Below are positions 1-60,790 of a DNA stretch of 60,790 nt, piece after piece. Made by a program: the position numbers and the translations under genes. The notes beneath the pieces are model-generated. The model saw only the letters and a program-made list of their open reading frames with translations, did no database searches and was not told where the DNA came from. The stretch lies in the IMG/VR virus record IMGVR_UViG_3300044984_001645, positions 1-60,790 of that record; one strand, 5' to 3'. The stretch comes from a virus. Its lineage: Duplodnaviria > Caudoviricetes. Numbering within the stretch: position 1 is the first letter of the stretch; every line of letters begins with the position of its first letter.

Positions 1-1
1 T

Positions 2-2299
2 TTTATTTCTCCAGACTATGTTGCGCTATCGAAAAATTTAATTACAGTTGGAAACGAAGGGTCATCTGTTGCTCTTGATGATTATGAATTTACATCTTTT
101 GCCGGTGATGTTGTTGATGAATATTATAATGGTGTAATCGATGGTTACTACATCCCAGATGAATCTGGTGTTCAAGAGTTATTTATAAAAGTTAAGAATG
201 GTGGTGTTCGCGTATTCTTTGACGATAATTTAATTATTAATGAATGGTTCAATCATGTGGGGGAATTGACAGATGTGTCAAGTACAATATCTCAAAGTCT
301 TGATTTAGATGCAGGCATTCCCTATAAGATTAGAATTGAATTCTTTCATACATTTAATACACTTGATTTAGGTGAACCTTCAAAGTTTAGTTTGGAATTC
401 TGGAGATCAATCGGCGGTTCTGACGAAATAGTCCCCGCTACAGACTGTGCAACCATCGTAGCCTTTGACGCAATAGGCTCTAGGAACGCTTCTCCCGTGA
501 TTTCTAATAAGAATGCCAACCATCATAGGAATGATGCAATTTATGTCAGTACGGTCTCTTTGGCTCAAGCCTCGGGTCTCGTGTCTGAGCCAGAAAATAA
601 ATCGGTTAACTTGAATGGAACAGGATATGTACGAATCCCCTACCATGAATCAATTGACCCATCAAACTCTGTTAACCCATGTTACACCGGAGAATGGTCA
701 ATTGAAATTTATGCCAAGTTTCCCACAGTATTCAGCGGTGACGGAGAATACCTTGGAAGTTGGAAAACATCCGTTACAGCTAGTGGTTTTGAGTTTTTTA
801 ATAAATCAGATTCTCATGGTATCCGTGTTGTTCAAACGGGCGGAACAGTCAAGACAGTTTCTTCAGCGACACCATTATCTACAACTAACTTTTCCCATAT
901 TGTAGCAACCTTCAAAGATGGTGTTTTGAAGTACTATGTTAATGGTCAGTATGTTAGTCAAGTAACTAGTATTACAACTCTTGTGAAATGGGTTAACGAC
1001 ATCGCAATCGGTGGTCGTGGTGCTTCTTATGTGGAGTATGTTGATGAAGCAACGCCTTACGGGGAAACTTTTTCGGGTACTAAGCGTTCTTTCATTATAG
1101 ATGAATTCGCTATCTATAATTCAGCTCTGTCTGCTCAGCAAATAACTAATAGGTATGTTACCACTCAAATCCAACCATTAACCGTATTCCCATTCCTGTA
1201 TGGCAACGAAAGCAGTATTCGAGAAATTATTGATACTATCTCTTTGGCTGATTTTGGTCGTATGTACATTGAAGAAACTGATAATGCAAGATACGATCAC
1301 TTCAATAGATTCTTTGAATCCTCAATTGATCAACACGCAAATGTTCAAGCATCTATTTCTGGCGACACACACATTACATCAGCTGACTTCAGTGTTCAAC
1401 TTCAAGTTAACAAGGTAACAGTAAATATTGCCGGATTGACATCTATTCTTCAGGGTCGTCAAGGTCTTTGGAATGCAGATGATCCAACAACTCTTGGTGT
1501 TGTTACATTAGCTGCAAATGCAACATCATCTTCAACAAGTATCACCGTTGATACAACAGACAACCCTCCATTCCCCAAGAACGGTTATTTAAAGATTGAT
1601 AGTGAGATTGTAAAATACACATCAATTACATCAAACACATTCAAGGGTCTTGAGAGAGCACAGTTTGATACAGTTGCTGCTGCACATACCACAGGGGCAA
1701 GAGTTCGGGAAGTTAAGTATTACGATATCAAATACGATAAGGCTCCTGCTTTTGATATTCAGAGTCCATTCATCAGCGCTATCCGTTATGAAGATCCAGA
1801 CCTTGTTGAGATTCACAGGTTCTTGCCGACAGCTTATGGTGCGGAGCTAATCATGGCTGCTTCAAACTCGGTTGAGCCAAATACTTTTGCTTATCTTCAG
1901 GGAACAAACCCTCTTACTGGAGAAGTCCAGTTGACATCAATTGCTGGTACGCCAATTCTGACTACAGAGCAAGCAAGTCAGGTCAAGAAGCAGAGCGGAA
2001 CTCTTGCTTCTGATATTAGAAAGTATGGTCTGAAGGAGATTGTCATTGATAATCCTTATATTACAGACGCAGCACACGCTACGAAAATAGCTGATTTTAT
2101 GATTTCTAAACTGGCAGAACCCGTTCCTATCATCAATATCAACGCAATGGCTATGCCTAAATTGCAATTGGGGGATAAGATTCGTATTACATCAATGAAT
2201 TCACTTGATATAATTAATAGTGATTACTGGGTAGTGTCTCACAGTATGAGCGTTGGGGATTCCTTGGATCACACAATTGCATTAAGGAAGGTTGTCTAA
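2..2299 (+). CDS. Minor tail protein with PA14 and LamG/concanavalin A-like domains (5' partial)
   Basis: Frame is open from base 2; PA14-like YYNGVIDGYYIPDESG...GGVRVFFDD...LDAGIPYKIRIEFF; LamG-like WSIEIYAK...FSHIVATF...KYYVNG...IDEFAIYNSALSAQQI; tail-type C-terminus (PKLQLGDKIRI). Confidence 0.75.
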   Translation, partial: FISPDYVALSKNLITVGNEGSSVALDDYEFTSFAGDVVDEYYNGVIDGYYIPDESGVQELFIKVKNGGVRVFFDDNLIINEWFNHVGELTDVSSTISQSLDLDAGIPYKIRIEFFHTFNTLDLGEPSKFSLEFWRSIGGSDEIVPATDCATIVAFDAIGSRNASPVISNKNANHHRNDAIYVSTVSLAQASGLVSEPENKSVNLNGTGYVRIPYHESIDPSNSVNPCYTGEWSIEIYAKFPTVFSGDGEYLGSWKTSVTASGFEFFNKSDSHGIRVVQTGGTVKTVSSATPLSTTNFSHIVATFKDGVLKYYVNGQYVSQVTSITTLVKWVNDIAIGGRGASYVEYVDEATPYGETFSGTKRSFIIDEFAIYNSALSAQQITNRYVTTQIQPLTVFPFLYGNESSIREIIDTISLADFGRMYIEETDNARYDHFNRFFESSIDQHANVQASISGDTHITSADFSVQLQVNKVTVNIAGLTSILQGRQGLWNADDPTTLGVVTLAANATSSSTSITVDTTDNPPFPKNGYLKIDSEIVKYTSITSNTFKGLERAQFDTVAAAHTTGARVREVKYYDIKYDKAPAFDIQSPFISAIRYEDPDLVEIHRFLPTAYGAELIMAASNSVEPNTFAYLQGTNPLTGEVQLTSIAGTPILTTEQASQVKKQSGTLASDIRKYGLKEIVIDNPYITDAAHATKIADFMISKLAEPVPIININAMAMPKLQLGDKIRITSMNSLDIINSDYWVVSHSMSVGDSLDHTIALRKVV

Positions 2300-4278
2300 T
2301 GGCAAGAATCAGGATTGCTGGAACATCTGGTGCTTCCGAAAATACAATTGTATTCTCCCCTGCTGGTGGTCACTCTCATAATGGTAGAAACTCATCCTTA
2401 ATTGATTCAACTGCTTACTCAGTGTATGACTTCTCTCCGACCTTTGTGGGAACAGAGGTTAATCCTGATAGAGCTGTCCGCCAAGAGAATAACAGGATTG
2501 CATTTGAAGATTTGATTAAGAGAGTTGTTAATAACTCTGTTCTTGCACCTGCCGGTATTCGTCTAGAGCCGGGGTCATTGAATGGTTCATTGATTATTGC
2601 CAATACAATTACAGCAAATCAACTTGCTGCAAACACAATCACTGCAGATGAGATTGCTGCAGGAACCATTACAGCAACCCAACTTTCATCAAACATCATC
2701 TTGGTTAACAATATAATTAGAAGCAATAATTATAACGGGACCATCGCTGCTAATGGTGCAATAACGGCAAATGGTAATACTGGTTGGGCAATAACATCAT
2801 TTGGAAGCGCTGAATTTTCCAATGCAGTAATTCGTGGAAATGTAACTGCAAACGCAGGATCAATTGGTGGATGGACAATTAATTCAAACTCCATCACAGC
2901 TGGTAGCACCACTCTTTTCTCAACGGGGGCAGCGACTTTTGGAAACACAGCCATTGCTGCCAATGGTCAAATTACAAATGGTGGATATACGCTTTCAAAC
3001 ACTGGGGTGTTAACAGCGACAGGTGCCAACATTTCAGGATCAATTACGGCTACAACATTAACTGCAACCACCAATGGTCGCATTGGACCATTTGACATTA
3101 CAGCTGATTCATTCAAGAGTACAAGTTATAATTCTCAAAACTATATGGAAATTTTGAATTATGGAGATATAGCAATATACTCTTCCCCCCTTGATGGCGG
3201 GCATGCTAATATGAGGCATAGAACTGATTTAGTGGGTGAGTACATTCAAGTCGCTAGACTCGCTGGATATGGTACCAATGCTCCGGCAATAAATAGATAT
3301 ATAAATCTTGGAAGCTCAAATGGTGCTCCCGGAAACATTGGTATTGAAATTGTTGAAGATAATGTTTCAAAATTTAGAGTGTATCAAGATGGGAACTTGA
3401 CTACTGCTGGATTTGTGGCAGTAGGTGGAACTGGAATAACCGATGCAGGCTCAGTTTCTGCAAATGGCTGGTTTCGCTCCACTGGAGCTACTGGATGGTA
3501 TAACCAAACTTATGGTGGTGGTATCTATATGATTGATACTACTTGGGTTCGTGTCTATAACAATAAAAACTTTTACACCAATGGCGTAATTCGCGCCGAA
3601 ACATCACTACAAGTTGCTGGTAATGCGACTGCTGACAATGGTTGGGAATTTCGCCCGTGGACTGCAAATGCTAATTACATGTCTATTGCTACTTTGTCAA
3701 TGAGCGGTGCTGAATACTGCATGCTTGCTGACGGTACGAATACTTTTATTGGTGCTGGTACTAGTGGTAATACATATATAAGAGGAGCAGCCAATGACTC
3801 AAGTGGACAAGTGCGTGTTACTGCAGGCACAGTTGAAGTGCTTGGAACTTTCTTTATTCCTTCTATTTCAGTTAATGATAGTACCGACTATGTTATGCGC
3901 AGGGCTTCAGATGGAGCGTTTTTCATAAAATCATCTCATAGAGATTTAAAGGAAAACATATCTACTATACCTGATGCGCTCAGCACAATAAATAAATTAT
4001 CCCCAATGACTTTTAATTGGAAACTAAGCCCTGAAGATAGTAAAGATCAATTTAATGTTTTGACTAAACAGACATATAAGTCTATGGGATTCATTCTTGA
4101 AGATGTGTTAGAAGTTTCTCCCGAATTAGTAACATGGAGAACCAACAAAGAAGACGATTCAGTCCATCCCGGATACTGGAAGATTGACGACTTTATTGCT
4201 TTGGCTATTCAGGGAATCAAAGACTTGAGCAAAAAAGTTTCAGACCTTGAGTCGGAACTTTCAATCTTAAAAGGATAA
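2299..4278 (+). CDS. Tail fibre/spike with Shufflon_N-like segment and C-terminal Peptidase S74-type chaperone
   Basis: ITAxxLAANT repeats, GSIGGW, GWFRSTGATGWYNQTYGGGIYM, SSHRDLKENI...GFILEDVLEVSPELV...coiled coil. Confidence 0.8.
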   Translation: MARIRIAGTSGASENTIVFSPAGGHSHNGRNSSLIDSTAYSVYDFSPTFVGTEVNPDRAVRQENNRIAFEDLIKRVVNNSVLAPAGIRLEPGSLNGSLIIANTITANQLAANTITADEIAAGTITATQLSSNIILVNNIIRSNNYNGTIAANGAITANGNTGWAITSFGSAEFSNAVIRGNVTANAGSIGGWTINSNSITAGSTTLFSTGAATFGNTAIAANGQITNGGYTLSNTGVLTATGANISGSITATTLTATTNGRIGPFDITADSFKSTSYNSQNYMEILNYGDIAIYSSPLDGGHANMRHRTDLVGEYIQVARLAGYGTNAPAINRYINLGSSNGAPGNIGIEIVEDNVSKFRVYQDGNLTTAGFVAVGGTGITDAGSVSANGWFRSTGATGWYNQTYGGGIYMIDTTWVRVYNNKNFYTNGVIRAETSLQVAGNATADNGWEFRPWTANANYMSIATLSMSGAEYCMLADGTNTFIGAGTSGNTYIRGAANDSSGQVRVTAGTVEVLGTFFIPSISVNDSTDYVMRRASDGAFFIKSSHRDLKENISTIPDALSTINKLSPMTFNWKLSPEDSKDQFNVLTKQTYKSMGFILEDVLEVSPELVTWRTNKEDDSVHPGYWKIDDFIALAIQGIKDLSKKVSDLESELSILKG

Positions 4279-4280
4279 AA

Positions 4281-5303
4281 ATGAACCAAGAAATTATAGA
4301 TAAGTTTGTTGAAATAGAATCAGATATAAGACTCACCGTAAGTCCATATTCGGAAAACTCATACTTGCAAATTGACAAATTTTTTATGACTGATTTTGAT
4401 TATCCAACATTAAATATTGTTGATAAAATTAAACTTACAGATTTTGAAATGTATTGCATTGATGCCATAACAGAAGAAAAAATTGTCTATCCATCAGAAG
4501 ATTACACATTGCTTTCAGTTAAAGATAAAATACTTGTTGTATTCCATAACTACCGCACTTTTACTCCTAAAACATATTTATATGCAGAATATAACGGGTT
4601 GAAATCATTGATTCAAGTTTCGGTATTTGAAGACATAAGACGTTTTTTCCACTCAGGAAAAGACCATTCTTGGGGTTCTTTTTTATTTGCTGGTTCTAAA
4701 ATTATAAATAAAACTGATTTTCCTGAAAACTCTTTGCGTTGCGATATAAATGATTATGGTCCTAAGTACTGGACAAACGATGGGGGCACTAACAATATTG
4801 AAGAATCAAGTTTCAAAGACAAAAAAGTAAACCTTAATGAAGTAGAAGAGTTCTCAATGCTGGTGTCTGTTCCAAGACAAGGACACATTATTTATTTAAG
4901 ACTTAAACCAATTGACGGAGTGCTATTAAGTGATGATTTCAACAATGATGCAGTTGTCCCAGCAGTAACTAGAACAATCTTTGAATTGATGAAATTAATA
5001 TCCGAATGGGCATCGGTATCTGAGGAGCCATTCAATAATACTCAAGACATCTCTACTAAAGCAAAAGGGTTTATTGACGGGCTAGGTATTCCTGAGCCTA
5101 TCAAAGACTCTATTGACTCTTTGCAAACAGACATGCAAGTTTATAGATATTTAGCTGGTAGTGAGAATGCAAGACAACGACCTCCGCTTGAAGAAGTCGC
5201 TCCTATGCCCCAATCAGTATATGATTGGTTCAAGCAGCAATTTTGCTATAGGTCTTTTAGTAACTTAATCCTTTACCACCCTGTATTTAATGATAAAACA
5301 TAA
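4281..5303 (+). CDS. Hypothetical protein
   Basis: 340 aa ORF abutting the fibre gene. Confidence 0.65.
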   Translation: MNQEIIDKFVEIESDIRLTVSPYSENSYLQIDKFFMTDFDYPTLNIVDKIKLTDFEMYCIDAITEEKIVYPSEDYTLLSVKDKILVVFHNYRTFTPKTYLYAEYNGLKSLIQVSVFEDIRRFFHSGKDHSWGSFLFAGSKIINKTDFPENSLRCDINDYGPKYWTNDGGTNNIEESSFKDKKVNLNEVEEFSMLVSVPRQGHIIYLRLKPIDGVLLSDDFNNDAVVPAVTRTIFELMKLISEWASVSEEPFNNTQDISTKAKGFIDGLGIPEPIKDSIDSLQTDMQVYRYLAGSENARQRPPLEEVAPMPQSVYDWFKQQFCYRSFSNLILYHPVFNDKT

Positions 5304-5352
5304 TGAATGAACAACTAGAATACAAACCCTTGAGGGTGTATAATAGGTAGAT

Positions 5353-6015
5353 ATGGCTTACGAAAACTATTCATTTGTGTCTTGGACAGCTGGAACCCCC
5401 ATCTCAAGCGACCGTCTGGGTCAAATGTCCACCAATATTGGTCAAGTTAAAGATGCTACTGATGACAACCCCAAGGGGATTCTCAAGCTAAAGACTATTT
5501 CTGGTACCACATTCGGTCCCTACTCATCCTTCAATACAGAGCATGAGATTATTTCCCTAGAGAACGAGGGCGGTGGTGGTGTTAACAACCTCGTTAATGT
5601 TGGAGTTAACCGTTATTACAGACTTACGCTTTCATTCCCCGGAATAAGTATTCTCAATGCGGGTGCTGAGGATTCAACATATTTGATTACACTAAACGAG
5701 GGCACAACATCTGCTCCAATAGTTCTTTCAACTTGGAAAGTAACAGCTGGTCCGTTTACTTTTATTGATACTGCAACTCTTGCTGCCAATATTGGAAATC
5801 ATAAACTTAAATCCTCTTCGTTTGCAACAAGAATTGGTGCAGGAACTTACTCAACAATTTTTGATAGCACAGGTTCTGGTGTTACAAATAAAAGATATTA
5901 TATTGGAATCACAAGAGATGATGGTTCCACTCAGAATAATAACCCAACCTTTCAGATCCTCACTAGCGATGCCAGAATGCAATTTTATGCAGAAGACATC
6001 GGAGGGTCTGTATAA
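5353..6015 (+). CDS. Putative virion/minor tail protein
   Basis: Thr/Gly/Ser-rich, N-terminal WTAGTPISSDRLGQM; TATAAT 8 nt upstream of ATG. Confidence 0.6.
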   Translation: MAYENYSFVSWTAGTPISSDRLGQMSTNIGQVKDATDDNPKGILKLKTISGTTFGPYSSFNTEHEIISLENEGGGGVNNLVNVGVNRYYRLTLSFPGISILNAGAEDSTYLITLNEGTTSAPIVLSTWKVTAGPFTFIDTATLAANIGNHKLKSSSFATRIGAGTYSTIFDSTGSGVTNKRYYIGITRDDGSTQNNNPTFQILTSDARMQFYAEDIGGSV

Positions 6016-6018
6016 CAA

Positions 6019-6459
6019 ATGTCTTCAAGCCCGCTTGCTTCTCAGCGGAAAGACATTCCTTGGACAGATAGATCATCTGTCGGTGATTTAAACCCCAACT
6101 ATGCTGGTGGAAAATACATAGATGATAAAGGTTATGTTCGGGTTTTGATGCCGGAACATCCTTCCAATATCAAAGGCTACATCTATGAGCATCGTGCAGT
6201 CATTGAGCACTACCTTCGCAGATTTCTTAATCCTTGGGAGACCGTTCATCACATTAATGAAATCAAGAGTGATAATCGTGTAGAGAACTTGTTTCTTTGC
6301 ACACATCCTGAACATAGTGCAATTCACAGAGAAGGAAAGCGCCCAAGTCAGGATCATCGTGATAAGCTACGAGCTAATATGAAGCAGAGAAAAAAGGTTG
6401 TAAAAAAGAGTTTGAAGCCTCGTTTTGATGCCCGACCAAAAAAAACTAATTTTGAGTGA
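6019..6459 (+). CDS. HNH endonuclease (HNH_3-like)
   Basis: YIYEHRAV...ETVHHINEIKSDNRVENLFLCTHPEH. Confidence 0.9.
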   Translation: MSSSPLASQRKDIPWTDRSSVGDLNPNYAGGKYIDDKGYVRVLMPEHPSNIKGYIYEHRAVIEHYLRRFLNPWETVHHINEIKSDNRVENLFLCTHPEHSAIHREGKRPSQDHRDKLRANMKQRKKVVKKSLKPRFDARPKKTNFE

Positions 6460-6491
6460 AAATCGCATTCCTTGCGTGTACAATTATCCTT

Positions 6492-7685
6492 ATGAAAATT
6501 TGTGAGACCGAAGGTTGCCCATTGGAGTTTGAACCCAATACGGCAAATCAAAAGTATGCAGATTCATCGTGTAGAAAATCTATCGACACAATGGGTCTTT
6601 GTAAATATAGAAAAGAGAATGGATTAGTTCCAATGCCTAAAGATGCATTAACAGGGGGGGAACCTCAAACAGAAACAGAATTGAAGATTAGCTATACAAA
6701 GCTTCTTCAGGAATATGAAAAGATTAAGACAAAGGAAGATCATCTTGCCAATGCCGTATTTAGAGCGGTTAAAGAAGGTTTGTCTGACTACAAGCATGTT
6801 CCTGTTCCAAAGCCTCCTGCTGACCGCAGGAAGGGCACTGAGGAGGTTGCAGTCGCTGTCATCGCAGACTGGCAATTGGCTAAGGTTACTCCTGACTACA
6901 ATACTGAAGTCTGTGAACGCAGAATTGACCAGTATGCAGACAAGATTATTCACCTCACTGAAATTCAAAGACAAGACCATCCTGTGCGTGAACTTCGCAT
7001 TTGGGCGCTGGGAGACATTGTTGAGGGTGAGTTAATCTTTCCCGGACAAAGCTTCCTTGTAGATGGTGGTCTGTATCGTCAAATTACTGTTGATGGTCCA
7101 AGAATAATGAAGAACTTTATTACAAAGATGCTTGCCAACTTTGAGAAGGTTACATTTGTCGGGGTCATTGGTAATCATGGCTCTATCGGTGGTCGTGCAA
7201 GGCGTGATCATGACCCAGAAACAAATGCGGATAGAATGCTTTATCGCATTGTTGAGCTGATGTTTGACGGAGAGAAGCGCATTTCTTTTAATATTCCAGA
7301 TGGTCGTGGTGAACGCCATTGGTATGCGATTGATTCAATTGGTAAGTATAAGTCATTGCTTATACATGGAGACCAATTCGGTAGTCTCTCATCATTCTAT
7401 TCTTTCCAGAAGAAAGTCTATGGATGGAAGATTGGCGGAATTGAACGCAAAGACAATGATGGGAATCTTATTGATGAGTTCAATGATGTTTACTTTGGAC
7501 ACTTTCATACTCCAACAAAGATGACATTTAATACAGTGCAGTGTCGTATTTCTGGTAGTCCAGAATCAACTAACACTTATGCTATTGAGGTTCTAGGCGC
7601 TGTTGGTCAAGCTTCACAGCCTTTGATGTTTGTTCACCCCGAGAAGGGGATTGTCACAGCAGAGTACACTTGCTGGCTGGATTGA
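6492..7685 (+). CDS. Calcineurin-like metallophosphoesterase with N-terminal Cys-rich segment
   Basis: ADWQ, LGDIVEG, GNH, HGD, GHFH motifs; start moved to ATG 6492, 7 nt after TACAAT. Confidence 0.85.
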   Translation: MKICETEGCPLEFEPNTANQKYADSSCRKSIDTMGLCKYRKENGLVPMPKDALTGGEPQTETELKISYTKLLQEYEKIKTKEDHLANAVFRAVKEGLSDYKHVPVPKPPADRRKGTEEVAVAVIADWQLAKVTPDYNTEVCERRIDQYADKIIHLTEIQRQDHPVRELRIWALGDIVEGELIFPGQSFLVDGGLYRQITVDGPRIMKNFITKMLANFEKVTFVGVIGNHGSIGGRARRDHDPETNADRMLYRIVELMFDGEKRISFNIPDGRGERHWYAIDSIGKYKSLLIHGDQFGSLSSFYSFQKKVYGWKIGGIERKDNDGNLIDEFNDVYFGHFHTPTKMTFNTVQCRISGSPESTNTYAIEVLGAVGQASQPLMFVHPEKGIVTAEYTCWLD

Positions 7686-7722
7686 TAATTAAGTTTATAG
7701 AAATGAATATAGAGAGTAAGAG

Positions 7723-8181
7723 ATGCTAACAGCAAAACTAATTCAAAATAAATTCTATTTGTATTCTGGGACTATCGTTAAGATCAAGAAAATTAATAAA
7801 TCTGTAAATAAGATTTATGTTGAAAAGCTTATTGATGACTCTAGGGTTGTCATTCCATTCCAGCAGAATGAGCTTCTTCTAAAGCGTATTTATACTGTTG
7901 GTGAAGTTGCTAAGATTGTTGAAAGAAGACCAGATACAATACGAAAGTACGAAAAAAGAGGGTTAATACCAAGTGCAGAAAAATTTGGTTCTGAATACGG
8001 TGCGTACTCTTCTTGGCGGTACTATAATGAAGACGATGTTTACCAGATGGTGGAGTTTTTTAGCTCTAGAAATCCGGGTAGACCAATGAACGATGCTGGT
8101 ATCAGCATTGATAATAAAATAAAAACACTAAACGATAAAGTTAAGTTAACAACAAGGGAGCGTTATGTCTCAGGAAAATGA
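7723..8181 (+). CDS. MerR-family HTH DNA-binding protein
   Basis: YTVGEVAKIVERRPDTIRKYEKRGLI...WRYYNEDDV. Confidence 0.85.
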   Translation: MLTAKLIQNKFYLYSGTIVKIKKINKSVNKIYVEKLIDDSRVVIPFQQNELLLKRIYTVGEVAKIVERRPDTIRKYEKRGLIPSAEKFGSEYGAYSSWRYYNEDDVYQMVEFFSSRNPGRPMNDAGISIDNKIKTLNDKVKLTTRERYVSGK

Positions 8182-8371
8182 AATTGAAATTTGGGCATCT
8201 ATTGGTGTCACCAAAAATCTAGGCAACTACGAATCACTTAGGCTAGATGCCGGTGCAAGAACCAAAGCTTCATCCACAGAGGATGAGAAGGCTTGGGAGA
8301 AACTGTGGGCATCCATTGATGCTCAGATTGAAGCGAAACTCCAAGAACTGGATAATGGCACTAGCAAGTAA
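8165..8371 (+). CDS. Small hypothetical phage protein
   Basis: Coupled ORF with TKNLGNYESLRLD motif. Confidence 0.65.
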   Translation: MSQENEIEIWASIGVTKNLGNYESLRLDAGARTKASSTEDEKAWEKLWASIDAQIEAKLQELDNGTSK

Positions 8372-8654
8372 CTGGAAGAGAAATGCACTCTGTGCGAGCG
8401 ATCCTAAACAGTACACTTGGTGGTCTTATGATAAAGACGACATTGCTTATGCAAAACAAGGTTGTTCTCGTTGCTCGGTTCGTAGAGAGTGCTTTCTTTC
8501 AGCTTGGGAATCAGATGAATTCTATGGTATCAATGGTGGAATCTCAGAGTTTGAGTTTCTATTAAGAACATGGAAGAAATCAAAAAAGGAATCCAATGTT
8601 AACTGGAAAAAAACTGATAGAGATCTTCAAAAAATCATGCGAGAAATCGCATAA
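8355..8654 (+). CDS. whiB: WhiB-family transcription factor (variant)
   Basis: W...ALC...AKQGCSRCSVRREC...YGINGG: four Cys plus turn motif. Confidence 0.8.
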   Translation: MALASNWKRNALCASDPKQYTWWSYDKDDIAYAKQGCSRCSVRRECFLSAWESDEFYGINGGISEFEFLLRTWKKSKKESNVNWKKTDRDLQKIMREIA

Positions 8655-8904
8655 GCTTTTTATACCAGACTCTCCAAGGCAAGAATCCGTTGCGGATGCC
8701 TTGGCAAAACATTATGATAGTGAAATTCTTGAAAAAGCTATTGACTATTATATTAAAAAAAATCACGGTCCATTCTTAATCTTTGACTTTGCCATTGAAT
8801 CACGAACAGTGTTTGATAAGGTGAAGTTTGAAGAGGAAGCAAAAAACCGTTTCCGCAACCTAGTAAAAGAAACCCACGACAGATTGGCATCTGATGAACT
8901 ATGA
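8596..8904 (+). CDS. Hypothetical protein (replication-associated by position)
   Basis: Coupled directly upstream of the helicase. Confidence 0.6.
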   Translation: MLTGKKLIEIFKKSCEKSHKLFIPDSPRQESVADALAKHYDSEILEKAIDYYIKKNHGPFLIFDFAIESRTVFDKVKFEEEAKNRFRNLVKETHDRLASDEL

Positions 8905-10111
8905 AGTCAGACTTCTTAATTCCATTATTGACACAAAAGACTTTACATCCGCAGTTAATGGCGGTGTTGAGAATATGTTTATTGAGTATCGTGATATATG
9001 GAACTTTATTGTTTCACATTACGATCAGCACAAAAAAATACCATCCAAAGAAACTGTAAAGCAGCATCATCCGGAATTTGAATTCTTTGCTACTCCAGAA
9101 CCATTATCTTATTACCTTGAAGAAGCTAAGAAAGAATCACTGTCATATCAGACAAGAGTGATTGTCTCAAAAGCTAATTCAATCCTCAATGACTCTGGAC
9201 CAAAAGAATCACTTTCATATTTGATGGAAAGCACATCTAAGCTTTACAAGTACGCAAGTAACCTTAAAGACACAGACCTTGCTGGCGAGTGGCGTGACAG
9301 GTTTGAAGACCTAAAGCAACGGTCAATCAAGGGTGCTGGTGAACTACAGGGCATCCCTAGTGGTATCGGTGTAATTGACAAATCATTCGGCGGTTGGCAA
9401 CCCGGAGACTTCATTGTTCTTCTCGGCTGGACAGGTGTTGGTAAGTCATTCATTGCTAGATTGTTTGCGGTTAACGCTTGGAAAGCTGGCTATAGACCAT
9501 TGATCATCTCTCTTGAAATGAATAAACAACAAGAGGGTCAGCGTCTTGACACGCTATTGAACAATGGCGAAGGTCACTTTACCAATACAGACTTGGTTCG
9601 TGCTAACCCCAATGTTGTTGATGGTTACGAGAAGTGGGCAGAGCAAACCTTTGCGGGTAAACACGCCATCCATCTTGTCACATCAGAGGGGCTGGAGACA
9701 GCTGACCAGAACATGGTGCAAGCAAAGATTGACCAGTACCAACCGGACATCGTAATCCTTGACTATCACGGTCTATTTGATGACTCAAGCGGTGCGAAGA
9801 ATGAAACAGAGAAGGCTAAGAACCTATCTAAAGCATTTAAGCGTATGGCGGTTAAGAACGGAGTGCCAATCATTGATGTGGCAGCAGTAACTATGAATGA
9901 TGGTCACTCAGAGCGACCACCAGAATTAGAAGAAGTCGCTTGGAGTAAGCAGTTGGCATATGATGCTGACTTAGTGTTGGCAATCCATCGTGATTACAAC
10001 TCTGATTTATTCCAAGTGGTATCAAGGAAGGTAAGGCGGTCAACTCATTTTGGTTTTCTCCTTCGTTGGAATTTAGACACAGGAAAGTGGGCAGAAGAAT
10101 GGGATCTGTAA
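8894..10111 (+). CDS. dnaB: DnaB-like replicative helicase
   Basis: Walker A GWTGVGKS, ISLEM, VILDY, QLAYDADLVL, KVRR. Confidence 0.93.
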   Translation: MNYEVRLLNSIIDTKDFTSAVNGGVENMFIEYRDIWNFIVSHYDQHKKIPSKETVKQHHPEFEFFATPEPLSYYLEEAKKESLSYQTRVIVSKANSILNDSGPKESLSYLMESTSKLYKYASNLKDTDLAGEWRDRFEDLKQRSIKGAGELQGIPSGIGVIDKSFGGWQPGDFIVLLGWTGVGKSFIARLFAVNAWKAGYRPLIISLEMNKQQEGQRLDTLLNNGEGHFTNTDLVRANPNVVDGYEKWAEQTFAGKHAIHLVTSEGLETADQNMVQAKIDQYQPDIVILDYHGLFDDSSGAKNETEKAKNLSKAFKRMAVKNGVPIIDVAAVTMNDGHSERPPELEEVAWSKQLAYDADLVLAIHRDYNSDLFQVVSRKVRRSTHFGFLLRWNLDTGKWAEEWDL

Positions 10112-10293
10112 AGAATAAGAAAAAGAATGTTCTCTACGGGGAAGCTCAAGACATTGAGACAATAATTAGGTTAAGACCTTGGATTGAGGATGAATGTCGT
10201 AAGAAATACGGAGACTTTAGAAAGAGTGATCTTGTAACAGATTATGATGCAAAGACAAACATTTTCAAGTTCAAGCTCTTCTTTCACAAGTAA
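10099..10293 (+). CDS. Hypothetical protein
   Basis: Fills the helicase-primase gap; start MGSVKNK. Confidence 0.55.
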   Translation: MGSVKNKKKNVLYGEAQDIETIIRLRPWIEDECRKKYGDFRKSDLVTDYDAKTNIFKFKLFFHK

Positions 10294-10294
10294 G

Positions 10295-11188
10295 ATGGAA
10301 GATGAAATTCGTAAGCTATTTGATAGTTACAACATTGATGTAGCCTCAGATAGTGGTAATGAATTTAATATCTACTGTCCATTTCACAAGAACCTTCACA
10401 GTCCAGCTTTCTTTATCAACAGGAAAACTGGGCTGTGGCAGTGTTTTAATCCGTCTTGCGCTAAGCGAGGAAACTTTAGACAGCTTTATCGTCAGATAAC
10501 AGGCAAGCCATACGGCAAGAGTATAACCCTTGACTCGGCTGCTCTGACTAATGAGATTGAAAGAGGGTTCCGGGGCAAGGTTATCTCAAATGAGATTGAT
10601 ATTGATTCTGTCGCTGTTGATTATGACAACAACGATGAAACAATGTTGTTATCCAAGTTCCTTGACAGAGGTTTATCCCTTGACACAATGGATCACTTCG
10701 AGATTGGCTTCTCTAGAGTTAAGGAGAGGATTGTTATTCCAGTAAGAGACCCCAACTACAAGCTGGTTGGTTTTATTGGGAGAGCAACTACTGACGAACA
10801 AGAGCCTAGATACCTATACAATAAGGGATTCAAACGAGCTGATGTATTATTCAATATTCAGAATGCAAAGAAACACCCAAGTTGTATAATTACAGAAGGT
10901 AGTGTTGACGCAATGATGGTTCACCAAGCTGGTTATCCTAATGTTGTATCAACACTCGGTGCTCAAGTTAGCAAAAATCAAATAAAAATGCTCAAAAGGT
11001 ATTTTGACGAATTAATTATATTTTCCGACAACGATGACGCAGGAATCGCCATGAAGAATGATATAATAAACCTCTGCCGAGGCAAAGTTCTTTCCGAGGC
11101 AAAGATAGCTGATGGTTGTAAAGACCCCGGCGAAATGAAAAAAGAACAAATCACACACAGTATTGAAAACAAAATTTCAATCATATAA
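10295..11188 (+). CDS. dnaG: DNA primase (CHC2 zinc finger plus TOPRIM)
   Basis: CPFH...WQCFNPSC, RIVIPV...GFIGR, ITEGSVDA, FSDNDDAG, KDPGE. Confidence 0.92.
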   Translation: MEDEIRKLFDSYNIDVASDSGNEFNIYCPFHKNLHSPAFFINRKTGLWQCFNPSCAKRGNFRQLYRQITGKPYGKSITLDSAALTNEIERGFRGKVISNEIDIDSVAVDYDNNDETMLLSKFLDRGLSLDTMDHFEIGFSRVKERIVIPVRDPNYKLVGFIGRATTDEQEPRYLYNKGFKRADVLFNIQNAKKHPSCIITEGSVDAMMVHQAGYPNVVSTLGAQVSKNQIKMLKRYFDELIIFSDNDDAGIAMKNDIINLCRGKVLSEAKIADGCKDPGEMKKEQITHSIENKISII

Positions 11189-11203
11189 CAAAAGGAAAAC
11201 AAC

Positions 11204-11854
11204 ATGACATTTGCAAGTATTAAATCACTTCAAGACCTCGAAAAGAGCGTCACACCTACACAAAACAAACAAGGAACTGGAATCAAGAAGTATTTCAGCC
11301 TTTCATCAGGAGATTCATTCAAGATTCGTTTCCGTCAGGAACTTACTGAAGATGCATCATTCTTTGATGAAGAGGTTGGTACAGGAATGACAGTACCTGT
11401 CGTAACATCACCCATTAACTGGAAATGGCGAGCAGCCTCTACTTCTTCACTAGAGAAGTTTAACTATCGTTGCTGGGCAACCGAACAGGCTGTCCACGAC
11501 AAGGCTTGGAAGCCAAAGCCCCATTTGCTTATCAACATTGCTGTTGAGATTGAACCCGGAGTCTGGGAGCCTCGTGTCCTAGATACGACATTCAACCAGC
11601 GCCATATCGGTATGATTCTTATTGAGTACGCAAAGGAGTTCGGAACGATTACTGACCGTTATTACAAGTATTCACGCACAGGATCATCTGCATCAGACAC
11701 AAACTACAGTTTGATTCCTCTCTCTCAAGGAGAGATGCCTGCTGAAATCACTGAATTGCCAATGCATCAGCTTGACAACATGTACCTTACTCTCTCTTAC
11801 GATAAGCAAGAGAAGTTCTTTACAACCGGAGAAATCGCCAAAGATTCTTGGTGA
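11204..11854 (+). CDS. Single-stranded DNA-binding protein (gp32-like)
   Basis: KIRF...SRTGSSASDTNYSLIP; position after primase. Confidence 0.7.
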   Translation: MTFASIKSLQDLEKSVTPTQNKQGTGIKKYFSLSSGDSFKIRFRQELTEDASFFDEEVGTGMTVPVVTSPINWKWRAASTSSLEKFNYRCWATEQAVHDKAWKPKPHLLINIAVEIEPGVWEPRVLDTTFNQRHIGMILIEYAKEFGTITDRYYKYSRTGSSASDTNYSLIPLSQGEMPAEITELPMHQLDNMYLTLSYDKQEKFFTTGEIAKDSW

Positions 11855-11874
11855 TTAATTAACTACAACGATGA

Positions 11875-11899
11875 AGCCCTGCCTAAAAAGCAGGGCTTT
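11875..11899 (+). terminator. Intrinsic terminator-like hairpin
   Basis: AAGCCCTGC-CTAAAAA-GCAGGGCTT. Confidence 0.6.
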
Positions 11900-11917
11900 G
11901 TCTATGTTAGGACACAA

Positions 11918-12448
11918 ATGAAAAACAAAAATATTGTTCTTGACCTTGATGGTGTTATTGCTGATATCGCATCTTCTATTGATGAATACATTGCCGGCAC
12001 TGGTGTAAAAGAAAATTATGATTACACACATTGGTTAACATCCGATAATGATGACAAAGAGGCAATGAAGTTATTTAATGATCCTCTTTTCTGGAAGAAC
12101 TTGAAGCCATACGAAGATGCTTGGCATCAGGTTAATAAATGGTTCAGTGATGACATTGATGTTCATATCGTTACAGCAAGAAGGTGTGAAGCTGCAATTC
12201 AGAATACAGTGTCTTGGCTTGATGAATGGAGAATTGGAACGCTCACACCTGTATTCACAGGAATACATCAAAAATACGAAGTCATTAAAGATATCAATCC
12301 ACAATTCGTTGTGGAGGATAATCCGAACGAAGTTAAAATTTTAATTGATAACGGAGTGAACGCTTTTCTCAGAAAGCAGTGGTACAATGAGCCATACTGG
12401 GAAACCTTACCGACCATAGAAACCTTATACGATATAGATTGGAACTAA
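11918..12448 (+). CDS. HAD-family 5'(3')-deoxyribonucleotidase
   Basis: LDLDGVIAD, IVTAR, VEDNP. Confidence 0.85.
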   Translation: MKNKNIVLDLDGVIADIASSIDEYIAGTGVKENYDYTHWLTSDNDDKEAMKLFNDPLFWKNLKPYEDAWHQVNKWFSDDIDVHIVTARRCEAAIQNTVSWLDEWRIGTLTPVFTGIHQKYEVIKDINPQFVVEDNPNEVKILIDNGVNAFLRKQWYNEPYWETLPTIETLYDIDWN

Positions 12449-15400
12449 GTGACTGATTTCGTACACTTACACTGTCATTCGGAGTATTCACTCCTTGATG
12501 GAATGTCAACCCCTACAGAGATTGCAAAAATCTCTAGCACGAATGGTCAATATGCTGCTGCAATTACTGATCATGGAACGATGGGCGGTGTCTTGAAGTT
12601 TCAAGATGCTTGCAATAAACAAAGCGTGAAGCCAATCTTCGGTGTTGAAGCTTACTTTGTCCCATCTATCACCAAGGATGCTCAGACCAAGTATGAACGC
12701 TTCCACTTGATTCTTCTTGCGAAGAACAATACCGGACTGCAGAAGCTGTTTAGGATTTCGCAAACTGGCTGGACAGATAACTTCTACTACAAGCCTCGTA
12801 TTGATTTCAGCTTGTTAGAAGATATGGTTGATGATGACATCATTGCGCTATCTGGTTGCATGGGTGGACCAATTTCAAAAGCTATTGAGGCTGGTAACTA
12901 TTCACGGGCAGAAGAGCTGTCTGAACGCTTCATCAAAATCTTTAAGGATGACTTTTATTACGAAGTGCAAGCTTGGAACCCAAAGAATCTAAACGATTCG
13001 CTTATCAATCTAGCGAGTTCTTACGGCAAGAAGGTTGTTGCGACAGCGGATTGTCATTTTCCTACACACGATGACCGTGGACCAGAAGAAGTTCTTCTGA
13101 TGGTTTCTCAATACCCAAGTTTAAATGCGGGTGATATTCGTGTTGCTCAGCAGAATCTTCATGTCATCCATGATGAGAACGCAAGTGTCATTGACAAGAT
13201 GAACGCTATGTATCCAGAACGCTTCTTGCGGTTTGACCATATCAATCCATACATCGCTAAAGCTGATGTTGTTCATTCATGGTTCAAAGATGCTGGCTAC
13301 GACAATGTTGAATACCTTGAGAACACAATGGAAGTCGCTGACAAATGCACAGCAACAATTGCTACGAAGAGAAACCTTCTTCCAAAGTATTCCAAAGTTC
13401 TTGATTCAAACTTTTATCTAAGAGAGATTGCAGAGTTTGCAATTCAGACAAACAAGCTTGGTCCTGAATACAAGGAGAGGCTTGATGAAGAACTCGGGAT
13501 TATTGAACAACTTGGTTTCTCTGATTACTTCCTGATTGTATGGGATTTGGTCAAGTGGGCTGATGAGAACGATATTGGTCGTGGCACAGGGCGAGGTTCT
13601 GTTGGCGGTTCTGTTCTTGCTTACTTGCTTGATATCTCCAAGGTTGATCCATTGAAGTATGGACTACTCTTCTCACGATTCATCAATCCAGAACGAAACG
13701 ACTATCCGGACATTGACTTGGACTTTGAGGATAAGCGCAGAGGTGAAGTACGGAACTATCTCCGTGACAGATGGGGTCATGACAATGTTGCTGCTATCTC
13801 AACATACGGTGGATTCAAACCTAAATCTGTAATTAAAGATATCTCTCGTGTCTATCAAGTTCCATTCGCTGAGATTAACAACATCACTCCATACTTTGAA
13901 ACATTGCAGGAGTTAGAGACATCCCCTAAGGGCAAGATCTTCTGCAGTAAGTACCCAGACATTATCAAGCTTGCAAAGAAACTTGAGGGTCGTGTTCGTA
14001 ACTCAGGGATTCATGCTGCCGGAATGGTTGTGTCATCAATTCCATTGAGCGATGTTTGTCCTGTTGAGACAAAGAAAGATACAAGTGGAGAAGGTCGTTC
14101 TATTGTTACTGCCTTTGACATGGAAGATGCAGAAGCAGTTGGTCTAATTAAAATCGATGTTCTCGGTCTAAAGACCGTTTCTGTTATTAAAGATTGCATC
14201 GCTAAGATTAAAGAAAATCGGGGCATTGATGTTAGTCAGCTTTCATTGGAATTAGACGACCCAGAAGTATTCAAGAACTTCAATGACGGTAACACAGTAG
14301 GTATCTTCCAAACAGATGCTGCTGCTTATCGTAACTTGATTGAAAGAATGGGTATTGATAACTTCAACGACCTTGTTGTGTCTAACGCACTTGTAAGACC
14401 CGGAGCCTTGTTGTCACAGGGTCAGGTTTATATTGACTGCAAGAAGGGGGTAAATGCTCCCAAGTATCCACACCCTATTGTTAAAGACATCCTTGAGGAA
14501 ACATACGGAACAGTTATCTTTCAGGAACAGCTAATGCAAATGGCTGTACTGCTTGCTGACTTCACATGGTCAGAGGCTGACAAGCTTCGTAAGATCATTG
14601 GTAAGAAGCGAGATGCTGCTGGATTTGATGAGTACAGAGAAAAGTTTGTTAACAATAAGTATATCAAGAAAGCAGCAGCCGAGAAAATCTGGGCGGAATT
14701 TGAACTAGCAGCCTTGTATATGTTTAACAAGTCTCACGCTGTTGCTTATTCTATGCTTTCTTATCAGACCATGTGGTTGAAGATTCATTACCCCATTGAG
14801 TTCATTTGGTCGCTTCTCTTTAATGAATCAGCAGGTGACAAGATTACGGCTTATTTGATGGAAGCACAAAGGGTGGGCGTAAAGATACTAGCACCTGATG
14901 TGAATCACTCGGATGAATACTTTTCGGTAAGCATCAAGGGTGAGGAGGAGTCAATTCAATTCGGATTGTCCAATGTTGCCGGATGTGGTAACTCAGCTAT
15001 CAAGGAGATTTTTGAGAAGAGACCATTTGAGTCGTATGAGGAGTTTACTAACAAATGCAGAAAGTCTGCGGTGAAGATAACTGTAAGAGAAAATCTGGAG
15101 AAGGTAGGGGCGTTTCAATCATTGGGTCATGTCTCGGCTTACGATCATGAGAAGTATTATCTTCCTGTATTGGGTTTCTCGCTTAACACTAATGGTGAAC
15201 AGAATGAAATGGATGAGTTTGTCGGGAAGCTTGCAGACTTCCACGAAATTACCTCACCATTGACGCTGGTGAAGGCTGTGGTGCGTTCTACAAAGAAAAC
15301 GCCTCAGTACCTCCGTATTGAGTTTGAAGACCATTCTGGCTCGTCTACGGTGTTTGCCGAGCGTAATACCGAACTTGCCACACGAGACTATATTTATGCT

Positions 15401-15850
15401 CTTATTGGGGATAGAACGATGCATGACTTCTGTGATGCGTATGAGTATTACGATTCAAGCTTGTATAACTTCATGATGCTACGGGCAAAGGGGCATGACC
15501 ACGATTACGGATGGTTGCATAAGACGGGTCTTGGAACTGCTGAGCAGGAAAAGACGCTGATGTATATCTTCCATATGCGCAAATTCATTACATCCACCGA
15601 GAAGGAAATGGCGAACCTCTACTGCTGGGATGGGGAGAAGATTTTCAAGGTCGTGGTGTTCCCGAATACGCTAAAGAAGATTAAAGGTATTCTTCAGACC
15701 AAGACATGGTTTGCAGCGAGGTTGGAAAAGATTGAAGACCAAAAGACATTAACACGATTGGACTCTTACAAAATTGAGAGTGACAGTGGTATTATCTCTA
15801 TTGAGAATTATATCGAAAGAAAAGGAATAAAGAGGGAAAGCTATGTTTGA
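12449..15850 (+). CDS. dnaE: DNA polymerase III alpha subunit (DnaE)
   Basis: HLHCHSEYSLLDG PHP domain, GRGSVGGS, PDIDLDF, HAAG, FNKSHAVAY. Confidence 0.97.
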   Translation: MTDFVHLHCHSEYSLLDGMSTPTEIAKISSTNGQYAAAITDHGTMGGVLKFQDACNKQSVKPIFGVEAYFVPSITKDAQTKYERFHLILLAKNNTGLQKLFRISQTGWTDNFYYKPRIDFSLLEDMVDDDIIALSGCMGGPISKAIEAGNYSRAEELSERFIKIFKDDFYYEVQAWNPKNLNDSLINLASSYGKKVVATADCHFPTHDDRGPEEVLLMVSQYPSLNAGDIRVAQQNLHVIHDENASVIDKMNAMYPERFLRFDHINPYIAKADVVHSWFKDAGYDNVEYLENTMEVADKCTATIATKRNLLPKYSKVLDSNFYLREIAEFAIQTNKLGPEYKERLDEELGIIEQLGFSDYFLIVWDLVKWADENDIGRGTGRGSVGGSVLAYLLDISKVDPLKYGLLFSRFINPERNDYPDIDLDFEDKRRGEVRNYLRDRWGHDNVAAISTYGGFKPKSVIKDISRVYQVPFAEINNITPYFETLQELETSPKGKIFCSKYPDIIKLAKKLEGRVRNSGIHAAGMVVSSIPLSDVCPVETKKDTSGEGRSIVTAFDMEDAEAVGLIKIDVLGLKTVSVIKDCIAKIKENRGIDVSQLSLELDDPEVFKNFNDGNTVGIFQTDAAAYRNLIERMGIDNFNDLVVSNALVRPGALLSQGQVYIDCKKGVNAPKYPHPIVKDILEETYGTVIFQEQLMQMAVLLADFTWSEADKLRKIIGKKRDAAGFDEYREKFVNNKYIKKAAAEKIWAEFELAALYMFNKSHAVAYSMLSYQTMWLKIHYPIEFIWSLLFNESAGDKITAYLMEAQRVGVKILAPDVNHSDEYFSVSIKGEEESIQFGLSNVAGCGNSAIKEIFEKRPFESYEEFTNKCRKSAVKITVRENLEKVGAFQSLGHVSAYDHEKYYLPVLGFSLNTNGEQNEMDEFVGKLADFHEITSPLTLVKAVVRSTKKTPQYLRIEFEDHSGSSTVFAERNTELATRDYIYALIGDRTMHDFCDAYEYYDSSLYNFMMLRAKGHDHDYGWLHKTGLGTAEQEKTLMYIFHMRKFITSTEKEMANLYCWDGEKIFKVVVFPNTLKKIKGILQTKTWFAARLEKIEDQKTLTRLDSYKIESDSGIISIENYIERKGIKRESYV

Positions 15851-16442
15851 TGATATTATTAAGAATTCCAAGTGGTCTGAATCTCATGGCGCAGTGGGGA
15901 ATCATGCTGGAATGGGGGTGTTTTACTATGCACTTCCTTATTCTTTGAGGGCGAGTAGCATTGTTTGCTTGGGTTCCGGTGCTGGTTTTGTACCCAAGTT
16001 GGCTGTTGAATCACAAAAGTCTTTAATTAAAGAAGGTCTACTTGGTCAATATAATGTCAACTTGATTGATGCAAACATTGGACCTTGGGGTTTACCAATA
16101 TACACCGATGAAGGGATTATTGGTTACCCAGAAATTAATCTTATTGTTGATAAGACAGATAACTGCCATCAATTGTTTGATTCAATTGACTACCTGCATG
16201 TTGATGCAGACCACACATATGAGCAGGTTTATAAAGACCTAGAGAATTATGGTTCAAAGATGAACAAACATGAGGTATGGGCTATTACTGTTCATGACAC
16301 AAAGAATTCTTCTGATGATGATCATCCAGACATCGGATCTTATCGTGCTGCTGTGGATTGGTCAACGAAGTATGGACATGATATGCTCAACTTCCCTGTC
16401 GGTTGCGGAACTGCTGTCATTATGCCAAAGGTTGGTCACTAA
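15843..16442 (+). CDS. SAM-dependent methyltransferase (Methyltransf_24-like)
   Basis: VCLGSGAG, IDYLHVDADHTYEQVYKDL, VHDT. Confidence 0.8.
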   Translation: MFDDIIKNSKWSESHGAVGNHAGMGVFYYALPYSLRASSIVCLGSGAGFVPKLAVESQKSLIKEGLLGQYNVNLIDANIGPWGLPIYTDEGIIGYPEINLIVDKTDNCHQLFDSIDYLHVDADHTYEQVYKDLENYGSKMNKHEVWAITVHDTKNSSDDDHPDIGSYRAAVDWSTKYGHDMLNFPVGCGTAVIMPKVGH

Positions 16443-16933
16443 TGGATAGATGGGAATACCTCATCTCCAAGGAGTACATGATTCGTCATCATATTTGCGA
16501 ATACTATTTTGGTGATGTTGATACTGTTATCGATGTAGGGGCGTACAAGCAAAGCTTGATTAATGTAAAAAGAGTTGTACAAATTGATCCTCTCGGTTCA
16601 ATGCCAGAATCTTTTCATGGCACAGTCAAAGAGTGGTGTAACAAGCAAGGTGAATTCTTTGATATCTCAGAGTGTGGAGTGATGGCTCTAGGTCTTGAAA
16701 TCGAAGGAGATGACGGTGAGTGGAATTGTTTCTCTTCACTTGTTGAGCAATCAAAAGTCGCAATTATTGAGCATTCAGTTACTCATGCGCCTAGCGTTTT
16801 GCAATTCAATAAAATACTGGATACCACAGAGAAGAGGGTTACAACGATGATTGATTTTGAATTTTGCGATATGCAAACAGAAGGTTTCATTCCTCATGGT
16901 AAAAGGAAACTGGCTATTCTGGAAAGGAAATAG
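16442..16933 (+). CDS. Methyltransferase-like hypothetical protein
   Basis: VIDVGAY motif-I-like segment; coupled start. Confidence 0.55.
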   Translation: MDRWEYLISKEYMIRHHICEYYFGDVDTVIDVGAYKQSLINVKRVVQIDPLGSMPESFHGTVKEWCNKQGEFFDISECGVMALGLEIEGDDGEWNCFSSLVEQSKVAIIEHSVTHAPSVLQFNKILDTTEKRVTTMIDFEFCDMQTEGFIPHGKRKLAILERK

Positions 16934-16934
16934 T

Positions 16935-17588
16935 ATGTTAGAAAAAGATATAAAAAAGATGAATTCAATCAAGTGGTGGCACAAGATTGCTCTTGGTGAA
17001 ACAATTACTTCTGGGCAAAATGAAGAATCACAATCAACATTTGATGCAATAAACCTTGGAGACACCTTGAAGGGTAAAACTGTTATTGATATTGGATGTT
17101 GGGATGGCTTCTACTCTTTCGCTTGTGAGCAATTAGGGGCAGACAGCGTTGTTGCTTGTGATCGTCATGTTTGGGATGAACCAAGCATCACTGATGCTGG
17201 TTTTGATTTTGCTCATCAAATGCTTAATTCCAAAGTCAAAAAAGTCCATTCCAATGTGGAGGATCTCCCCAAAAAGAATTTGGGTAAGTTTGATGTTGTC
17301 CTGATGCTTGGTGTCTTGTATCATTCAAAGAACCCAATTCAGTATATTGAAATTGCGAGAGACTTGTCTAAGGGAATTGTTGTGTTTGAGACAGCAGTTG
17401 ATTTATTAAATGTCCCTGTACCTGCTGTGCGTTACTATGTCCATGATGAATACCACGGTGATCCAACAAATTTTTGGGGCTTTAACGAATTAGCCATGAA
17501 GGGGATGATGAAGGATGCTGGGTTTAAAAATATTCAATCAGTAAAACTTTCAAACAATACTAGAATGCTTTTTATTGGGGAAGTTTAG
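16935..17588 (+). CDS. SAM-dependent methyltransferase (CmoB/DUF1698-like)
   Basis: GKTVIDIGCWDGFYSF, FDVVLMLGVLYH. Confidence 0.85.
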   Translation: MLEKDIKKMNSIKWWHKIALGETITSGQNEESQSTFDAINLGDTLKGKTVIDIGCWDGFYSFACEQLGADSVVACDRHVWDEPSITDAGFDFAHQMLNSKVKKVHSNVEDLPKKNLGKFDVVLMLGVLYHSKNPIQYIEIARDLSKGIVVFETAVDLLNVPVPAVRYYVHDEYHGDPTNFWGFNELAMKGMMKDAGFKNIQSVKLSNNTRMLFIGEV

Positions 17589-17590
17589 TT

Positions 17591-18643
17591 TTGAAGCTGT
17601 CATTGCACACAGACCAGTTTGTTAAGGATGCGAACGGCAAGTCCGGTTATTCGTATAGTTACTACAAAATGATTGAACATTTCTCTAAGTTTACTTATAG
17701 GAATGAAAAGATGACAATCCTTGATAATTCAAGTGAAGCAAATGCTCAGTTGTTTTATATGGAGCCTGAACGGTACAACCATCACAATATGCAGAACTTG
17801 CGTAGCCCTGATTTTATAAAATTTCATGATAATCAATACAAGATACAGGGAACGCATTTGGAGGCTACAAAGGTATGGGATCATTGGATTGATGCAATGA
17901 ATCGTGTGGATGAGATATGGGTTGGAAATTATTTTGCACAAGACGCTGTTATCAATTCCGGAATCACAACCCCAACATATGTTTTTGAAATGGGAATTGA
18001 CGATATGTGGAAGCCTTACAAAAGAGGTGAAAACAGAAAGATAAAATTCTTGCATATTGACTCAGCAAGTCCTCGTAAGAGAGCTGACATGGCACAGGCT
18101 GCTTTTTCTAAAGCATTTCAGGGCAGGCATGATGTGTCTTTAACTTTGAAATACCACGGTAATGAGAATACAGAAGGATTTGGCATATCGTCAATGCTAA
18201 TACCTCGTCATGACAATATTACTTACATTCACGAAACTCTATCCCAAGAGGATATGATTAAGCTTTACTATGATCATGATGTTTTGATCTACCCTAGCGA
18301 GGGTGAGGGCTTTGGTTTTATTCCCCTACAAGCCCTTGCTACTGGAATGCCGGTTATTTCAACAGGCTTATGGTGCTCTTATAAAGATCTCTTGGGTAGA
18401 AATATTATAGATGCTAAATTAGGCAAGACGCAGAATACTGGGTACACCTGTGGAGATGTTGTCCTTCCTGAAATTGATTCTTTAATTTATTTGATGAGAA
18501 GAGTGGTGGATAATTTTGATGATGAAGTAAATTATTATTTCAATCAAGCGCCATCTGTTTATGACAGGTATAATTGGCAAACGAGATGCGATGCATTTCT
18601 TAAGTCTGTGGTTAAAAGACTTGGCACAAAAACTTTCAACTAA
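17591..18643 (+). CDS. Glycosyltransferase family 4 (GT-B)
   Basis: RK, DVLIYPSEGEGFGFIPLQALATGMPVI. Confidence 0.9.
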   Translation: MKLSLHTDQFVKDANGKSGYSYSYYKMIEHFSKFTYRNEKMTILDNSSEANAQLFYMEPERYNHHNMQNLRSPDFIKFHDNQYKIQGTHLEATKVWDHWIDAMNRVDEIWVGNYFAQDAVINSGITTPTYVFEMGIDDMWKPYKRGENRKIKFLHIDSASPRKRADMAQAAFSKAFQGRHDVSLTLKYHGNENTEGFGISSMLIPRHDNITYIHETLSQEDMIKLYYDHDVLIYPSEGEGFGFIPLQALATGMPVISTGLWCSYKDLLGRNIIDAKLGKTQNTGYTCGDVVLPEIDSLIYLMRRVVDNFDDEVNYYFNQAPSVYDRYNWQTRCDAFLKSVVKRLGTKTFN

Positions 18644-18669
18644 AAACTTTTAATTAAATAAGGAGAAAA

Positions 18670-19602
18670 ATGCTAGTAGTAGATAAAAGAAAAGGCGACC
18701 ATATGCCTATTCATGAGGTTATTCCAACACCAAGTATCGGTTTGAATCGTGCGCTTGGGGGAGGGCTTAACTCAGGGGCAACCCATTTGTTCTGGGGAAC
18801 ACCATCAGTTGGTAAAACAACAATGTGTTTCCGGATTCTTGCGGAAGCTCAAAGACGAGGATACCGACCAGTCATCATTGACTCGGAGTATTCTTACAAT
18901 GATCAATATGCTGCCAAGTGCGGTATCAATATTGATGATGTTGTTGTAATTCAATCAACAATTGTAGAAGAGATTATGAAGGCTCTCATTGGTTATTTGA
19001 ATAACGATGTTGAGAAGCACATCTTTTTGTTTGACTCCCTGTCAAATATCATCAAAGAAGAGTTTTATGACAAGCCAGAAGGTGGTAAAGCAATGGGGCT
19101 TCAATCTCGTTCGCAGGGCTACCTTCTCCAGAAGCTTGTTAATTACCTTCACAAGGAACGGAACATCATGCTATTCGTAGCACACCAGACCGTTGATCTT
19201 AGTGGAATGTTCGCTGTGACAAAGGCGAAGATGGGTAACACAGTGCATCATAATATGCACAACATTGTAAAACTGTTCCTCTCAATGTCTCAAAAGGAAA
19301 TGGAGCGTGATGACACTCACACCATTACCTCACAGAGGGCTGTGTGGACAATTGAAAAGACAAAACAGATTCCAACTATCGGTGCGCAAGGTTATTACTA
19401 TGTTCTTCCACAAGAGGGAAAGATTGATACTGACCGGGAGCTTATTGATATTGCGGTTGAGATGGATATCATTCAACGCAGAGGTGCATGGTATTCCTAT
19501 GGCACTGAGAAGTGGAACGGAATGACAGCTATTAATTTGTCTGAAGAAGTAAGAGATGAAATTGCAACTTTGATCTTGGGTCGTGAGTTTCAAGAGGTGT
19601 AA
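18670..19602 (+). CDS. recA: RecA/UvsX-like recombinase
   Basis: LNRALGGG, GTPSVGKTT, IDSE, FDSL, IIQRRGAWYSYG. Confidence 0.9.
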   Translation: MLVVDKRKGDHMPIHEVIPTPSIGLNRALGGGLNSGATHLFWGTPSVGKTTMCFRILAEAQRRGYRPVIIDSEYSYNDQYAAKCGINIDDVVVIQSTIVEEIMKALIGYLNNDVEKHIFLFDSLSNIIKEEFYDKPEGGKAMGLQSRSQGYLLQKLVNYLHKERNIMLFVAHQTVDLSGMFAVTKAKMGNTVHHNMHNIVKLFLSMSQKEMERDDTHTITSQRAVWTIEKTKQIPTIGAQGYYYVLPQEGKIDTDRELIDIAVEMDIIQRRGAWYSYGTEKWNGMTAINLSEEVRDEIATLILGREFQEV

Positions 19603-19603
19603 T

Positions 19604-19720
19604 GTGGTCATCTACCTTCTAGTTATCTCCGGCATTTGTGTTGGCATTATTTATAACCTAATTAAATTTTATCAAGAAATTAGGGAGACAATGGATAAAA
19701 CGGATATGGAAATTGACTGA
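19604..19720 (+). CDS. Small membrane protein
   Basis: GTG start after GAGG, hydrophobic N-terminus; below the ORF-track size cut-off. Confidence 0.4.
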   Translation: MVIYLLVISGICVGIIYNLIKFYQEIRETMDKTDMEID

Positions 19721-19881
19721 TGAGAAAAGAGCAAAGCACTCTTGTCCATTTCCATATGATTACTCGTGGTCTATCAAACTATGAAACACCCTGTGGCAAA
19801 ACTGGTGGTGACTATTATGTCACTCAAAACCAAAAAGAAGTAACCTGTAAATTTTGTAAGGAATACAATGAAAAGAAATGA
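19720..19881 (+). CDS. Small zinc-binding protein
   Basis: H...PCG...VTCKFC; coupled TGATG start. Confidence 0.45.
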   Translation: MRKEQSTLVHFHMITRGLSNYETPCGKTGGDYYVTQNQKEVTCKFCKEYNEKK

Positions 19882-20167
19882 AAAAGAAGAAACCAAGCGT
19901 GATGGAGCCAGACCAGTCAAAAACTCTGGTCGTGGATTCCGGAAGGGCGATGCAACGATGAATGAATTTGTTGTGGATTATAAACATAATGGCAAGACAT
20001 TCACTCTCACGAGAGATGGGTGGATTAAGCTAAGAAAAGATGCTTGGAAATCAACATACAAACATCCTTGCCTAGCTGTTGTTCTAGGGGAAGACTCGGA
20101 TGTGAAGGTTGCCATCATTGAATGGCATGTGTTTAAGGAATTGATTCAAGATAGTAATTATGAATAA
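19868..20167 (+). CDS. PD-(D/E)XK Holliday junction resolvase-like nuclease
   Basis: NSGRG..KGD.....VVDYK. Confidence 0.7.
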   Translation: MKRNEKEETKRDGARPVKNSGRGFRKGDATMNEFVVDYKHNGKTFTLTRDGWIKLRKDAWKSTYKHPCLAVVLGEDSDVKVAIIEWHVFKELIQDSNYE

Positions 20168-20187
20168 GAGAAAGATAAATAAATAAA

Positions 20188-20814
20188 ATGCCAGAGCTTA
20201 ATGCTAATATACCAATGATTGAATGTTATGTAAGAGGCAACTTCTTAAGAGACCAGTTAGACTCTCATGATAAATACTTCCCCTGCATGATTTTTGGAGT
20301 AACGAGTATTCAAGGGAGAAGCCCCCTATTTCACTTCTTAATGGAAGACGGAGGTGTTTGGTGGAGAATGCCCATAAACGCTTTCTGTGAAAGACCGGGT
20401 GTGCCTGAAGTTGATATTCACGAACTTGTCTTGTGGAACTCTTTTAGTGCCCATGTAGCTGTTACCGAATTTCAAGCAATGAGGAATATGAGAATGGCTT
20501 ATGTTGCTCGTTCCGGAGAGTTTGTGAACGCAAAATATCTGTTCACGCTTGATTGGCATGCTCCGGATGATAACACTATAAATCTTGGGTTCAGTACGAA
20601 TCCGGGTCAACACAAGTGTGGTCATGTCATGCTTAGAGATGATGGGAACTATGCTATTCAACCAAACAATAGAGTTAGATTATTTGACCCTTCTTTCACA
20701 ACCAAGACAGGAACTCTGATTGAAAGATTTGTCAACACTAGAAAATGGGATGTTGAAGATGCAAACAAGTGGAAAACATCTGACGACAACAGGTACCATT
20801 ATGACATTGAGTGA
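20188..20814 (+). CDS. Conserved hypothetical phage protein
   Basis: LNANIP...LFTLDW...HKCGH...AIQPNNR pattern I recall from aquatic phages. Confidence 0.7.
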   Translation: MPELNANIPMIECYVRGNFLRDQLDSHDKYFPCMIFGVTSIQGRSPLFHFLMEDGGVWWRMPINAFCERPGVPEVDIHELVLWNSFSAHVAVTEFQAMRNMRMAYVARSGEFVNAKYLFTLDWHAPDDNTINLGFSTNPGQHKCGHVMLRDDGNYAIQPNNRVRLFDPSFTTKTGTLIERFVNTRKWDVEDANKWKTSDDNRYHYDIE

Positions 20815-20979
20815 TGAAAGAAAAAGATTGGTTCAGCAGTATGGACCAGAGATCGTCATTGAATGTTGCCGTGAGTGGAAAACACACTGGGGCAATGGGG
20901 CATGGGGAAAATGTGGCATCTGTAGAGATGTTCCACGATTAGTTAAAGGAAAAACATGGGATGAATAGGAGAATAGAAA

Positions 20980-21294
20980 ATGGCTGACATCATGGTAGAC
21001 CCAGATTGGCTCGCTGAGCAGATGGGTGATAAAGCACAAGAATTTATTGAATGTATGAGGATTGTTCAAGACATTATTGATAATCCTCAGAATTATGTAG
21101 GAATGCAAGCTATTAAGTATTTAAATGTACTTTCTGGCTATAGAACAATGATGATTATTAAATCACAAGCATTCAAGAGAAGATCAAGTATTATGTCCGA
21201 ACAAGATAAGTTCGTTAATGATATCTGGAAAACAATGTACGAAGCGTTATTAGAAAATATCAATGCGTTAAAAATTGCTGCAAAAGGAGCATAA
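20980..21294 (+). CDS. Hypothetical protein
   Basis: RBS AGGAG; helical ORF. Confidence 0.65.
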   Translation: MADIMVDPDWLAEQMGDKAQEFIECMRIVQDIIDNPQNYVGMQAIKYLNVLSGYRTMMIIKSQAFKRRSSIMSEQDKFVNDIWKTMYEALLENINALKIAAKGA

Positions 21295-22044
21295 ATGTTA
21301 AAAGCATTACAACAACTAAAGAGTCCAAAAGAACCGATTAATAAGGAAGATTTGGTTGAAAAGCTTCTTAATGACGCTATTGATGATCATCTTGCACTAA
21401 GAAACAAACCGGAATTTAAAAAGGTAGGCGGGTTCCACCCAAGTTATACAAACCAATGCGCTAGGTATTGGCATTACTTGTTTGAGGGTCAAGAGGTTAC
21501 ACCTTCGTTTAGGTCACAGACTTACCGTATCTTTGATAATGGTCATGCTGTCCATGAGCGCCTGTATAGCTATTTGCGTGAGATGGGTATCCTTGTAGCA
21601 GAAGAGATTCCGGTGAAGCACTCAGACCCTCCCATTGAGGGCACAGCGGATGGAATCATTGACTGGTACGGTCACAAGTTGATTGAATTGAAGTCAATCA
21701 GTGCCGAGGGATTCCAATATCGTCAGTTCCATAATAAACCAAAAGATGATCATTATCGTCAGGCTCAAATCTATATGAGGTGTTTAGACCTTCCAAGTGG
21801 TTATGTTATTTATGAAAATAAGAACAATCAGGAGATATTACCTATCTTTATTGAGCGTGACGATGTTTTTATTGATAAACTGTTTACTAAGTATAATAAA
21901 ATTTATACTAACTTCCTTGAGGGGGAGCTACCCAAACAACCGTATAAGAGGTCATCAGCGAAATGCGCTCAGTGTGACCTTGCTGCCATGTGTTGGGGTG
22001 AAGGAGAATTTAGCAAAACTACTGAGGTTGAAGAACCTTTCTAA
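21295..22044 (+). CDS. Cas4-like PD-(D/E)XK exonuclease (solo, phage type)
   Basis: CAR...GHAVHE...GTADG...IELKS...QAQIYM...CAQCDLAAMC. Confidence 0.88.
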   Translation: MLKALQQLKSPKEPINKEDLVEKLLNDAIDDHLALRNKPEFKKVGGFHPSYTNQCARYWHYLFEGQEVTPSFRSQTYRIFDNGHAVHERLYSYLREMGILVAEEIPVKHSDPPIEGTADGIIDWYGHKLIELKSISAEGFQYRQFHNKPKDDHYRQAQIYMRCLDLPSGYVIYENKNNQEILPIFIERDDVFIDKLFTKYNKIYTNFLEGELPKQPYKRSSAKCAQCDLAAMCWGEGEFSKTTEVEEPF

Positions 22045-22064
22045 GGTATTGCTATGAAAAAAAG

Positions 22065-22379
22065 ATGTTCAATGAAGAGAAGAGAGTTTGCTCAAACGGT
22101 GACTGCAAGAAACAATTCGTAGCTAAAGTTTATAACGCTACCTATTGCAGTCCGGAATGTAGAAAGATTATAACCAATAAAAAACTATTGGAATCTTATC
22201 ATACAAAAAAGGCTAATAAGCATAAGAAAAGAATCTGTAAAACAAAAGACTGCACAACAATACTTTCTACTTATAATAAAGAAGATATATGTGAAGCCTG
22301 TAAAGAAGAAAGGTATGTTCAAAGGTTAGTGTCGTGGGGTTGGGATGAAGAAAAGATTCGCAAGGATCAGAAGCAATGA
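22065..22379 (+). CDS. Zinc-finger protein
   Basis: CxxxxC...YCSPEC...CxxxxC...CEAC. Confidence 0.7.
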   Translation: MFNEEKRVCSNGDCKKQFVAKVYNATYCSPECRKIITNKKLLESYHTKKANKHKKRICKTKDCTTILSTYNKEDICEACKEERYVQRLVSWGWDEEKIRKDQKQ

Positions 22380-22960
22380 GTCTCAATTATTTAAAGAAAG
22401 AGAAGGTCAATACCGTACTGGCTATTGACCCGGCTTCTCACTCACTAGCTTGGTGCATCATGCAAAGAATTGACGGTGAGTTAGTTATTGTTAAGTCAGA
22501 CAAGCTTTCCTTCATGAAGAATTCTACGATTGAAGACAAGTTCAGTCAAATTAAGTTTGGGATCACAAGTATCTGTGATTTATACAAGCCCGATGTCTGC
22601 GTCATTGAGCAGTCTGTTTATATTCAGAACTTTCAGACAAGCCGTTTACTTTCTTACATCATTGGCTTCACTTGGGGAATGGCATCCTTCACCTGTAAAA
22701 GAGTGATGGATGTCAGTCCTCTCGTATGGAGAAGCGGTGTTGGATATAAAAATCTAACAGGTAAAGATAAAGATGCCTTAAAAGAAAACGGGCAAAAAAA
22801 GAATATTGAACTTAAAAAGAAAGAAGAAAGAAAACGCAGAGTCCGTGTTATAATTGAAGAATATTTCAACGATGATGACCTTGACCTCGGTGACGATGAC
22901 ATTGTTGACGCTGTTGGAATAGCTATTTGGTATTGGAAAGTGGTTAACCCGGATGACTGA
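22376..22960 (+). CDS. ruvC: RuvC-like Holliday junction resolvase
   Basis: LAIDPAS, VIEQ, DDIVDAVGIA. Confidence 0.85.
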   Translation: MSLNYLKKEKVNTVLAIDPASHSLAWCIMQRIDGELVIVKSDKLSFMKNSTIEDKFSQIKFGITSICDLYKPDVCVIEQSVYIQNFQTSRLLSYIIGFTWGMASFTCKRVMDVSPLVWRSGVGYKNLTGKDKDALKENGQKKNIELKKKEERKRRVRVIIEEYFNDDDLDLGDDDIVDAVGIAIWYWKVVNPDD

Positions 22961-23246
22961 TGTTTATAAAGACAAAGCTTGGTTGTACGAACACTATGTT
23001 CAAAAACGAATGAACTTAACAGATATTTGCAAGGTTTTAAAACAATCTTATAATATCGAAGTAACACCGCAAGCAGTTTATAACTGGTGCAAAAAATATG
23101 ACCTCCTCAGATTTCGAGGCAAAGGTCGCAATCTTTCTTCAACAACATTGCGGAGACCAAAATCTCCTTTGCAAGAACAAGTTGAGAAAAGAAGAAGAGA
23201 ACAACAAAAAGCTAACAAGCTTAGAAAGAAAGGTATGGGGCGATGA
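22953..23246 (+). CDS. HTH DNA-binding protein
   Basis: YKDKAWLYEHYV...LTDICK...VTPQAVYNW. Confidence 0.7.
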   Translation: MTDVYKDKAWLYEHYVQKRMNLTDICKVLKQSYNIEVTPQAVYNWCKKYDLLRFRGKGRNLSSTTLRRPKSPLQEQVEKRRREQQKANKLRKKGMGR

Positions 23247-23998
23247 AAAGAAGCGTCACTATTAAAGATATTGTCAATTTTGCTAGATTGGATATGATCT
23301 ATAACCAAATTCGCATTATTGAGGCTAAACAGAATGAAACACCGTCAAAGTGTCTTGGTTCAGGGAAGTGTTGCAAGATTGGTCTTGTCATTCCCATGTT
23401 TGAATGTGCAAACATTGCTTACAACCTTACTCAGCAATACTACTTAACTCTTGAAGACAAGGGTGAAAGCGCTGCTAAAGAGTGGATGGCTGATGTCGTG
23501 AACTCTCTTAAACAAGCGATGTATGACGAAACATGGAAGTCCGGTGGAGAATCTGAAAAGCATTGTGCTTTCTACAAAGGGGGCTGCACAGTCTATGGGT
23601 TTAGACCGTTCGTGTGTCGTTCTTTCGGGACAATAACACCTGTTGATGATTTCTGTCCACGAGAAAGAAATGCTTATGGAAATATTGATTTCTATGCGGG
23701 GAAGCCTGTGCAGAAAATTGTTAAGGAATTTCAAGACATTATCAGAGAGTATGCATCAGACAAGCATGAAAACTACGATATGACCTTGTACATGCCTCTG
23801 GGAGTCCTTAGCTTCTTGCTTCAACCAGAAGAACTTACCGAACTAGCCAAAGACACCGACCCAAGATTCTGGATTGGTACATCTGGTTGGTACAACTATC
23901 GTGTTGAGTTTACAAAACAACATGGATATTCTATTGAAGAATTAGAAGCTGCTGCTGGTGAGGGCGGTAAGCAACTTGCATTTGACCCAGAGGCTTAA
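23243..23998 (+). CDS. YkgJ-family Cys-cluster (Zn/Fe-S) protein
   Basis: CLGSGKCC...CAFYKGGCTVYGFRPFVCRSF. Confidence 0.82.
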   Translation: MKRSVTIKDIVNFARLDMIYNQIRIIEAKQNETPSKCLGSGKCCKIGLVIPMFECANIAYNLTQQYYLTLEDKGESAAKEWMADVVNSLKQAMYDETWKSGGESEKHCAFYKGGCTVYGFRPFVCRSFGTITPVDDFCPRERNAYGNIDFYAGKPVQKIVKEFQDIIREYASDKHENYDMTLYMPLGVLSFLLQPEELTELAKDTDPRFWIGTSGWYNYRVEFTKQHGYSIEELEAAAGEGGKQLAFDPEA

Positions 23999-24004
23999 AT
24001 AAAA

Positions 24005-25072
24005 ATGGAGCTTGTATGGAATGGCACAAGTGTTGCCCAAGTCCGTAATGAAGGTTACAAGGTAGCCGAGGATGAAATCTACAATCGTCTAATCCTAATG
24101 GGTGTTGAGATAGATCGTGATTGCATCATGCCATCAGATCTCAAGCCTATGGCAGAGGTTGGTATTGGTATTCAATATCAATCAGAATGTTATGACCATG
24201 TAGGTTACGATGTTTTAATTAATAATCGACTCCCTCTTGATTACGCAATGTGTAGTGGATACAATGTTGGCTTTTCATACTGGGAAACAACACGCTTGCC
24301 CGAAGACTGGGTAAGGCGTATGAATATGATGGATGAAATCTGGACAACATCATCATGGGCTAAAGATGTATTTATAAGTTCCGGAGTTAGTGTTCCCACT
24401 TATAATTTTGATCTCGGAGTTGATTCAAGATACTTCTTTCCTGTGAAGAGGACTCTTAAATCTCAACCGTTTACCTTCCTTAGCATCGGTTCTCCATCTA
24501 CCAGAAAGAACAGTCAGCTCGCTGTTGATGCGTTTGTAAAGCTCTTTGGGGATGATGACAGATACAAGCTTCTTTATAAGAGCGTGGACTCTCCTGACGC
24601 ACGATTGTGGAACGGTAGAGGTGAGCCTTCTGCTATCAGTAATCATCCGAATATTGAAATCATTGAAGATGATGTTTCAATTGAGGAACTGGCTTCAATT
24701 TATGATCGTGCAGACTGCCTCATCTACCCCACGAGCGGTGAGGGTTGGGGAATGCTGCCTTTCCAAGCTATCGCAAAAGGTATTCCAACCATCTGCACCA
24801 ACGCTACAGCCTGCACTGAGTATGCCAGTATGTCTGTGCCTCTTGATTTTAAATGGGGAACAAACAAGATGTCCGGCATCTATGGTGAGTGTGGTGAATG
24901 GGCAGAGCCAAATTTTGATGATTTATGTGATAAAATGTTATATGTAATTAATAATTATGATGAAGTTTCTAACTTCACATATAACAATGCAGTTATCAAT
25001 CAAGATAGATGGTCTTGGGGTACTGTTGCGAAAGGCTATTACGACAGATTATGTCAGATATTGAACCAATAA
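24005..25072 (+). CDS. Glycosyltransferase family 4 (GT-B)
   Basis: WETT, RKN, DCLIYPTSGEGWGMLPFQAIAKGIPTI. Confidence 0.9.
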   Translation: MELVWNGTSVAQVRNEGYKVAEDEIYNRLILMGVEIDRDCIMPSDLKPMAEVGIGIQYQSECYDHVGYDVLINNRLPLDYAMCSGYNVGFSYWETTRLPEDWVRRMNMMDEIWTTSSWAKDVFISSGVSVPTYNFDLGVDSRYFFPVKRTLKSQPFTFLSIGSPSTRKNSQLAVDAFVKLFGDDDRYKLLYKSVDSPDARLWNGRGEPSAISNHPNIEIIEDDVSIEELASIYDRADCLIYPTSGEGWGMLPFQAIAKGIPTICTNATACTEYASMSVPLDFKWGTNKMSGIYGECGEWAEPNFDDLCDKMLYVINNYDEVSNFTYNNAVINQDRWSWGTVAKGYYDRLCQILNQ

Positions 25073-25635
25073 AAGAAAAGACTTTATTCGATAAGATTAA
25101 AGATGTTGAAGATGCGGGGTTGATGCATGTCAAAGGTTATTCAAACCACGAGATAGCCTCGTTGATGTCAATCAAACCAGCAGAAGTCAAGGGATATATT
25201 GAAGAATACAAGAAGATTCTCAATAGAAAAGCTGACGATGACCCCTACTTCCTAGAGCGTGTCCAGTTTAATACAATCAAAGCTCTTAAAGAGTTTGATG
25301 AGTTAAGCAAGGAAGCTTGGGAGACAATCAATATTGCAACAGATCATGGGATGGTTGCAGCAAGAATCCAAGCTATAAAGCTTGCCGGAGAGCTTGCGAC
25401 AAAGAAAGCTCAGCTTCATAAGCTCATGGGCGGTAATAACTCTGACGCTGAATACATCGGTAGAATGCAAAAAGCTGAGAATGTTAACCAGATTCTCTCT
25501 AGAGTCCTCCGGGATGTTATTGCAAAGTTCCCCGAAGTAGCCGAAGAGGTTCGTAAAGAACTCGCCATTGCGTTTGAAATAATGGATGAACCAAAAGAAG
25601 ATGAAGTAATTGATGTTGAATCCCATGAACAATAA
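25051..25635 (+). CDS. Putative terminase small subunit (HTH)
   Basis: GYSNHEIASLMSI HTH followed by helices; directly upstream of TerL. Confidence 0.6.
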   Translation: MSDIEPIKEKTLFDKIKDVEDAGLMHVKGYSNHEIASLMSIKPAEVKGYIEEYKKILNRKADDDPYFLERVQFNTIKALKEFDELSKEAWETINIATDHGMVAARIQAIKLAGELATKKAQLHKLMGGNNSDAEYIGRMQKAENVNQILSRVLRDVIAKFPEVAEEVRKELAIAFEIMDEPKEDEVIDVESHEQ

Positions 25636-25642
25636 AAACACT

Positions 25643-25749
25643 CATACAAAGAGACCTTTTTTTGACCCATTACGGCTCATAATTAGAGACCTTTTTTTGG
25701 GGCTTTACCAATATCGTCATAATTTGAGAATGGCTTTTTTGCCATTACG
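25643..25749 (+). repeat. Three tandem 32-bp imperfect repeats CATAATTnGA-N15-C(A/T)TTAC(G/C)
   Basis: Copies at 25643-25674, 25678-25709, 25718-25749. Confidence 0.8.
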
Positions 25750-25760
25750 GGGGGTTTTTT

Positions 25761-27500
25761 GTGTCTGATTATCTCGGCATCAACTTAAACTATGATGATT
25801 TCGATAAGTTACTTAAACAAGATGAGCTTGTTGAAACACCGGTATCAATTGAAACTTTCGTAACAGATAAGAAATATCTGGGATTACCTAGTCTATCACC
25901 TATTCAACTAGAAATCGTGCGCCATTCCACACAAATTTTAAAACTTCCAACACTGATAAAAATGTATGGTGAAGAAGCCGGTACTAAATGGTATGCCGAT
26001 TATACAGATAACGAAGTCATTTGCATGTTAGGTAAAGGATCTGGAAAAGATCACTGTGCCAGAATATCAATGGCTTACACTGTTTATCTCTTACATTGTC
26101 TTAGAGACCCACTGAACTATTATGGTAAAGCTAGAGGTGTCTATATTGACTTGCTAAACCTTGCTGTAAACGCTCAGCAAGCTCAGAGAGTGTTCTTTGA
26201 ACCATTGAAGAACTTATTACTAGGTTCACCTTATTTTAACTCTGTAGGCTTTGAGCCAAGAGTATCTGAAATCTTTTTCTTTAGTAGACCAGTAAGGTGT
26301 TTCTCTGGTCACTCTGAAAGTGAAGGATGGGAAGGTTATGAAGTAATGTCAATTATTTTGGATGAAATCTCAGCCTTTAAAACTGATGCTGAAACTAAAG
26401 GTGATCATAGATCTAAAGGTTCAGCTTCTGCTATTTATAACATGAGTAAATTATCTGTTATGTCTCGTTTCCCAGAAGTAGGTAAAGTTATTCTTCTATC
26501 CTTCCCCCGGTATAAAGGAGACTTCATTCAGCAGCGATTCTTTAACTCTAGAGAAAAGAATGAACCTAAAACTTGGTCAATTAAAGCTGCAACTTGGGAA
26601 GTAAACCCAACCATATTTAGAGAACAATTAGAGTCTGAGTATATTAGAAATCCAATTGAAGCCAGAGCCAGATTTGAATGTGAACCACCAACAATGGAAG
26701 ATGCATACTTTAGAGATGCAGATTTAGTTAGAAAAGCTTTTATGTATAGCGAAAACCCTATCAATGAAGATGGTGAATTTAAAGATTGGTTTAACAATAA
26801 AGATGGTCATGTAAGATTTATTCATATTGACCTTGGACTTAAACGAGATAGATCGGCTTTATCTATGGTCCATTGTGCCGGATTTAAAGAGGTTAAAACA
26901 TCAATGGGTATTGAAACACTTCCTGTTGTAAATGTTGACTTAATACATTCATGGCAAGCTAAACCGGGAGAAGAGATTAACTTTTCATCAGTAAGACAAA
27001 TGATTGTTGACCTATGCAGAAAGTATGATGTTGGATTAGTTACATTTGACCGTTGGCAATCTGTTGAAATGATTCAAAGCTTAAAAGCTCAGGGTATTAA
27101 TGCAAACTTCCACAGTGTCAAGAAAACTGATTATGATACCTTAATGACAACCATTTACGATACCAGACTAAGAGGTTATTGGATTGAGTTACTTGTTGAA
27201 GAAGAGCTTTTGAAGTTAAGACTATTTAATAACAATAAGATTGACCATCCCAACTCTGGGTCTAAAGACTTAGCTGATGCTCTTGCTGGTTCTGTTTTTA
27301 ACTGTATTCAGAACATGGTTATGGATACGGAAGTAGATATTGAAATTATCGGTACAGATAGAGAATATGAATACGATGATGATATGCCTGAATTTGGCAC
27401 AACTCACCTGTATAATGGTTCTACAAAAGAACTGTCATTGATGGATCAAAAGAGTTCCATTAGTGCAGATGATATAGAAGGATGGTTAGAAACCCTATGA
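25761..27500 (+). CDS. terL: Terminase large subunit
   Basis: Walker A GKGSGKD, Walker B IILDEI, nuclease HIDLG...DR, TFDRWQS, DHP..GSKDLADA. Confidence 0.93.
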   Translation: MSDYLGINLNYDDFDKLLKQDELVETPVSIETFVTDKKYLGLPSLSPIQLEIVRHSTQILKLPTLIKMYGEEAGTKWYADYTDNEVICMLGKGSGKDHCARISMAYTVYLLHCLRDPLNYYGKARGVYIDLLNLAVNAQQAQRVFFEPLKNLLLGSPYFNSVGFEPRVSEIFFFSRPVRCFSGHSESEGWEGYEVMSIILDEISAFKTDAETKGDHRSKGSASAIYNMSKLSVMSRFPEVGKVILLSFPRYKGDFIQQRFFNSREKNEPKTWSIKAATWEVNPTIFREQLESEYIRNPIEARARFECEPPTMEDAYFRDADLVRKAFMYSENPINEDGEFKDWFNNKDGHVRFIHIDLGLKRDRSALSMVHCAGFKEVKTSMGIETLPVVNVDLIHSWQAKPGEEINFSSVRQMIVDLCRKYDVGLVTFDRWQSVEMIQSLKAQGINANFHSVKKTDYDTLMTTIYDTRLRGYWIELLVEEELLKLRLFNNNKIDHPNSGSKDLADALAGSVFNCIQNMVMDTEVDIEIIGTDREYEYDDDMPEFGTTHLYNGSTKELSLMDQKSSISADDIEGWLETL

Positions 27501-27661
27501 CAAATGAAGATACACCCAACTTCTCTCCAAGTTATGAAGAGTTGTTAAATGAATTGACCGGGATTAATTCAAGGTTAACCCTTGAGAATATTGCTCTCAA
27601 AATTACAGTAGCAAAGATGCAGGCTTTTAGTGAAGAGACTAAAACACCTCAGAAGAAGTAA
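27497..27661 (+). CDS. Small coiled-coil hypothetical protein
   Basis: ATGA overlap with terL stop; 54 aa. Confidence 0.5.
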   Translation: MTNEDTPNFSPSYEELLNELTGINSRLTLENIALKITVAKMQAFSEETKTPQKK

Positions 27662-27739
27662 CGGAAACAAGTCTCTTACCCATGATTTTTGGTATTAGAT
27701 CAGCTAATAAATAAATTTTAAAAAAAAGATGATTCCAAG

Positions 27740-27768
27740 TTGCAAGCTGGGGTTGAGGCAGATATTAT
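27740..27768 (+). promoter_or_regulatory. Sigma70/SigA-type promoter
   Basis: TTGCAA-N17-TATTAT upstream of ORF 27833. Confidence 0.6.
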
Positions 27769-27832
27769 TTCTATTCCAAGGGCGTAAGCCATTTAATCAG
27801 AACAAATCAAATCAACCTAATAGGAGATAAAA

Positions 27833-28189
27833 ATGTCAACATTTAACATCAAAAAAGTAGATACCTTTCCAGAAATTACTCGCACAGGCAGAACATCAGC
27901 TGAACTTCAGATGATTATTGATGCTCTTCATTCTTCAAATAAGAACGGTGAAAACTTCTCTATTCTTAACATTGAAGAAGGCAAAAAGTTTAATACAATG
28001 CAGCAGCGTATTCGTGCTCAAGCAAAAAAGCTTGATTACAAGGTAATGATTCACTTTAGTCGTTCAGAGTCAGCTCTTTACTTTAAAGTTATCCCTGCCG
28101 GTACAAAAAAGTCTGATGCATCTGTTTCAGCTAAAGAAGTAAAGTCTGTTAAGACCAATGCAAAGACCACTGTAAAGTCAAACGCTTAA
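27833..28189 (+). CDS. Small basic putative DNA-binding protein
   Basis: RBS AGGAG; RTGR...GENFSI...RIRAQAKKLDYKVMIHF; own promoter and terminator. Confidence 0.7.
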   Translation: MSTFNIKKVDTFPEITRTGRTSAELQMIIDALHSSNKNGENFSILNIEEGKKFNTMQQRIRAQAKKLDYKVMIHFSRSESALYFKVIPAGTKKSDASVSAKEVKSVKTNAKTTVKSNA

Positions 28190-28220
28190 TACAAAACTAA
28201 TAATAAAACAAATTGTTTTT

Positions 28221-28243
28221 CCGCCCTCCGGGGCGGTTTTTTT
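28221..28243 (+). terminator. Intrinsic terminator
   Basis: CCGCCC-TCCG-GGGCGG-TTTTTTT. Confidence 0.8.
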
Positions 28244-28259
28244 GTGTATAATTGCACCT

Positions 28260-29120
28260 ATGACTATTTTTAAAGAACAAGAAATTGAAATTACACACGA
28301 AATGATTGAGTCTTGGCACCCGCTAATCGCTATGCCTTGTTATGATCAAATGATTACCGAACCAACATTTATGTCAATGATGAGAACAGCTATGATGTTT
28401 AAAGATATTGGTTTGAAATTCTCTATCGCAACAATTTCGGACTCTCTCATTAATAGAGCTAGAAATAATATGGTAGCTAAATTCTTAGCTCACCCGGAGT
28501 TTACTCATCTTATGTTTATTGATGTTGATCTAGGTTTTCAACCAGAGGATATCCTAAAGCTTTTGTGGCACGATAAAGAGATAGTTACTGGTTCTTACCC
28601 CATTAAAGATATTTTATGGGACAGGGTAACGGAGAATGTAAACAAGGGGGTTCCATCAGATGAACTACTTGGAAGAAGTTTACGATTTGTTGTTAATGCA
28701 GTAAAAGGTAAAGAGAACACAAATGTTGCCGTTGAGAATGGTGCAATTGAAATCTATGATGCCGGGACAGGTTTCATGTTAATTAAAAGGTCAGTGTTTG
28801 AGAGGATGATTGATTCTTACCCTGAGCTTAGATATCACGATGATACAGGTTCATTAGATGATGAAGAAAAGAAATGGACTTATGCTTTCTTTAATTCATA
28901 TGTAGACCCAGAGAAGCAACGATTCTTATCTGAAGACTATGGATTCTGTAGATACTGGCAAGAAATCGGTGGTAAAGTTTGGGCTGATCCTTCCTTTAAG
29001 TTAACGCACTTAGGTCGCTTAAAGTATGAAGGAACTATGCTTACATTCTTGGAGGATAACATGGTTGAACCTTCAAAGAAAACTAATCCTAAAGCGAAGA
29101 AAACTAATCCAAAAACCTGA
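28260..29120 (+). CDS. GT-A fold glycosyltransferase-like protein
   Basis: IAMPCY, SLINRARN, LMFIDVD, GTGFMLIKR, SEDYGFC; ATG 7 nt after TATAAT. Confidence 0.85.
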   Translation: MTIFKEQEIEITHEMIESWHPLIAMPCYDQMITEPTFMSMMRTAMMFKDIGLKFSIATISDSLINRARNNMVAKFLAHPEFTHLMFIDVDLGFQPEDILKLLWHDKEIVTGSYPIKDILWDRVTENVNKGVPSDELLGRSLRFVVNAVKGKENTNVAVENGAIEIYDAGTGFMLIKRSVFERMIDSYPELRYHDDTGSLDDEEKKWTYAFFNSYVDPEKQRFLSEDYGFCRYWQEIGGKVWADPSFKLTHLGRLKYEGTMLTFLEDNMVEPSKKTNPKAKKTNPKT

Positions 29121-29474
29121 TTTATTCAGAAAGGCTTGAGCTGCCAGAAAATGTATACTAAAATTTGCTGAAAAGTAAAGCTAAACAGTGGGGCGTTCAA
29201 ACTTTATTAAATGATTTAATATCAAGCATTCCCGATCCTTGATCGCCGGCTTTAATAAACTATTTACAAAGAGCTTAACTAACACGATCTTCTCGATTTA
29301 CTTTCTGGCGCACAATAAAAGTTTTTTCTAACATTTTCTTGGTGCATGTTTGATTTCATTATTCTTGCTGATACACTTTGTTCATGGTTTGCGAATACTT
29401 TAAATATGAAATTTTATTCATATGTTTATCCGTAACCATAAGTAAATATAAATCATTTATTATTGGAGGACTTT

Positions 29475-30029
29475 ATGTCTAATCTAAATCATGACCCCGA
29501 GCAAAAATTAAAGTCAAAGTATGACCTTATTGCTGACCAATTAATTGGCATAGAAATATCAGATAATGATATTGATTATGGTTATATTTGTAAAGTAATT
29601 TCAGTCATTACAAATGGCGAAACTTATTACAAATGTGTTACCAATCTTGGTAAAACCTTTAATGCTAATACTATTCTTCATGCTTTGCGTGAAGTTAGAC
29701 TTAATCAGAATGTGATTGATAACGAGAACCGTGACGATAATGTTGAAGTTCTTCCTGTTGGTTATCCTGATGGTACAGCATATTCTAATGCTGTATTTGG
29801 TCCAAAGCGTAAGCGTAATCCTACTCCAATTATGAGCCAAGCCATCAACAATAATGCTAAGTTTGACAATGGTGAAGTTATTAGTATTACTTCACATACA
29901 TCATCTGCTTATAAATTTCCTGAAGAATACCGTAATATTGATCAAATACTTACTCCAGAACAAATTGCTATCCTTGAAGATAAAGCAGCCGAAAAGTATT
30001 TGCTCAACATTGAAGCAAACCTAATCTAG
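29475..30029 (+). CDS. Hypothetical protein
   Basis: RBS GGAGG; first gene of the AT-rich block. Confidence 0.65.
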   Translation: MSNLNHDPEQKLKSKYDLIADQLIGIEISDNDIDYGYICKVISVITNGETYYKCVTNLGKTFNANTILHALREVRLNQNVIDNENRDDNVEVLPVGYPDGTAYSNAVFGPKRKRNPTPIMSQAINNNAKFDNGEVISITSHTSSAYKFPEEYRNIDQILTPEQIAILEDKAAEKYLLNIEANLI

Positions 30030-30036
30030 AAAGTAG

Positions 30037-30408
30037 ATGATTATAATGTCCAATCAAAAAGTAAACCTTAACTCAATCCAAAACAAAATCGTATCCCGTG
30101 GTAGAAACGGAGGAAAAAAGAAAACCAAATCTCTTTTCGATACTCCTTTAGAAAACAGAACATATTGGGGAAATGATGAAGGTAGTAAACTTAAAATCTC
30201 ACTTGCTCGTAATGCTATTCGTAAAGATATGAAGTTTGGTATTCTTTTCGATGTAGATTATGATGATCTTACTCGTGTTCTTAACAAAGAGTACAAACAA
30301 GAACTTATTCATTTTCAACTCGAAATGATGAAAGAATTGGTAATGGATCGTGAAATTATGATTGTAGAAACAAACAATCATAAATGGCAAATCCAGTGGT
30401 TAATCTAA
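30037..30408 (+). CDS. Hypothetical protein sharing an N-terminal motif with ORFs 50610 and 51271
   Basis: KVNLNSIQNKIVSRG vs KVNLNSIKANLVKRG. Confidence 0.65.
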   Translation: MIIMSNQKVNLNSIQNKIVSRGRNGGKKKTKSLFDTPLENRTYWGNDEGSKLKISLARNAIRKDMKFGILFDVDYDDLTRVLNKEYKQELIHFQLEMMKELVMDREIMIVETNNHKWQIQWLI

Positions 30409-30439
30409 ATTAACCAATAAATTAAAATTGAACATAAGC

Positions 30440-30469
30440 AAGGCAATAGGTATTCCTATTGCCTTTTTT
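30440..30469 (+). terminator. Intrinsic terminator
   Basis: AAGGCAATAGG-TATT-CCTATTGCCTT-TTTT. Confidence 0.8.
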
Positions 30470-30499
30470 GTGTTCAAAAACAAATAGAAAGGAAAACAA

Positions 30500-30724
30500 A
30501 TGGCAATTTGTAAAATATGCAATAACCCATTTATTGAAGAAAGATATGAAGCTGGTTATGATTATTGCTTAGATGAAGTATGTAATCGAATTGGTCTTGA
30601 TGAAAAAGAAAGAGAATTCCGGAAAATATATACTCCGGCATTGTTACACAAATGCAATTATTTCTGGATAAAGAAGTCGGAATTGACCTCTTTAAATGTA
30701 AGAAATGACTTATTGGAAGGATAA
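30500..30724 (+). CDS. Zinc-finger-like hypothetical protein
   Basis: RBS GAAAGGA; CKIC...ER...YCLDEVC. Confidence 0.65.
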   Translation: MAICKICNNPFIEERYEAGYDYCLDEVCNRIGLDEKEREFRKIYTPALLHKCNYFWIKKSELTSLNVRNDLLEG

Positions 30725-30728
30725 GAAA

Positions 30729-30929
30729 ATGATAATGGCAAAAATAAGAATATCTGATGATATTGAAAAAACAATAATCAACTTCCCATTTGAAAGTATG
30801 GAAGATGCAAAATATTGGTCAACCAACAATATTGGTAAAAAAATAAATAATACTGGACTTGTAGAATATGTTCTACTTACAGATTATAAAACAATGGAAA
30901 CTAGAGAGTATGAAATGAGAGAAATTTAA
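30729..30929 (+). CDS. Hypothetical protein
   Basis: Packed ORF in operon. Confidence 0.5.
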   Translation: MIMAKIRISDDIEKTIINFPFESMEDAKYWSTNNIGKKINNTGLVEYVLLTDYKTMETREYEMREI

Positions 30930-31196
30930 ATGAAAAACAAACCCAAGTATCAATGGATATTACATCATACAAGATCAACTGATCGTGTATTTTTTGGTCC
31001 ATTTGAAAGTTATGAAGAACTAGATCTATTTTATGGAACTATTGCAAATGCAGAGCGAATTCATTGTTCTGTAGAATTGTTAATTAATCCGTTTGTAGCA
31101 TCATATGATGAATGGTGGTATAACCCATATGATGAACTTGAAAAGAAAAACCCCGAACTATTTAAAAGAAAGAAAGAAGAAAGCAATGTCAACTGA
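30930..31196 (+). CDS. Hypothetical protein
   Basis: Packed ORF in operon. Confidence 0.55.
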   Translation: MKNKPKYQWILHHTRSTDRVFFGPFESYEELDLFYGTIANAERIHCSVELLINPFVASYDEWWYNPYDELEKKNPELFKRKKEESNVN

Positions 31197-31473
31197 TATT
31201 TATAATTTTACAAATGAAAATGAACAAACGTCATTTTCAATTACAAAGCATTGTTCATGGTGTGACAATTGGATTGTTATTGAAATGTCATCAAAACAAC
31301 ATGAAGCTTATGTTGAAAGAACAGCATATGTTCAAGATATCTTCCCTCATATTACAAAAGAAGATCGTGAAATGTTGATTAGCGGAACTCATGCTAAATG
31401 CTGGAATGAAATGTTCCTAGAAATTGATGAAGATGAAGAAGAGGAGATTGATTCTTATGTTGGAAATGAATGA
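31186..31473 (+). CDS. Hypothetical protein (CxxC...HxxC)
   Basis: VQDIFP...DREMLISGTHAKCW. Confidence 0.65.
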   Translation: MSTDIYNFTNENEQTSFSITKHCSWCDNWIVIEMSSKQHEAYVERTAYVQDIFPHITKEDREMLISGTHAKCWNEMFLEIDEDEEEEIDSYVGNE

Positions 31474-31693
31474 AAATCTTAGATTCACTAATGAGTTTGA
31501 AATAGATATTCATAAAAAAATATCTAATATGAAATCTGGAGGATGCTTGTCAATTGAAACTGTTGCTAAAACAGAAGCAGAAAGAAAAGCTCTCAGAAAA
31601 GTAATTGAAAAGTCAGGCAAATATAATTGCATGGTTTTGAGATTGCATTGGTTAAAAGATAAAAACATTGTTAAAGTAACACACGAAATTTAA
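31457..31693 (+). CDS. Hypothetical basic protein, possible relative of ORF 27833
   Basis: MKSGGCLSI...RKALRKVIEKSG...LRLHW pattern. Confidence 0.5.
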   Translation: MLEMNENLRFTNEFEIDIHKKISNMKSGGCLSIETVAKTEAERKALRKVIEKSGKYNCMVLRLHWLKDKNIVKVTHEI

Positions 31694-31709
31694 AAGAAGT
31701 AAATTTATT

Positions 31710-32033
31710 ATGAGAGAGTATATGGAAATTGGTTCAACACCTTATGGTGAAGATTGTGCCCAACTTGGTTCAGACGATTACAGAAATCGTGCCGAAAACG
31801 AAATGGATACTTATATCCGTTTATTAGAAAGAGAGTTCCCTGAAGCTTTAGGTAACAATATTAACTTCAAGAAAAAATGGTTCAATCATGATTTTGGAAC
31901 ATATGGTGAAGTTTGTATGTTTTGGAATCCAGAAGATGGGAAAGCCAATGCTTATGTTTATTACATGGAAAGCAGACTTCCTGAAGAATGGGATAAATTA
32001 GCAAAAGAAGAGTTAGGAATAAATAATGATTAG
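31710..32033 (+). CDS. Conserved hypothetical phage protein
   Basis: IGSTPYGEDCAQLG...HDFGTYGEV...PEEWD. Confidence 0.7.
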   Translation: MREYMEIGSTPYGEDCAQLGSDDYRNRAENEMDTYIRLLEREFPEALGNNINFKKKWFNHDFGTYGEVCMFWNPEDGKANAYVYYMESRLPEEWDKLAKEELGINND

Positions 32034-32122
32034 TTTTACTTTTGTACTATTAGTTGTAGTACCAATAACAATGATTGGATTAGTAATTATGCTGAATAAA
32101 GCATCGGAAACAGGAGAAAGAA

Positions 32123-32671
32123 ATGAATAAGGAAAGAATGTTGCAACTTGCAGATTTTATTGAAAAGCTGCCGGAACATAAATTTGAAATGCAGTATTGG
32201 ATTTCACAAAAGGTAAAGAAAGAAAACTATCTTGGTGAAGAATATTGGAAACTAGATTATGCTCCAACTCTGCATAGTGATTTATCACAAAGCTTATTGG
32301 AACCCTTAGATTGTGGTACTGCTTGTTGTATTGCTGGTTGGGCAACTGCAATTGAAAGCAATTTTAAACCTATTGCAATTATACAAGATGGAAAATCAAT
32401 TGAAGAAAGAGCAGCAGTATGGCTTGATTTAAATCACGAACAAGAGAGAAATCTTTTTATGTTAAGTATTGATACTGTATGGACTCAATATATAGATAAA
32501 TGCAACTTTGGTCTTAATGAAGATGAAGATTGTTTTACTGATATTACAAATAAAGATGCAGCATTAGTTATTAGAGATATTGCAAATGAAGTTGTTGATA
32601 TTGATAAAAACTTTGACTTCTATACAGCTAAAGAGTACTTAATAGATTTGGGATATTATCAAGATGAGTGA
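32123..32671 (+). CDS. Hypothetical protein
   Basis: RBS AGGAG; CGTACCIAGWA motif. Confidence 0.7.
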   Translation: MNKERMLQLADFIEKLPEHKFEMQYWISQKVKKENYLGEEYWKLDYAPTLHSDLSQSLLEPLDCGTACCIAGWATAIESNFKPIAIIQDGKSIEERAAVWLDLNHEQERNLFMLSIDTVWTQYIDKCNFGLNEDEDCFTDITNKDAALVIRDIANEVVDIDKNFDFYTAKEYLIDLGYYQDE

Positions 32672-33362
32672 TACTTTCATGTATACAGAAAACATTCTTA
32701 AATGTGTAAATGATTCTTTGACTAAACCGGAAGACTTTGGTTATTGGGGTTCAGAAGATATGTTCGTAACTTGGGGTTTTTGTGGAATTGATAAAACAAG
32801 AGATTCCAATGTTATGGATATTTCAAACTTTGAAGTAATAACTGAAGAGCTTATGAATAAGTATCCAAATGATTTTAGAATTGAAACATATAATCATTGG
32901 CTTTGCGGTTGGATTAACCGTTTGATTTGTCGTGTGCTAAAAGATGGACCTGAAGTTATTCATAGTAATATAAGTGAAGCTTTTAAAAGTGTCATGACTT
33001 GTAAAGACGAATTGAACGATTACCCCATATATGATCAAAATGATTATTTTGATAGATTATATAAAGAAGCAATTGATTTCCTTTACGATTTGCCAGATTA
33101 TCTCAAAAATATGATCGATATTAATGTTCCAAATTATGCTGAAGATATCTACCATGAATTGACAGCAAATATGAACATTGAATTCGATGTTGATGGTGAA
33201 CAATATCCAAAAGATGAACAATTGCTTCTTGCGGTTTATAATCTCCAAATTTGGAATATTGAAGCAATTGAAGAATGGAATGAATGGACAAGCGAAAACA
33301 AGCGTGAATCTGTTCTGACAGCAAAGAAAAACCCTAACCAATTGAATCTATTTGAGGATTGA
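32664..33362 (+). CDS. Hypothetical protein
   Basis: Coupled 232 aa ORF; SNF...HWLCGW...DYPI. Confidence 0.7.
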   Translation: MSDTFMYTENILKCVNDSLTKPEDFGYWGSEDMFVTWGFCGIDKTRDSNVMDISNFEVITEELMNKYPNDFRIETYNHWLCGWINRLICRVLKDGPEVIHSNISEAFKSVMTCKDELNDYPIYDQNDYFDRLYKEAIDFLYDLPDYLKNMIDINVPNYAEDIYHELTANMNIEFDVDGEQYPKDEQLLLAVYNLQIWNIEAIEEWNEWTSENKRESVLTAKKNPNQLNLFED

Positions 33363-33553
33363 TGAATAAAATACAAACAAAAGAAGTAAGAGCAGAATTA
33401 CACCGTGTCTTAGAAAATATGAATATACCAAAAATCAGGTTCGATGACTTGGGTTGGCTAAACCAAAACATGGTTATTAGTCATTCAGAACATCCAAACT
33501 TTATCCTAGCAACTTGGTTGCTCTCTAAACTAAAAGGAAATGCAAATGAATAA
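33359..33553 (+). CDS. Hypothetical protein
   Basis: Coupled ORF. Confidence 0.5.
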   Translation: MMNKIQTKEVRAELHRVLENMNIPKIRFDDLGWLNQNMVISHSEHPNFILATWLLSKLKGNANE

Positions 33554-33806
33554 GTGTCCGAACTGTAAATCACAAGATGTCAACCTAATTGACACTAGTG
33601 AAAATATCACTTACCCGTCAGAAGAAATTAAAGAATTATACGCTAAGTGGGAACAATGGGAATGTAGTGATTGTGGATCATTATTAGATGTTGAAGAAGG
33701 AATTATTACAGTACTAAAACAAGTTGGTATAAACCAAACTCAAATCATATTCCGTGTAACAACGGATTGGGAAAGAAAAATAGAGGAATCATACAATTAT
33801 GGATGA
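33540..33806 (+). CDS. Zinc-ribbon protein
   Basis: CPNC...CSDCG. Confidence 0.6.
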   Translation: MQMNKCPNCKSQDVNLIDTSENITYPSEEIKELYAKWEQWECSDCGSLLDVEEGIITVLKQVGINQTQIIFRVTTDWERKIEESYNYG

Positions 33807-34074
33807 GCTAACGCATGAACAATTAGAAATGGAAGCAGATGCAGCACTTGATATTGAATATCAATCTCATCTTAAAGGTATTCCGGCTCAAGAATATATG
33901 AAATTGATGACACAAAGTGTCAATGAAAGAGTTGAAGTTATAGGTGATGATTACGAAATCGGTGATGAATATGATTGGGATAGATCAGATAGAAGCCAAT
34001 ATTGCAAGCATGGTAAATTCATTGGCTCTTGGTGGGGACCAGATATTCTCTGTGGTTATTGTGAATCCGAATAG
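33799..34074 (+). CDS. Hypothetical protein
   Basis: CKHG...LCGYCE. Confidence 0.6.
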   Translation: MDELTHEQLEMEADAALDIEYQSHLKGIPAQEYMKLMTQSVNERVEVIGDDYEIGDEYDWDRSDRSQYCKHGKFIGSWWGPDILCGYCESE

Positions 34075-34168
34075 GAAATATAGAGCCTCAGCGCATACTA
34101 AAATTGACAGAAAAAATAAAGATAAATCAACGGGCGTAAAGCCAAAACTAAAATGAAAGAAGAAGAAA

Positions 34169-34747
34169 ATGCCTAACTGGTGTATGAACACATTAGAAAT
34201 ACAAGGTCCAATTGAAGATGTGGATAAATTCATGGAAAAGATTAAGTCTGTTGAACCAGACAAGCTTAGTCTTTTTAATGCACTTATCCCAATGCCAACT
34301 GAATATAGTGGTGAGACTGCAAGTATGACCAAAGAAGAGAAAGATTGGTCAGATAATGAAAAGCTTTGCTTTGAAAAATATGGTCATAAAGATTGGTATT
34401 CTTGGTGTAATGCCAATTGGGGAGTTAAATGGGATATTAGTGATGGCTATATTTCAGATGAAACCCTTCTTTCTAAATATAACATTGATAAACAAGTACC
34501 AGAAGAAACAGGTGAGAAACTTGTAGTAATGCAATACTCAACTCCTTGGGGACCCGGAGATGAAAGTTTAGCTGAAGCTTTCTGCCGAGATGAATATAAA
34601 ACACTTTCTTTTCATATTTATTATGAAGAAGGCGGAATGGGATTTCATGGTGCTTTAACAGTACATAATGGTGAAATTGTATATCAGGAATCAGCTGATA
34701 TGAGTATTATAAGAAAATGTCTAGAAGAATCTCTAGACTGGATTTAA
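34169..34747 (+). CDS. DUF1281/YubB ferredoxin-like family protein
   Basis: MPNWCMN...DWYSWCNANWGVKWD...STPWGP...YEEGGMGF. Confidence 0.75.
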   Translation: MPNWCMNTLEIQGPIEDVDKFMEKIKSVEPDKLSLFNALIPMPTEYSGETASMTKEEKDWSDNEKLCFEKYGHKDWYSWCNANWGVKWDISDGYISDETLLSKYNIDKQVPEETGEKLVVMQYSTPWGPGDESLAEAFCRDEYKTLSFHIYYEEGGMGFHGALTVHNGEIVYQESADMSIIRKCLEESLDWI

Positions 34748-34776
34748 CAACAAAACAACAAAAAGGAAAAATAATA

Positions 34777-35211
34777 ATGGAAACACCACAACAGAAACTT
34801 GAAGCAATTTATAATTTGCTTCATGGTAAAGATGATACAAAGCAAGCATTAGCTTATGGTATCACAAAAGACAAAGATAGCAATATTCTTATTAGCAAGA
34901 TCCTTGCTAAAGGTGATGATATCTATGAAATGATTGATGAACTTCATGAAGATGAAGGTTATTTGGTTAATGATTTTGTAACCTTAAGAACAACTGGTTG
35001 GGCAGCACCTTTGAATAATAAAGGTGAAATGGAAGGTGCGCCAAGTGTTCACCCAGACCGTAGGCGTGTATCTTTATTGGTAAGTTTGGATATTGTAAAC
35101 AAAGAAGTAATTGGTAGCTCTCTTAAATTTGATGATGATGAAGAAGTTATTTATGACTTCAATCAAGCAACTGGTTCATTGGCAATGGCAATGGAAAGCT
35201 TGATTTCATAA
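34777..35211 (+). CDS. Hypothetical protein
   Basis: RBS AAGGA; TTGWAAP...PSVHPDRRRV. Confidence 0.7.
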   Translation: METPQQKLEAIYNLLHGKDDTKQALAYGITKDKDSNILISKILAKGDDIYEMIDELHEDEGYLVNDFVTLRTTGWAAPLNNKGEMEGAPSVHPDRRRVSLLVSLDIVNKEVIGSSLKFDDDEEVIYDFNQATGSLAMAMESLIS

Positions 35212-35696
35212 TGGGTTTAGATAATATGCCAATGGTTTATCCTTGCGTAAAGGAAAACACAGCCATTATGAAAGATGGTCGGATTGATTGTGAAGCAACT
35301 ATAAAGGCTGATCAATGTCCATATAAAAGAGAAAAAGAAAATGATCCATTAACTCAAGACATGCGTTCAGTATATGGAATGTTTGGAACTGATTGTTGGT
35401 ATAGAGGTAAGTATGGTAATAACCTACTCGCTAAAATGAAGCGTCATAACAATGATTTCCCATATGATGAAGATGGATTTTATGGAGATGGTGAAGATGG
35501 TATATCAGAAGATGAATGTTCAAACATGTCAGATGTAATGATTAACTTTACTGAATCATGGGTTCATTATGTTAATACCAATAGTGATTACGAAACAGAA
35601 GAAGAAAGGAAAACTTTAATTGACGACTGGATTTATGCAGCTTGGTGGTTAAAGTTTGTAGGAAATTATGGAGAAGGCTCAGGAGTCTGGTACTAA
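35211..35696 (+). CDS. Hypothetical protein
   Basis: MGLD start, WYRGKY; coupled. Confidence 0.7.
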   Translation: MGLDNMPMVYPCVKENTAIMKDGRIDCEATIKADQCPYKREKENDPLTQDMRSVYGMFGTDCWYRGKYGNNLLAKMKRHNNDFPYDEDGFYGDGEDGISEDECSNMSDVMINFTESWVHYVNTNSDYETEEERKTLIDDWIYAAWWLKFVGNYGEGSGVWY

Positions 35697-35700
35697 ATAG

Positions 35701-36069
35701 ATGTTCAATATGGATGACTTTGAAAATATAAAAAAACCTAGTGAAAGAGAGGAGGCTCCAGATTATATGATTGAAGACCACGATTTCCTAAATCAGATGA
35801 TGACGATTGCAAGAATCATTAAAGAAACTGATTTTAGTAATCACGAAAGTCGTGCATCATTCATTATGCATATGATTAATATGTCAATTGATAACCCCGA
35901 TGAAATCCATGAGAAATCATTGGATGTTGTTAGTGCATTATCTTCTCATATTTGCATGATGATGATGACAATCAATGGTGGAAAAGAAACATATCTATCC
36001 AGTTATGATGATTCTGTTATTCAACCAATGATAGATAATGGTCCAAACATTCCAATCTGGGATAATTAA
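35701..36069 (+). CDS. Hypothetical protein
   Basis: Packed ORF. Confidence 0.6.
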   Translation: MFNMDDFENIKKPSEREEAPDYMIEDHDFLNQMMTIARIIKETDFSNHESRASFIMHMINMSIDNPDEIHEKSLDVVSALSSHICMMMMTINGGKETYLSSYDDSVIQPMIDNGPNIPIWDN

Positions 36070-36070
36070 T

Positions 36071-36424
36071 ATGCCAACAATTACAATTAATTGGTTAGAT
36101 GAAGCTGCTTGTTTAGGACAAGGAGCACATTTATTTTATGCCGATACTGTTTATACAGCAGAAACAAAAAAGATCATAGCCAAAGCAAAAACATTTTGTA
36201 AAAGCTGTCCTGTTGTTGCTGATTGCTTACAGTATTCAATTAACAATGATGAAAGGTTTGGGGTTTGGGGTTCTTTTTCTTCAAAAGAAAGAGCATCAAT
36301 CCGAAATCATTTGAAAACCAATGAGATAACAAAAGGACAAGCCGAAGCAATGGTTAATAAAACAGTATTGCAAGTAAAAGATGCATTCAGAAATACAATA
36401 TTCGTGGAGGGTAATAATGCCTGA
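36071..36424 (+). CDS. whiB: WhiB-family transcription factor
   Basis: WLDEAAC...AKTFCKSCPVVADCLQYS...ERFGVWGS...ER. Confidence 0.92.
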   Translation: MPTITINWLDEAACLGQGAHLFYADTVYTAETKKIIAKAKTFCKSCPVVADCLQYSINNDERFGVWGSFSSKERASIRNHLKTNEITKGQAEAMVNKTVLQVKDAFRNTIFVEGNNA

Positions 36425-36540
36425 TGATATGAATCTTAATTTTGAAGGCAAGATAACAAACAAGGATGTAAGGGATATATTACATGTCCCAGTATTCGTT
36501 ACTAAATCAATAGACAACAGTAAAGAGAAAGAAGAAGACA

Positions 36541-36900
36541 GTGAAGACTGAAAATAAAACATGTGAACAATTAGTTGATTCACAAATGCAAGACCGTAAT
36601 GAATATTTAGAAGGACTAAATGACATTATTGGAGATAATGAATCTGATACCGAAAAGGTAGAAGAAGCATTGAGGGAAATCATGGAATTCCCTGCCGGTG
36701 TTGAATCCTATAAAGTAATTAAGATTGTTTTATCAGGTGGAGGTCCGGCAGATTGGATTGAAGTTAAAACCGATAATGAAGGTTATATTCTAGGAATGGA
36801 ATATCATTATGCAGATTGGTTTGACCACGCAGAAAGAAAGATCTCAGAGAATTCATATCTTTGGGATTTTGCAGCACAAATAGTAGAAACAGAAGGATAA
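36541..36900 (+). CDS. Hypothetical protein
   Basis: LSGGGPADWIE...YHYADWFD. Confidence 0.65.
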   Translation: MKTENKTCEQLVDSQMQDRNEYLEGLNDIIGDNESDTEKVEEALREIMEFPAGVESYKVIKIVLSGGGPADWIEVKTDNEGYILGMEYHYADWFDHAERKISENSYLWDFAAQIVETEG

Positions 36901-36905
36901 GTAAA

Positions 36906-37538
36906 ATGGAAAACATAGATGTAACATTGGGAATTAACGAAGAAGCTCTTGAAAAGCTTGCTCAAAAAGTAATTGAAAGTATTGATATTCAGGATCATTT
37001 AGATATGAGTCAGGTTGTTGATAATCGTATTGAAGCATATGATTTTGATGGAATCATTGAGCAATGGATTGATTACAACATAGATATTGATGACAAAGTG
37101 TCTAATGCGTTACCTGATGCTCTTTCAGATATTAACTTTAAAGACTACATTGATACTGATGATTTTGAAATTGATGCTGAAAGTGAAGCTAGAAGCCTTC
37201 TTGAAAACTATAGCCCATTAGCAAGCTGTAGCACTGGTCAAGCTTTTACTAGCGCAATTGAAGATGCAGTTCGTTATCTTTTACTGAAAGATGAAGACTT
37301 TGTTGAGCATATTGCAAAAGCATTGAACAAGCTTGAGAAGAAGCAGATGATGGAAGAAATCAGAGAATCTGTTAAAGAAGAACTAAAGCCTCTTATGTTT
37401 GATAGTTTTAAAGCTGAACTTGAGCGTTATGCAGCCCATGTTGAATACGAAAAAGCTCAACAGATTATTACACAGACTAATGCTGTTGTTATCCCAGAAG
37501 TTACACCGTGGACTCGTGAAAACGATATCGGTTACTAA
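36906..37538 (+). CDS. Acidic coiled-coil hypothetical protein
   Basis: Asp/Ile-rich repeats; RBS AAGGA. Confidence 0.65.
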   Translation: MENIDVTLGINEEALEKLAQKVIESIDIQDHLDMSQVVDNRIEAYDFDGIIEQWIDYNIDIDDKVSNALPDALSDINFKDYIDTDDFEIDAESEARSLLENYSPLASCSTGQAFTSAIEDAVRYLLLKDEDFVEHIAKALNKLEKKQMMEEIRESVKEELKPLMFDSFKAELERYAAHVEYEKAQQIITQTNAVVIPEVTPWTRENDIGY

Positions 37539-37553
37539 ACAAAAATACAAATC

Positions 37554-37581
37554 AGAGGGGGGAAGCAATTCCCCCCTCTTT
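37554..37581 (+). terminator. Intrinsic terminator-like hairpin
   Basis: AGAGGGGGGAA-GCAA-TTCCCCCCTCT-TT. Confidence 0.7.
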
Positions 37582-37598
37582 CTATAAAGGAAAATAAA

Positions 37599-39278
37599 AT
37601 GCTAAAAGATTATATTGTAATCTCAAACAAAGCCGAAACCGTAAGTCGTATCTCTTTAGAAAAGCTAGGTTTTTCTACCAAGAGGAATGACGCTAAGACT
37701 ATTGGTCAATTTGGTTCTGGAATTAAATATGCACCAATTGCTGCGCTAAGAGAAGGACTTGAATGGTTCTTTACTGGAAACGATAATACCGGTCCATTCA
37801 CTCTTGAATACATTATTCAAGAAGAAGATGGTATCGATTGTGTTGCTTATAAGTATGGAGATTATATTAAATCTTCATCCTTTACTATTGATGCAGGAGT
37901 AATGTCATGGGAAGACCCATTTCAAATCTTGCGTGAACCTATTGCTAATGCAATGGATGGAGCAAAAATGACTGAAGATGGATGGTATAACATTTTTGTT
38001 GTAACTGTTGATACAGATAATCCAGAATCAATGAAGAAACTTGAACCTCGTGATGGAATCTTTTCTGTTTATATCACAGCTTCTCCGGAGTTGATGAAGG
38101 TAATTGATAACTATGATAGTTACTTCTCTGTAAACCGTGAAGTCGCCTGTGAGAACAGCAATGGAAAGATTCTTGATAAGATCGGTTCAGGAGCTAATTT
38201 TTATTCATTGAATGTTCTTGTAAAGCAAGATGATAATTTAACATCTGTGTTTGATTATCAATTTGATGATCTTGAACTAAACGAAGAGAGAACAATAAAG
38301 TCTTTATGGGATCTTGATTACAAAGTATCCAAAATGATTGCCGGAGTTGGCAACTTAGATGTTATTGAAGAATACATGACTGAATTCATTAAAGCTAAAG
38401 CGGAAGATTCTGGAATTTGGGAATTGAGTCGTTTGTCAAATCAAAACTTTAAATACTTCACAAGAGAAATTGCTTCTTGGCAAGGTGTTTGGAATAAACT
38501 CTATACTGACAAAGCCATTATGCTTACTAATGATCAAAATAATGACCAATTCAGAATGGGTGTTATTAATCGTGGGTATAAGCCAATAGTAGTTTCGAAC
38601 AAAGCTGCTTATAATCTATTCCTAGCGATGGAAATTAAAACAATATTTGACATTCTTGGTGATCAAGTTGATTACGAAATTGATGATGATATTAGTGGAT
38701 ATCCTCGTTTACTTGATGCAATCCAAATTGCCTCATATTTTGAGAGCGGTTTGATTTCCTTACAGAATGAAATTGGCGTGTTCGAAAGTAAAAAAGAAGG
38801 TGTATTGGGAATGTGTGTGAGTATTGGTGATAATAAAAAGCGTATTGTCATTGAGAAATATCACGCTAAGAATGGAACGATTGAGGAACTTGTTGGCACC
38901 GTAATTCATGAGTTTGATCATTACAGCACTGATGTCGGTGATTCATCAGATATGATTGGGCGAGAGTTCAGGAATATTGCAGACACAAGAATTGGTAGAC
39001 TGATGGTTGAGAATTACAAAAAACACATTCTTCAGAAGAAGTTTGGTGGTGCATACATTGCTATTAACAATATGACATCAATGTCAAATCTTAACTATAC
39101 CTCAGAGTATTCTGAAGTTCTTGATAAAACAATCCTTGGTATTGGTGGATTGAGTTTCATTATTGAATGCAATAAGTCAGCAATTGAGAAATCAGGTACT
39201 TGTTTTATTGATAAATCAGGTGAGTACTTGTATGTTCCTATTAATGGAGAATTTGAAATCGTAAAGGAGATTGTATAA
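37599..39278 (+). CDS. GHKL-type ATPase-like protein with C-terminal HExxH motif
   Basis: LGFSTKR...IGQFGSGIK, LREPIANAMD, VIHEFDH. Confidence 0.7.
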   Translation: MLKDYIVISNKAETVSRISLEKLGFSTKRNDAKTIGQFGSGIKYAPIAALREGLEWFFTGNDNTGPFTLEYIIQEEDGIDCVAYKYGDYIKSSSFTIDAGVMSWEDPFQILREPIANAMDGAKMTEDGWYNIFVVTVDTDNPESMKKLEPRDGIFSVYITASPELMKVIDNYDSYFSVNREVACENSNGKILDKIGSGANFYSLNVLVKQDDNLTSVFDYQFDDLELNEERTIKSLWDLDYKVSKMIAGVGNLDVIEEYMTEFIKAKAEDSGIWELSRLSNQNFKYFTREIASWQGVWNKLYTDKAIMLTNDQNNDQFRMGVINRGYKPIVVSNKAAYNLFLAMEIKTIFDILGDQVDYEIDDDISGYPRLLDAIQIASYFESGLISLQNEIGVFESKKEGVLGMCVSIGDNKKRIVIEKYHAKNGTIEELVGTVIHEFDHYSTDVGDSSDMIGREFRNIADTRIGRLMVENYKKHILQKKFGGAYIAINNMTSMSNLNYTSEYSEVLDKTILGIGGLSFIIECNKSAIEKSGTCFIDKSGEYLYVPINGEFEIVKEIV

Positions 39279-39393
39279 TGGATAAGTTAACTTGGGTTAT
39301 TTGTATCTTATTAGTATTTGTTGCTTTTCCAGTATTGGCAGCTATTACTCTAGGATTTGTCTTTGCTTTAATGCTAGGCGGAAGTATTAGCTG

Positions 39394-39774
39394 ATGCCTA
39401 AATTTGAAAACTATTTCATTGTTGAATATCGTTATCCTGTAAAAGTAGAAGATGTATCTACTGTTCAGGAAGCTATGTCTAAGTCAAACAGAATCTGCGA
39501 AAGAATGTTTGGTTTCAAACCGGACAATTGGTTTGCCAGAATCTTTGAGTATTCAACAAGACAAAAGGATCCGGGATTAGTAAAGGAATACTTTTACAAT
39601 CCCAACTCCTTAACATATAGAGAGATTACAAAGAATTTTGGATACTTTGCACAACTATTAGCTGATGGTAAAACACCAGAAGATGTTGTTAATTACGAAG
39701 AAGTCTTTGGTCGCCTTGAAGCTGATGGTGAAGTTAAAATAATCTACAAGGAAGTAAAAGATGGTGAAGGATAG
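39394..39774 (+). CDS. Hypothetical protein
   Basis: Packed ORF. Confidence 0.6.
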   Translation: MPKFENYFIVEYRYPVKVEDVSTVQEAMSKSNRICERMFGFKPDNWFARIFEYSTRQKDPGLVKEYFYNPNSLTYREITKNFGYFAQLLADGKTPEDVVNYEEVFGRLEADGEVKIIYKEVKDGEG

Positions 39775-40198
39775 AATTGTACTTTGTGCTGGTTGCCTAG
39801 AAAGGTTTAGTTCAGACAAAACTGAAGTTTATCGTAGAAAGAGATGCTGTGGAAATCAAAATTGTATTCAGGTAATTGACCAAAAAGTAACCAACGCAAA
39901 TTATAAAAGACAACAGAAGAAAATCAAGAATGGTAAATTCCGGCATGGAGTTCCAATTGATTTAAAACAAAAGGTATATGAAAGAGATGGGGATAGCTGC
40001 AAGCTATGCCTAAATCTTATTAAAGAAAAAGAAAGAGAAATTCATCACATCGTTCCTGTGTCAGAAAGTGGTTCGGATGATTTGATGAATTTGATATTAC
40101 TTTGCAACAATTGTCACACAACAGTTCACAAGAAAGGACATGAGAATTACTATGGCAAATTTAGAACCTATATTAACAGCTTGGACAAAGTATATTGA
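39761..40198 (+). CDS. HNH endonuclease (McrA-like)
   Basis: VYERDGDSCKLC...EIHHIVP..ESGSDDLMNLILLCNNCH. Confidence 0.9.
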   Translation: MVKDRIVLCAGCLERFSSDKTEVYRRKRCCGNQNCIQVIDQKVTNANYKRQQKKIKNGKFRHGVPIDLKQKVYERDGDSCKLCLNLIKEKEREIHHIVPVSESGSDDLMNLILLCNNCHTTVHKKGHENYYGKFRTYINSLDKVY

Positions 40199-40373
40199 GG
40201 ACAACGAACTCTATAAATGGTGTGAATCAATTACATTTTTGTTAGAGATTTTCTCAACAGATATGGAGTTCAAAATAAAGCTAATTGAGGAAGCAAACAA
40301 GTTCTTCCTTGTGAAGCTTAATGACGATGCTAAATCGGATGTGTTCTTCTTTCTACTTGGAAAGCTTAAATGA
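40140..40373 (+). CDS. Hypothetical protein
   Basis: Packed ORF; start uncertain. Confidence 0.45.
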   Translation: MRITMANLEPILTAWTKYIEDNELYKWCESITFLLEIFSTDMEFKIKLIEEANKFFLVKLNDDAKSDVFFFLLGKLK

Positions 40374-40732
40374 GAATTAACCCATTTAGAGAACACAGGG
40401 ATAACCTATTCACAGACTTTGCTTTGCAGATATTCAATGCCCATGTATCAGATAACAGTCAAGATAATCTATCTCAATTGATGGACTCTTACCAATCAGA
40501 CGCAAAAGATAATCCAGCATTTATGCCGGGAGTTATCTTTGGTTCAATGGTTCATATGTTTATGATGATACAAATGCTGGCAGAGGAAAGAGATATTGAA
40601 AAGGAAGAGATGATTAAAGAATACACAGATTATTACAACATTAACAGGGTTAAGTTAGCCAAGATGTTAGGTAATAGACCAGAATATGCGAATAAACTTA
40701 TTCGTGAAATGTTTAAAGATCCAGAACAATAG
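40370..40732 (+). CDS. Hypothetical protein
   Basis: ATGA coupling. Confidence 0.6.
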   Translation: MRINPFREHRDNLFTDFALQIFNAHVSDNSQDNLSQLMDSYQSDAKDNPAFMPGVIFGSMVHMFMMIQMLAEERDIEKEEMIKEYTDYYNINRVKLAKMLGNRPEYANKLIREMFKDPEQ

Positions 40733-40746
40733 AAAGATAAAACAAT

Positions 40747-41319
40747 ATGGGATACTACATTGGAACGGAAGATGTAAATATCTTCCTTGATAAAAAATAC
40801 TTTGACGATGTTTACAAGAAAATGTGTGAACTAAATGACTTCCATGAACTAAAGCGTGGAGGTTCTTTTGGTGCTAACACTGATGAAGTAGAAGGTGATC
40901 GTTATCCAAGGAATAAATGGTTCTCTTGGATGGAATACAATTACCCCGAAATCTACTCAGACATGAATTCTATTCTTATTGCGCTAGGCTTTGATATTGA
41001 ATACGATAAAGACGGTAATCTAGTTGGACTTGGTTATCATGATAAATCCGGTAATGAAGATTATTTCTTTAGCTGCTTTGCCGGATTCGTAAAAGATGGA
41101 AGTTTTATTGCAATGAAAGGTGAAGAGAGTGATGATTATTACAGATATCTTTTCAGAGATGGTAAGATGATTTTTCAGAAAGCTGAGATGATTCTTAATT
41201 ACAATGAATACGAAGAAACCTATGAATTTGGGCAACCGAGTTTAGCAGACAAAGACTTTGCAAAGTGGAAAGCTAATTTCAAACTTGAGCAAGAGGCTGT
41301 TAAATCAGCAAATACTTAG
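40747..41319 (+). CDS. Hypothetical protein
   Basis: MGYY...KWFSWM...GSFIAMKGEE. Confidence 0.7.
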   Translation: MGYYIGTEDVNIFLDKKYFDDVYKKMCELNDFHELKRGGSFGANTDEVEGDRYPRNKWFSWMEYNYPEIYSDMNSILIALGFDIEYDKDGNLVGLGYHDKSGNEDYFFSCFAGFVKDGSFIAMKGEESDDYYRYLFRDGKMIFQKAEMILNYNEYEETYEFGQPSLADKDFAKWKANFKLEQEAVKSANT

Positions 41320-41324
41320 TTCAA

Positions 41325-41416
41325 TTGTGCCTATTATTAACAATAAGGTATAATGGATAGATTACTTTTTAAGGAGGTGATGTAGATTGACATAAAATTT
41401 GTGGAACAAGTAGCAT
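41325..41416 (+). promoter_or_regulatory. Two tandem SigA-like promoters
   Basis: TTGTGC-N18-TATAAT (41325-41354) and TTGACA-N18-TAGCAT (41387-41416). Confidence 0.55.
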
Positions 41417-41531
41417 TATAAAATTTGCAGTAATCTTGTTTCGCAACCTTAGCAATACGCTAATACGGTTAATTGAAGTGTTTGTAGATACAATCAATTT
41501 TCCGTAAAACCAAAAGTTTTAAGGAGCGAAA

Positions 41532-42200
41532 ATGAAAACTAAAAATAAAATAAAAAACATGTTGTTATGTGCAACATTAATTACAGGAACTCTAGCAACC
41601 AATGCCTCGGCAAAAGTTAATACAGTTCCTAAGGAAATACCTCAACTAACTTTCAGTGAACTTGGAAAGCCAAGAGCTTTGGATTTATATTGGCATAGAA
41701 TGGCTCAATGTGAAACCGGAAGCAATTGGAAAGATAAGGGAACATGGTCAGGTGGTTTAGGTATTTATAAACAAACTTGGAGTGGATATGGCGGAAAAGA
41801 ATTCGCATCCAAACCAGAACTTGCAACAATAGATGAACAAATTATTATTGCAAATAGGATCTCAACTCAGGGATATCAAACCAAAAATGAGTTCCGAACA
41901 TTTGAGGATAGACAGAATAATAAACCATTCTTTAGACAACCAGTAGGCTTTGGCGGATGGGGATGTAAAAAGAATGTTGGAAATCCTGTGTTGTTTAAAA
42001 AATTCCCTGCGAAAACATTACTTCATCAATATCATCTTGGTGAAAGAGGTTCTCTTGTTGTTAACCTTCAGAAAATTATTGGTGCAGTACCAGTAGATGG
42101 ATATTATGGTCCACATACTGATTCTGTTTATAATAAGTTTATGAGTAAATACAGGAAGTATCTCATTGCTGAATACGAGAAGTATAAACATCTCGCATAA
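41532..42200 (+). CDS. Secreted Rpf-like lytic transglycosylase with peptidoglycan-binding domain
   Basis: Signal peptide; WHRMAQCETGSNW...GGLGI...TW...GG...ATIDEQIIIA; LGERGSLVVNLQ..VDGYYGPHT. Confidence 0.85.
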   Translation: MKTKNKIKNMLLCATLITGTLATNASAKVNTVPKEIPQLTFSELGKPRALDLYWHRMAQCETGSNWKDKGTWSGGLGIYKQTWSGYGGKEFASKPELATIDEQIIIANRISTQGYQTKNEFRTFEDRQNNKPFFRQPVGFGGWGCKKNVGNPVLFKKFPAKTLLHQYHLGERGSLVVNLQKIIGAVPVDGYYGPHTDSVYNKFMSKYRKYLIAEYEKYKHLA

Positions 42201-42284
42201 GTAAGCGATAAAGAGCGGTTGATTGATACCGTAAAACCTCATGCCTGACATATGTGTGAATAAATTCAATCAATATGTCATCCA

Positions 42285-42356
42285 GCTTCTATAGTTAAAG
42301 GGATATAACTACGGACTTCTAATCCGTTATTTTAGGTTCGAATCCTAATGGAAGCA
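42285..42356 (+). tRNA. tRNA-Arg(TCT)
   Basis: GCTTCTA acceptor, ACGGA-CTTCTAA-TCCGT anticodon arm, TTAGG-TTCGAAT-CCTAA T-arm. Confidence 0.9.
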
Positions 42357-42508
42357 CTAAGAGATCAATTATGAATGCCTGCATTTATAGTTGGTCTCTT
42401 TTTGTATACACAAGAACAAATAAAGAAAGGCACAGAGATTTGAGCGCATACTCAATTTATCCGAAAAGTAAACATAAACAAGATGGCGTAACGCTAAAGG
42501 AAACAACA

Positions 42509-42922
42509 ATGAATAATAAGGAAGCAAAACAAAACTTTATTGATATGACAGTAGAGGCGAGAACATCTCTTTTTAAGATACTTCTTGCTTATGATCAAAT
42601 ATCCGGTGAAGATAACGAGAAAACAGCGGAGAATTATCCATTTACTGGATCATTTGATGAATGGATTTGTGAATACGATTTATGGATTGAAACTATTAAA
42701 GAGAGCTTCTTCCCTGAATCTAAAACATATAAGCCAACAATTATGGTAAAAGATCTGAAAGCTATTCTCAACGAAATGGATGATGACATTCAGATAGTCA
42801 TCAGAGATGAAAAATCAGATTGGTGGTTGAACATTGAATCACTTGAATTACCAGATGAAGAGAATGGAAGCTTCACACTTACATTTAATCCAAAAGACAA
42901 TTTTGATAACAGACAATTTTAA
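42509..42922 (+). CDS. Hypothetical protein
   Basis: RBS AAAGGA before ATG 42509; MVKDLKAILNEMDDD domain. Confidence 0.65.
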   Translation: MNNKEAKQNFIDMTVEARTSLFKILLAYDQISGEDNEKTAENYPFTGSFDEWICEYDLWIETIKESFFPESKTYKPTIMVKDLKAILNEMDDDIQIVIRDEKSDWWLNIESLELPDEENGSFTLTFNPKDNFDNRQF

Positions 42923-42936
42923 TAGAAAGAAATAAC

Positions 42937-43194
42937 ATGAGAACAAATATGAGCTGGTCAGTTGATGATATTGAAGTACAAGATCATTACATTGAGACAG
43001 AAAACTACGAAGCGTTATCCATTTTCCATGCTGAATGTGCAAGTCAGCTAATGCTTTCAATGAAACCAGTAGAGGGAAGATTTTTTAATACGACTCCCTT
43101 TCCTTTTATTGAAGCACAAATCCATGCACAATTATCAACAACATTTGCAACACTTGCAATTAGTAGAGGAGTAGAAACTAATGAGAAAAAGTAA
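42937..43194 (+). CDS. Hypothetical protein
   Basis: RBS GAAAG. Confidence 0.55.
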   Translation: MRTNMSWSVDDIEVQDHYIETENYEALSIFHAECASQLMLSMKPVEGRFFNTTPFPFIEAQIHAQLSTTFATLAISRGVETNEKK

Positions 43195-43384
43195 AATGGC
43201 AGAGCTAATCATTGAAGCAATTCAAAGACCCGGAGAAGATTATACAGATGGCGAATGTATGGATGAAGTTATCCAAATCATTGAGAAAGCTGGCTATGAC
43301 TTTAAATGGGATGAATGGCATAAATCACAAGACAAAAGTGCTGGTTATAGATTATTGCCAGTATCAGAATACAGGAGAGATTAA
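43181..43384 (+). CDS. Hypothetical protein
   Basis: RBS GAGGAG; TDGECMDEV. Confidence 0.6.
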   Translation: MRKSKMAELIIEAIQRPGEDYTDGECMDEVIQIIEKAGYDFKWDEWHKSQDKSAGYRLLPVSEYRRD

Positions 43385-43550
43385 TGAAGAAGTTATTCAG
43401 AGTAACTAAGTTTTATCATTATGCAGAAATGTATGATGTCGAAGCTGAAACAGGTAAAGAAGCGATTGCGATATTGGAAAATGAAACCGAGCGTGATCCG
43501 GATGATAAATTTGAAGAATTTGATTTTTATGAAACAGAGGAGATAACAAA

Positions 43551-43844
43551 ATGAATTCATTAGAAGCACAAGAAATCCTTAATCGGGTTGCAAGAGTAGA
43601 TTGGTATTATAACTACTCAGATGATTATTCCGTATGGAAAGCCGGGGAGCAATCAATGAAAGAAATTAAAGCTTTTGCTAAAAGCAGAGACTGGACTGAT
43701 GACGATATCGAAAAACTGAAACTAGCAGTGTTAAATATGGTTAATCTTAAAAACTATCACAAGGAAGAAGATAGGCAGAAGTCTATTGACGCATGGGAAG
43801 AGAAAATAGATGATCTATTCAAGAAAAAGGAAATTAAACAATGA
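43551..43844 (+). CDS. Hypothetical protein
   Basis: RBS GAGGAG; DWYYNYSDD..VWKAG. Confidence 0.65.
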   Translation: MNSLEAQEILNRVARVDWYYNYSDDYSVWKAGEQSMKEIKAFAKSRDWTDDDIEKLKLAVLNMVNLKNYHKEEDRQKSIDAWEEKIDDLFKKKEIKQ

Positions 43845-44353
43845 CATTAATTACAAATGACCGTGAAGCTTTTGAATTTGTTAGAAACCATTTGCTCACA
43901 CAAAATGAAAAATCAATAGCAGACAATTCAGAGTGCTTGTACCGAGGATATTCCGAAGCAACGATTGAAGAATTGAAAATCAAAGCTGGTGAGATTGTTG
44001 AGACAGAAGGAATCGAATGGGAAGCGGATAAAGATCAAGTATTTTATGATCTTTTGGCTGATGTAGAAGCTGAATCAATGTGTGCAGTTGGTTGTCTTAT
44101 TATGGATAGGTTTTATGATAGCGAAATGGAAGGCAAAACAGTTGAACCTGATGAATGGGTTTGGGAAGCTGTTGTTAAATCCAATCCTGTCTGGAAATTA
44201 ACAGATAGTTCACTTGAGATGCTAAAGAGATTGCAATCAATTCATGATGGAAGTTATCCTTCACAATGGGAAGTTGAGTTATCACTAGTGGATAATAACT
44301 TTGATCAGTATGGAGATTATAAAAAGAGATGGAATAAAACAGAGGAACAGTAA
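43841..44353 (+). CDS. Hypothetical protein
   Basis: CLYRG...CAVGCLI...LQSIHD. Confidence 0.7.
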   Translation: MTLITNDREAFEFVRNHLLTQNEKSIADNSECLYRGYSEATIEELKIKAGEIVETEGIEWEADKDQVFYDLLADVEAESMCAVGCLIMDRFYDSEMEGKTVEPDEWVWEAVVKSNPVWKLTDSSLEMLKRLQSIHDGSYPSQWEVELSLVDNNFDQYGDYKKRWNKTEEQ

Positions 44354-44491
44354 TGGATAACGAAGAATCAATAAACCAAAGAAGTAAGTATGCAAGCAAG
44401 CTTAAAGTTAGCCCAGCTGATTATGCATTAACAAGAGCTGAGATTATGGAAAGCCGTGGCTATGCGCCAAAGAAGAAGAAAGCAAAGACTA

Positions 44492-44722
44492 ATGGAAAAT
44501 GATACAGAAGACTTCCCTGAAAGAATCAATGTAATGAAACTCATTACATATGAAGTGGATGCTATTAGGCAGCAGATTGTTGCCGATAATGGAGAGGTAA
44601 CTTTAGAGGAAGTTATGGACAGAATATATCTTTATGCAAAAGATGACTTTAGCTGTGGCTGGGGTCATGAAGCAAATGTAAGAGATCTTATTTTTACAGA
44701 TGAAAACGGAGAGGAATACTAA
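44492..44722 (+). CDS. Hypothetical protein
   Basis: Packed ORF. Confidence 0.55.
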   Translation: MENDTEDFPERINVMKLITYEVDAIRQQIVADNGEVTLEEVMDRIYLYAKDDFSCGWGHEANVRDLIFTDENGEEY

Positions 44723-44937
44723 TGTTAGTTAAATACACAATTCACAGAATTGATACACCAAAACTTGCAATTAAAAATCACTGGACTGATGAGGCTAGTG
44801 AATATTGGAACAATGAAGATGGTTGGGGTCATAAATCAACCGCAACTGTCTTTGAAGATAAATATTGGAATCTCCCATTAGATGGGGAATGGGTTGAAAT
44901 CTACATAAACGAGCCAGTAGGAGAATACAGTGCTTAA
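44722..44937 (+). CDS. Hypothetical protein
   Basis: YWNNEDGWG...ATVF. Confidence 0.6.
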   Translation: MLVKYTIHRIDTPKLAIKNHWTDEASEYWNNEDGWGHKSTATVFEDKYWNLPLDGEWVEIYINEPVGEYSA

Positions 44938-45121
44938 ATTATACACAGTAACAGCAACAGGTACATATTTTGTTGAAGCAATGAGTCACGGAGAGGCTCA
45001 AGAAATTGTTTATGAAGCATTACTAGGTAGAAATAGTGAATCTGTTTTAGGTAACGGAGAAGTTCACTATGGAATTAAATCTGTAGAAGGATACCATACA
45101 ACTATAGAAAGGGTTGATTAA
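44930..45121 (+). CDS. Hypothetical protein
   Basis: RBS AGGAG. Confidence 0.55.
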   Translation: MLKLYTVTATGTYFVEAMSHGEAQEIVYEALLGRNSESVLGNGEVHYGIKSVEGYHTTIERVD

Positions 45122-45123
45122 AG

Positions 45124-45381
45124 ATGGCTCAACATTATTATGTCATTTATTTTGACGAAGAAACAAAAGAGTGGATCCATGATATTGATACAGAATCAAT
45201 TAGGTTTGATACTGGAACAATTTGGAATGAAGAAGATGGAAAATGGGAAAGCGGATACCTTGGAGATGGTATCTGGAATGTTAGGCAAGAAAAGGTTGAT
45301 GAGATTATGAATGATGGACTTCAGTTCTTAAATCGTATCTCAGCAGTATGGCATTTGAAAGAAGGAAATAATGGAAACTGA
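45124..45381 (+). CDS. Hypothetical protein
   Basis: Packed ORF. Confidence 0.55.
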   Translation: MAQHYYVIYFDEETKEWIHDIDTESIRFDTGTIWNEEDGKWESGYLGDGIWNVRQEKVDEIMNDGLQFLNRISAVWHLKEGNNGN

Positions 45382-45784
45382 ACAAGTATATGAATTTGAG
45401 TTTGGAAACCTATGCAGTTGTATGGAGAGTGATGACTTCATTATGATTAACGCATTACAGACAGAATGTGATGGGATATGTTGGGAAATGGCATTAGAAG
45501 ATTTCACAGACATTACTTCAGGATTATTTGAAGCCAATGAAACATATTGGTGGAGAGTATCTAATCTCAAATTATGGGATGGTAATCATGGAGGATATGG
45601 AAAAGCAAAAGATGCAGAATCTTTATTAGAACTTATGACAGTCAGAAGTGATTGGAATATAAAAGGTAAAGTATTCAATGATCGTATTGAATATTCATTA
45701 TCTCATCATGATGCCCCAATGGGAAGCAATACAGTTGTGACAATGATTACGGATGAACAAAGAGAAGAGTTGGGACTTTACTAA
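45371..45784 (+). CDS. Hypothetical protein
   Basis: LWDG..GG...SHHDAPMG. Confidence 0.65.
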   Translation: METEQVYEFEFGNLCSCMESDDFIMINALQTECDGICWEMALEDFTDITSGLFEANETYWWRVSNLKLWDGNHGGYGKAKDAESLLELMTVRSDWNIKGKVFNDRIEYSLSHHDAPMGSNTVVTMITDEQREELGLY

Positions 45785-45925
45785 TGAAAGTAATAAATAA
45801 AATACGGGCGTTCATCATGGGAGTGAAAGAATGTAAATCAGATATAACTACATCATTCAATGAACCACTTATAAATTACTACGACTTAGGTAGGAATTTA
45901 GGAGAGAAACTAAATCGAAAGGGTT

Positions 45926-46333
45926 ATGCTAATGAAATTTGATATTGAATGGCTAACGGAGAATGAACCAGACCAAAGAACAGATGTTTTCTATTGTGAA
46001 GGATATCATCACAGCCCAGTTTGTTTTATAACTGGGAACAAAAGAAAAGTATTAATCTCTTGTGATGGTGAAATGACAATTAGACATGAAGATGATGTAA
46101 TCAAAGACTTTTGGGGTCTGTTAGACAATGGTATTAAAACCGATATTGATCTTGGAAGATTAGATCCAGATAACTTTGATGATGAACCTTGGTTTGCAGC
46201 CTATGACATTACTGATAATTATGATGAAGTAGCGGGGCATGAGACTTATGATGATTTAGGAATCATTGAAGGGAATCTTGATGAAATGATCAAGCTAGTA
46301 AAAGAATATATTACAAAAGGAGAATATGCATGA
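45926..46333 (+). CDS. Hypothetical protein
   Basis: Acidic packed ORF. Confidence 0.6.
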   Translation: MLMKFDIEWLTENEPDQRTDVFYCEGYHHSPVCFITGNKRKVLISCDGEMTIRHEDDVIKDFWGLLDNGIKTDIDLGRLDPDNFDDEPWFAAYDITDNYDEVAGHETYDDLGIIEGNLDEMIKLVKEYITKGEYA

Positions 46334-46671
46334 AAGCCATATTGATAACACCGGAAAATGAAATTGAAGTCCTTGATGAGGACTTTGATCTCAAGACAAT
46401 TCAAAGCTATTTGGGAGGCTGGATTGAAGTTGTGAACTTTGGTCCTGATAATCCACATTTCTTTGCTTATATTAACGAAGAAGGGAAACTCAATGGTTTG
46501 CCAGCAAATGAGATTGTAACTACATTTTGGTATAACTCAGGACAGCAGATCTTATTGGGAGATGTAATTGTAGGGAATGCATTATTCTTTGGTCAAGTAG
46601 ATGATGAAGGAAACGAAACAGATGTTCCTGATGATTTGATTGAGTTCTTCCAAATGGTAAGGAAATCATGA
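46330..46671 (+). CDS. DUF3846-like protein
   Basis: LKTIQSYLGGWIEVV...INEEGKLNGLPAN...IVGNALF. Confidence 0.8.
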   Translation: MKAILITPENEIEVLDEDFDLKTIQSYLGGWIEVVNFGPDNPHFFAYINEEGKLNGLPANEIVTTFWYNSGQQILLGDVIVGNALFFGQVDDEGNETDVPDDLIEFFQMVRKS

Positions 46672-46809
46672 ATGATGAGCCATTTTGGGATGGAATCCTT
46701 TGCACAAAATGTGAAGGTCAAGCTGTCCCTTTAGGTAAGATTGGCAATCTTAATTATTATAAATGCACAGATTGCGGAATGGACTACGCATATAAACACA
46801 AGGAAGATT

Positions 46810-46956
46810 ATGAAAAGGTATAGAATAAGCGTATGGGCTTGTATTGAAGTTGAAGCTAAAGACTTAGAAGATGCATTAGATCAAGCACATGATGCAGTTA
46901 TAGGCTGCGATATTAAAACAAACGAATTTGAATTTGAAGCAGAAGAAATAGATTAG
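46810..46956 (+). CDS. Small hypothetical protein
   Basis: IEVEAKDLEDALDQA; RBS AAGGA. Confidence 0.5.
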   Translation: MKRYRISVWACIEVEAKDLEDALDQAHDAVIGCDIKTNEFEFEAEEID

Positions 46957-46967
46957 AAAGAAACAAA

Positions 46968-47453
46968 ATGTCACTAAATTGGTCAACACAAAAAGTAGAA
47001 TACTTTACACAAAATCCAGATAAGCTTTGGGTAAAATATCATAAAGGAACCCCGGAAGAATACGAGGATGTAAATGCTGAAACAAAAGCTTTAATCTTTG
47101 GTTCAATGGCTCTTGGGCTTGGAAGTATCACAGAGAAAAATGCTTCTGAATGGTATGCAAGATGGAAAATGTATGAGAAATATGATGGATTTTCATTGTA
47201 TGCTATGTTCAAAGAAGATGGTACATATGAAGATATCTATTTAACCCCAGAAGTTATCCTGAAGCATATCGGATTAGGTATGAATGTTTCTGACGAAACA
47301 ACAACAAATTGGGCAAAGCGTTTTGCTAAGCCAAGATATAAAGAAGAAACTGACCGACCTACCTTTGCCCAAGCAAAGGCAATGGTAATCGTTTTAAAGA
47401 TGGAATTTGATTCCTTAACCAAAGATCTCAATAAAGAAATGGAGACAGTATAA
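46968..47453 (+). CDS. Hypothetical protein
   Basis: GLGSITEKNASEWYAR...HIGLGMNV. Confidence 0.7.
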   Translation: MSLNWSTQKVEYFTQNPDKLWVKYHKGTPEEYEDVNAETKALIFGSMALGLGSITEKNASEWYARWKMYEKYDGFSLYAMFKEDGTYEDIYLTPEVILKHIGLGMNVSDETTTNWAKRFAKPRYKEETDRPTFAQAKAMVIVLKMEFDSLTKDLNKEMETV

Positions 47454-47668
47454 TGGCGGGTAAGAAACCAGCTAAAGTTAATTCAGCTACACAGAAAGAA
47501 AAGGTAACAATACAGCCCGGAAAAGCTGTAAAGTATCTTAGTCTAGTAAAGGGTGCAAATCCTTTCGTCTGTCCTACTTGTAATCGTAATCTATTTAAAG
47601 GGATTCTTTATGAGCACGATAGTAAGACATACTGCAAGCGTACCTGTATCCCAAAGGTAGAGGTGTAA
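47453..47668 (+). CDS. Small zinc-binding protein
   Basis: CPTC...YCKRTC. Confidence 0.6.
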   Translation: MAGKKPAKVNSATQKEKVTIQPGKAVKYLSLVKGANPFVCPTCNRNLFKGILYEHDSKTYCKRTCIPKVEV

Positions 47669-47670
47669 TC

Positions 47671-47955
47671 ATGGATTTACAAACCCTTAGTATCTTCAGA
47701 AACTCTCTTGAAATTAAAGAGTTTGCTAGAGGATATATTGCAGCAATGCCATTGCAAAACAAGTACCAAGATGAACATGATGAATGGCATGCTTTTTCAG
47801 ACAATATTGATATTAACTTCTATGTCATAGATGGATACATTACAGCAACAGCTTATAAAGTTGTTGACGGTGAGATGGATACATCAAATTATGAACGAGT
47901 TTATACCGAAAAACTACTACTCAAACAACTAATCAAGAAAGAAACCTATAAATGA
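47671..47955 (+). CDS. Hypothetical protein
   Basis: RBS GAGGTG. Confidence 0.6.
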   Translation: MDLQTLSIFRNSLEIKEFARGYIAAMPLQNKYQDEHDEWHAFSDNIDINFYVIDGYITATAYKVVDGEMDTSNYERVYTEKLLLKQLIKKETYK

Positions 47956-48221
47956 GCAAAACAAAGAACCTAAAGACAACGACAGAATTTCCATGTGGTC
48001 AAATGATTACAGCAGTCAGAACCATGACTGATACAGAAATGTTAGAAGAAGGTTGGGAGCGTAGGCATTATGAAAGTGTGAACCCGACTTGTTTCGTACT
48101 ATCTGATGGATCTATTCTTTATCCTTCAAGTGATGAAGAAGGTAATGGACCGGGAATGTTTTTTGGTGTAGTTGATGGAAGCCATATTGCTATCTCTTTA
48201 ACAGAGAAAGTTAGCTCATAA
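47952..48221 (+). CDS. Hypothetical protein
   Basis: LYPSSDEEGNGPG. Confidence 0.65.
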   Translation: MSKTKNLKTTTEFPCGQMITAVRTMTDTEMLEEGWERRHYESVNPTCFVLSDGSILYPSSDEEGNGPGMFFGVVDGSHIAISLTEKVSS

Positions 48222-48447
48222 ACTTAAGATTAATTGTCCTAACACGATAGGATAATTATCATAAGGATTATATAAAGAAAGGAGGGGTCTGCGTAAATCG
48301 TATACCTCTCCTTTTATAATCCGTTACAGAGCCTCTGAAGGGGCTATGAAGTAAAGCTGGAAGGAGCTTTAATGAGAGTATTAACCTATTACGGAATCAT
48401 AGTATTGGCTATGTTTGTAATTTATAAATTTGTCAAAGGAGACTAAA

Positions 48448-48687
48448 ATGAAGAAAGACCCGGTTGTCAAGATAAAAGTAAACTCTCTTGATCTCGAAAT
48501 CTTAGGGGAAGCTCTAGTAGAATCAGAGAGAGTTGTTCACATACTTGGTGACGATGAATATATCGCTAGGTATAACCATATCACCGAGGTAATAGCTGAC
48601 CAGATGGTAAAGCTTTATAGAAAGCGGGAAAAAGCCAAAAGAGCTAGATTCCTGTACCTTAAAGTAAGGTTTGGACTATGGGGCTAG
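48448..48687 (+). CDS. Hypothetical protein
   Basis: RBS AAGGAG. Confidence 0.55.
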   Translation: MKKDPVVKIKVNSLDLEILGEALVESERVVHILGDDEYIARYNHITEVIADQMVKLYRKREKAKRARFLYLKVRFGLWG

Positions 48688-48689
48688 TT

Positions 48690-48905
48690 ATGGCATGGAA
48701 AATAATAAAAGACTACAGAATAGATAGGGATGTATCAACATCAATTGAACAGATTGAGTTTGTACATAGCCTAATCCAAGAGCTAGAGAATAAAGGGGTT
48801 GAATTGCCGATGGGCGATTACAACCTTATTTATGACTATATTGAGGGGGCTAGAGATATCCTTATGGAATATGAAGAAACAATGGATTTCGAGGAGGAAT
48901 CATGA
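48690..48905 (+). CDS. Hypothetical protein
   Basis: Packed ORF. Confidence 0.5.
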   Translation: MAWKIIKDYRIDRDVSTSIEQIEFVHSLIQELENKGVELPMGDYNLIYDYIEGARDILMEYEETMDFEEES

Positions 48906-48959
48906 CTTATTACGAATGTGAAGAGTGCAGCAGAACGCTGTCTATTGAGGAAATGAATT

Positions 48960-49166
48960 ATGGACACGATTGTGAGCCAAAAGAAGAAAGTGGAGTTATT
49001 TATGACCCAAGTAAAAGAAGCTATTAATATGACCCATAGTCATTATTGGAAATGTACGGATGTTCCGGGCTATTTCTTATGTGAATGTGGGGCTATGTCC
49101 AGACACAATAGAGAAACCGGATCAAAAGAGATTTGGAGCCTTGAATCGGAAGGTGGCGAAATATGA
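48960..49166 (+). CDS. Hypothetical protein (start uncertain)
   Basis: HSHYWKC...CECG. Confidence 0.45.
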   Translation: MDTIVSQKKKVELFMTQVKEAINMTHSHYWKCTDVPGYFLCECGAMSRHNRETGSKEIWSLESEGGEI

Positions 49167-49334
49167 TACTAATAGACTTTTTGGCAATGATATTGCTATA
49201 TGCAGTCCATACGGTTATTCAGCCGGTAAAGAAGGAAGATAGTCTAGGGGAAATTCTATTCATATTCTTGGCGGGTTTCGGGTTCCTATTCTTATTCCTA
49301 GATGTAATTGAAAAGATAAAGGGATTGTTCTGAG

Positions 49335-49523
49335 ATGATAAAGAAGAAGATTGATCCAAGTGATCGGCGGGAATATTTCTATGGAGAAAGTGTACATGAA
49401 TATATCGGGGTTCTTGTAGAGATGATTCTAAAGATAGAAGAGTCTAAGGAGATAGGGAATCTAGATAAGGATCGTATAAGAGTTCTATTATCTGATTCTA
49501 TTTCTATTCTGAACACTTATTAA
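49335..49523 (+). CDS. Hypothetical protein
   Basis: Last plausible ORF of the + block. Confidence 0.45.
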   Translation: MIKKKIDPSDRREYFYGESVHEYIGVLVEMILKIEESKEIGNLDKDRIRVLLSDSISILNTY

Positions 49524-49672
49524 TAGAAGAAGAGATGTCTTCGACATACACAGGTATATACACATATCTGTGGATTAGATTGTGGATAAGCTCTAAAACT
49601 AGTAGCTTATGTATGTTAAGCGCTCCACATTACGAAAATATATACCAATCGTGTGGTAGTAACATGACAATT

Positions 49673-49718
49673 AAAAGCCTTAGAGGTAAGTTAAATCTTA
49701 TCTTTAGGGCTTTTTTTT
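49673..49718 (+). terminator. Intrinsic terminator ending the + strand block
   Basis: AAAAGCCTTAGAGGTAAG...CTTATCTTTAGGGCTTTT plus T run. Confidence 0.75.
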
Positions 49719-49803
49719 GTGCCTAAAATTAGCATAAAGTAAAGAATAATCGTTGATTTTGTGCAATTATTAGCCAAAAACATGCTATTTTGTATCAAAA
49801 CAT

Positions 49804-49817
49804 AGAACATATGTTCG
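49804..49817. promoter_or_regulatory. LexA (SOS/Cheo-type) box candidate
   Basis: AGAAC-ATAT-GTTCG vs consensus CGAAC-N4-GTTCG. Confidence 0.5.
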
Positions 49818-50498
49818 TATCATGTGGATAACTTCGGATATGTACTAAAATTAAGGTTAAAGTTAAAGAAAAACAGCCTACATTGATGAGCGGAATACAT
49901 ATTCCCTATCTATCTTCTATCTATATCCCTATCTAGAAGCTAAGACAATACCTAACCCGGAACTTTGCGGGAAAAGCTCATATCTTGAGACGAGATAAGA
50001 CCCCCTTACCCTATTTATATCTCTAGGGATAAAGTAAATAACAATATTAGAAGGTATATACCCCGATAGTTAATGTGTTAGGGAATTAGGTAGAGAATGT
50101 GATAGTAGGTAACCCAAATGCCGGCGATAATAATGCGAAAGTTACGGGGTTGTAATTTGAATTGGTTAATCTCCTATATAGAGAGAGATACACCTAGGGG
50201 AATAGATAAACCAATAGCCCCGCCTAACTCCTCAGACCTCATAATTTGAAAGGGATACTGATCCCTTACCCTTATCTTAAAAGTAAATTGAAATTTAAAG
50301 ATAATAGTAGAGAGTTTCATCATGATTGGTAAATACATTAAATTAATATGAAAGATAAAGTTAAATTTAATTGGTGTCCAAAATGCTAAAGCATTTATGG
50401 TACCCCAACCATAATTTGAAACCTATAGTAGTCCCTTACCGTATAGGTATCGTTTGGAGAATGTATTAAATTAATAATAAAGATAAAGGTAAACGAAA

Positions 50499-50535
50499 CT
50501 GGTGTTCAAGTGCTTTAGCACGCCCAGAACACCAG
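50499..50535. repeat. Inter-cassette hairpin H0
   Basis: CTGGTGTTC-AA-GTGC-TTTA-GCAC-GCCCA-GAACACCAG. Confidence 0.8.
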
Positions 50536-50546
50536 CGATTTTGGGC

Positions 50547-50577
50547 AAAAAAAAAGGTACCCTTTCGGGTACCTTTT
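50547..50577 (-). terminator. Intrinsic terminator, cassette 1
   Basis: - strand GGTACCC-GAAA-GGGTACC plus U9. Confidence 0.85.
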
Positions 50578-50609
50578 CTAAAATCCTTTCGATTTTAATT
50601 TAACTTTCG

Positions 50610-50960
50610 TTAAGCATTCGCCTTACGAGAGATTACCATTTGACCATTATCCAACCAATTAATTTGGATTTCAATTCCCAATTTCTCGGAAACACTTTCG
50701 GCACGATTTCGGTATCGCATTTTGTCGGCTTGGACTTTGGTTTGTTCCTGATTAAGGTTTACCGTAGCCTCACTCCAAATGAATGCGTCACCGATTTCGT
50801 TCGGGTCAAGTGACAAAATATCCGTTGCCAAAACTGGGTTTTCGTATGGAGGTTTTCCACGCTTAACCAATTTGGATTGGATTTCGGAAAGGTTAATTTT
50901 GACATTAACCTTTTTTGACGGGTCGCCTGCGTTATCGCTCGGCTTAGTGGTGTTACTCAC
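50610..50960 (-). CDS. Cassette 1 ORF: small protein, paralog of cassette 2 (leaderless GTG start)
   Basis: LVKRGKPPYENPVLATDILSLDP identical to ORF 51271; GTG 6 nt after the -10. Confidence 0.8.
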   Translation of the reverse strand: MSNTTKPSDNAGDPSKKVNVKINLSEIQSKLVKRGKPPYENPVLATDILSLDPNEIGDAFIWSEATVNLNQEQTKVQADKMRYRNRAESVSEKLGIEIQINWLDNGQMVISRKANA

Positions 50961-50966
50961 ATACAT

Positions 50967-50998
50967 ATAATACTCATGGCTTGAAACTATGTATTAAA
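50967..50998 (-). promoter_or_regulatory. Cassette promoter P1
   Basis: TTTAAT-acatagtttcaagccatgag-TATTAT. Confidence 0.75.
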
Positions 50999-51156
50999 TA
51001 ATGCCATATATTAGACCCTGAACGGCGGGCGCACGAGTTCTGCTGAAGCTCCCCGCACGCCCGCCATGATTTGAATAGTATTTTGAGACACTACGGGGTT
51101 CCTTACCATGATTTGGAAATGTGAGTGAAATTTTATTCATAGCTACACCGGTAGAA

Positions 51157-51195
51157 GCTGGCGTTCAAGTGCTTTAGCACGACCCGAACGCCAGC
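51157..51195. repeat. Inter-cassette hairpin H1b
   Basis: GCTGGCGTTC-AA-GTGC-TTTA-GCAC-GACCC-GAACGCCAGC; compensatory change relative to H0. Confidence 0.8.
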
Positions 51196-51205
51196 GATTT
51201 TGGAT

Positions 51206-51234
51206 AAAAAAAAAGCCCGCCCCGAAGGGCGAGC
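51206..51234 (-). terminator. Intrinsic terminator, cassette 2
   Basis: UUCG-loop stem plus U9 on - strand. Confidence 0.8.
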
Positions 51235-51270
51235 CATAAAAAGCCTTCCGACTTTTTTATTGGGGGGATA

Positions 51271-51615
51271 TTATTGAGGTGAGCCGAGCGAGATAATCAT
51301 CTGCCCGTCATCTTGCCAGTTGATAGCGATAACGATACCGCACTTCTCAGCAACGCTGAGGGCACGATTACGGTACTTCATCTTCTCTGCCTGAACCTTG
51401 TCCTGTGGCGCTGTGAGGTTCACAGTCGCTTCTGACCAGTAGAAGGCATCGCCCTCAACTGTTGGGTCAAGTGAGAGAATATCAGTCGCTAGGACTGGGT
51501 TCTCATAGGGGGGCTTGCCTCGCTTGACGAGATTAGCCTTTATGCTATTTAGGTTCACCTTTTTATTGGTGCTGGTTGTCGGTTCCGCTTTGCGGTCACC
51601 TGTGCTTGTTGCCAT
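51271..51615 (-). CDS. Cassette 2 ORF: small protein, paralog of cassette 1 (leaderless ATG)
   Basis: Strong similarity to ORF 50610; ATG 6 nt after the -10. Confidence 0.82.
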   Translation of the reverse strand: MATSTGDRKAEPTTSTNKKVNLNSIKANLVKRGKPPYENPVLATDILSLDPTVEGDAFYWSEATVNLTAPQDKVQAEKMKYRNRALSVAEKCGIVIAINWQDDGQMIISLGSPQ

Positions 51616-51621
51616 ATAGAT

Positions 51622-51653
51622 ATAATACTGATGCCTTCCGAATATGTATTCAA
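51622..51653 (-). promoter_or_regulatory. Cassette promoter P2
   Basis: TTGAAT-acatattcggaaggcatcag-TATTAT. Confidence 0.8.
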
Positions 51654-51790
51654 TATGGGAATATATTAGACCCAGTTTGGCTGGTGCTTAAGTGAGCTGA
51701 AGCTCCCCCGCACACCAGACATTTCCGGGATCATGAGACCATGTACTCAATTTCGTCATAAAGGCTTTCCATGTAGGAGTGGTGTTAGGC

Positions 51791-51827
51791 AAAAAAAAAG
51801 GAGGAGGTCTTGCGACCCCCTCCCTTT
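51791..51827 (-). terminator. Intrinsic terminator, cassette 3
   Basis: GCAA-loop stem plus U9 on - strand. Confidence 0.8.
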
Positions 51828-51839
51828 CGGAGTGTGTGC

Positions 51840-52235
51840 CTAGGCTATGGCTAGGAACTCAACGATTGCCTGTGAGTAAAGGTGACCCTCTACCTTCATG
51901 TGTTCGCCTAGCAATGCTTCGGCATCTCTCACTGCTGGTAGCAATGTCTCCTGAATGGTGAACAATGTCTCGTAGTAGGTAGCCTTCGTGACTGTCTCGC
52001 TATCGTCACGGGTCACTGTCGTGATGACCGTCTGAGTAGCGTCTAGGAGTGTGTCTCCTACTGTTCGGGCTTGTTCTAGGAAGAACATATAATTGTCTCC
52101 TGAGTCGTGGTCAGATTGAATCATGACCTTAATGAATGCCTTAGTGAATATCTCCACGAAGGTGTTGAGTGTGCTAGAGAACACATTCAGACTAAGTATC
52201 TGAACTGGCTCGCAGGGTTCAAGTAGTGGTTCCAA
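51840..52235 (-). CDS. Cassette 3 ORF: hypothetical protein
   Basis: RBS GAAAGG then TTG at 52235. Confidence 0.7.
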   Translation of the reverse strand: MEPLLEPCEPVQILSLNVFSSTLNTFVEIFTKAFIKVMIQSDHDSGDNYMFFLEQARTVGDTLLDATQTVITTVTRDDSETVTKATYYETLFTIQETLLPAVRDAEALLGEHMKVEGHLYSQAIVEFLAIA

Positions 52236-52279
52236 TGTTACCTTTCCGCAGTTCGTTAGTTCACTGCTTCCATACATAC

Positions 52280-52311
52280 ATAATACATATGCCTTTAGAA
52301 TATGTATTTAA
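52280..52311 (-). promoter_or_regulatory. Cassette promoter P3
   Basis: TTAAAT-acatattctaaaggcatatg-TATTAT. Confidence 0.75.
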
Positions 52312-52390
52312 TTTGGGAATATATCCATACGCTGTTCGTTTGGTGTGAAAGGGGACTTAAGATCCCCTGCACTCCAACGATTTCATAGGC

Positions 52391-52424
52391 AAAGAAAAAG
52401 GGCAGGTACCGAAGTACCTGCCCT
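52391..52424 (-). terminator. Intrinsic terminator, cassette 4
   Basis: GGGCAGGTAC-UUCG-GTACCTGCCC plus U tract. Confidence 0.85.
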
Positions 52425-52438
52425 CATCTTGGGGGTTG

Positions 52439-52744
52439 TTACAGATGACCGTAACGATGACCCTTCTCACGCTCGGGTTCATTGTAATGACGGACTGGCA
52501 AGATAACCCGAGGCTCATTCTTATGTTCAGTATGACCCTCAAGGCATTGCTGGCACTCACACACGATTGTGTAGCGTGTGTACATCTCCAACTGGCGGAG
52601 TGTGAAGTATGTCTGGTCTTCAAAGTCCTTCCAGCCGAGTATCTTCATGATACGCAAGGCATGGCTAAGTCCCCTCTTATCTATGACACGCATTTGCCAG
52701 TAGGTATCCCAACCATCGGGCAATTGCTGATACATCATTCTCAT
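52439..52744 (-). CDS. Cassette 4 ORF: hypothetical protein (CECQQC)
   Basis: RBS GAAAGGA. Confidence 0.72.
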   Translation of the reverse strand: MRMMYQQLPDGWDTYWQMRVIDKRGLSHALRIMKILGWKDFEDQTYFTLRQLEMYTRYTIVCECQQCLEGHTEHKNEPRVILPVRHYNEPEREKGHRYGHL

Positions 52745-52791
52745 GTGTTCCTTTCATTGTGGGCTACTTGGGTTTCACCCTCACTAACAAT

Positions 52792-52823
52792 ATAATACCC
52801 ATGCCTTTGGAATATGTATTCAA
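52792..52823 (-). promoter_or_regulatory. Cassette promoter P4
   Basis: TTGAAT-acatattccaaaggcatggg-TATTAT. Confidence 0.8.
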
Positions 52824-52901
52824 TATGAGAGTATCCCTACACCGTGTTCGTTTGGTGTAAAAGGGGGCTAAACCCCCCTCGTGCACCAACGAAATCAGGG
52901 C

Positions 52902-52935
52902 AAACAAAAAGGGCAGGTACCGAAGTACCTGCCCT
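52902..52935 (-). terminator. Intrinsic terminator, cassette 5
   Basis: Stem-loop identical to the cassette 4 terminator. Confidence 0.85.
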
Positions 52936-52948
52936 GATTGCTGGGGGT

Positions 52949-53164
52949 CTAACCGTAGATTTCTTCAATCAACGAATCGTATGTGTTGTTTGCGATGAGA
53001 ATGTATGTCTCAAACAGTACCCAGTGAGTCTGGTTCTTCATCGCCTCAAGGAACTTGAAGAACAACTCTTCATAGTCCCCGATGGCTAGGGTGCTCTGGA
53101 GAGTTGTAAGAAGTTCTGTGTACCTCTTATCGACTTGTTCTTTCATGTCTGTCGTTATTTCCAT
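52949..53164 (-). CDS. Cassette 5 ORF: acidic hypothetical protein
   Basis: RBS GAAAGG. Confidence 0.72.
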   Translation of the reverse strand: MEITTDMKEQVDKRYTELLTTLQSTLAIGDYEELFFKFLEAMKNQTHWVLFETYILIANNTYDSLIEEIYG

Positions 53165-53208
53165 TATTACCTTTCGGATAGTTACTTGGGTTTCACTACC
53201 ACATCTAT

Positions 53209-53240
53209 ATCATACTGATGGCTTTAGAATATGTATTCAA
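53209..53240 (-). promoter_or_regulatory. Cassette promoter P5
   Basis: TTGAAT-acatattctaaagccatcag-TATGAT. Confidence 0.8.
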
Positions 53241-53331
53241 TTTGAGAATATACCCATATCATGTTCGTTTGGTGTGAAAGGGCTTAAGCTCACCCTCGCA
53301 CTCCAACGATTTCAGCTTCATAAATAAAGGC

Positions 53332-53363
53332 AAAAAAAAAGAGCCAGCCCGAAGGCTGACTCT
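53332..53363 (-). terminator. Intrinsic terminator, cassette 6
   Basis: UUCG-loop stem plus U9. Confidence 0.8.
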
Positions 53364-53383
53364 CTTTCTTGGGGGGTGTGTGA

Positions 53384-53659
53384 CTACACGAACTCAGGGT
53401 ACATGTAGTGTTTGTCAGGGTAGCACTTGTAGGCACCGTTCATCTTGAACCGAGGGTACCAGCAGATGCCCCATGTCTGCGCCCACTTCTGTGCGAGGTT
53501 GTGGGCTTGCTGTGCATTGACACATGGGATAGTCAGGATGTGACTGTCTGAGGAGTCTCCCGTAGGCGATGACATCACTATGACTACATGAAACTCATGA
53601 GCCTCAATGTGGTTAGGTGTCCCAGCGTAAACGCTAGGTGGTTGTGTTGAGTAGGACAT
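53384..53659 (-). CDS. Cassette 6 ORF: hypothetical protein (alternative in-frame leaderless start at 53701)
   Basis: RBS GAAAGG before ATG 53659; SSPTGDSSDSHI motif. Confidence 0.72.
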   Translation of the reverse strand: MSYSTQPPSVYAGTPNHIEAHEFHVVIVMSSPTGDSSDSHILTIPCVNAQQAHNLAQKWAQTWGICWYPRFKMNGAYKCYPDKHYMYPEFV

Positions 53660-53707
53660 GGTGCCTTTCCAGCCCGTCAGTTGTTCGGGGCTTGCTTCCA
53701 TGTCTAT

Positions 53708-53739
53708 ATAATACTGAAGGCTTAGATATATGTATTCAA
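53708..53739 (-). promoter_or_regulatory. Cassette promoter P6
   Basis: TTGAAT-acatatatctaagccttcag-TATTAT. Confidence 0.8.
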
Positions 53740-53763
53740 TGTGAGAATGTATAGACCCCTCAC

Positions 53764-53807
53764 ACGCTGGAGTTAAAGAAAGCTTAAGCTTTCCAGTACT
53801 CCAGCGT
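53764..53807. repeat. Inter-cassette hairpin H6
   Basis: ACGCTGGAGT-TAAA-GAAAGCTTAAGCTTTC-CAGT-ACTCCAGCGT. Confidence 0.85.
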
Positions 53808-53822
53808 TTTCATTAGGGGCAC

Positions 53823-53848
53823 AAAAAAGGCACCCCCGAAGGGGTGCC
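53823..53848 (-). terminator. Intrinsic terminator, cassette 7
   Basis: GGCACCCC-UUCG-GGGGTGCC plus U6. Confidence 0.8.
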
Positions 53849-53862
53849 CATTTGTTTGCGTT

Positions 53863-54135
53863 CTATCTCTTTTCGTATTTGTCGGAGAAGTGAAGTCCAA
53901 GCCCTACGAATAAGCCTAACGAACCTACGCTACACACTACCCATAGGATAGCCGACCAGTTGGAAGTGGTGTCCATACCTTGAAGGTACCATGTAGGTGC
54001 TAGTGCACTTGTCGGAGCAAGTACCATACAGATAGTGCTCATCAAGCCTAACTCTGTGAAGGAAAGGAATAAGGCGACTAGGGCAGTTCCTAGAACGAAG
54101 GCGGATATTACAGCGAGCACGATATATGTCATCAT
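53863..54135 (-). CDS. Cassette 7 ORF: small membrane protein (about 3 TM segments)
   Basis: RBS GAAAGG; three hydrophobic stretches. Confidence 0.75.
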   Translation of the reverse strand: MMTYIVLAVISAFVLGTALVALFLSFTELGLMSTICMVLAPTSALAPTWYLQGMDTTSNWSAILWVVCSVGSLGLFVGLGLHFSDKYEKR

Positions 54136-54181
54136 GATTGCCTTTCTACGAAAGTTACTTGGGGTTCACTTCCATATCTAT

Positions 54182-54213
54182 ATAGTACCTATGGCTTGAA
54201 TATATGTATTCAA
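54182..54213 (-). promoter_or_regulatory. Cassette promoter P7
   Basis: TTGAAT-acatatattcaagccatagg-TACTAT. Confidence 0.8.
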
Positions 54214-54451
54214 TAAATGAAATATATGAGTCCCTACACTGCGGGCGTAAAGCGTAAGCTTAAGCTGTGCACACCCGCCATTGACTCACCAAACAGAGGA
54301 AAACGAAAAACAAAAAAAAGACGCAGTAGCATGCTACGAATATATACTCAAATTTTCTAAAAAACGGGGTCGGCTGCAAGTGCCGGGTTTTGGTTTAGAA
54401 AACGGGGGAGATGGGGGTTGAATGGGGATTGCTGCTAGAGCGGAGCTGCTG

Positions 54452-54524
54452 CTCCCAGAGTAGGGCTTGAACCTACGACACACGGATTAACAGTCCGTTG
54501 CTCTGCCAACTGAGCTATCTGGGA
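54452..54524 (-). tRNA. tRNA-Asn(GTT)
   Basis: TCCCAGA acceptor, AGCTCAGTTGGCAGAGC D-arm, ACGGA-CTGTTAA-TCCGT, GTAGG-TTCAAGC-CCTAC. Confidence 0.93.
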
Positions 54525-54564
54525 TAGAAGTATTATCTAAAGTTTGGGGGATAAAGTTCGGAAC

Positions 54565-55335
54565 TCAATTTGTATTCACTTCTACATTTATCTTCAGAAT
54601 CTTATTGGAGGAATGTTGAGCTACATTGTCTTGTCCTATGTTAGTGATTTCATAACCTAGAGACTCAACATAGGAGAGCAGCTCTTGTCTCCGGGGTTCA
54701 AACCATTCCTTGTTCGCCCACGCTTCAAAGAGAATAGGTGGGAACCCATTTCGCTCAATAGTATTTTTTGCACCCACGAGAACTGCGAGTTCCAATCCTT
54801 CTACATCGATTTTGATGAGCTTGATATCGTTCATTTCAAGTGAGTCCAATGTTTGAACACTAATTAATTCCGTGTTACCACCGGTGGTGCACTCATAGTC
54901 GTTCTGGCGCACCTCGTCATCAAGGCTAAAGGCTCCAATATTCAATTCTGTGGAATAGTCCGGTAACTGAATATAAAATGAATCTGGCTCGTATGACAAG
55001 CCGAAGTTCTTGGCGAACACATTGTCACACCTGTTAAGCAAGATGTTGGAGCAAAGCTGATAAAACACAATTCTTTGCGGTTCAAAGGCGTGGAATGTAA
55101 AGTGGGGGTATCTCTTTGCCAATGGCACACAAAAGCTGCCTACATTTGATCCAATGTCTAATACATTACCAATCTGGTTGATCCTCGCATAATGGTCTAA
55201 AAACATTGAGGCAATATAGAGAACATGTGGTTCATGCCCAAGTTGACTCTTTAAAGCATCTGAAACAATATCATCCTTGTCAAAGAGGAAGAAGCGACAA
55301 TCGCCTCCGTCATATACTGAAGATGATGGGATCAT
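54565..55335 (-). CDS. FkbM-family methyltransferase
   Basis: VLDIGSNVG, HAFEPQ, IKIDVEGLELAVLVGA. Confidence 0.9.
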   Translation of the reverse strand: MIPSSSVYDGGDCRFFLFDKDDIVSDALKSQLGHEPHVLYIASMFLDHYARINQIGNVLDIGSNVGSFCVPLAKRYPHFTFHAFEPQRIVFYQLCSNILLNRCDNVFAKNFGLSYEPDSFYIQLPDYSTELNIGAFSLDDEVRQNDYECTTGGNTELISVQTLDSLEMNDIKLIKIDVEGLELAVLVGAKNTIERNGFPPILFEAWANKEWFEPRRQELLSYVESLGYEITNIGQDNVAQHSSNKILKINVEVNTN

Positions 55336-55346
55336 AAAGACCTTTC

Positions 55347-55565
55347 TTATTCATTATCTCTATTATACCAATGCGATTCACGATATCTCTTCGTGCCGTT
55401 GATATTTGATATTGTTTGCGCAATCTTGCGATGCCGGCGATTCCGTGACCACAAGCTATTGCTAAACCATGAGGAAACAGCCACATACCCGGCATAACCC
55501 ATGCACAATACTGCAAACCACCTTGTTATCAGTACATAGTATCTTTCGGGTGCCACCTTGGTCAT
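55347..55565 (-). CDS. Small membrane protein
   Basis: One hydrophobic segment; coupled to the oxygenase gene. Confidence 0.5.
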   Translation of the reverse strand: MTKVAPERYYVLITRWFAVLCMGYAGYVAVSSWFSNSLWSRNRRHRKIAQTISNINGTKRYRESHWYNRDNE

Positions 55566-56125
55566 GCCGGTCCCTCATCTGGGAGGAAGTTTATGTTTAT
55601 TGCAAATCTAAAAGGACTCAATACCGGATTACTTCCCGCATGGAGGATCTGTCCATCAAACACAACCGCCGTTCCCTTTTTGGGGTCTACTTCTTTTATA
55701 ACATTTAGGTCATCATCATAGAAGTATGTAGGACCGTCTGAGTCGTTCACATAGTACAGACAGACAAGGTGTGGAACCAAACTGCCATCCTCTAGTTTTA
55801 AATCAGTGTGTGGTGTCTGAGGGCTGCACCGAGATGGGTTTGGCATCGTGACATTGACCTTTGCTCGATACAACCGGATGTCTCCATGCTTATCCTGAAT
55901 AGAATTGATTATTGGCAATACAACAGGAAGATTCGGGGACTGTTTTTCTTCCCCCATCATAAAGAGATGATTGGTTAGTTGTTTACCGGAAGAGGATGAG
56001 CTGCCAGTTTCTAATGGATCGTTATGAATATTTTGAAAACGGTAAGGGAATGCGTTGCTAGAGACAAACTCTTCAATTAGGTTTTGATCCTTAAGTGGTA
56101 TGAAGTTTTCAAAAATATCTATCAT
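55562..56125 (-). CDS. 2OG-Fe(II) oxygenase
   Basis: PHTD, LYYVNDSDGPT, FDGQILHAG, RFAININF. Confidence 0.88.
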   Translation of the reverse strand: MIDIFENFIPLKDQNLIEEFVSSNAFPYRFQNIHNDPLETGSSSSSGKQLTNHLFMMGEEKQSPNLPVVLPIINSIQDKHGDIRLYRAKVNVTMPNPSRCSPQTPHTDLKLEDGSLVPHLVCLYYVNDSDGPTYFYDDDLNVIKEVDPKKGTAVVFDGQILHAGSNPVLSPFRFAININFLPDEGPA

Positions 56126-56277
56126 TAGTAACGCTGATTCCGCTCAAGCCTAGATATCTCGCATTCTTGATTGATGATGGTGGACATCATTCCTTCAACC
56201 TTTTCTTTTAGCTTCAGATTCTCTTCTTCAAACATGGCACATCTATCAATCCACCATTTAATTGTCACTCTGTCCAT
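56125..56277 (-). CDS. Small coiled-coil protein
   Basis: MDRVTIKWW start; heptad pattern. Confidence 0.5.
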   Translation of the reverse strand: MDRVTIKWWIDRCAMFEEENLKLKEKVEGMMSTIINQECEISRLERNQRY

Positions 56278-56284
56278 TTGAGGA

Positions 56285-56692
56285 TCACTTTCCACTCTTA
56301 ACTCTTCTTTTCTGGAGTAGGTCAAAGTCTTTAATCTTCGTTTCCCCCATGTACTCCCAAGCAAAGCCATCTTTAATTAGCTGTTCGTTAACAGAAGTCG
56401 GTTGGTCATCAATAAAGATCCATCCGAGAATTCTTCCGTACTTCTCAGTGGAGTCGGGTTTCTCTGTTCTGATAACAATCTTGGTTGCAGCTTTTAGGAT
56501 TTCATCCAATCTTTTCTTTGATTCAAGACCAAGAACTTTTTCACTCTTGTCTGTAGTTCTAGATTCCGGTGTGTCAATACCGGCAAGCCTAACTCTTTGG
56601 TAATAAGAGATATTGAACCCAAGATCAATATCAACATCGATGGTATCCCCATCAACTACTTTGTATAATTTTTTTACGACATATTCGTACAT
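56285..56692 (-). CDS. Staphylococcal nuclease (thermonuclease) homolog
   Basis: KVVDGDTID...RVRLAGIDTPE...KYGRILG. Confidence 0.92.
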   Translation of the reverse strand: MYEYVVKKLYKVVDGDTIDVDIDLGFNISYYQRVRLAGIDTPESRTTDKSEKVLGLESKKRLDEILKAATKIVIRTEKPDSTEKYGRILGWIFIDDQPTSVNEQLIKDGFAWEYMGETKIKDFDLLQKRRVKSGK

Positions 56693-56711
56693 ATATTTTC
56701 CTTTCAAATAG

Positions 56712-56816
56712 CAAAAACCCCGGCTATTTACTTTCGCAGGGATAGTTCCGGGGCTTTCATTGTACTATAACGGTCCCAAGGTAGCCTGCACTTGCGCAAC
56801 AGACACAAAGGGTGTC
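56712..56816 (-). ncRNA. Candidate ~105 nt structured ncRNA
   Basis: TATAAT 6 nt upstream, several stems with GCAA and GAAA tetraloops, final stem plus U5, no ORF. Confidence 0.5.
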
Positions 56817-56830
56817 ACATACATTATACA

Positions 56831-57004
56831 CTATCTGCTATTTTTGTAAAATCCACTTCCCTTTAATTGCATCAAAGGAGCTGAGTAGACTTGTTTTAAT
56901 TCCCCATTGCAGTATTCACAATGTGTCTTCTTTTGGTTTTCTTTTATTGAACGAATCTCTGTATAGAGATGATCATTCTCACACTTGTAATCGTAAATTG
57001 CCAT
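56831..57004 (-). CDS. FmdB-family zinc-ribbon protein
   Basis: MAIYDYKC..DH...CEYC...LKGSGFY. Confidence 0.88.
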   Translation of the reverse strand: MAIYDYKCENDHLYTEIRSIKENQKKTHCEYCNGELKQVYSAPLMQLKGSGFYKNSR

Positions 57005-57005
57005 G

Positions 57006-57818
57006 TTATCTAAATTTTGGGTTGGGGTGATTCGGTTCTGGATAACTTGGACCATTGTACTTGTAACTACCACTTGAGACATTTGCCCCACGAGAGTCAT
57101 AAACTGAATAACTAGTGTTTATTGATCCGTTTGATGTTGTAATTGGAACCTTATTGTGTCTATTGATTGGTGATTCATCAACTGAGTAGAAGAAATCACC
57201 GTCTGCTAAAGCTTTTGGCATGAAGTCATCATTGTTTGACATCGGGAAGAGGAATGTGCCATTGATCCATTTGATTGCAATAATGGAATATCCAATGATG
57301 TCCAGCAAGGTATCTTGAAGAGACTCATTGGATGGACCGGAATTTTTTTTGATTAAATTCTCAAGGCGAGCTACCTTGTCATGAATCCTGATTACTAAAC
57401 CATTAAGACCAAATTTAGCAATGTTGTCTGAACCGTAATCCCTTTGCTTTTTTGTGACAGTTAGAAGTGTCCAGTCTCTATATTCTTCTAAGTTCAAATC
57501 TTTATCTATTTGCTTCAACGACAAAAAAGAAAGAACTGATAGAATACACCAGTAGTTAGCAATGGCGGAAGCTACTTCAAAATCATTTGTTTTATCATGA
57601 TCCCAAACTTTAACTGTGATCATATAATCAACAATAGTCCTCATATTCTCAACAAAATCATTTCCAAGCACCTTGTTGCACAAAGTAACATTTCTTGTAA
57701 TATCCGCAAAAAGTTCTTCATTTTCATAAATAAATTTGAATAGCTCTTTAACAGTAAGAGAGGCTGCTTCTTCCCAAGATTCTGAAAGTTTTGCTGAGAG
57801 TAGATTGGAGAGGACCAT
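57006..57818 (-). CDS. Protein with nucleotide-modification-associated (Nmad1/DUF1599-like, all-alpha NTP-PPase) domain
   Basis: KKQRDYG...IRIHDKVARLENL...ESLQDTLLDIIGYSII. Confidence 0.75.
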   Translation of the reverse strand: MVLSNLLSAKLSESWEEAASLTVKELFKFIYENEELFADITRNVTLCNKVLGNDFVENMRTIVDYMITVKVWDHDKTNDFEVASAIANYWCILSVLSFLSLKQIDKDLNLEEYRDWTLLTVTKKQRDYGSDNIAKFGLNGLVIRIHDKVARLENLIKKNSGPSNESLQDTLLDIIGYSIIAIKWINGTFLFPMSNNDDFMPKALADGDFFYSVDESPINRHNKVPITTSNGSINTSYSVYDSRGANVSSGSYKYNGPSYPEPNHPNPKFR

Positions 57819-58231
57819 TATTTATTTAATTGACGCTCTTTGTTTGGATCAACGATTTCAAATTGACCACGCTTAATCTTTTTGAAGAAGCCTCTGTTTG
57901 CATTGTAGTAGTTGTAGAAAGTTGGCATAGATATACCTGTTGCGGACACTAGGTCTTGCGGAGTAATTGTCTTACCAATGTTTTCCTTAAGGTAGGCTTC
58001 AATAACACCACTTTTGCGTGAACGCTTTCCCTCTGAAGAGACTGAGTTTGTTGACATTAAGCCATGCTTTTCCCAAACTTCTTTGACAAAATCGGATGGC
58101 ACTCCGTAAAATTTAGCAGTTTCCGAAACAGACATTTGATTCTTCGCTCCGGTCAAAGCTGAAGCAACCTCACGGTAGCTTTCGCTGGGGGTCTTGTCTA
58201 AAATAGACTTAATTTCTTTTTCAGTAATCAT
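57818..58231 (-). CDS. HTH DNA-binding protein
   Basis: SVSETAKFYGV and ITPQDLVSATGISMPTFY. Confidence 0.65.
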   Translation of the reverse strand: MITEKEIKSILDKTPSESYREVASALTGAKNQMSVSETAKFYGVPSDFVKEVWEKHGLMSTNSVSSEGKRSRKSGVIEAYLKENIGKTITPQDLVSATGISMPTFYNYYNANRGFFKKIKRGQFEIVDPNKERQLNK

Positions 58232-58297
58232 TAGATTCCTTTCCTTAGATTAGACAGTTTACACCTCGTGAATAGAAAATCAACTCGGTTTTATAAA

Positions 58298-58903
58298 TTA
58301 TTTTTGCTGAACAAAAGTCTGGAATGGGGCACCCGTGTATGGGTCAAATTTAGACGCTACGGATAGGGCTTTATTGATAGCTGTCTTTGCTTTGGCAAGA
58401 GGAAGTTCTCTGCCGTTACTCAGGGCGTGCAATGCTCCTAGAGCATAAGATGAGCCACTGCCGATGGCGTATATACCAGCTTTGTCTGAAGTCCAAGAAT
58501 AGTCCCCATCAATGATATAGATTGTTCCGTTAATGACCACGACTATTTGTGATGAATGCTCGGCAATGTGATCTTTTGTGTCGTTGTCTGGCATCGCATA
58601 TCCCGTACTCTCAAAGCACTCACGCAAAGCTGGCACAAACTTTTGAGTAATGAACTGGTCAAGTTTTGGACCAGATGTTGTGAAAGTTGGGACTGGGGGA
58701 ATGAAGGCGTGGTGCAGGATATTAATAGCTCTAACATCCCCGGCAGCTCCAAGAAGGTATCTGCCACTTTGGGCAACCTTGCTACTACCTGTTCCAAGAG
58801 TTGTTATCTGATAAGCCATTCCTGATTCATCAAAAGATGAAACTCTGGAGTCGGTACAGATAACTGCATAATCATCGCCTTGGATTCCTACAATTGTTGT
58901 CAT
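58298..58903 (-). CDS. Proteasome beta subunit/HslV-like Ntn threonine protease
   Basis: MTTIVGI...DSR...KV...GAAG...AIGSGSSYALGAL...D..TG. Confidence 0.88.
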   Translation of the reverse strand: MTTIVGIQGDDYAVICTDSRVSSFDESGMAYQITTLGTGSSKVAQSGRYLLGAAGDVRAINILHHAFIPPVPTFTTSGPKLDQFITQKFVPALRECFESTGYAMPDNDTKDHIAEHSSQIVVVINGTIYIIDGDYSWTSDKAGIYAIGSGSSYALGALHALSNGRELPLAKAKTAINKALSVASKFDPYTGAPFQTFVQQK

Positions 58904-59004
58904 TTCTGCCTTTAGATACTAATGGGGCACTCCAAGATATCGGATCTAATCTTTCGAAATAGTACCCGCCAAAGAGTGCCCCAAGCTTAGTATAGCGTAA
59001 TTTG

Positions 59005-59199
59005 CTAAATATTTTCTTTTAAATGATCATCAATATGCTGATCAAGCTTTTGATCAATGACTGTTACATCAGAATGGAGCAGCTTGATCATTTCTGTGAC
59101 TGCTCCGTGATCTTGTTTGTTTTCCTTACGAAACTTCTGTATTAGGGCTACAAGAATAGCCCCAAGTGTTGTGACGAGAGCAGCATAAACTACTTCCAT
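59005..59199 (-). CDS. Small membrane protein (holin-like)
   Basis: N-terminal TM, RKENKQDH...KLDQHIDDH. Confidence 0.6.
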   Translation of the reverse strand: MEVVYAALVTTLGAILVALIQKFRKENKQDHGAVTEMIKLLHSDVTVIDQKLDQHIDDHLKENI

Positions 59200-59204
59200 C
59201 GGTC

Positions 59205-59588
59205 TTACTCTGCGAGCAAGAAGTTTGCGATATCTTCAGCAGGCATATCAAACGAACCAAACTCTGCTTCATGGCTCTTAAGAAGAGAAACTAGGTCACC
59301 CTTTTTAACGGACTCGGGGTCCAATGCGACTTCCTTTGCAGGGGAGGTCTTGCCAGCACCAGAAGTTGGTGTTGAAGCTGATCCGGCTGTAGGGATTGAA
59401 GTAACTTTCTTCTCTGGGTCAAGAGGTACCTCGTTCATCATTGCTTTGATCATGTCTGTTTGTGATTCGTGCCAAGACGCAGCCTTAATGTGGTCTTGCA
59501 TTTGAGTTGCAGCTGTTTTAGCCATCTCTTCATGCCATGACTTCATTGAGGTATGGTCCTGAAACATTTTTTCAATATTATATTTCAT
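59205..59588 (-). CDS. Hypothetical protein
   Basis: RBS AGGAG; His-periodic helix. Confidence 0.6.
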   Translation of the reverse strand: MKYNIEKMFQDHTSMKSWHEEMAKTAATQMQDHIKAASWHESQTDMIKAMMNEVPLDPEKKVTSIPTAGSASTPTSGAGKTSPAKEVALDPESVKKGDLVSLLKSHEAEFGSFDMPAEDIANFLLAE

Positions 59589-59589
59589 A

Positions 59590-60420
59590 TTATTTCTCCT
59601 TATTATTTAATAAATCTCTAATTAAAGAGATGAGGGTAGACATTGAATCTTCTTCCATGTCATCCTCTTCTTCGTATTCATCATCCATTTCTGGCATTAC
59701 GACTCCATCCGGAATTACAGCAAACCTGCATTTTCCTTCATCCTCTACACGCTGGGCGATAATTTTACAAACACCCTCCCCCTCGTATAGAACACAATTT
59801 GCGCACTTAACGCCGATATCTTTAACTTCGTTTTCTTCTGGGCTGTCATATGCAGCATAAATACCAGTCTCATCTTCGTTAAACTTACCGTATCTAGATG
59901 CAATTGTCACCAAGGCATCCGCAAGCGCAGCTTCTTCTTCTACAAGGTCTTCTGCAACCTTATTCACATTTTCTTTTGTCACTCTATAACCTCCTCCTCT
60001 TTTTTTGTATTCCCTAACAAGCCATGCGTTTGCATAGGCTGACGGATATACATCAAACTTTGCTTTTGCCTCCGCCTTGACTCTTGCATAGAGAGCCGGA
60101 TTAGTCGGAACATTACCTTTTTCAACCTTTTCTTTATCTGTTGAGACATTGATTGGTTTTTTGTCATCTCTTGTTTGGGTTGACTCTGCCGTTCTTTTTC
60201 TACGAACTGCGGAGGCAATCTGTTCTGGTGTCATTCTTGCTGCTTTTGAAGCAGGAACGCATTTGGGGTATTTGCCAGTTTTTGCGTCATCTCTGCCACA
60301 AGGCTCAAAACCACCACCTTTTTTAGGTCTGGAAATGTCAACCCATTTTTCGCCAAACCACTCTGTTAGTGATTTCAGTAGATTATCAACTTCTTTTGCA
60401 TCAAGCTTTTGATCAGACAT
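59590..60420 (-). CDS. Multidomain phage protein with HiPIP-like 4-Cys domain
   Basis: WFGEKWVDI...PKCVP; ALYARVKAEAKAKF..YPSAYANAWLV; CANCVLY....CKII......GKC. Confidence 0.7.
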   Translation of the reverse strand: MSDQKLDAKEVDNLLKSLTEWFGEKWVDISRPKKGGGFEPCGRDDAKTGKYPKCVPASKAARMTPEQIASAVRRKRTAESTQTRDDKKPINVSTDKEKVEKGNVPTNPALYARVKAEAKAKFDVYPSAYANAWLVREYKKRGGGYRVTKENVNKVAEDLVEEEAALADALVTIASRYGKFNEDETGIYAAYDSPEENEVKDIGVKCANCVLYEGEGVCKIIAQRVEDEGKCRFAVIPDGVVMPEMDDEYEEEDDMEEDSMSTLISLIRDLLNNKEK

Positions 60421-60443
60421 AGTGTTTCTATTTTATCACGATT

Positions 60444-60731
60444 TCACTTGTAATAGCTATATAGCTCATCTCTTTCCCATCTCTGGACAGGAATGCTAAT
60501 GTTATGAAAGGCAATGTATGCATCTTCTGATGAGTAATATATTCTCGCATAGGCTTTTCGAGCACCCTCGTCATAGACAGGGCACGCAGGATTTGGGTCT
60601 AAATATAGAGCTTTGTATTGATACTTATCAGGCTCGTAGTGAACTGCATTCACAACCTTCATCTCTTTCATACAGTACGGACACACTTTTACGGGATACG
60701 GAAAATCTTTAATTAGTTGACCAAAAATCAT
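60444..60731 (-). CDS. Hypothetical protein
   Basis: RBS GGAGG; CPYC. Confidence 0.6.
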   Translation of the reverse strand: MIFGQLIKDFPYPVKVCPYCMKEMKVVNAVHYEPDKYQYKALYLDPNPACPVYDEGARKAYARIYYSSEDAYIAFHNISIPVQRWERDELYSYYK

Positions 60732-60790
60732 TCTTCCTCCGCTTTTGAGTTCAAGATATAGTCAATAATATCATCCACTGACTTGTTTGC

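Follow-up and report, generated by a model that had tools for sequence, protein, structure and literature searches.

The host-takeover module of the Bacillus phage SPO1 is a dense cluster of small genes, mostly of unassigned function, arranged as many short transcription units with a strong promoter and a terminator each; it is located within the terminal redundancy, and experiments have established that it is expressed early. To our knowledge, neither a conserved hairpin nor boundary-mediated exchange of cargo has been described for it. Integron cassettes are likewise arrays of single genes, bounded by imperfect hairpins that are used on one strand and are conserved at the base but variable at the top; their cargo is highly variable, and one common promoter serves the array.

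The promoter-early stem-loop (PeSL) of T4-type phages is a repeated intergenic composite with the stem-loop just upstream of the promoter (PMC2839356). PeSLs are tied to ORFans in the hyperplastic region, and the ends of indels and replacements between close relatives fall in the motifs (PMC2839356; PMC4122927). The SAS/ESAS repeats of Cluster K mycobacteriophages are confined to non-structural genes in one orientation; the ESAS consists of imperfect inverted repeats of about 17 bp, interrupted by a short spacer and with a consensus that varies by sub-lineage, and it adjoins the upstream side of the 13-bp start-associated sequence found at start codons (PMC3203893; PMC12699233).

Genomic setting

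The array described here lies in record IMGVR_UViG_3300044984_001645, a 60.8-kb fragment of an uncultured freshwater actinophage of about 100 kb from lake water; the whole stretch of 60,790 nt is called the window. The record carries two WhiB genes, a DnaE-type polymerase and a UvsX-like recombinase. The host is taken to be actinobacterial, because WhiB occurs twice in the window and also in 5/5 relatives, and the control of the WhiB search matched only in Corynebacterium. The array contains 45.4% G+C against 37.4% in the remainder of the record, in agreement with the higher G+C noticed in the first-pass annotation. Its 5′ anchor, which precedes the array in relatives as well, is a tRNA gene:

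54451..54524, minus strand, tRNA-Asn(GTT), just upstream of the array (ARAGORN; Rfam tRNA, 68.9 bits)

Three metagenome contigs with the array are 99.8–99.9% identical to one another, and in each of 24 runs 64% or more of the words sampled from the array region are present; the array is therefore no assembly artefact. No RNA run was found to contain the region.

Architecture of the array

The array occupies positions 50368–54284 on the minus strand and comprises seven small ORFs, each with a 65-nt promoter/leader repeat before it and a tetraloop terminator after it, which bears out the seven one-gene units of fixed part order first read from the letters. The repeat search (family D1) returned seven minus-strand copies of the 65-nt unit at intervals of 655, 658, 512, 417, 499 and 474 bp, compared with the about 480–660 bp originally given.

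54150..54214, minus strand, promoter-like box, -10-like hexamer and 5′ leader 7, which begins with a 6-codon mini-ORF (D1 copy, alignment)
53676..53740, minus strand, promoter-like box and leader 6 (D1 copy)
53177..53241, minus strand, promoter-like box and leader 5 (D1 reference copy)
52760..52824, minus strand, promoter-like box and leader 4 (D1 copy)
52248..52312, minus strand, promoter-like box and leader 3 (D1 copy)
51590..51654, minus strand, promoter-like box 2, with the c2 ATG 6 nt past the -10-like hexamer (leaderless; D1 copy)
50935..50999, minus strand, promoter-like box 1, with a GTG at 50960, 6 nt past the -10-like hexamer (D1 copy)

A 20-nt core motif, AATACATATNNNNAAGSCAT, has ten matches in the window at up to 3 mismatches, a number expected to be 2.0 ± 1.4 by chance and reached in 0/100 shuffles. 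Seven of them are the array copies, all on the minus strand with 0–1 mismatch, and the other three carry 3 mismatches. The promoter had been written as TTGAAT...TATTAT; each hexamer is present in five of the seven units, with TTAAAT and TTTAAT once each in the remaining boxes and TACTAT and TATGAT once each at the -10-like position, 20 nt from TTGAAT. A sigma-70-like promoter scan of the window called 0/7 boxes (14 sites found, 16.5 ± 4.8 expected), and judged by its sequence the box is no canonical sigma-70 promoter. It may be a regulator site, because it is 13–16 nt long and genome-specific, far longer than a -35 element, and because many relatives have another copy of it, lacking a -10, on the upstream side of the hairpin. 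An ATG or GTG lies 6–8 nt past the -10-like hexamer in 7/7 window units and in most units of the relatives, which fits leaderless starts.

The terminator scan of the window listed 16 terminator-like sites, where shuffles gave 4.9 ± 1.9, and six of the seven array terminators are among them; T1 was missed, but when folded it forms a 12-bp stem with a T run behind it. Reading and folding give the same loop counts (five UUCG, one GAAA, one GCAA), and the identity noted between the terminators of cassettes 4 and 5 is confirmed as a common 26-nt hairpin (repeat I1).

53828..53849, minus strand, terminator T7, UUCG loop and T run (scan, fold)
53333..53370, minus strand, terminator T6, UUCG (scan, fold)
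52910..52935, minus strand, terminator T5, UUCG, identical to T4 (scan, repeat I1)
52398..52425, minus strand, terminator T4, UUCG (scan)
51795..51828, minus strand, terminator T3, GCAA (scan, fold)
51214..51235, minus strand, terminator T2, UUCG (scan, fold)
50547..50577, minus strand, terminator T1, GAAA loop, 9 T (read by eye, folded)

The cargo genes are the following:

53863..54135, minus strand, c7, 90 aa, gravy 1.04
53384..53701, minus strand, c6, 105 aa (leaderless ATG) or 91 aa (ATG at 53659, following GAAAGG)
52949..53164, minus strand, c5, 71 aa, acidic, pI 4.3
52439..52744, minus strand, c4, 101 aa, C-terminal half Cys-rich
51840..52277, minus strand, c3, 145 aa as listed, acidic, pI 4.3
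51271..51615, minus strand, c2, 114 aa, family F1
50610..50966, minus strand, c1, 118 aa as listed, family F1

The hydrophobic c7 is probably a small membrane protein, c3 probably has 131 aa from a TTG at 52235 behind GAAAGG, and c1 probably has 116 aa from the GTG at 50960. The kinship of c1 and c2 suspected earlier amounts to 63–66% identity. No cargo ORF found a match in Pfam, PHROG, fold and Atlas searches, and a Foldseek search with F1 gave 0 matches at E <= 0.001 and no recognisable DNA-binding fold. The shared cargo genes are real and under purifying selection, their dN/dS values ranging from 0.08 to 0.34: 0.08 for c2 and 0.09 for c1 against strain G012, 0.11–0.20 for c3, which is retained in strains G012 and V3, and about 0.34 for c7, whose V3 homologue is 69.6% identical. 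Only 15 homologues of c3 were found, all at least 77% identical; c4 has a distant homologue in G012 (27% identity, E 3.7e-6), and c5 is absent from G012 and V3.

The conserved hairpin

A hairpin of about 44 nt (model R1) was located at ten sites of the 60.8-kb record, all within 50368–54284. One lies ahead of each promoter-like box, an extra one directly after T2 and T1, and one at the end, which replaces the earlier count of one per cassette.

54239..54284, minus strand, hairpin H7 (R1 E 2.2e-5; fold -17.7 kcal/mol)
53764..53807, minus strand, hairpin H6 (R1 E 1.6e-10)
53266..53309, minus strand, hairpin H5 (R1 E 7.2e-9)
52849..52892, minus strand, hairpin H4 (R1 E 8.3e-9)
52337..52380, minus strand, hairpin H3 (R1 E 1.7e-9)
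51678..51721, minus strand, hairpin H2, with half a promoter box, ATTGAGTACAT, ahead of it (R1 E 1.5e-12)
51155..51197, minus strand, second-type hairpin with loop GCTAAAGC, directly after T2 (R1 E 2.1e-11; repeat D6)
51023..51066, minus strand, hairpin H1 (R1 E 3.4e-9)
50496..50538, minus strand, second-type hairpin directly after T1 (R1 E 1.1e-10)
50368..50411, minus strand, terminal A+T-rich hairpin behind a decayed cargo-less box, the 3′ end of the array (R1 E 3.4e-8)

The terminal unit, with its A+T-rich hairpin, decayed box and no cargo, is also present in relatives. In the aligned hairpins 92.9% of cells are paired against 86.4 ± 0.8 in shuffles, with 24–41% in slid controls, and there are 28 double changes against 9.1 in shuffles, both values being reached in 0/500 shuffles; the sense strand, on which G.U pairs occur, is the more stable in 39/43 copies, and as the 43 copies are akin to each other, the strand and covariation statistics overstate their independence. 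Because of the covariation and the better folding on the sense strand, the hairpin probably acts as a single strand, likely as RNA. The sense-strand selection with G.U pairs also makes it doubtful that the hairpin is untranscribed, as had been supposed. Its foot (GG.G ... C.CC) is invariant in 43/43 copies and its top is variable; the conserved foot argues for recognition by a protein over mere stability. The hairpin has no U run and sits behind strong terminators, so little read-through RNA is expected there.

Conserved boundaries and exchanged cargo in relatives

Nine relative arrays keep the architecture and differ in cassette number and cargo. Of 15 larger records searched with R1, six gave matches, each confined to a single stretch of 4–6 kb, which indicates one array per genome, and nine gave none. 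In at least one of these nine, G009, there is an analogous array whose hairpin has diverged and whose boundaries contain many copies of a perfect 12-bp palindrome, a form typical of operators. In each genome compared, all units have a box sequence peculiar to that genome, which points to concerted evolution. The 85 sense ORFs of eight arrays comprise 9 shared families and 50 singletons; ORF calling in the relatives was crude, probably admitting some spurious short ORFs and overlooking some GTG starts. F1 is the only family in all eight, always at the 3′ end. Almost no cargo is shared by relatives beyond about 80% polymerase identity.

Three strains with 85–90% identical flanks have the orders c7-c6-c5-c4-c3-c2-c1, c7-X-c3-Y-c2-c1 and A-B-c3-D-c2-c1, so that the c3-c2 junction exists in three states (nothing, Y or D). 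At the position of c6, the two close strains hold an unrelated A/X family between a near-identical leader 6 and terminator 6, the latter being 93.8% identical around the unrelated cargos. In a second lineage (G011 and L190), the break lies about 100 nt behind the first hairpin, and the two differ by 2 against 3 cassettes. Among close relatives, homology breaks in the leader, the terminator or the inter-cassette spacer. Exchange of cargo through the conserved boundaries, as first suggested, is thus supported by these comparisons: close relatives differ by whole cassettes with breaks inside persisting boundaries, rather than sharing identical cargo without boundary breaks.

Proposed mechanism and alternatives

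It had been stated that the window contains no recombinase gene. This holds for site-specific enzymes, a tyrosine recombinase being found in 0/7 records (control 14/14) and a Y1 transposase in 0/7 (control 6/14), but not for general recombination, for which exonuclease and SSB genes are present besides a candidate enzyme:

18670..19602, plus strand, UvsX/RecA-like recombinase, candidate for homologous exchange (phrog_97, E 6.4e-39)

We propose, with a probability of about 70%, that the locus is a hypervariable accessory array of self-contained units whose boundaries serve as portable homology for cargo exchange. Each unit consists of the hairpin, the promoter-like box with its -10-like hexamer, a start region, an ORFan cargo and a strong intrinsic terminator; in the start region, either the start codon coincides with the predicted start of transcription or a conserved leader carries the Shine-Dalgarno sequence GAAAGG. 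The boxes would be promoters for the host polymerase, and the units would be transcribed independently. General homologous recombination between the repeated boundaries, by the phage UvsX-like recombinase or host RecA, would delete, insert or replace whole cargos within one genome or between co-infecting relatives, and the same process would keep the boundaries of one genome alike by concerted evolution. The hairpin may act as RNA in read-through transcripts, where, like the PeSL stem-loop, it could be an attenuator, an insulator or a processing site, and the cargo may serve host takeover or counter-defence.

Hairpin and box might instead be double-stranded or extruded DNA sites at which a phage regulator, for which the F1 protein of the array or a WhiB-like factor would be a candidate, switches the whole array; the hairpin would then be no RNA element, and shuffling a by-product of repeated operator/promoter sequences. 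This is consistent with the invariant foot below a varying top, the long genome-specific box with its second copy upstream of the hairpin, the palindromes of G009, the retention of F1 alone in all eight arrays and the strong terminators ahead of the hairpin. However, a duplex site does not need the variable mid-stem to stay paired by covariation, G.U pairs and stability favour one strand, and F1 shows no recognisable DNA-binding fold. We regard this explanation as unlikely, though the most serious competitor.

An ordinary cluster of small early genes, with similar promoters and terminators kept by function alone and with differences due to indels and divergence in which the boundaries have no role, is improbable. 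Small-gene clusters with similar promoters are common in phages, and fast divergence could account for the near-absence of shared cargo among the more distant relatives. It does not explain the three states of one junction, unrelated proteins inside one conserved leader/terminator frame, boundary breaks in two lineages, box sequences changing in concert within genomes, or cargo that is absent or unrelated despite 85–90% identical flanks.

A shade less probable still is a recombinase-driven system in which the hairpin is a single-strand recombination site (cf. integron attC or the REP/IS200 hairpin) where a phage protein captures and excises cassettes: the foot and top, the strict single orientation, the strand bias, the hairpin at each cassette boundary and whole-unit indels with breaks between terminator and hairpin suit it, but the two enzyme types were not found in the seven records, attC-like core sites occur in 0/43 hairpins, and cargo replacements also break off the hairpin, at the start codon and just past the stop codon, which fits homologous exchange in leader and terminator and not a cut at the hairpin.

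Comparison with known systems

The array resembles integrons in its single-gene cassettes, bounded by imperfect hairpins whose base is conserved while the top varies, and in its variable cargo. In contrast to integrons, it has no integrase (tyrosine recombinase in 0/7 records) and no attC core site in its hairpins, each unit has its own predicted promoter and its terminator instead of one common promoter, and breakpoints fall beyond the hairpin too. With SAS/ESAS it shares actinophage repeats restricted to non-structural genes, one orientation, an imperfect inverted repeat and a lineage-specific consensus; however, about 70 nt separate the hairpin here from the predicted transcription start downstream of it, the window has 0 matches to the SAS consensus at <=2 mismatches, and ESAS sites are spread across half a genome whereas these form one array. 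Like the SPO1 module, the locus is a dense small-gene cluster of short units, each with a predicted promoter and terminator; SPO1 differs in its place in the terminal redundancy and its experimental early timing, the present array being known from sequence.

The closest known system is the PeSL cassettes of T4-type phages. Both systems combine a repeated stem-loop and promoter composite with ORFan cargo and with exchange ends in the motifs, and both have a UvsX-type recombination system and no dedicated site-specific recombinase. As the stem-loop of a PeSL immediately precedes the promoter (PMC2839356), the hairpin and promoter module is the equivalent of the PeSL; the hairpin had been considered an addition to the PeSL scheme, but the extra part here is the cargo-linked intrinsic terminator. 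The present array differs in its unrelated lineage and host (DnaE-type polymerase, WhiB genes, actinobacterial host), in a box without the sigma-70 consensus, in a tetraloop terminator for each cargo, in a stem-loop that shows covariation, keeps its foot conserved and lacks G/C tracts, in the arrangement of all units in one array and one orientation, and in a conserved 5′ leader or leaderless start that belongs to the module. The PeSL principle of T4-type phages would thus be present in an unrelated phage lineage.

Genomic setting and host

The window is a linear virus contig, a fragment with no terminal overlap and no end repeats, and its completeness was estimated at 58%. Its plus-strand genes, which run to 49.7 kb, encode tail-fibre-like proteins, a DnaB-like helicase, a DnaE-type polymerase and a large terminase; a primase, an SSB, an exonuclease and a UvsX-like recombinase are also encoded. 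A block of minus-strand genes spans 60.4 to 50.6 kb. The features of the window outside the array are as follows.

8373-8552, plus strand: WhiB-family gene
17591-18643 and 24005-25072, plus strand: two glycosyltransferase-like genes (phrog_2170) in the replication region
36092-36298, plus strand: WhiB-family gene
49673-49714, plus strand: hairpin of 18 pairs between A and T runs at the end of the plus-strand genes, facing the array and kept in relatives
55562-56125, minus strand: protein with disagreeing labels, DNA endonuclease V in PHROG (phrog_274) versus 2OG-Fe(II) oxygenase superfamily in Pfam

Two WhiB-family genes were likewise present in each of five related records (5/5), and among the controls this family was matched in Corynebacterium only. 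This identifies the host as an actinobacterium. Among deposited phages the DnaE-type polymerase has its best matches in Streptomyces phages, at no more than 38% identity, the sequencing runs containing this DNA are lake-water metagenomes, and the relatives in IMG/VR reach 100-109 kb. Taken together with the WhiB genes, these observations lead us to read the window as a fragment of an uncultured freshwater actinophage of ~100 kb. Sigma-70 region 2 was found in none of the five related records (control 10/14); the T7-type RNA polymerase family also gave 0/5, with a control that matched nowhere either, so that this second result has no evidence value. The hairpin at 49673-49714 probably terminates transcription from both directions where the plus-strand genes and the array converge, and the phrog_2170 genes may serve DNA or cell-wall modification.

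Architecture of the cassettes

The first-pass annotation had described recurring one-gene cassettes on the minus strand, closed by tetraloop terminators and richer in G+C than their neighbours, and each of these points was recovered. A 65-nt unit occurs seven times at a spacing of 417-658 bp. Behind each cargo ORF (from c7 at the 5′ end to c1 at the 3′ end) stands a tetraloop hairpin with 9-17 pairs (loop UUCG in five, GCAA and GAAA in one each) and a T run, six of the seven being listed by the terminator scan and the seventh confirmed by folding. The G+C content of the array is 45.4%, compared with 37.4% for the rest of the record. A 20-nt core was found with 0-1 mismatch at the seven array places only, and the observed total of 10 matches was reached by none of 100 shuffles.

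Alignment of eight inter-ORF regions gives a fixed order: stop codon, terminator with its T run, a further hairpin, ~25 nt, a conserved promoter-like box, a -10-like hexamer and the start codon. The box reads ATTGAATACATAT..AAGSCAT and is followed by the -10-like TATTAT, with ATG or GTG 6-8 nt downstream. In c2, c1 and possibly c6, this start codon opens the cargo ORF itself, which would make these genes leaderless. In c7, c5, c4 and c3, the start codon at the same position opens a mini-ORF of 5-6 codons within a conserved leader, which terminates in GAAAGG and is followed by the real start. The four mini-ORFs begin at the predicted transcription start.

54173-54153, minus strand: leader mini-ORF MEVNPK
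53199-53179, minus strand: leader mini-ORF MVVKPK
52780-52760, minus strand: leader mini-ORF MRVKPK
52273-52256, minus strand: leader mini-ORF MEAVN

Such leaderless mini-ORFs could be translated in an actinobacterium and could tune the downstream cargo. A sigma-70 scan called none of the seven sites, and the TTGA lies 20 nt from the -10-like hexamer; by these criteria the box does not look like a canonical sigma-70 promoter. It is known that -35 elements are weak in Actinobacteria. None of the runs listed as containing the region is an RNA run, so that promoter use, termination and timing of the units are inferred.

An A+T-rich non-coding stretch (49730-50500) separates the array from the plus-strand genes that converge on it. 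Two decayed box-plus-hairpin units that lack cargo are found there, together with three copies of a motif GGTAAGGGA..TTTCAAAT(T/C)ATGG that adjoin the 5′ foot of a hairpin. The stretch may be a relic of the array or a zone in which the array grows, or may carry a second kind of signal. A conserved motif downstream of stop codons, CCCCCAA, was rejected as a possible junction signal, being present at only 15 of 62 cargo ORFs and often forming part of the terminator stem.

Cargo proteins

None of the seven cargos belongs to a PHROG or Pfam family, and the searches made returned no family, fold or Atlas match for the cargo proteins, with no usable ESM Atlas match for c3. The structure predicted for F1, the protein family of c1 and c2, is confident (pLDDT 84.5), and Foldseek found no PDB match to this model at E ≤ 0.001. 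The protein c7 looks like a small membrane protein, and c5 and c3 are strongly acidic. The dN/dS values of shared cargo are 0.08-0.34; shared cargo is under purifying selection. The GC3 of the cargo in the window is 0.44-0.63, versus 0.26-0.44 in five backbone genes, and the G+C content of the array exceeds that of the flanks in all six relatives measured (0.42-0.56 versus 0.34-0.38; loci L185, L186, L187, L189, L191 and L194). Codon adaptation for early expression and a separate gene pool are both possible sources of this elevation.

Cargo turnover among relatives

Comparison of relatives bears out the proposal that cargo varies while boundaries persist, since the window differs by whole cassettes from two close relatives, G012 and V3, as do G011 and L190 from each other. 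The flanks of the array in G012 are 86-90% identical to those of the window, and this strain retains the tRNA-Asn, the first hairpin with its box, and the cargos c3, c2 and c1. It is without c7, c6 and c5, and it has a new cargo A, a unit B of two ORFs, the first of them distantly related to c4, and an extra F1-like unit D between c3 and c2. In V3, represented by three metagenome contigs that are mutually 99.8-99.9% identical, the order is c7-X-c3-Y-c2-c1. The junction between c3 and c2 thus exists in three states: nothing in the window, Y in V3 and D in G012. The cargos X and A are homologous (40% identity, E 3e-13), and both are unrelated to c6; all three are framed by near-identical copies of leader 6 and terminator 6, the latter 93.8% identical. 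In this replacement, homology stops at the start codon and restarts just past the stop codon. A second lineage shows a break as well: G011 and L190, 88-91% identical to either side of it, part ~100 nt behind the first hairpin, where they carry two and three cassettes, respectively, and different ones.

The 85 sense ORFs of eight arrays comprise 9 shared families plus 50 singletons, counts that are approximate because ORF calling in the relatives was crude. F1 is the sole family present in all eight arrays, always as the last two or three units. Cargo Y of V3 (171 aa; L198 3124-3639) has the N-terminal KKVNL motif of F1 proteins and is otherwise unrelated to them; possibly it arose as a chimera within an F1 gene. 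In G003 and G005 (L185 and L186), many cargo terminators are G+C-rich hairpins without a T run, a form common in Actinobacteria.

An assembly artefact was rejected, as the array is present in independent contigs and runs. Among 50,697 phage records, blastn detected none that matches the array. In IMG/VR, the exact promoter motif was found in 94 stretches, and each of the 80 listed holds one match, which was taken as chance; the hairpin pattern was found in 115 stretches, nearly all of them single chance matches, and led to no records beyond those already known.

Probable exchange between boundaries

The turnover described above fits homologous exchange between the repeated regulatory boundaries, for which the UvsX-like recombinase, the exonuclease and the SSB encoded in the window could provide the machinery. 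It had been noted earlier that no recombinase lies in the window. This does not hold for the UvsX-like protein. It stands for dedicated enzymes: tyrosine recombinase (PF00589; control 14/14) and Y1 transposase (control 6/14) were each found in none of seven related records (completeness ≥90% in five of them). The breaks are located in the leader, terminator and spacer, not at one hairpin point. Contigs assembled from four DNA runs (Logan) break at array boundaries, and in the same runs there is a co-occurring variant of c4, ~89% identical, with different flanks. Contig joints that go back or skip fall in the repeated boundaries with sides of 30-34 nt; they are ambiguous and were counted neither for nor against circles.

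The box sequence is genome-specific and the same across all units of one genome (TTGAATACATAT in the window and TTTTAGTGCAT in G003), and across genomes the distance between box and -10-like hexamer stays constant, as does the foot of the hairpin. Such homogenisation within a genome would be the expected product of frequent exchange between boundaries; alternatively, the genome-specific boxes would come from co-evolution with a regulator encoded by each genome. Another relative, G009, carries in the corresponding position behind tRNA-Asn an array of analogous build, with six hairpins in which the foot is unchanged and the top different, and it has no match to R1, the covariance model of the hairpin. 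Its boundaries (L192 8500-13700) contain many copies of a perfect 12-bp palindrome, TGTAATATTACA, and of its variants, which look like operators.

The conserved hairpin

The model R1 was built from 43 hairpin copies of five genomes. In the window it matches 10 sites, every one of which lies within 50368-54284 and scores better on the minus strand; the remaining 57 kb contain none. Among whole related records, 6 of the 15 searched have matches, confined to one stretch of 4-6 kb per record. The model matched none of 40 fragmentary relatives (16-54 kb), an uninformative result because these fragments probably stop short of the array, which lies ~35 kb from the polymerase gene.

The foot of the hairpin, GG.G ... 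C.CC, is invariant, and three foot pairs covary (CG 25 / UA 11; UA 36 / GC 5; UA 19 / CG 12). Paired cells amount to 92.9%, compared with 86.4 ± 0.8 in shuffles (reached by 0 of 500) and 24-41% with a slid partner, and the sense strand is the more stable in 39 of 43 copies (means -21.9 versus -18.1 kcal/mol), since nearly all G·U pairs are on this strand; the copies are related, so that these pairing and strand figures overstate their independence. The pattern points to selection on the hairpin as a single strand of coding sense, most simply RNA, or else single-stranded DNA.

As an RNA, the hairpin could be an attenuator or a processing site; it has no U run, and in Rfam it matches no family, only the tRNA being above threshold. 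It could also be the site of a regulator. It could, finally, be a recombination site; attC-like cores were found in none of the 43 copies. A more specific and rather improbable proposal is that the hairpin is the recognition site of a protein encoded by the array, with F1 as the candidate, the pair forming a self-contained system for control or mobilisation of single-gene expression units without a known recombinase. The invariant foot and the strict sense-strand bias speak for it, as does the fact that F1, the only cargo common to every array, always stands in 2-3 copies beside a second hairpin type. If it were true, F1 and the hairpin would be a phage counterpart of the integron, built on a new protein-hairpin pair.

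Comparison with known systems

SPO1-type host-takeover modules lie in the terminal redundancy and are expressed early. The present array is a defined hot spot for the entry of new ORFans and therefore a natural place to seek host-takeover or counter-defence genes; its units, which would be compact and insulated expression cassettes for Actinobacteria, could serve as genetic parts. A limited literature search found no paper on such an array in actinophages.

Integrons differ from the array. Their cassettes are promoterless and depend on one common promoter, whereas every array unit has its own box and terminator, and no tyrosine recombinase (IntI) is encoded in the seven related records. The attC cores of integrons, RYYYAAC and GTTRRRY, are likewise missing from all 43 hairpins.

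In its size, its orientation and a consensus that differs between lineages, the hairpin is similar to the ESAS repeats of Cluster K mycobacteriophages. Published accounts place these inverted repeats at start codons, directly upstream of the 13-bp SAS, and give their function as unknown (PMC3203893; PMC12699233). The window hairpin, in contrast, lies upstream of the promoter-like box and not at a start codon, and the SAS consensus has no match in the window at ≤2 mismatches. Like the ESAS repeats, it suggests that gene control in actinophages has a layer not yet understood.

By analogy, the closest known system is the PeSL cassettes of T4-type phages. According to two reports (PMC2839356; PMC4122927), a PeSL consists of a stem-loop and a strong early promoter and lies beside ORFans in hyperplastic regions; it brings about indels and replacements and yields mini-circles, all without a dedicated recombinase. 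The first-pass annotation regarded the hairpin as an addition foreign to such systems, a view we abandon, because the hairpin-plus-box module corresponds to the PeSL. The composite of stem-loop and then promoter recurs here as seven promoter-like boxes, each behind a conserved hairpin; 50 of the 85 array ORFs are singletons, in line with the ORFan association in a hyperplastic region; and the indels and replacements between close relatives (window/G012/V3 and G011/L190) end in the motifs. The window array departs from the PeSL in that each cargo is linked to a tetraloop terminator, the start is leaderless or preceded by a conserved leader, the foot of the hairpin is conserved, and all units form a single array in a single orientation. 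The phage itself, with its DnaE-type polymerase and WhiB genes, is not a T4-type myovirus, and the array is therefore an analogue of the PeSL system, not a member of it. The reshuffling of accessory genes by way of regulatory boundaries that are portable, documented so far in T4-type phages, would thus not be peculiar to them, and would operate also in an unrelated and abundant group of freshwater actinophages.

Follow-up and report, generated by a model that had tools for sequence, protein, structure and literature searches.

A previously undescribed stem-loop family in the cassette arrays of uncultured lake phages

We found that ten hairpins in the window (the whole 60,790-nt stretch of DNA analyzed here, part of the ~100-kb genome of an uncultured lake-water phage) belong to one previously undescribed stem-loop family, which lies in cassette arrays of uncultured lake phages. 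They occur in a hyperplastic array whose expression cassettes are self-contained, and the regulatory module of the downstream gene starts, at its 5' end, with the hairpin. We consider it highly probable that the hairpin is a structured element specific to the sense strand. Our best overall reading, which we hold tentatively, is that read-through of the terminator yields an RNA hairpin that insulates the next promoter.

Ten hairpins lie in an array of expression cassettes

The ten imperfect palindromes reported by the first-pass annotation are all present, and each folds into a hairpin (10/10) at the coordinates given below. The array genes are encoded on the - strand. On this strand, the folds range from -15.3 to -31.7 kcal/mol and the z scores from -2.0 to -7.8 relative to dinucleotide shuffles (RNA parameters); on the + strand, the z scores range from -0.8 to -7.3. 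Along the - strand, the array opens with the hairpin at 54241-54278 (-17.7 kcal/mol; model R1 E value, 9e-11). It continues with those at 53764-53807 (z score, -7.8), 53265-53309, 52847-52893 (variant - strand apex GGTTTAGCC), 52336-52380 (variant - strand apex TCTTAAGT), 51681-51718 (the top model match; E value, 7e-17), 51157-51195 (- strand apex GCTAAAGC), 51024-51065 (-31.7 kcal/mol on the - strand versus -21.5 kcal/mol on the + strand), 50499-50535, and 50371-50408, the last in the array; all of these match the covariance model. Upstream of the first hairpin, there is a tRNA-Asn and then a terminator.

The exact GCTNNAGC apex was found in 8 of the 10 hairpins, and the apexes of the remaining two are ACTTAAGA and GCTAAACC, in agreement with the earlier list. 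The entire record contains 20 GCTNNAGC sites, of which 8 are inside 50,385-54,265; the reversed control pattern gave 6. Two subtypes can be told apart. Type A is a near-perfect palindrome right after a terminator and is represented by 51157-51195, which begins ~12 nt past the terminator T run, and 50499-50535; neither adjoins a working promoter. The others are the promoter-proximal type B, apart from 50371-50408, which is followed on its 3' side by a degenerate promoter box, no clear ORF, and then noncoding repeats.

On the - strand, a cassette reads hairpin, ~25-nt spacer, promoter, small ORF, and intrinsic terminator. The seven cassette ORFs are at 54135-53863 (90 aa, membrane-like), 53659-53384 (91 aa), 53164-52949 (71 aa), 52744-52439 (101 aa), 52238-51840 (132 aa from TTG), 51615-51271 (114 aa), and 50966-50610 (118 aa; likely start, GTG at 50960), all on the - strand. 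The last two are paralogues. None of the seven matched a PHROG family at an E value of ≤0.01, and nothing in Pfam scored above the cutoff.

Eight - strand intrinsic terminators, each a GC stem plus a T run, lie in 50548-54338. The terminator scan placed them at 54338-54322, 53849-53828, 53370-53333, 52935-52910, 52425-52398, 51828-51795, and 51235-51214; the one at 50578-50548 (inverted repeat 50552-50577 plus a T run) was read by eye and is outside the scan list. The hairpins do not read as canonical intrinsic terminators, although the first-pass annotation had raised the possibility that they are simply terminators. None of the ten was among the terminator-like sites of the scan (0/10), no U tract follows the stem, the sense-strand 3' flanks are G rich, and separate canonical terminators lie upstream. 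An Rfam scan of 49,000-55,000 gave only the tRNA above the gathering threshold, and the subthreshold matches lay on the terminators.

A conserved distance separates the hairpin from a promoter box

Seven promoter-like modules were found on the - strand, at 54213-54177, 53739-53705, 53240-53203, 52823-52784, 52311-52273, 51653-51620, and 50998-50964. Each consists of a TTGAATACAT-type box and a TAnnnT -10 element that starts 27 nt past the box start. The cassette promoter thus combines a TTGAATAC-type box with a TAnnnT -10 element that is often extended (TGn). A pattern scan for the module returned 8 matches, 7 of them in the array, with 0.6 expected by chance. In a promoter-profile scan of the window (E < 0.2), all 7 matches had a hairpin and none lay beyond the array. 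A standard sigma-70 scan with 16- to 18-nt spacing did not detect these modules. The -10 element is 6 nt from the start codon in the window's two paralogous genes and 6 to 7 nt across the paralogous family. The mRNA would therefore be leaderless, and this geometry argues that the promoter is real.

Seven hairpins lie 23 to 27 nt upstream of the conserved promoter-like box, and for these the order of terminator, hairpin, and promoter that had been proposed for all ten stands. It fails for 51157-51195 and 50499-50535, which have no working promoter, and for 50371-50408 with its degenerate box. Across the family, the TTGAATAC-type box begins 28 to 30 nt past the CNCC anchor of the hairpin 3' arm in 70 of the 76 hairpins with a box, and the distance is exactly 29 nt in 45. 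The length of the spacer is kept although its sequence differs between phages. In the window, hairpin 51681-51718 occupies -66 to -103 from the leaderless start at 51,615.

We also found boxes without a -10 element (U boxes) on the - strand, one at 51741-51750, upstream of hairpin 51681-51718 and read from the sequence, and a second at 50456-50470. In relatives, U boxes lie 28 to 30 nt past type A hairpins. Thus, the unit is not just a hairpin plus a promoter.

The arms covary among related phages

Covariance-model searches found 10 sites in the 60.8-kb record and 9 in a 100-kb relative that is 96% complete, every one of them inside the array. In total, the family comprises 95 distinct hairpins from 18 sources. 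The stem-loop is ~40 nt long, with an outer stem that carries a conserved GGNG/CNCC, an apex of GCTT(C/A/T)AGC, and an inner stem that covaries freely. Stems are 14 to 20 bp; in many members, 18 to 20 bp form a nearly continuous helix that is interrupted by an internal loop or bulge.

The claim that selection acts on structure was borne out among related phages, in which the arms covary; it is the structure that is under selection and not the sequence of the arms. In 91 hairpins, 81.2% of cells were paired, versus 69.9 ± 0.7% in shuffles (0/500 as high), and the covariation score was 0.352 versus 0.185 (0/500); slid controls were 28 to 47% paired. Both-sided changes occur at 14 of 19 stem pairs, and G-C, G·U, and A-U all occur at single pair positions across the family. 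Two examples come from the window. The arm pairs CTGGTGTTC/GAACACCAG and CTGGCGTTC/GAACGCCAG of the inverted repeats 50499-50535 and 51157-51195 are genuinely compensatory, as had been noticed, and hairpin 50371-50408 differs from its orthologue in relative L008 by a compensatory change (ATGC/GCAT to ACGC/GCGT). Across the family, the arms are 32 to 42 nt apart, a range that suits a fold and not a duplex-DNA site for a rigid dimer.

The fold favors the gene-sense strand

We compared the two strands of the 95 hairpins, with orientation assigned by context and not by the covariance model. With RNA parameters, the gene-sense strand was more stable in 78 and the antisense strand in 16, with a mean sense-strand advantage of 3.7 kcal/mol. 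G·U pairs in the MFE folds numbered 176 for the sense strand versus 46 for the antisense strand. G·U thus makes up ~11% of sense pairs (176/1,569), with a maximum of 5 of 19 in one stem. The bias is found in type B, in which the sense strand was better in 52 hairpins and the antisense strand in 5, and is absent from type A (10 versus 10). As a control, 48 intrinsic terminators of the same arrays gave 38 sense versus 10 antisense; the bias of the hairpins exceeds that of these RNA elements. The sense strand was still favored with DNA parameters (62 versus 32), and the sense-strand base composition of the hairpins is balanced.

These data point to a role at the RNA level and do not support selection at the DNA level, which the first-pass annotation had proposed. 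They also argue against a cruciform or a double-stranded protein site, for which a symmetric fold is expected. The earlier description of the hairpins as lying outside the predicted transcripts is correct for promoter-to-terminator units. Even so, the strand bias implies that these sequences occur either within sense RNA or as exposed single-stranded DNA of the sense strand. Among the listed sequencing runs that cover the region, 0 of 24 are recorded as RNA, so we only infer that the hairpins are transcribed. G·T pairs are tolerated in single-stranded DNA too, and DNA parameters still favor the sense strand, which weakens the RNA reading; a DNA-level complex could just as well account for the fixed spacing to the DNA motif. 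On balance, the element probably works as RNA rather than as single-stranded DNA.

A possible second stop ahead of the promoter

According to our best reading, RNA polymerase that passes the upstream terminator would transcribe the hairpin, and the folded nascent RNA would then serve as a second, hairpin-dependent signal to stop or pause. In an elongating polymerase, the distance from a hairpin to the RNA 3' end is approximately 8 to 12 nt and that from the active site to the front edge is approximately 15 to 20 nt. The gap of 25 to 27 nt between the stem foot and the box agrees with these dimensions, so hairpin formation would coincide with the arrival of polymerase at whatever occupies the box, be it a regulator or another polymerase bound at the promoter. 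Each promoter would thereby be insulated against upstream read-through. Upstream of hairpins in relatives L013 and L022, there are GC stems without a T run, which makes transcription through the hairpin plausible. In the window, however, good T-run terminators precede the hairpins, so that little polymerase may reach them, and the missing U tract and G-rich first bases after the hairpin make release unfavorable. As a mechanism, the insulator or stop is possible but rather doubtful.

The same sense-strand and G·U evidence would fit another kind of RNA element, namely, a double-strand-specific (RNase III-type) processing or stabilizing site on polycistronic or read-through transcripts or a boxB/put-like loader of an antiterminator or other RNA-binding protein. 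The long helix with its internal loop or bulge would suit such an element, and the conserved apex and lower stem resemble a protein recognition surface; conservation of the 5' arm and apex sequence suggests a putative specific binding protein, a point that counts against the insulator reading. The hairpins share with the RNase III hairpins of T7 early genes an intergenic position, a length of ~20 bp, an internal loop, and a place on the sense strand of an early block. The T7 sites, however, lie in one long transcript without promoters or terminators between genes and have no conserved apex, whereas here promoters and terminators separate the genes and the apex is conserved. Processing would also be superfluous because each cassette owns a promoter and a terminator, and we searched for a phage RNase III gene and did not find one, though the host enzyme could serve. 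boxB is a 5-bp stem with a GNRA-like pentaloop, unlike the apex and stem found here. Such an element leaves unexplained both the rigid distance of 28 to 30 nt to the box and the presence of a hairpin at every promoter of the TTGAATAC type. We regard it as unlikely.

Cassette turnover and DNA-level alternatives

Relative to L008, the window has its first cassette replaced, one extra cassette, and three different ones, with breaks at modules. Hairpin 51681-51718 has its match in L008 ahead of the orthologous gene, despite the intervening extra cassette, which indicates that the hairpin travels with the downstream gene. Homology blocks between relatives end at modules. A gene for a RecA-like recombinase lies at 18,670-19,602.

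It is improbable, but worth weighing, that the hairpin serves on the sense strand as a single-stranded-DNA substrate for recombination or nicking and forms, with the box 29 nt off, the site for a cassette-moving recombinase. This would follow the logic of integrons or IS200/IS605 elements, with folding on, e.g., the lagging-strand template. Like integron attC sites, the hairpins are imperfect palindromes between gene cassettes, with structure conserved over sequence, a conserved stem base, a variable center, one-sided unpaired bases, and strand-specific folding. The flanking motif at a fixed distance is present also without a -10 element, relatives differ in cassette content, and 5 of 15 long homology blocks start within a hairpin. 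However, the hairpins are a conserved module edge, so homology blocks would be expected to end there in any case, and contig joints in other lake metagenomes fall within promoters and terminators, not hairpins. The G·U pairs would be costly in DNA. Homologues of one cassette gene at 23 other viral loci had no hairpin within 1.5 kb (0/23).

No partner enzyme turned up either. The tyrosine recombinase family PF00589 had 0 matches in both the window (58% complete) and the 96%-complete relative (control positive in 14/14 genomes); the Y1 HUH transposase PF01797 likewise had 0 matches in both, and Pfam serine recombinases or resolvases were found in neither. The suggestion of REP-, attC-, or nicking-type mobile sites therefore finds no support, as copies are also confined to one array per genome. 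REP/RAYT elements and IS200-IS605 ends were rejected on the lack of PF01797 and on the 10 and 9 sites in one array, which are not dispersed. Integron attC was rejected as well, and the earlier remark that the hairpins are not canonical attC sites is correct. The R-box consensus of attC is GTTRRRY; here, the R''/R' boxes are missing, and the invariant columns at the stem base are GG.G and C.CC. Neither IntI nor any other tyrosine recombinase turned up. Integron cassettes are promoterless and carry the site at the gene 3' end, whereas here every cassette has a promoter and a terminator of its own and the hairpin is tied to the gene that follows rather than to the one before it.

We give little credence to a double-stranded-DNA operator or cruciform at about -65 to -105, bound by a regulator that tunes the adjacent promoter. 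A WhiB-sigma complex or an AT-hook-like cassette protein would be candidate regulators. The invariant GGNG/CNCC half-sites, the near-palindromic apex, the rigid spacing to the promoter box, and the near-perfect, unbiased palindromes of type A are what such a site might show. Repeated inverted repeats near promoters or gene starts are also known in many copies from phages of Actinobacteria, e.g., the Cluster O 17-bp repeat (PMC4351075) and the Cluster K ESAS (PMC11373665). As described in these accounts, the arms of the Cluster O repeat are invariant in sequence, and the repeat is scattered through the genome without orientation (PMC4351075); the ESAS is ~50 bp, with inverted repeats that span the putative promoter itself (PMC11373665). 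Unlike the repeats so described, the arms here covary, the copies form a single array, and their orientation follows transcription. The half-sites are 32 to 42 nt apart, and the inner stems covary without sequence conservation. Moreover, the G·U pairs behind the type B sense bias turn into A·C mismatches on the opposite strand, which is unexpected for a duplex site or two-sided cruciform.

Finally, the modules are repeated and recombining, but it is highly improbable that the palindrome has no function of its own and hitchhikes with a duplicating promoter module homogenized by gene conversion, since gene conversion only keeps sequences alike and pairing is maintained, through compensatory changes, between phages with diverged spacers and promoter boxes.

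Resemblance to promoter early stem-loops

Among the closest known systems are PeSLs, the promoter early stem-loops of T4-type phages (Arbiol 2010, PMC2839356; Comeau 2014, PMC4122927). In the latter account, a stem-loop just upstream of a strong promoter, a leader, and a start codon form a small composite module; modules lie between small, mostly ORFan genes of a hyperplastic region, close relatives differ by indels or replacements at modules, and "half" modules have only the upstream promoter box (PMC4122927). We found each of these traits here. A stem-loop and promoter precede a small gene at 7 junctions, with 23 to 27 nt between hairpin and box, and the modules cluster in a hyperplastic region that differs by indels between the window and L008. 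The PeSL stem-loop as described is the terminator itself, whereas here an extra hairpin without a U tract sits beside a canonical terminator. This hairpin is conserved at its stem base and apex, keeps a strict distance to the box, and shows a strong sense-strand G·U bias. The genome also differs from the T4-type myoviruses of that account, as it encodes a DnaE-type polymerase, a DnaB-like helicase, and two WhiB genes and is not T4-like. The two WhiB genes, together with the leaderless cassette mRNAs, suggest an actinobacterial host.

As in the case of PeSLs, the cassettes turn over between relatives by gain, loss, and replacement. The repeated hairpin-promoter and terminator modules would, as a by-product, provide homology for the gain, loss, and swapping of cassettes.

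The ten palindromes punctuate an array of small-gene cassettes

The first-pass annotation placed ten imperfect palindromes between 50371 and 54278. We found that all of them are present at those positions and that all fold. Eight of the 10 carry the GCTNNAGC apex; in the whole record there are 20 GCTNNAGC sites, of which these 8 fall in the 3.9 kb of the array (reversed control, 6). The array is carried on the - strand, its coding strand, and contains seven small ORFs. Upstream of each ORF lie a conserved box (TTGAATACAT or near) and a TAnnnT -10 element, and downstream lies a GC stem with a T run. No PHROG family matched the array ORFs at E <= 0.01, and no Pfam match exceeded the cut-off.

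The order terminator, hairpin, promoter had been claimed for the whole set. It held for 7 of the 10 hairpins, which lie 23-27 nt upstream of a box, and failed for the other three. The type A hairpins, near-perfect palindromes at 51157-51195 and 50499-50535 (- strand), stand directly behind a terminator, and the last hairpin (50371-50408, - strand) precedes a degenerate box and then noncoding repeats. About 600 nt of noncoding DNA (49730-50340) separates the convergent gene blocks here and contains repeats of several kinds: a CATAATTTGAAA...CCCTTACC unit present three times, AT-rich 22-mers, and, near 49,900-49,960, iteron-like runs of ATAGATAG. This stretch might serve as an origin or packaging site, or it might encode a set of small RNAs.

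The hairpins form a family in related viral contigs

A methyltransferase adjoining the array led us to a relative, L008 (G001; 100 kb, 96% complete), whose array is syntenic with that of the window and has nine hairpins. The two phages together supplied 19 hairpins, on which we trained a covariance model. It matched 10 sites in the window record and 9 in G001, all within the arrays; weaker matches on the opposite strand simply echoed these palindromes. With a degenerate hairpin pattern, we retrieved 32 stretches, which lie on 24 viral contigs. We searched the model in 31 sources, consisting of 29 of these 32 stretches (three G001 pieces were omitted) plus L007 and L009, and found matches in 20 and none in 11. 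The statistics below use 18 sources, with L020, L023, L024, and L035 omitted as their hit scores equaled those of L013 or L021. These sources gave 98 sites with 95 distinct sequences.

We found no DNA match, near or distant, by sequence similarity in about 50,000 GenBank phage records, and the family is absent from Rfam. In prokaryote genomes, the hairpin pattern matched at least 120 loci with one site each in unrelated taxa, as chance would give, and there was no array among the matches listed. In a nonexhaustive literature search, we met no description of covarying hairpins that precede cassette promoters at a fixed distance. Repeats that the search did return were the promoter-early stem-loops (PeSLs) of T4-type phages, the SAS/ESAS of Cluster K, the 17-bp repeat of Cluster O, and the intergenic repeats of halovirus HF2.

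Selection acts on the fold

We aligned 91 sense-oriented hairpins; the remaining 4 of the 95 are without the anchor motifs and were dropped. In a 19-pair structure, 81.2% of cells were paired, compared with 69.9 ± 0.7% in shuffles, and 0 of 500 shuffles scored as high. Cells changed on both sides numbered 241 versus 99 in shuffles, and the covariation score was 0.352 versus 0.185, again with 0 of 500 as high. Slid controls were 28-47% paired. The inner stem varies freely while its pairing is kept. We concluded that the structure is under selection, as had been proposed, since covariation exceeded that of 500 shuffles.

Each arm has an invariant anchor, GG.G on the 5' side and C.CC on the 3' side, and the two anchors are separated by 32-42 nt. 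The apex, GCTT(C/A/T)AGC, is nearly invariant, and the type A apex is the reverse complement of that of type B, the promoter-proximal form. In relatives, we also observed lone, AACACCAGC-like copies of the hairpin 3' arm, each placed after a terminator T run and an intervening G(T/C)C. Such copies lie in L041 at 588-560, 1120-1095, and 2328-2305 (- strand) and in L008 at about 11590-11612, 12990-13010, and 13525-13550. They look as if a type A hairpin had lost its 5' arm and apex by deletion. A conserved CCAATCCAT..CGGTACGG.CAG stretch lies between the lone 3' arm and the U box, a copy of the box that has no -10 element.

The hairpins are distance-locked to an unusual promoter box

The box and the -10 element are 20 nt apart. 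A canonical sigma-70 reading (-35, 17 nt, -10) was therefore rejected, and a standard scan with 16-18-nt spacers misses 7 of the 7 promoters. TGn before the -10 element, the extended -10 form, is usual in relatives. In the window, the paralogous 114- and 118-aa genes have their start codon 6 nt past the -10 hexamer, and their homologues in L008 and L016 have it at 6-7 nt. This is the geometry of a leaderless mRNA and fixes the transcription start, so that hairpin 51681-51718 spans -66 to -103. When we searched the window with a profile of 55 promoter regions, it gave 7 matches in the array, each with a hairpin, and outside the array a single weak match at 49,851-49,831, without a hairpin. The exact box pattern had 2 lone, seemingly unrelated matches in viral contigs.

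A box-like match starts 15-49 nt past the C.CC anchor in 76 of the 95 hairpins. In 70 of these 76, the box starts 28-30 nt past the anchor, and in 45 it does so at exactly 29 nt. The spacing holds even between phages with almost no spacer sequence in common and with boxes that have drifted to forms such as TTGAGCATAC, TTTAGTGCAT, and TTGAGTGCG. The distance from the upstream T run to the hairpin is variable (2-110 nt). Where a type A hairpin is present, a U box follows at 28-30 nt and then a type B hairpin. We rejected the U box as a promoter, having found no -10-like hexamer at the proper distance in any copy read. The rigid spacing argues that the hairpin cooperates with something bound at the box. 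A search for a sigma factor (PF04542, sigma-70 region 2) gave no match in either phage.

The sense strand folds more stably

The first-pass annotation suggested that the hairpins act at the DNA level. We assigned array orientation from context (box downstream, T run upstream), independently of the model; it was consistent at every locus, with one L013 site opposite. With RNA parameters, the sense strand was the more stable in 78 of the 95 hairpins, the antisense strand in 16, and 1 was a tie, with a mean difference of 3.7 kcal/mol. G·U pairs made up 176 of 1,569 pairs in sense folds versus 46 of 1,460 in antisense folds. When the window record and G001, the sources of the model hairpins, were omitted, the count was 63 sense versus 14 antisense. 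By subtype, the ratio was 52:5 for type B, 16:1 for hairpins with a variant apex, and 10:10 for type A. Base composition of the sense strand is balanced, and single positions carry G-C, G·U, and A-U pairs.

As a yardstick, 48 intrinsic terminators of the same arrays gave 38 sense versus 10 antisense, with 41 versus 20 G·U pairs. By this measure, sense-strand selection on the promoter-proximal hairpins is no weaker than that on their neighbors, which are known RNA elements. The bias was smaller yet still present with DNA parameters (62 versus 32), and the hairpins might therefore also act as sense single-stranded DNA. The strand bias gives no support to the DNA-level reading and favors RNA, made when polymerase reads through the terminator upstream. 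The upstream terminators in L013 and L022 are wholly without a T run. The 24 sequencing runs that carry the region are all labeled lake-water metagenome, and all are DNA, with no RNA run among them.

Cassette content differs between relatives

Compared with L008, the window has a replaced first cassette gene. A 145-aa gene and two paralogues are common to both at about 83% DNA identity, and L008 has an extra cassette between these shared genes. Hairpin 51681-51718 resembles the hairpin before the L008 orthologue rather than the one behind the upstream gene that both phages have, so the hairpin belongs to the module of the downstream gene. Relatives of the 91-aa cassette protein occur at 23 other viral loci, and at 0 of the 23 is there a hairpin within 1.5 kb; the module is thus a local wrapper and not part of the gene.

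Lake-sample contigs from four runs break at the repeated modules. They have a few joints: 52286 with 53226, 52749 to 52241, 52969 to 53333, and 53366 to 52427. These joints, which are weak since they were taken at 85% likeness, fall in promoters and terminators and show rearranged relatives, not a mechanism. Long BLAST homology blocks start at a hairpin in 5 of 15 pairs. We rejected block ends as locators of crossovers, because a hairpin start and a promoter end are merely the conserved edges of the module, and module conservation predicts such starts. A RecA-like recombinase gene (18,670-19,602) would suit homologous shuffling.

The 101-aa cassette protein had no relative among viral contigs, and the 114-aa protein had no match among GenBank phage proteins. 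An AlphaFold model of the 114-aa family (pLDDT, 80) matched no PDB fold at E <= 0.001, its Atlas hits were below 0.8, and the predicted structure offered no link to the hairpins. The members of this paralogous family are proteins of about 110 aa, with leaderless starts and two to three copies per array: 51271-51615 and 50610-50966 (- strand) in the window; 13213-13485, 13728-14060, and 14364-14714 in L008; and 1150-1473, 1762-2088, and 2375-2749 in L016. The family has AT-hook-like K/R-R-G-K/R-P and basic K..R.R motifs, and neither Pfam nor PHROG contains a match to it. Among the cassette families, it alone has a type A hairpin downstream.

The phage probably infects an actinobacterium

The window record is linear (60,790 nt; estimated completeness, 58%). 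Its genes run on the + strand until about 49.7 kb and on the - strand beyond, and they include a DnaE-type polymerase, a DnaB-like helicase, a primase, and tail proteins. Two genes encode WhiB-family regulators (8,247-8,654 and 36,038-36,424, + strand). Because the WhiB profile matched only Corynebacterium among 14 control genomes, the host is likely actinobacterial. The WhiB regulators could act at the unusual promoter boxes. A tRNA-Asn gene (54451-54524, - strand) immediately precedes the first hairpin and shares the array strand, and a tRNA-Arg(TCT) gene (42285-42357, + strand) lies within the + strand block.

G+C content is 0.43-0.46 across the array (50000-54000) versus about 0.35 in the adjoining + strand genes. 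In some related arrays (L013, 3900-5300; L022, 220-260, 770-800, and 1610-1650), the cassette ORFs look by eye markedly richer in G+C than the regulatory modules, and the terminator-like stems have no T run. Such ORFs and stems are typical of high-GC Gram-positive hosts, a hint of different hosts within the phage group.

A proposed model for the hairpins

The window hairpins are not terminators in form, their structure is conserved, and they are strand specific and distance-locked to the promoter box. From the strand bias and rigid spacing together, we propose a hairpin-assisted stop or pause. Polymerase reading through the upstream terminator would make the hairpin RNA, which would help to stop or pause that polymerase where it meets the upstream boundary of a promoter already occupied. 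Cassettes that are tightly packed and have strong promoters would in this way be insulated from each other. The polymerase dimensions used here are approximate.

Three other explanations each account for part of the data, but none explains the strand bias and the spacing together better than a stop or pause does. The hairpin could be an RNA site of the RNase III type or one that loads a protein; a search for RNase III (PF14622) gave no match in either phage. It could be a single-stranded-DNA recombination site, in line with the attC- or REP-like substrates first suggested. We looked for the partner that these would have and found neither a Pfam tyrosine recombinase or resolvase nor a Y1 transposase in either phage. 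In a very improbable version, the folded sense-strand hairpin, 29 nt, and the TTGAATAC-type box would together be the site at which an integron-like cassette system, carried by the phage, recombines by means of a recombinase outside all known families. Recognition of the hairpin would be as single-stranded DNA, and cutting or exchange would take place at the box. This would explain the constant distance of the U boxes from their hairpins and the differing cassette sets of close relatives and, if true, would be a new cassette-mobility system. The third explanation is a duplex operator or cruciform; against it, the 32-42-nt anchor range is one that a fold tolerates and that a rigid dimer on duplex DNA would not.

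The array is a PeSL-like hyperplastic region in a non-T4-like phage. The window hairpins are an extra component that PeSLs, as described in PMC4122927, lack.

The hairpin family is a new, well-supported structured element with 95 distinct copies. Arrays of tiny early genes hold much of the host-takeover and antidefense repertoire of phages. To our knowledge, how such constantly reshuffled arrays stay expressible is understood only in T4-type phages, via PeSLs. The hairpin-promoter family is a second and independent design, found in freshwater phages that are uncultured and, judged by their gene content, probably have an actinobacterial host. Its strict geometry makes a hairpin-assisted block of read-through at an occupied promoter testable in vitro. 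If the hairpins do insulate cassettes, then terminator, insulator, and promoter together would make up a compact, naturally occurring part for high-GC Gram-positive hosts.

Follow-up and report, generated by a model that had tools for sequence, protein, structure and literature searches.

We identified an array of seven small open reading frames (ORFs), all on the minus strand and 2,253 bp in total, that contain no copy of the palindromic words GATC, AGCT and CCGG, while these words occur 148, 263 and 113 times, respectively, in the window as a whole. The window is a 60,790-nucleotide stretch covering ∼58% of the roughly 100–109 kb genome of an uncultured lake phage. The depletion tracks the individual promoter-ORF-terminator units and not the array as one stretch, and it includes three further words, GCNGC, CCNGG and GGNCC. 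It constitutes a second, sub-genomic tier of site avoidance: the words are frequent genome-wide and absent only from ∼3 kb of units, and this tier is distinct from the genome-wide avoidance of ACGT, CGCG and GGCC (2, 2 and 0 copies in the window). The explanation that we favor, with slightly more confidence than doubt, is that early units, probably located in a terminal repeat, have been purged in place since they are needed before restriction is neutralized, and that cuts between the units are tolerable.

An earlier sequence-only reading had proposed that the three words are missing from the ORFs and common elsewhere, as our counts confirm, and that several copies of each should be expected. 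Markov models of orders 0, 1 and 2 fitted on the ORFs predict 8.5, 9.6 and 6.8 copies of GATC, 8.5, 8.6 and 8.6 copies of AGCT, and 7.0, 4.9 and 4.1 copies of CCGG. Among 3,000 synonymous-codon shuffles, which yield a mean of 8.4 for both GATC and AGCT, zero was reached in 0/3,000 for each word; thus, the depletion of each is significant alone. For CCGG the shuffle mean is 3.5 with pooled codons (P = 0.015) and 1.9 with shuffling within ORFs (P = 0.10), so the expectation of several copies holds for GATC and AGCT (∼8 each) but shrinks to 2–3.5 for CCGG, whose depletion alone is weak and not significant. The sum of the three motifs has a mean of 17–20 in the shuffles and a minimum never below 6. 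Of 136 4-mer classes, six have zero counts in the ORFs, and all six are palindromes. The comparison groups, 16 sets of consecutive genes from the same window, each comprising 2.2 kb or more of coding DNA, never reach zero AGCT or GATC, and their total observed-to-expected ratios are 1.19 for AGCT, 0.64 for GATC and 1.70 for CCGG. Neither of the two doubts raised together with the original claim, that the depletion is insignificant or is no different from other regions, is borne out by these counts. In a plain sliding window the array has the lowest count, with 5 sites per 2,253 bp versus a mean of 19.5. An AT-rich stretch at 3330–5583 is nearly as low with 6 sites, which makes this contrast less clean than the gene-group test; that stretch shows no depletion relative to its own codon-based expectation.

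The array comprises seven conserved promoter boxes and seven intrinsic terminators (Table 1). This organization, with its small family-less ORFs, fits early genes, and the site-free ORFs suggest genes that would be required while host restriction is still active.

Table 1. Features of the array and its flanks (all site positions are those of the window)
Feature	Coordinates	Strand	Description
AT-rich untranslated region, ∼1 kb	49530–50546		separates the plus-strand gene block from the array
Unit 1	50547–50998	−	promoter box 50998; terminator hairpin near 50556–50575
ORF1	50610–50966	−	118 aa; KRGKPPYENP family; GC 42%; 0 GATC/AGCT/CCGG
Gap, units 2/1	50999–51237	−	hairpin 51023–51066; AGCT 51047, 51141, 51156; CCGG 51148
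Unit 2	51238–51653	−	promoter box 51653; terminator 51235–51214
ORF2	51271–51615	−	114 aa; ORF1 paralog
Gap, units 3/2	51654–51790	−	hairpin 51679–51721; AGCT 51695, 51701; CCGG 51725; GATC 51729
Unit 3	51791–52311	−	promoter box 52311; terminator 51828–51795
ORF3	51840–52277	−	145 aa; acidic, pI 4.3
Gap, units 4/3	52312–52394	−	hairpin 52336–52380; GATC 52361 near apex
Unit 4	52395–52823	−	promoter box 52823; 5'UTR with GAAAGG ribosome-binding site; terminator 52425–52398
ORF4	52439–52744	−	101 aa
Gap, units 5/4	52824–52905	−	hairpin 52847–52893; 0 GATC/AGCT/CCGG
Unit 5	52906–53240	−	promoter box 53240; terminator 52935–52910
ORF5	52949–53164	−	71 aa; acidic
Gap, units 6/5	53241–53331	−	hairpin 53265–53309; AGCT 53287, 53314
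Unit 6	53332–53739	−	promoter box 53739; terminator 53370–53333
ORF6	53384–53659	−	from probable start behind GGAAAGG; longest frame to 53701 (frame used for the site counts)
Gap, units 7/6	53740–53822	−	hairpin 53763–53806 (z-score −5.9); AGCT 53781, 53787
Unit 7	53823–54213	−	promoter box 54213; terminator 53849–53828
ORF7	53863–54135	−	90 aa; hydrophobic; probably a membrane protein
Upstream of unit 7	54214–54340	−	hairpin 54241–54278; AGCT 54257, 54263; terminator-like hairpin 54338–54322
tRNA-Asn(GTT)	54451–54524	−	just outside the array and the raised-depth stretch, on the promoter-proximal side

The gaps of the window hold 11 AGCT, 2 GATC and 2 CCGG sites, and further sites are found in the untranslated end. 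Pooled by compartment over the arrays, AGCT occurs once in ORFs (11,748 bp), not at all in promoters and 5'UTRs (2,858 bp), twice in 3'UTRs and terminators (2,228 bp) and 38 times in gaps (5,053 bp), a count that is pseudo-replicated, since the ORFs alone are independent samples and the other elements (promoters, UTRs, hairpins) are repeats homologous to one another. The spacer sites noted earlier are present, with CCGG at 51148 and 51725 and GATC at 51729 and 52361, and the inter-unit hairpins carry AGCT near the apex in five of seven cases. These hairpins show compensatory base changes, and AGCT is conserved in them. The idea that sites had been pushed into the spacers does not hold, since GATC and CCGG occur in gaps at about ordinary genome density and only AGCT is enriched (∼7.5 versus ∼4 per kb), mostly as part of the repeated hairpin motif.

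We compared the array of the window (G0) with those of four related phage contigs (G1, G4, G7 and G8). The cassettes of the four relatives are partly non-homologous, yet the purge recurs. The observed and expected counts in the five arrays are 0/8.0, 0/7.7, 0/11.8, 1/10.5 and 0/7.8 for AGCT, and 0/8.5, 0/8.1, 1/6.6, 11/12.5 and 0/6.3 for GATC, which is retained in the array of G7; the G8 array has a CCGG count of 1/8.1. In the pooled set of 42 ORFs (11,757 bp), AGCT was observed once versus 45.6 expected, GGNCC, CCNGG and GCNGC gave 2/28, 2/25.2 and 2/24.6, and the nine lowest observed-to-expected classes of 136 are all palindromes. Non-array gene groups at zero AGCT or GATC are as absent from G1 (0/27) and G4 (0/29) as from G0. 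The purged set comprises at least six or seven words and differs between lineages. Chance, codon usage or base composition might be invoked to explain the marginal result with CCGG alone and for the low counts of TTAA, TATA and other TA-containing words, which look compositional and are likewise low in the repeat ORFs of phage Coruscant. However, Markov models and shuffles concur on GATC and AGCT, the signal recurs in the four relatives and concerns palindromes specifically, and the same method is signal-free in the other genes of the same genomes and in Coruscant, where the repeat ORFs contain AGCT 26/25.9, GATC 49/47.1 and CCGG 20/25.7 and thus show no depletion of GC-containing palindromes. 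By the shuffles, the recurrence, the gene-group controls and the palindrome specificity, this explanation is rejected for practical purposes, and we assign it next to no probability.

The exchange of cassettes offers another, unlikely, explanation, in which ORFs recombine at the spacers and carry the site avoidance and GC content of their source pool, so that the signature would reflect history and not present selection. The close relatives G0 and G1 indeed differ in cassette content with breakpoints inside spacers, the array ORFs have a GC content of 47–56% versus 36–39% in the genomes, and the words avoided genome-wide vary among relatives (CCGG and TCGA are missing from all of G4 and G7). 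On the other hand, in a set of 68 related loci, each 6 kb or longer, not one shows genome-wide avoidance of AGCT or GATC (minimum observed-to-expected ratios 0.25 and 0.48), and the homologs of ORF2 (38 clusters, every one metagenomic) and ORF3 (15 clusters) are confined to metagenomic relatives. The KRG(K/R)P family, a resident that each of the five arrays carries at its distal end, is equally site-free (AGCT 0/6.1 and GATC 0/8.2 in the six members identified by strict motif), and its member ORF1 remains without sites although its GC content has drifted to 42%. Moreover, the arrays match their own genomes: G8 keeps TCGA (8/12.1) and ACGT (3/6.1) in its array as in the rest of its genome, and GATC differs between G7 and G4 as it does in their genomes, even in homologous cassettes. 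These comparisons indicate that selection against sites is acting in place, within resident cassettes.

A first-exposed or terminal-repeat position of the array is plausible from read depth and from the genomes of relatives. In four of four lake metagenome runs, the depth of 49,600–54,079 is 1.6–1.9 times that of both flanks, this depth being summed over assembled contigs of different strains and thus not a copy number. The step lies near 49.5–49.8 kb, and in run X4 the depth is uneven (7.2–17.8). GC bias could add to the rise, yet flanks with 43% GC stay at 1x. None of the RNA runs contains the array stretch. The nearest cultured matches are Streptomyces phages of cluster BE (terminase 41–42% and DnaE 37.7% at the amino acid level), for which direct terminal repeats of 11–12 kb have been described on the basis of 2-fold coverage (PMC5764925; PMC7650747). 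In the first 11 kb of the Coruscant record, 22 small ORFs all point to the left end, and the GC content is 55.8 versus 47.3% elsewhere; the array of the window shares this layout and this GC contrast (47 versus 38%). Next to the array, the untranslated region at 49530–50546 contains direct repeats, hairpins and DnaA-box-like 9-mers (49569, 49581 and 49823), which are conserved in G1 only; of the three perfect DnaA boxes of the window, two fall here. This region may be the outer end of a terminal repeat.

In the explanation that we favor, the array would consist of tandem self-contained early transcription units, each running from a conserved promoter through a short UTR and a small ORF to an intrinsic terminator, separated by gaps with one long hairpin each. 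The units would be under extra local purifying selection against Type II words (AGCT, GATC, CCGG, GCNGC, CCNGG and GGNCC), in addition to ACGT, GGCC and CGCG, which are avoided throughout the genome. Timing is the likeliest cause: located in a direct terminal repeat of ∼5 kb, the array would be the first DNA to enter, and host polymerase would transcribe it before host restriction is off. Either the array products or a late entry of the other DNA would subsequently shield the rest of the genome, which can therefore retain these words. Sites in gaps would be tolerated, assuming that an inter-unit cut leaves every unit expressible, and the copy at the opposite end could serve to repair a damaged leading copy of the repeat. 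The proposal of the sequence-only reading that the ORFs escape restriction is thus supported in part: the depletion is real, palindrome-specific and unit-bound, and the first-exposed position is plausible.

Phages T5 and BF23, as described, are restricted only if sites lie in the terminal repeat transferred in the first step, sites elsewhere being harmless (PMC10644984). They similarly carry, in a long terminal repeat that is the first DNA to enter (as is inferred here), a group of small genes pointing to the genome end beside a repeat-rich untranslated region. However, PHROGs and Pfam revealed no sequence homology between the cassettes and their genes, and the phage studied here has a DnaE-like replicative polymerase. 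The T5 repeat itself shows no broad depletion (149 hexamer palindromes versus 140.5 expected; 25 AGCT, 26 GATC and 15 CCGG), whereas the purge described here is wholesale and ends at unit borders. Moreover, since sites are present in the gaps, the simple T5 rule, by which any first-entering site is fatal, cannot apply unmodified. The T5 analogy drawn earlier extends to the mechanism and not to the sequence signature. As neither T5 nor Coruscant repeats are purged, the phenomenon is not general to early modules in terminal repeats. Cluster-BE phages (Stanwilliamsviridae) share GC-richer small ORFs on one strand pointing to the end, but the repeat proposed here is only ∼5 kb. In Autographiviridae (Murciavirus, T7), restriction selection is reported to concentrate on first-entering DNA with variable early genes, some of them anti-defence, and in Murciavirus a Type I motif is of consequence only if it lies in the region injected first (PMC12455610). 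The evidence there is experimental and concerns one Type I motif, whereas ours is a sequence-level signature of many Type II-like words of 4–5 bp, with sites permitted between units. The promoter-early stem-loop (PeSL) cassettes of T4-type phages, reported as a conserved promoter-plus-terminator module between small genes of unknown function, are likewise swapped, gained and lost among relatives with breakpoints within the modules (PMC2839356); the phage studied here is not T4-type, and its spacer is longer and has an additional large hairpin. Finally, classical avoidance, in which host restriction purges short palindromes genome-wide, is seen in the window for ACGT, CGCG and GGCC, but not for the words of the array.

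Two further explanations invoke functions of the phage itself. Self-immunity, by which early phage nucleases would cleave short palindromes in host DNA and the phage keeps its own working templates free of these words, has been set out as a hypothesis for T5 protein A1 (10.1101/866236), and it gains some support from a staphylococcal-nuclease-like gene nearby (56285–56707) and from the conserved AGCT in the gap hairpins. We consider it quite improbable, since no cassette was found to contain a nuclease domain, the remaining phage genome would be a target too, and the number of words and their lineage-specific set are better explained by varied host restriction systems. Motif-specific DNA modification, with modified bases hampering early transcription by host polymerase and the words removed from early units only, would agree with the location of all sites outside transcribed units and with neighboring genes for an FkbM-type methyltransferase, a 2OG-Fe(II) oxygenase and a DUF1599 'nucleotide modification associated' domain. 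It would, however, require many specificities for the many words, and the fact that the whole genome avoids ACGT, GGCC and CGCG speaks for exposure of the DNA to restriction. The search for C5, N6/N4 and D12-class DNA methyltransferases in the window and the four relatives, of which one is 100% and one 96% complete, gave matches in none of the five records, while the controls matched 9, 13 and 9 of 14 genomes. The modification branch of the earlier proposal is thus left with very little probability.

Searches of the cassette ORFs against PHROGs and Pfam matched no family, and none of the products resembles a known anti-restriction protein. The predicted structure of ORF3 is a four-helix bundle (pLDDT 68.8), for which fold comparison gave no match. 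The tRNA-Asn gene that flanks the array in the window is also found at 0.1–3 kb from the array in G1, G4, G7 and G8.

The array in the window is built of seven minus-strand units of one common design, and the window and each relative with such an array carry a single one. Every unit comprises a promoter box, TTGAATACAYAT ... TAnnnT, conserved in all seven copies, a short leader (with a GAAAGG ribosome-binding site in four of the seven), a small ORF of 71-145 aa, and an intrinsic terminator in which a GC-rich hairpin is followed by a T-run. The TTGAAT box stands 20 nt from the TAnnnT box, a spacing that explains why a generic sigma-70 scan did not flag these promoters. The gaps, measured from a terminator to the next promoter, span 80-240 bp, and each contains a long, imperfect hairpin; the hairpin consensus comprises 13 pairs, six of them with compensatory changes among the eight copies. 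The GC content of the seven ORFs is 42-51% vs 38% for the window. Over the arrays of the window and its relatives, cassette ORFs lie 9-18 points above their own genomes (47-56% vs 36-39%), possibly owing to a match with host codon usage or to escape from AT-binding silencers.

Positions of the array and of the features discussed with it
Record	Position	Strand	Feature
Window	up to ~49.5 kb	plus	Tail genes, DnaB-like helicase, DnaE-like polymerase, large terminase
Window	49569-49589 and 49823-49831		DnaA-like TTATCCACA boxes in the untranslated repeat region by the array, two perfect and one with 1 mismatch
Window	49,600-54,079		Stretch compared with its flanks in contig depth
Window	50,547-54,213	minus	Array of seven units and gaps
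Window	50.6 to 60.4 kb	minus	Gene block
Window	50966-50998	minus	Unit 1, first in-frame ATG 6 nt past TAnnnT
Window	51615-51653	minus	Unit 2, same arrangement
Window	52277-52311	minus	Unit 3, same arrangement
Window	50556 joined to 51344		Junction in one contig of lake metagenome run X5
Window	54565-57818		Genes for FkbM-type methyltransferase, 2OG-Fe(II) oxygenase, staphylococcal-nuclease-like protein, DUF1599 protein
G4	59085-61320		Extra TTGAATACACATTCTC box, lacking a -10 element, upstream of each gap hairpin (likewise in the G7 and G8 arrays)
G7	33900-40200		Array
Coruscant	869-10900		Left-end ORFs compared with the cassettes

The mRNAs of units 1-3 may be leaderless, given how close the first in-frame ATG lies to the TAnnnT box, or their true starts may be further inside the ORFs. 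ORF3 has a possible alternative start 42 nt downstream, where GGAAAGG is followed by TTG; GTG is found there in the ORF2 homolog of the related contig G1. The second TTGAATACACATTCTC box in three of the related arrays leaves the gap hairpin flanked by direct repeats. The X5 contig (depth 3.1) skips 787 bp, about one cassette, and may represent a natural deletion variant between repeated spacer parts.

The sequence-only reading had noticed by eye that the cassette ORFs lack GATC, AGCT and CCGG, and counting bears this out: each word is absent from the seven ORFs (2,253 bp), against window totals of 148, 263 and 113, respectively. The spacer sites it had named are all present. Markov models fitted on the ORFs predict 6.8-9.6 GATC, 8.5-8.6 AGCT and 4.1-7.0 CCGG. 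Synonymous-codon shuffles (n=3,000), which hold protein sequences and codon usage constant, gave means of 8.4 for GATC, 8.4 for AGCT and 1.9-3.5 for CCGG. The depletion is significant for GATC and AGCT, neither of which was reduced to zero in any of the 3,000 shuffles, but not securely so for CCGG (P=0.015-0.10), whose depletion is therefore weak by itself. Chance can practically be dismissed as the explanation. The cassettes also stand apart within the window: of 16 other runs of consecutive genes, each with 2.2 kb or more of coding sequence, none is devoid of AGCT or of GATC, and the overall observed/expected (O/E) ratios in these runs are 1.19 for AGCT, 0.64 for GATC and 1.70 for CCGG. In a sliding-window count the array is lowest, with 5 sites per 2,253 bp; an AT-rich stretch of tail genes comes near with 6, and is not depleted relative to its own expectation.

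Six of the 136 4-mer classes have zero counts in the ORFs, and all are palindromes (ACGT, AGCT, CCGG, CGCG, GATC and GGCC), a ranking that alone overstates the effect because a palindromic class is expected at only half the count of other classes; its fair version is the O/E pooled over arrays. The purge is broader than first reported and includes interrupted palindromes, which are missing from the window ORFs at GGNCC 0/4.9, CCNGG 0/3.2 and GCNGC 0/2.1 observed/expected, a signal that is weak by itself.

Four related IMG/VR contigs, G1, G4, G7 and G8, carry arrays built in the same way, and 42 cassette ORFs (11,757 bp) from the five arrays were curated by hand; G3 and G5, with no recognisable promoter cluster, and G2, in which the region is absent, were left out. 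Observed/shuffle-expected counts of AGCT are 0/8.0 in the window, 0/7.7 in G1, 0/11.8 in G4, 1/10.5 in G7 and 0/7.8 in G8. The corresponding counts of GATC are 0/8.5, 0/8.1, 1/6.6, 11/12.5 and 0/6.3, so that in the G7 array GATC occurs at the expected rate while AGCT is missing apart from that single site, and homologous cassettes of G4 hold one GATC. Some of the GATC differences between G4 and G7 are synonymous, e.g. TTGATC vs CTCATC. Only three genomes have CCGG at all, with 0/3.2, 0/2.0 and, in G8, 1/8.1. The window and G1 are not independent samples, since they have three cassettes in common; G4, G7 and G8 have only distant paralogs in common with this pair.

In the pooled 42 ORFs, the nine classes of lowest O/E among the 136 are all palindromes: GGCC (0/39), AGCT (1/45.6), CCGG (1/22.1), CGCG (3/41.3), ACGT (3/33.0), TCGA (9/47.8), TTAA (9/33.5), TATA (6/21.5) and GATC (12/41.8). 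The classes that follow are TA-containing non-palindromes (O/E 0.54-0.68), and the low TTAA and TATA thus probably stem from an avoidance of TA-rich words in general. The interrupted palindromes are purged as well (GGNCC 2/28, CCNGG 2/25.2, GCNGC 2/24.6), and GANTC is absent from the cassette ORFs of G4 and G7; the genome density of these four words is 0.5-3.9 per kb.

The distribution of the remaining sites follows the unit borders. When the pooled arrays are split into ORFs (11,748 bp), promoters with 5'UTRs (2,858 bp), 3'UTRs with terminators (2,228 bp, terminator ends being assigned by a simple rule) and gaps (5,053 bp), these compartments hold 1, 0, 2 and 38 AGCT, 12, 0, 2 and 19 GATC, and 1, 0, 0 and 6 CCGG, respectively; the ORFs alone count as independent samples, since the other elements (promoters, leaders, hairpins) are repeats homologous to one another. 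Whole units in the window (2,952 bp) contain none of the three words, and the gaps (835 bp) contain 11 AGCT, 2 GATC and 2 CCGG. What is kept clean is the unit, not the array. The sites have not been pushed into the spacers: GATC and CCGG occur in the gaps at about ordinary genome density, and only AGCT is enriched there, about 1.7-fold, mostly as a conserved pair within the hairpin arms.

The genome shows two tiers of avoidance, with some words purged everywhere and others purged in the array only. ACGT, CGCG and GGCC are avoided over the whole window (2, 2 and 0 sites vs 32-207 expected), and TCGA is reduced (41 sites). AGCT, GATC and CCGG are not avoided genome-wide, having maximal-order Markov O/E ratios of 0.97, 0.58 and 1.28, respectively. 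In the 68 related loci that reach 6 kb, of 80 retrieved, the words avoided genome-wide are always subsets of ACGT, CCGG, CGCG, GGCC and TCGA; all five are missing in 21 loci, and none is avoided in 11. This mosaic suggests that the restriction repertoires of the hosts differ inside a single phage family.

The cassettes themselves are mobile. G1 and the window have ORF1-3 in common at 83-88% nucleotide identity, while ORF4-7 are replaced in G1 by others, plus one extra, and the changes are located at the spacers. A comparable pattern is described for the PeSL cassettes of T4-type phages (PMC2839356): in the window, too, conserved promoter and stem-loop terminator modules, seven of each, stand between small genes, and the window and G1 differ by whole cassettes with breaks in the modules. 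The PeSL elements differ in belonging to T4-type myoviruses, in many copies scattered over hyperplastic regions, whereas here there is one array per genome and the replication and packaging genes are siphovirus-like. Such swapping, with breakpoints at spacers, would allow the cassettes to have brought their site avoidance with them from a mobile pool elsewhere, an origin that we nevertheless consider doubtful; a purely inherited signature is unlikely on several grounds. Nowhere among the 68 loci does genome-wide O/E fall below 0.25 for AGCT or 0.48 for GATC. The KRG(K/R)P protein family (ORF1, ORF2), found distally in each of the five arrays, lacks the sites (in 6 members caught by regular expression, a smaller number than the paralogs recognised by eye), and ORF1 has none although its GC has drifted to 42%. 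The G8 array retains TCGA and ACGT like its own genome, GATC is retained in the G7 array but not in the homologous G4 cassettes, and the homologs of ORF2 (38 clusters) and ORF3 (15 clusters) are all metagenomic proteins.

The phage comes from lake water. The window is a single contig of 60,790 bp, the whole of its record, with a CheckV completeness of 58%, and long IMG/VR relatives measure 100,001 bp (96% complete) and 108,840 bp (100%), hence it is taken as a fragment of a phage of ~100-109 kb. Related IMG/VR contigs number several hundred, with 379 matches to the terminase. No near-identical cultured phage was returned when the array was compared by megablast with 50,697 phage records. The replication and packaging genes resemble those of Streptomyces cluster-BE siphoviruses, which give the top cultured matches for the terminase (41-42% aa) and DnaE (37.7% aa). 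The window and Stanwilliamsviridae-like phages with long terminal repeats have this lineage of terminase and DnaE-type polymerase in common, but the kinship is too distant for us to claim membership in that family. An actinobacterial host may be suggested by the distant similarity to Streptomyces phages; the 74-nt tRNA-Asn had no exact match in genome contigs, and an Rfam scan gave nothing above threshold except this tRNA.

Avoidance this local makes sense only if the array DNA is exposed, or is required, at a time when other parts of the genome are not, and three lines point to the array being an early module within a terminal repeat. The first is contig depth, which over the array stretch and its flanks is 13.7/8.4, 12.2/6.5, 9.65/5.3 and 10.3/5.6 in four lake metagenomes other than the likely source, i.e. 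ratios of 1.6-1.9 in all four runs; these are bin averages of contigs with strains summed, and so not copy number, and depth along run X4 is uneven. Depth rises near 49.5-49.8 kb and falls at the tRNA-Asn. The second is the cultured relatives, the cluster-BE phages, for which PMC5764925 and PMC7650747 describe direct terminal repeats of ~11-12 kb, seen as 2-fold coverage. The third is the layout of one of them, Coruscant, whose record carries in its first 11 kb 22 small ORFs on one strand, directed toward the left end and preceded by ~0.9 kb without genes, with a GC of 55.8% vs 47.3% elsewhere. The window array matches this ORF layout and GC contrast, and AT-rich words (ATTA, TTAA, AATT) are in short supply in the cassette ORFs as in those of Coruscant. 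In addition, the G4 contig closes on itself, which would be expected of a terminal repeat that had collapsed or of a permuted genome.

Two of the DnaA-like TTATCCACA boxes beside the array are only 3 nt apart, an arrangement similar to that described for the T5 injection-stop region. They are kept in G1 only (none in G4 and G7, one box with 1 mismatch in G8), and a T5-like stop signal was dropped for this lack of conservation; the boxes could equally mark a replication origin.

Restriction that depends on the region first injected is described for other phages. T5 and BF23 are reported to withstand Type I and Type II systems unless the first-step-transfer terminal repeat contains a site (PMC10644984, 10.1101/866236), and in Murciavirus a Type I motif is reported to matter in the first-injected region only; the authors of the latter study (PMC12455610, 2025) state that restriction selects at sub-genomic scale and that site-avoidance surveys ignored location. 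The present array fits this idea with two differences, in that the purge is wholesale and stops at unit borders. The sequence-only reading had described the first-injected DNA of T5 as depleted of restriction sites; the T5 repeat shows no such wholesale purge, with 149 hexamer palindromes vs 140.5 expected and 25 AGCT, 26 GATC and 15 CCGG. The ORFs of the Coruscant repeat are likewise unpurged (AGCT 26/25.9, GATC 49/47.1), and both repeats double as negative controls for the method. A limited literature search found no relevant report of region-specific palindrome avoidance, which is no proof of its being unpublished. The observation is confirmed and extended.

The escape from restriction or modification-dependent defence proposed earlier is partly supported. 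The confinement of the purge to the units agrees with it, while its modification branch, in which the words would be targets of motif-specific modification, seems very improbable: a search with PF00145, PF01555 and PF02086 gave no match, and so no C5, N6/N4 or D12 DNA methyltransferase, in any of the five records (window, G1, G4, G7, G8). Self-immunity of the units to a nuclease of the phage is also improbable. The four genes adjoining the array together may form a nucleic-acid modification module; the DUF1599 domain is described as 'nucleotide modification associated'.

Were every cut in the entering DNA lethal, clean gaps would be expected as well, yet the gaps hold sites. In the simplest reconciliation, what must survive would be expression of the units rather than continuity of the stretch, and, if a copy stands at each genome end, recombination could restore a damaged leading copy. 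A further reading, tentative and of low confidence, treats the leading repeat copy as an expendable template tolerant of restriction: every cassette would be a self-sufficient mini-gene, still working once host Type II enzymes have cut at the site-bearing gaps, and the second repeat copy would later serve to rebuild the whole genome. Preferred break or decoy points would possibly be provided by the hairpins of the gaps, in which AGCT is conserved. If the expendable-template reading is true, selection guards gene expression, not DNA continuity.

The array offers a clean sequence-only case of restriction selecting at sub-genomic scale, with words purged everywhere and words purged from only ~3 kb of early units in one genome. 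This two-tier signature could locate the first-expressed DNA of uncultured phages and sort host restriction systems into those that the phage can neutralise and those that it cannot, and the unit-limited pattern poses the testable question of whether a leading terminal repeat is needed intact or merely expressed.

No family in PHROGs or Pfam was found for the seven ORFs, T5 pre-early gene homologs (A1, A2, dmp) included, and PADLOC was likewise empty. Structure models were obtained for the ORF2 family (pLDDT 80.9) and for ORF3 (pLDDT 68.8, four helices); as neither matched a PDB fold in Foldseek at E<=0.001, the fold of a DNA mimic or an anti-restriction protein is not claimed. New anti-restriction or host-takeover proteins may be sought among the seven ORFs and their variable relatives. 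The KRG(K/R)P family, present as two or three paralogs per array, is characterized by the motifs KRG(K/R)P.Y/F..P and KMKYRNR, and its model consists of two short helices, a beta-hairpin, a long helix and two strands. A resemblance of the RG(R/K)P core to an AT-hook is possible.
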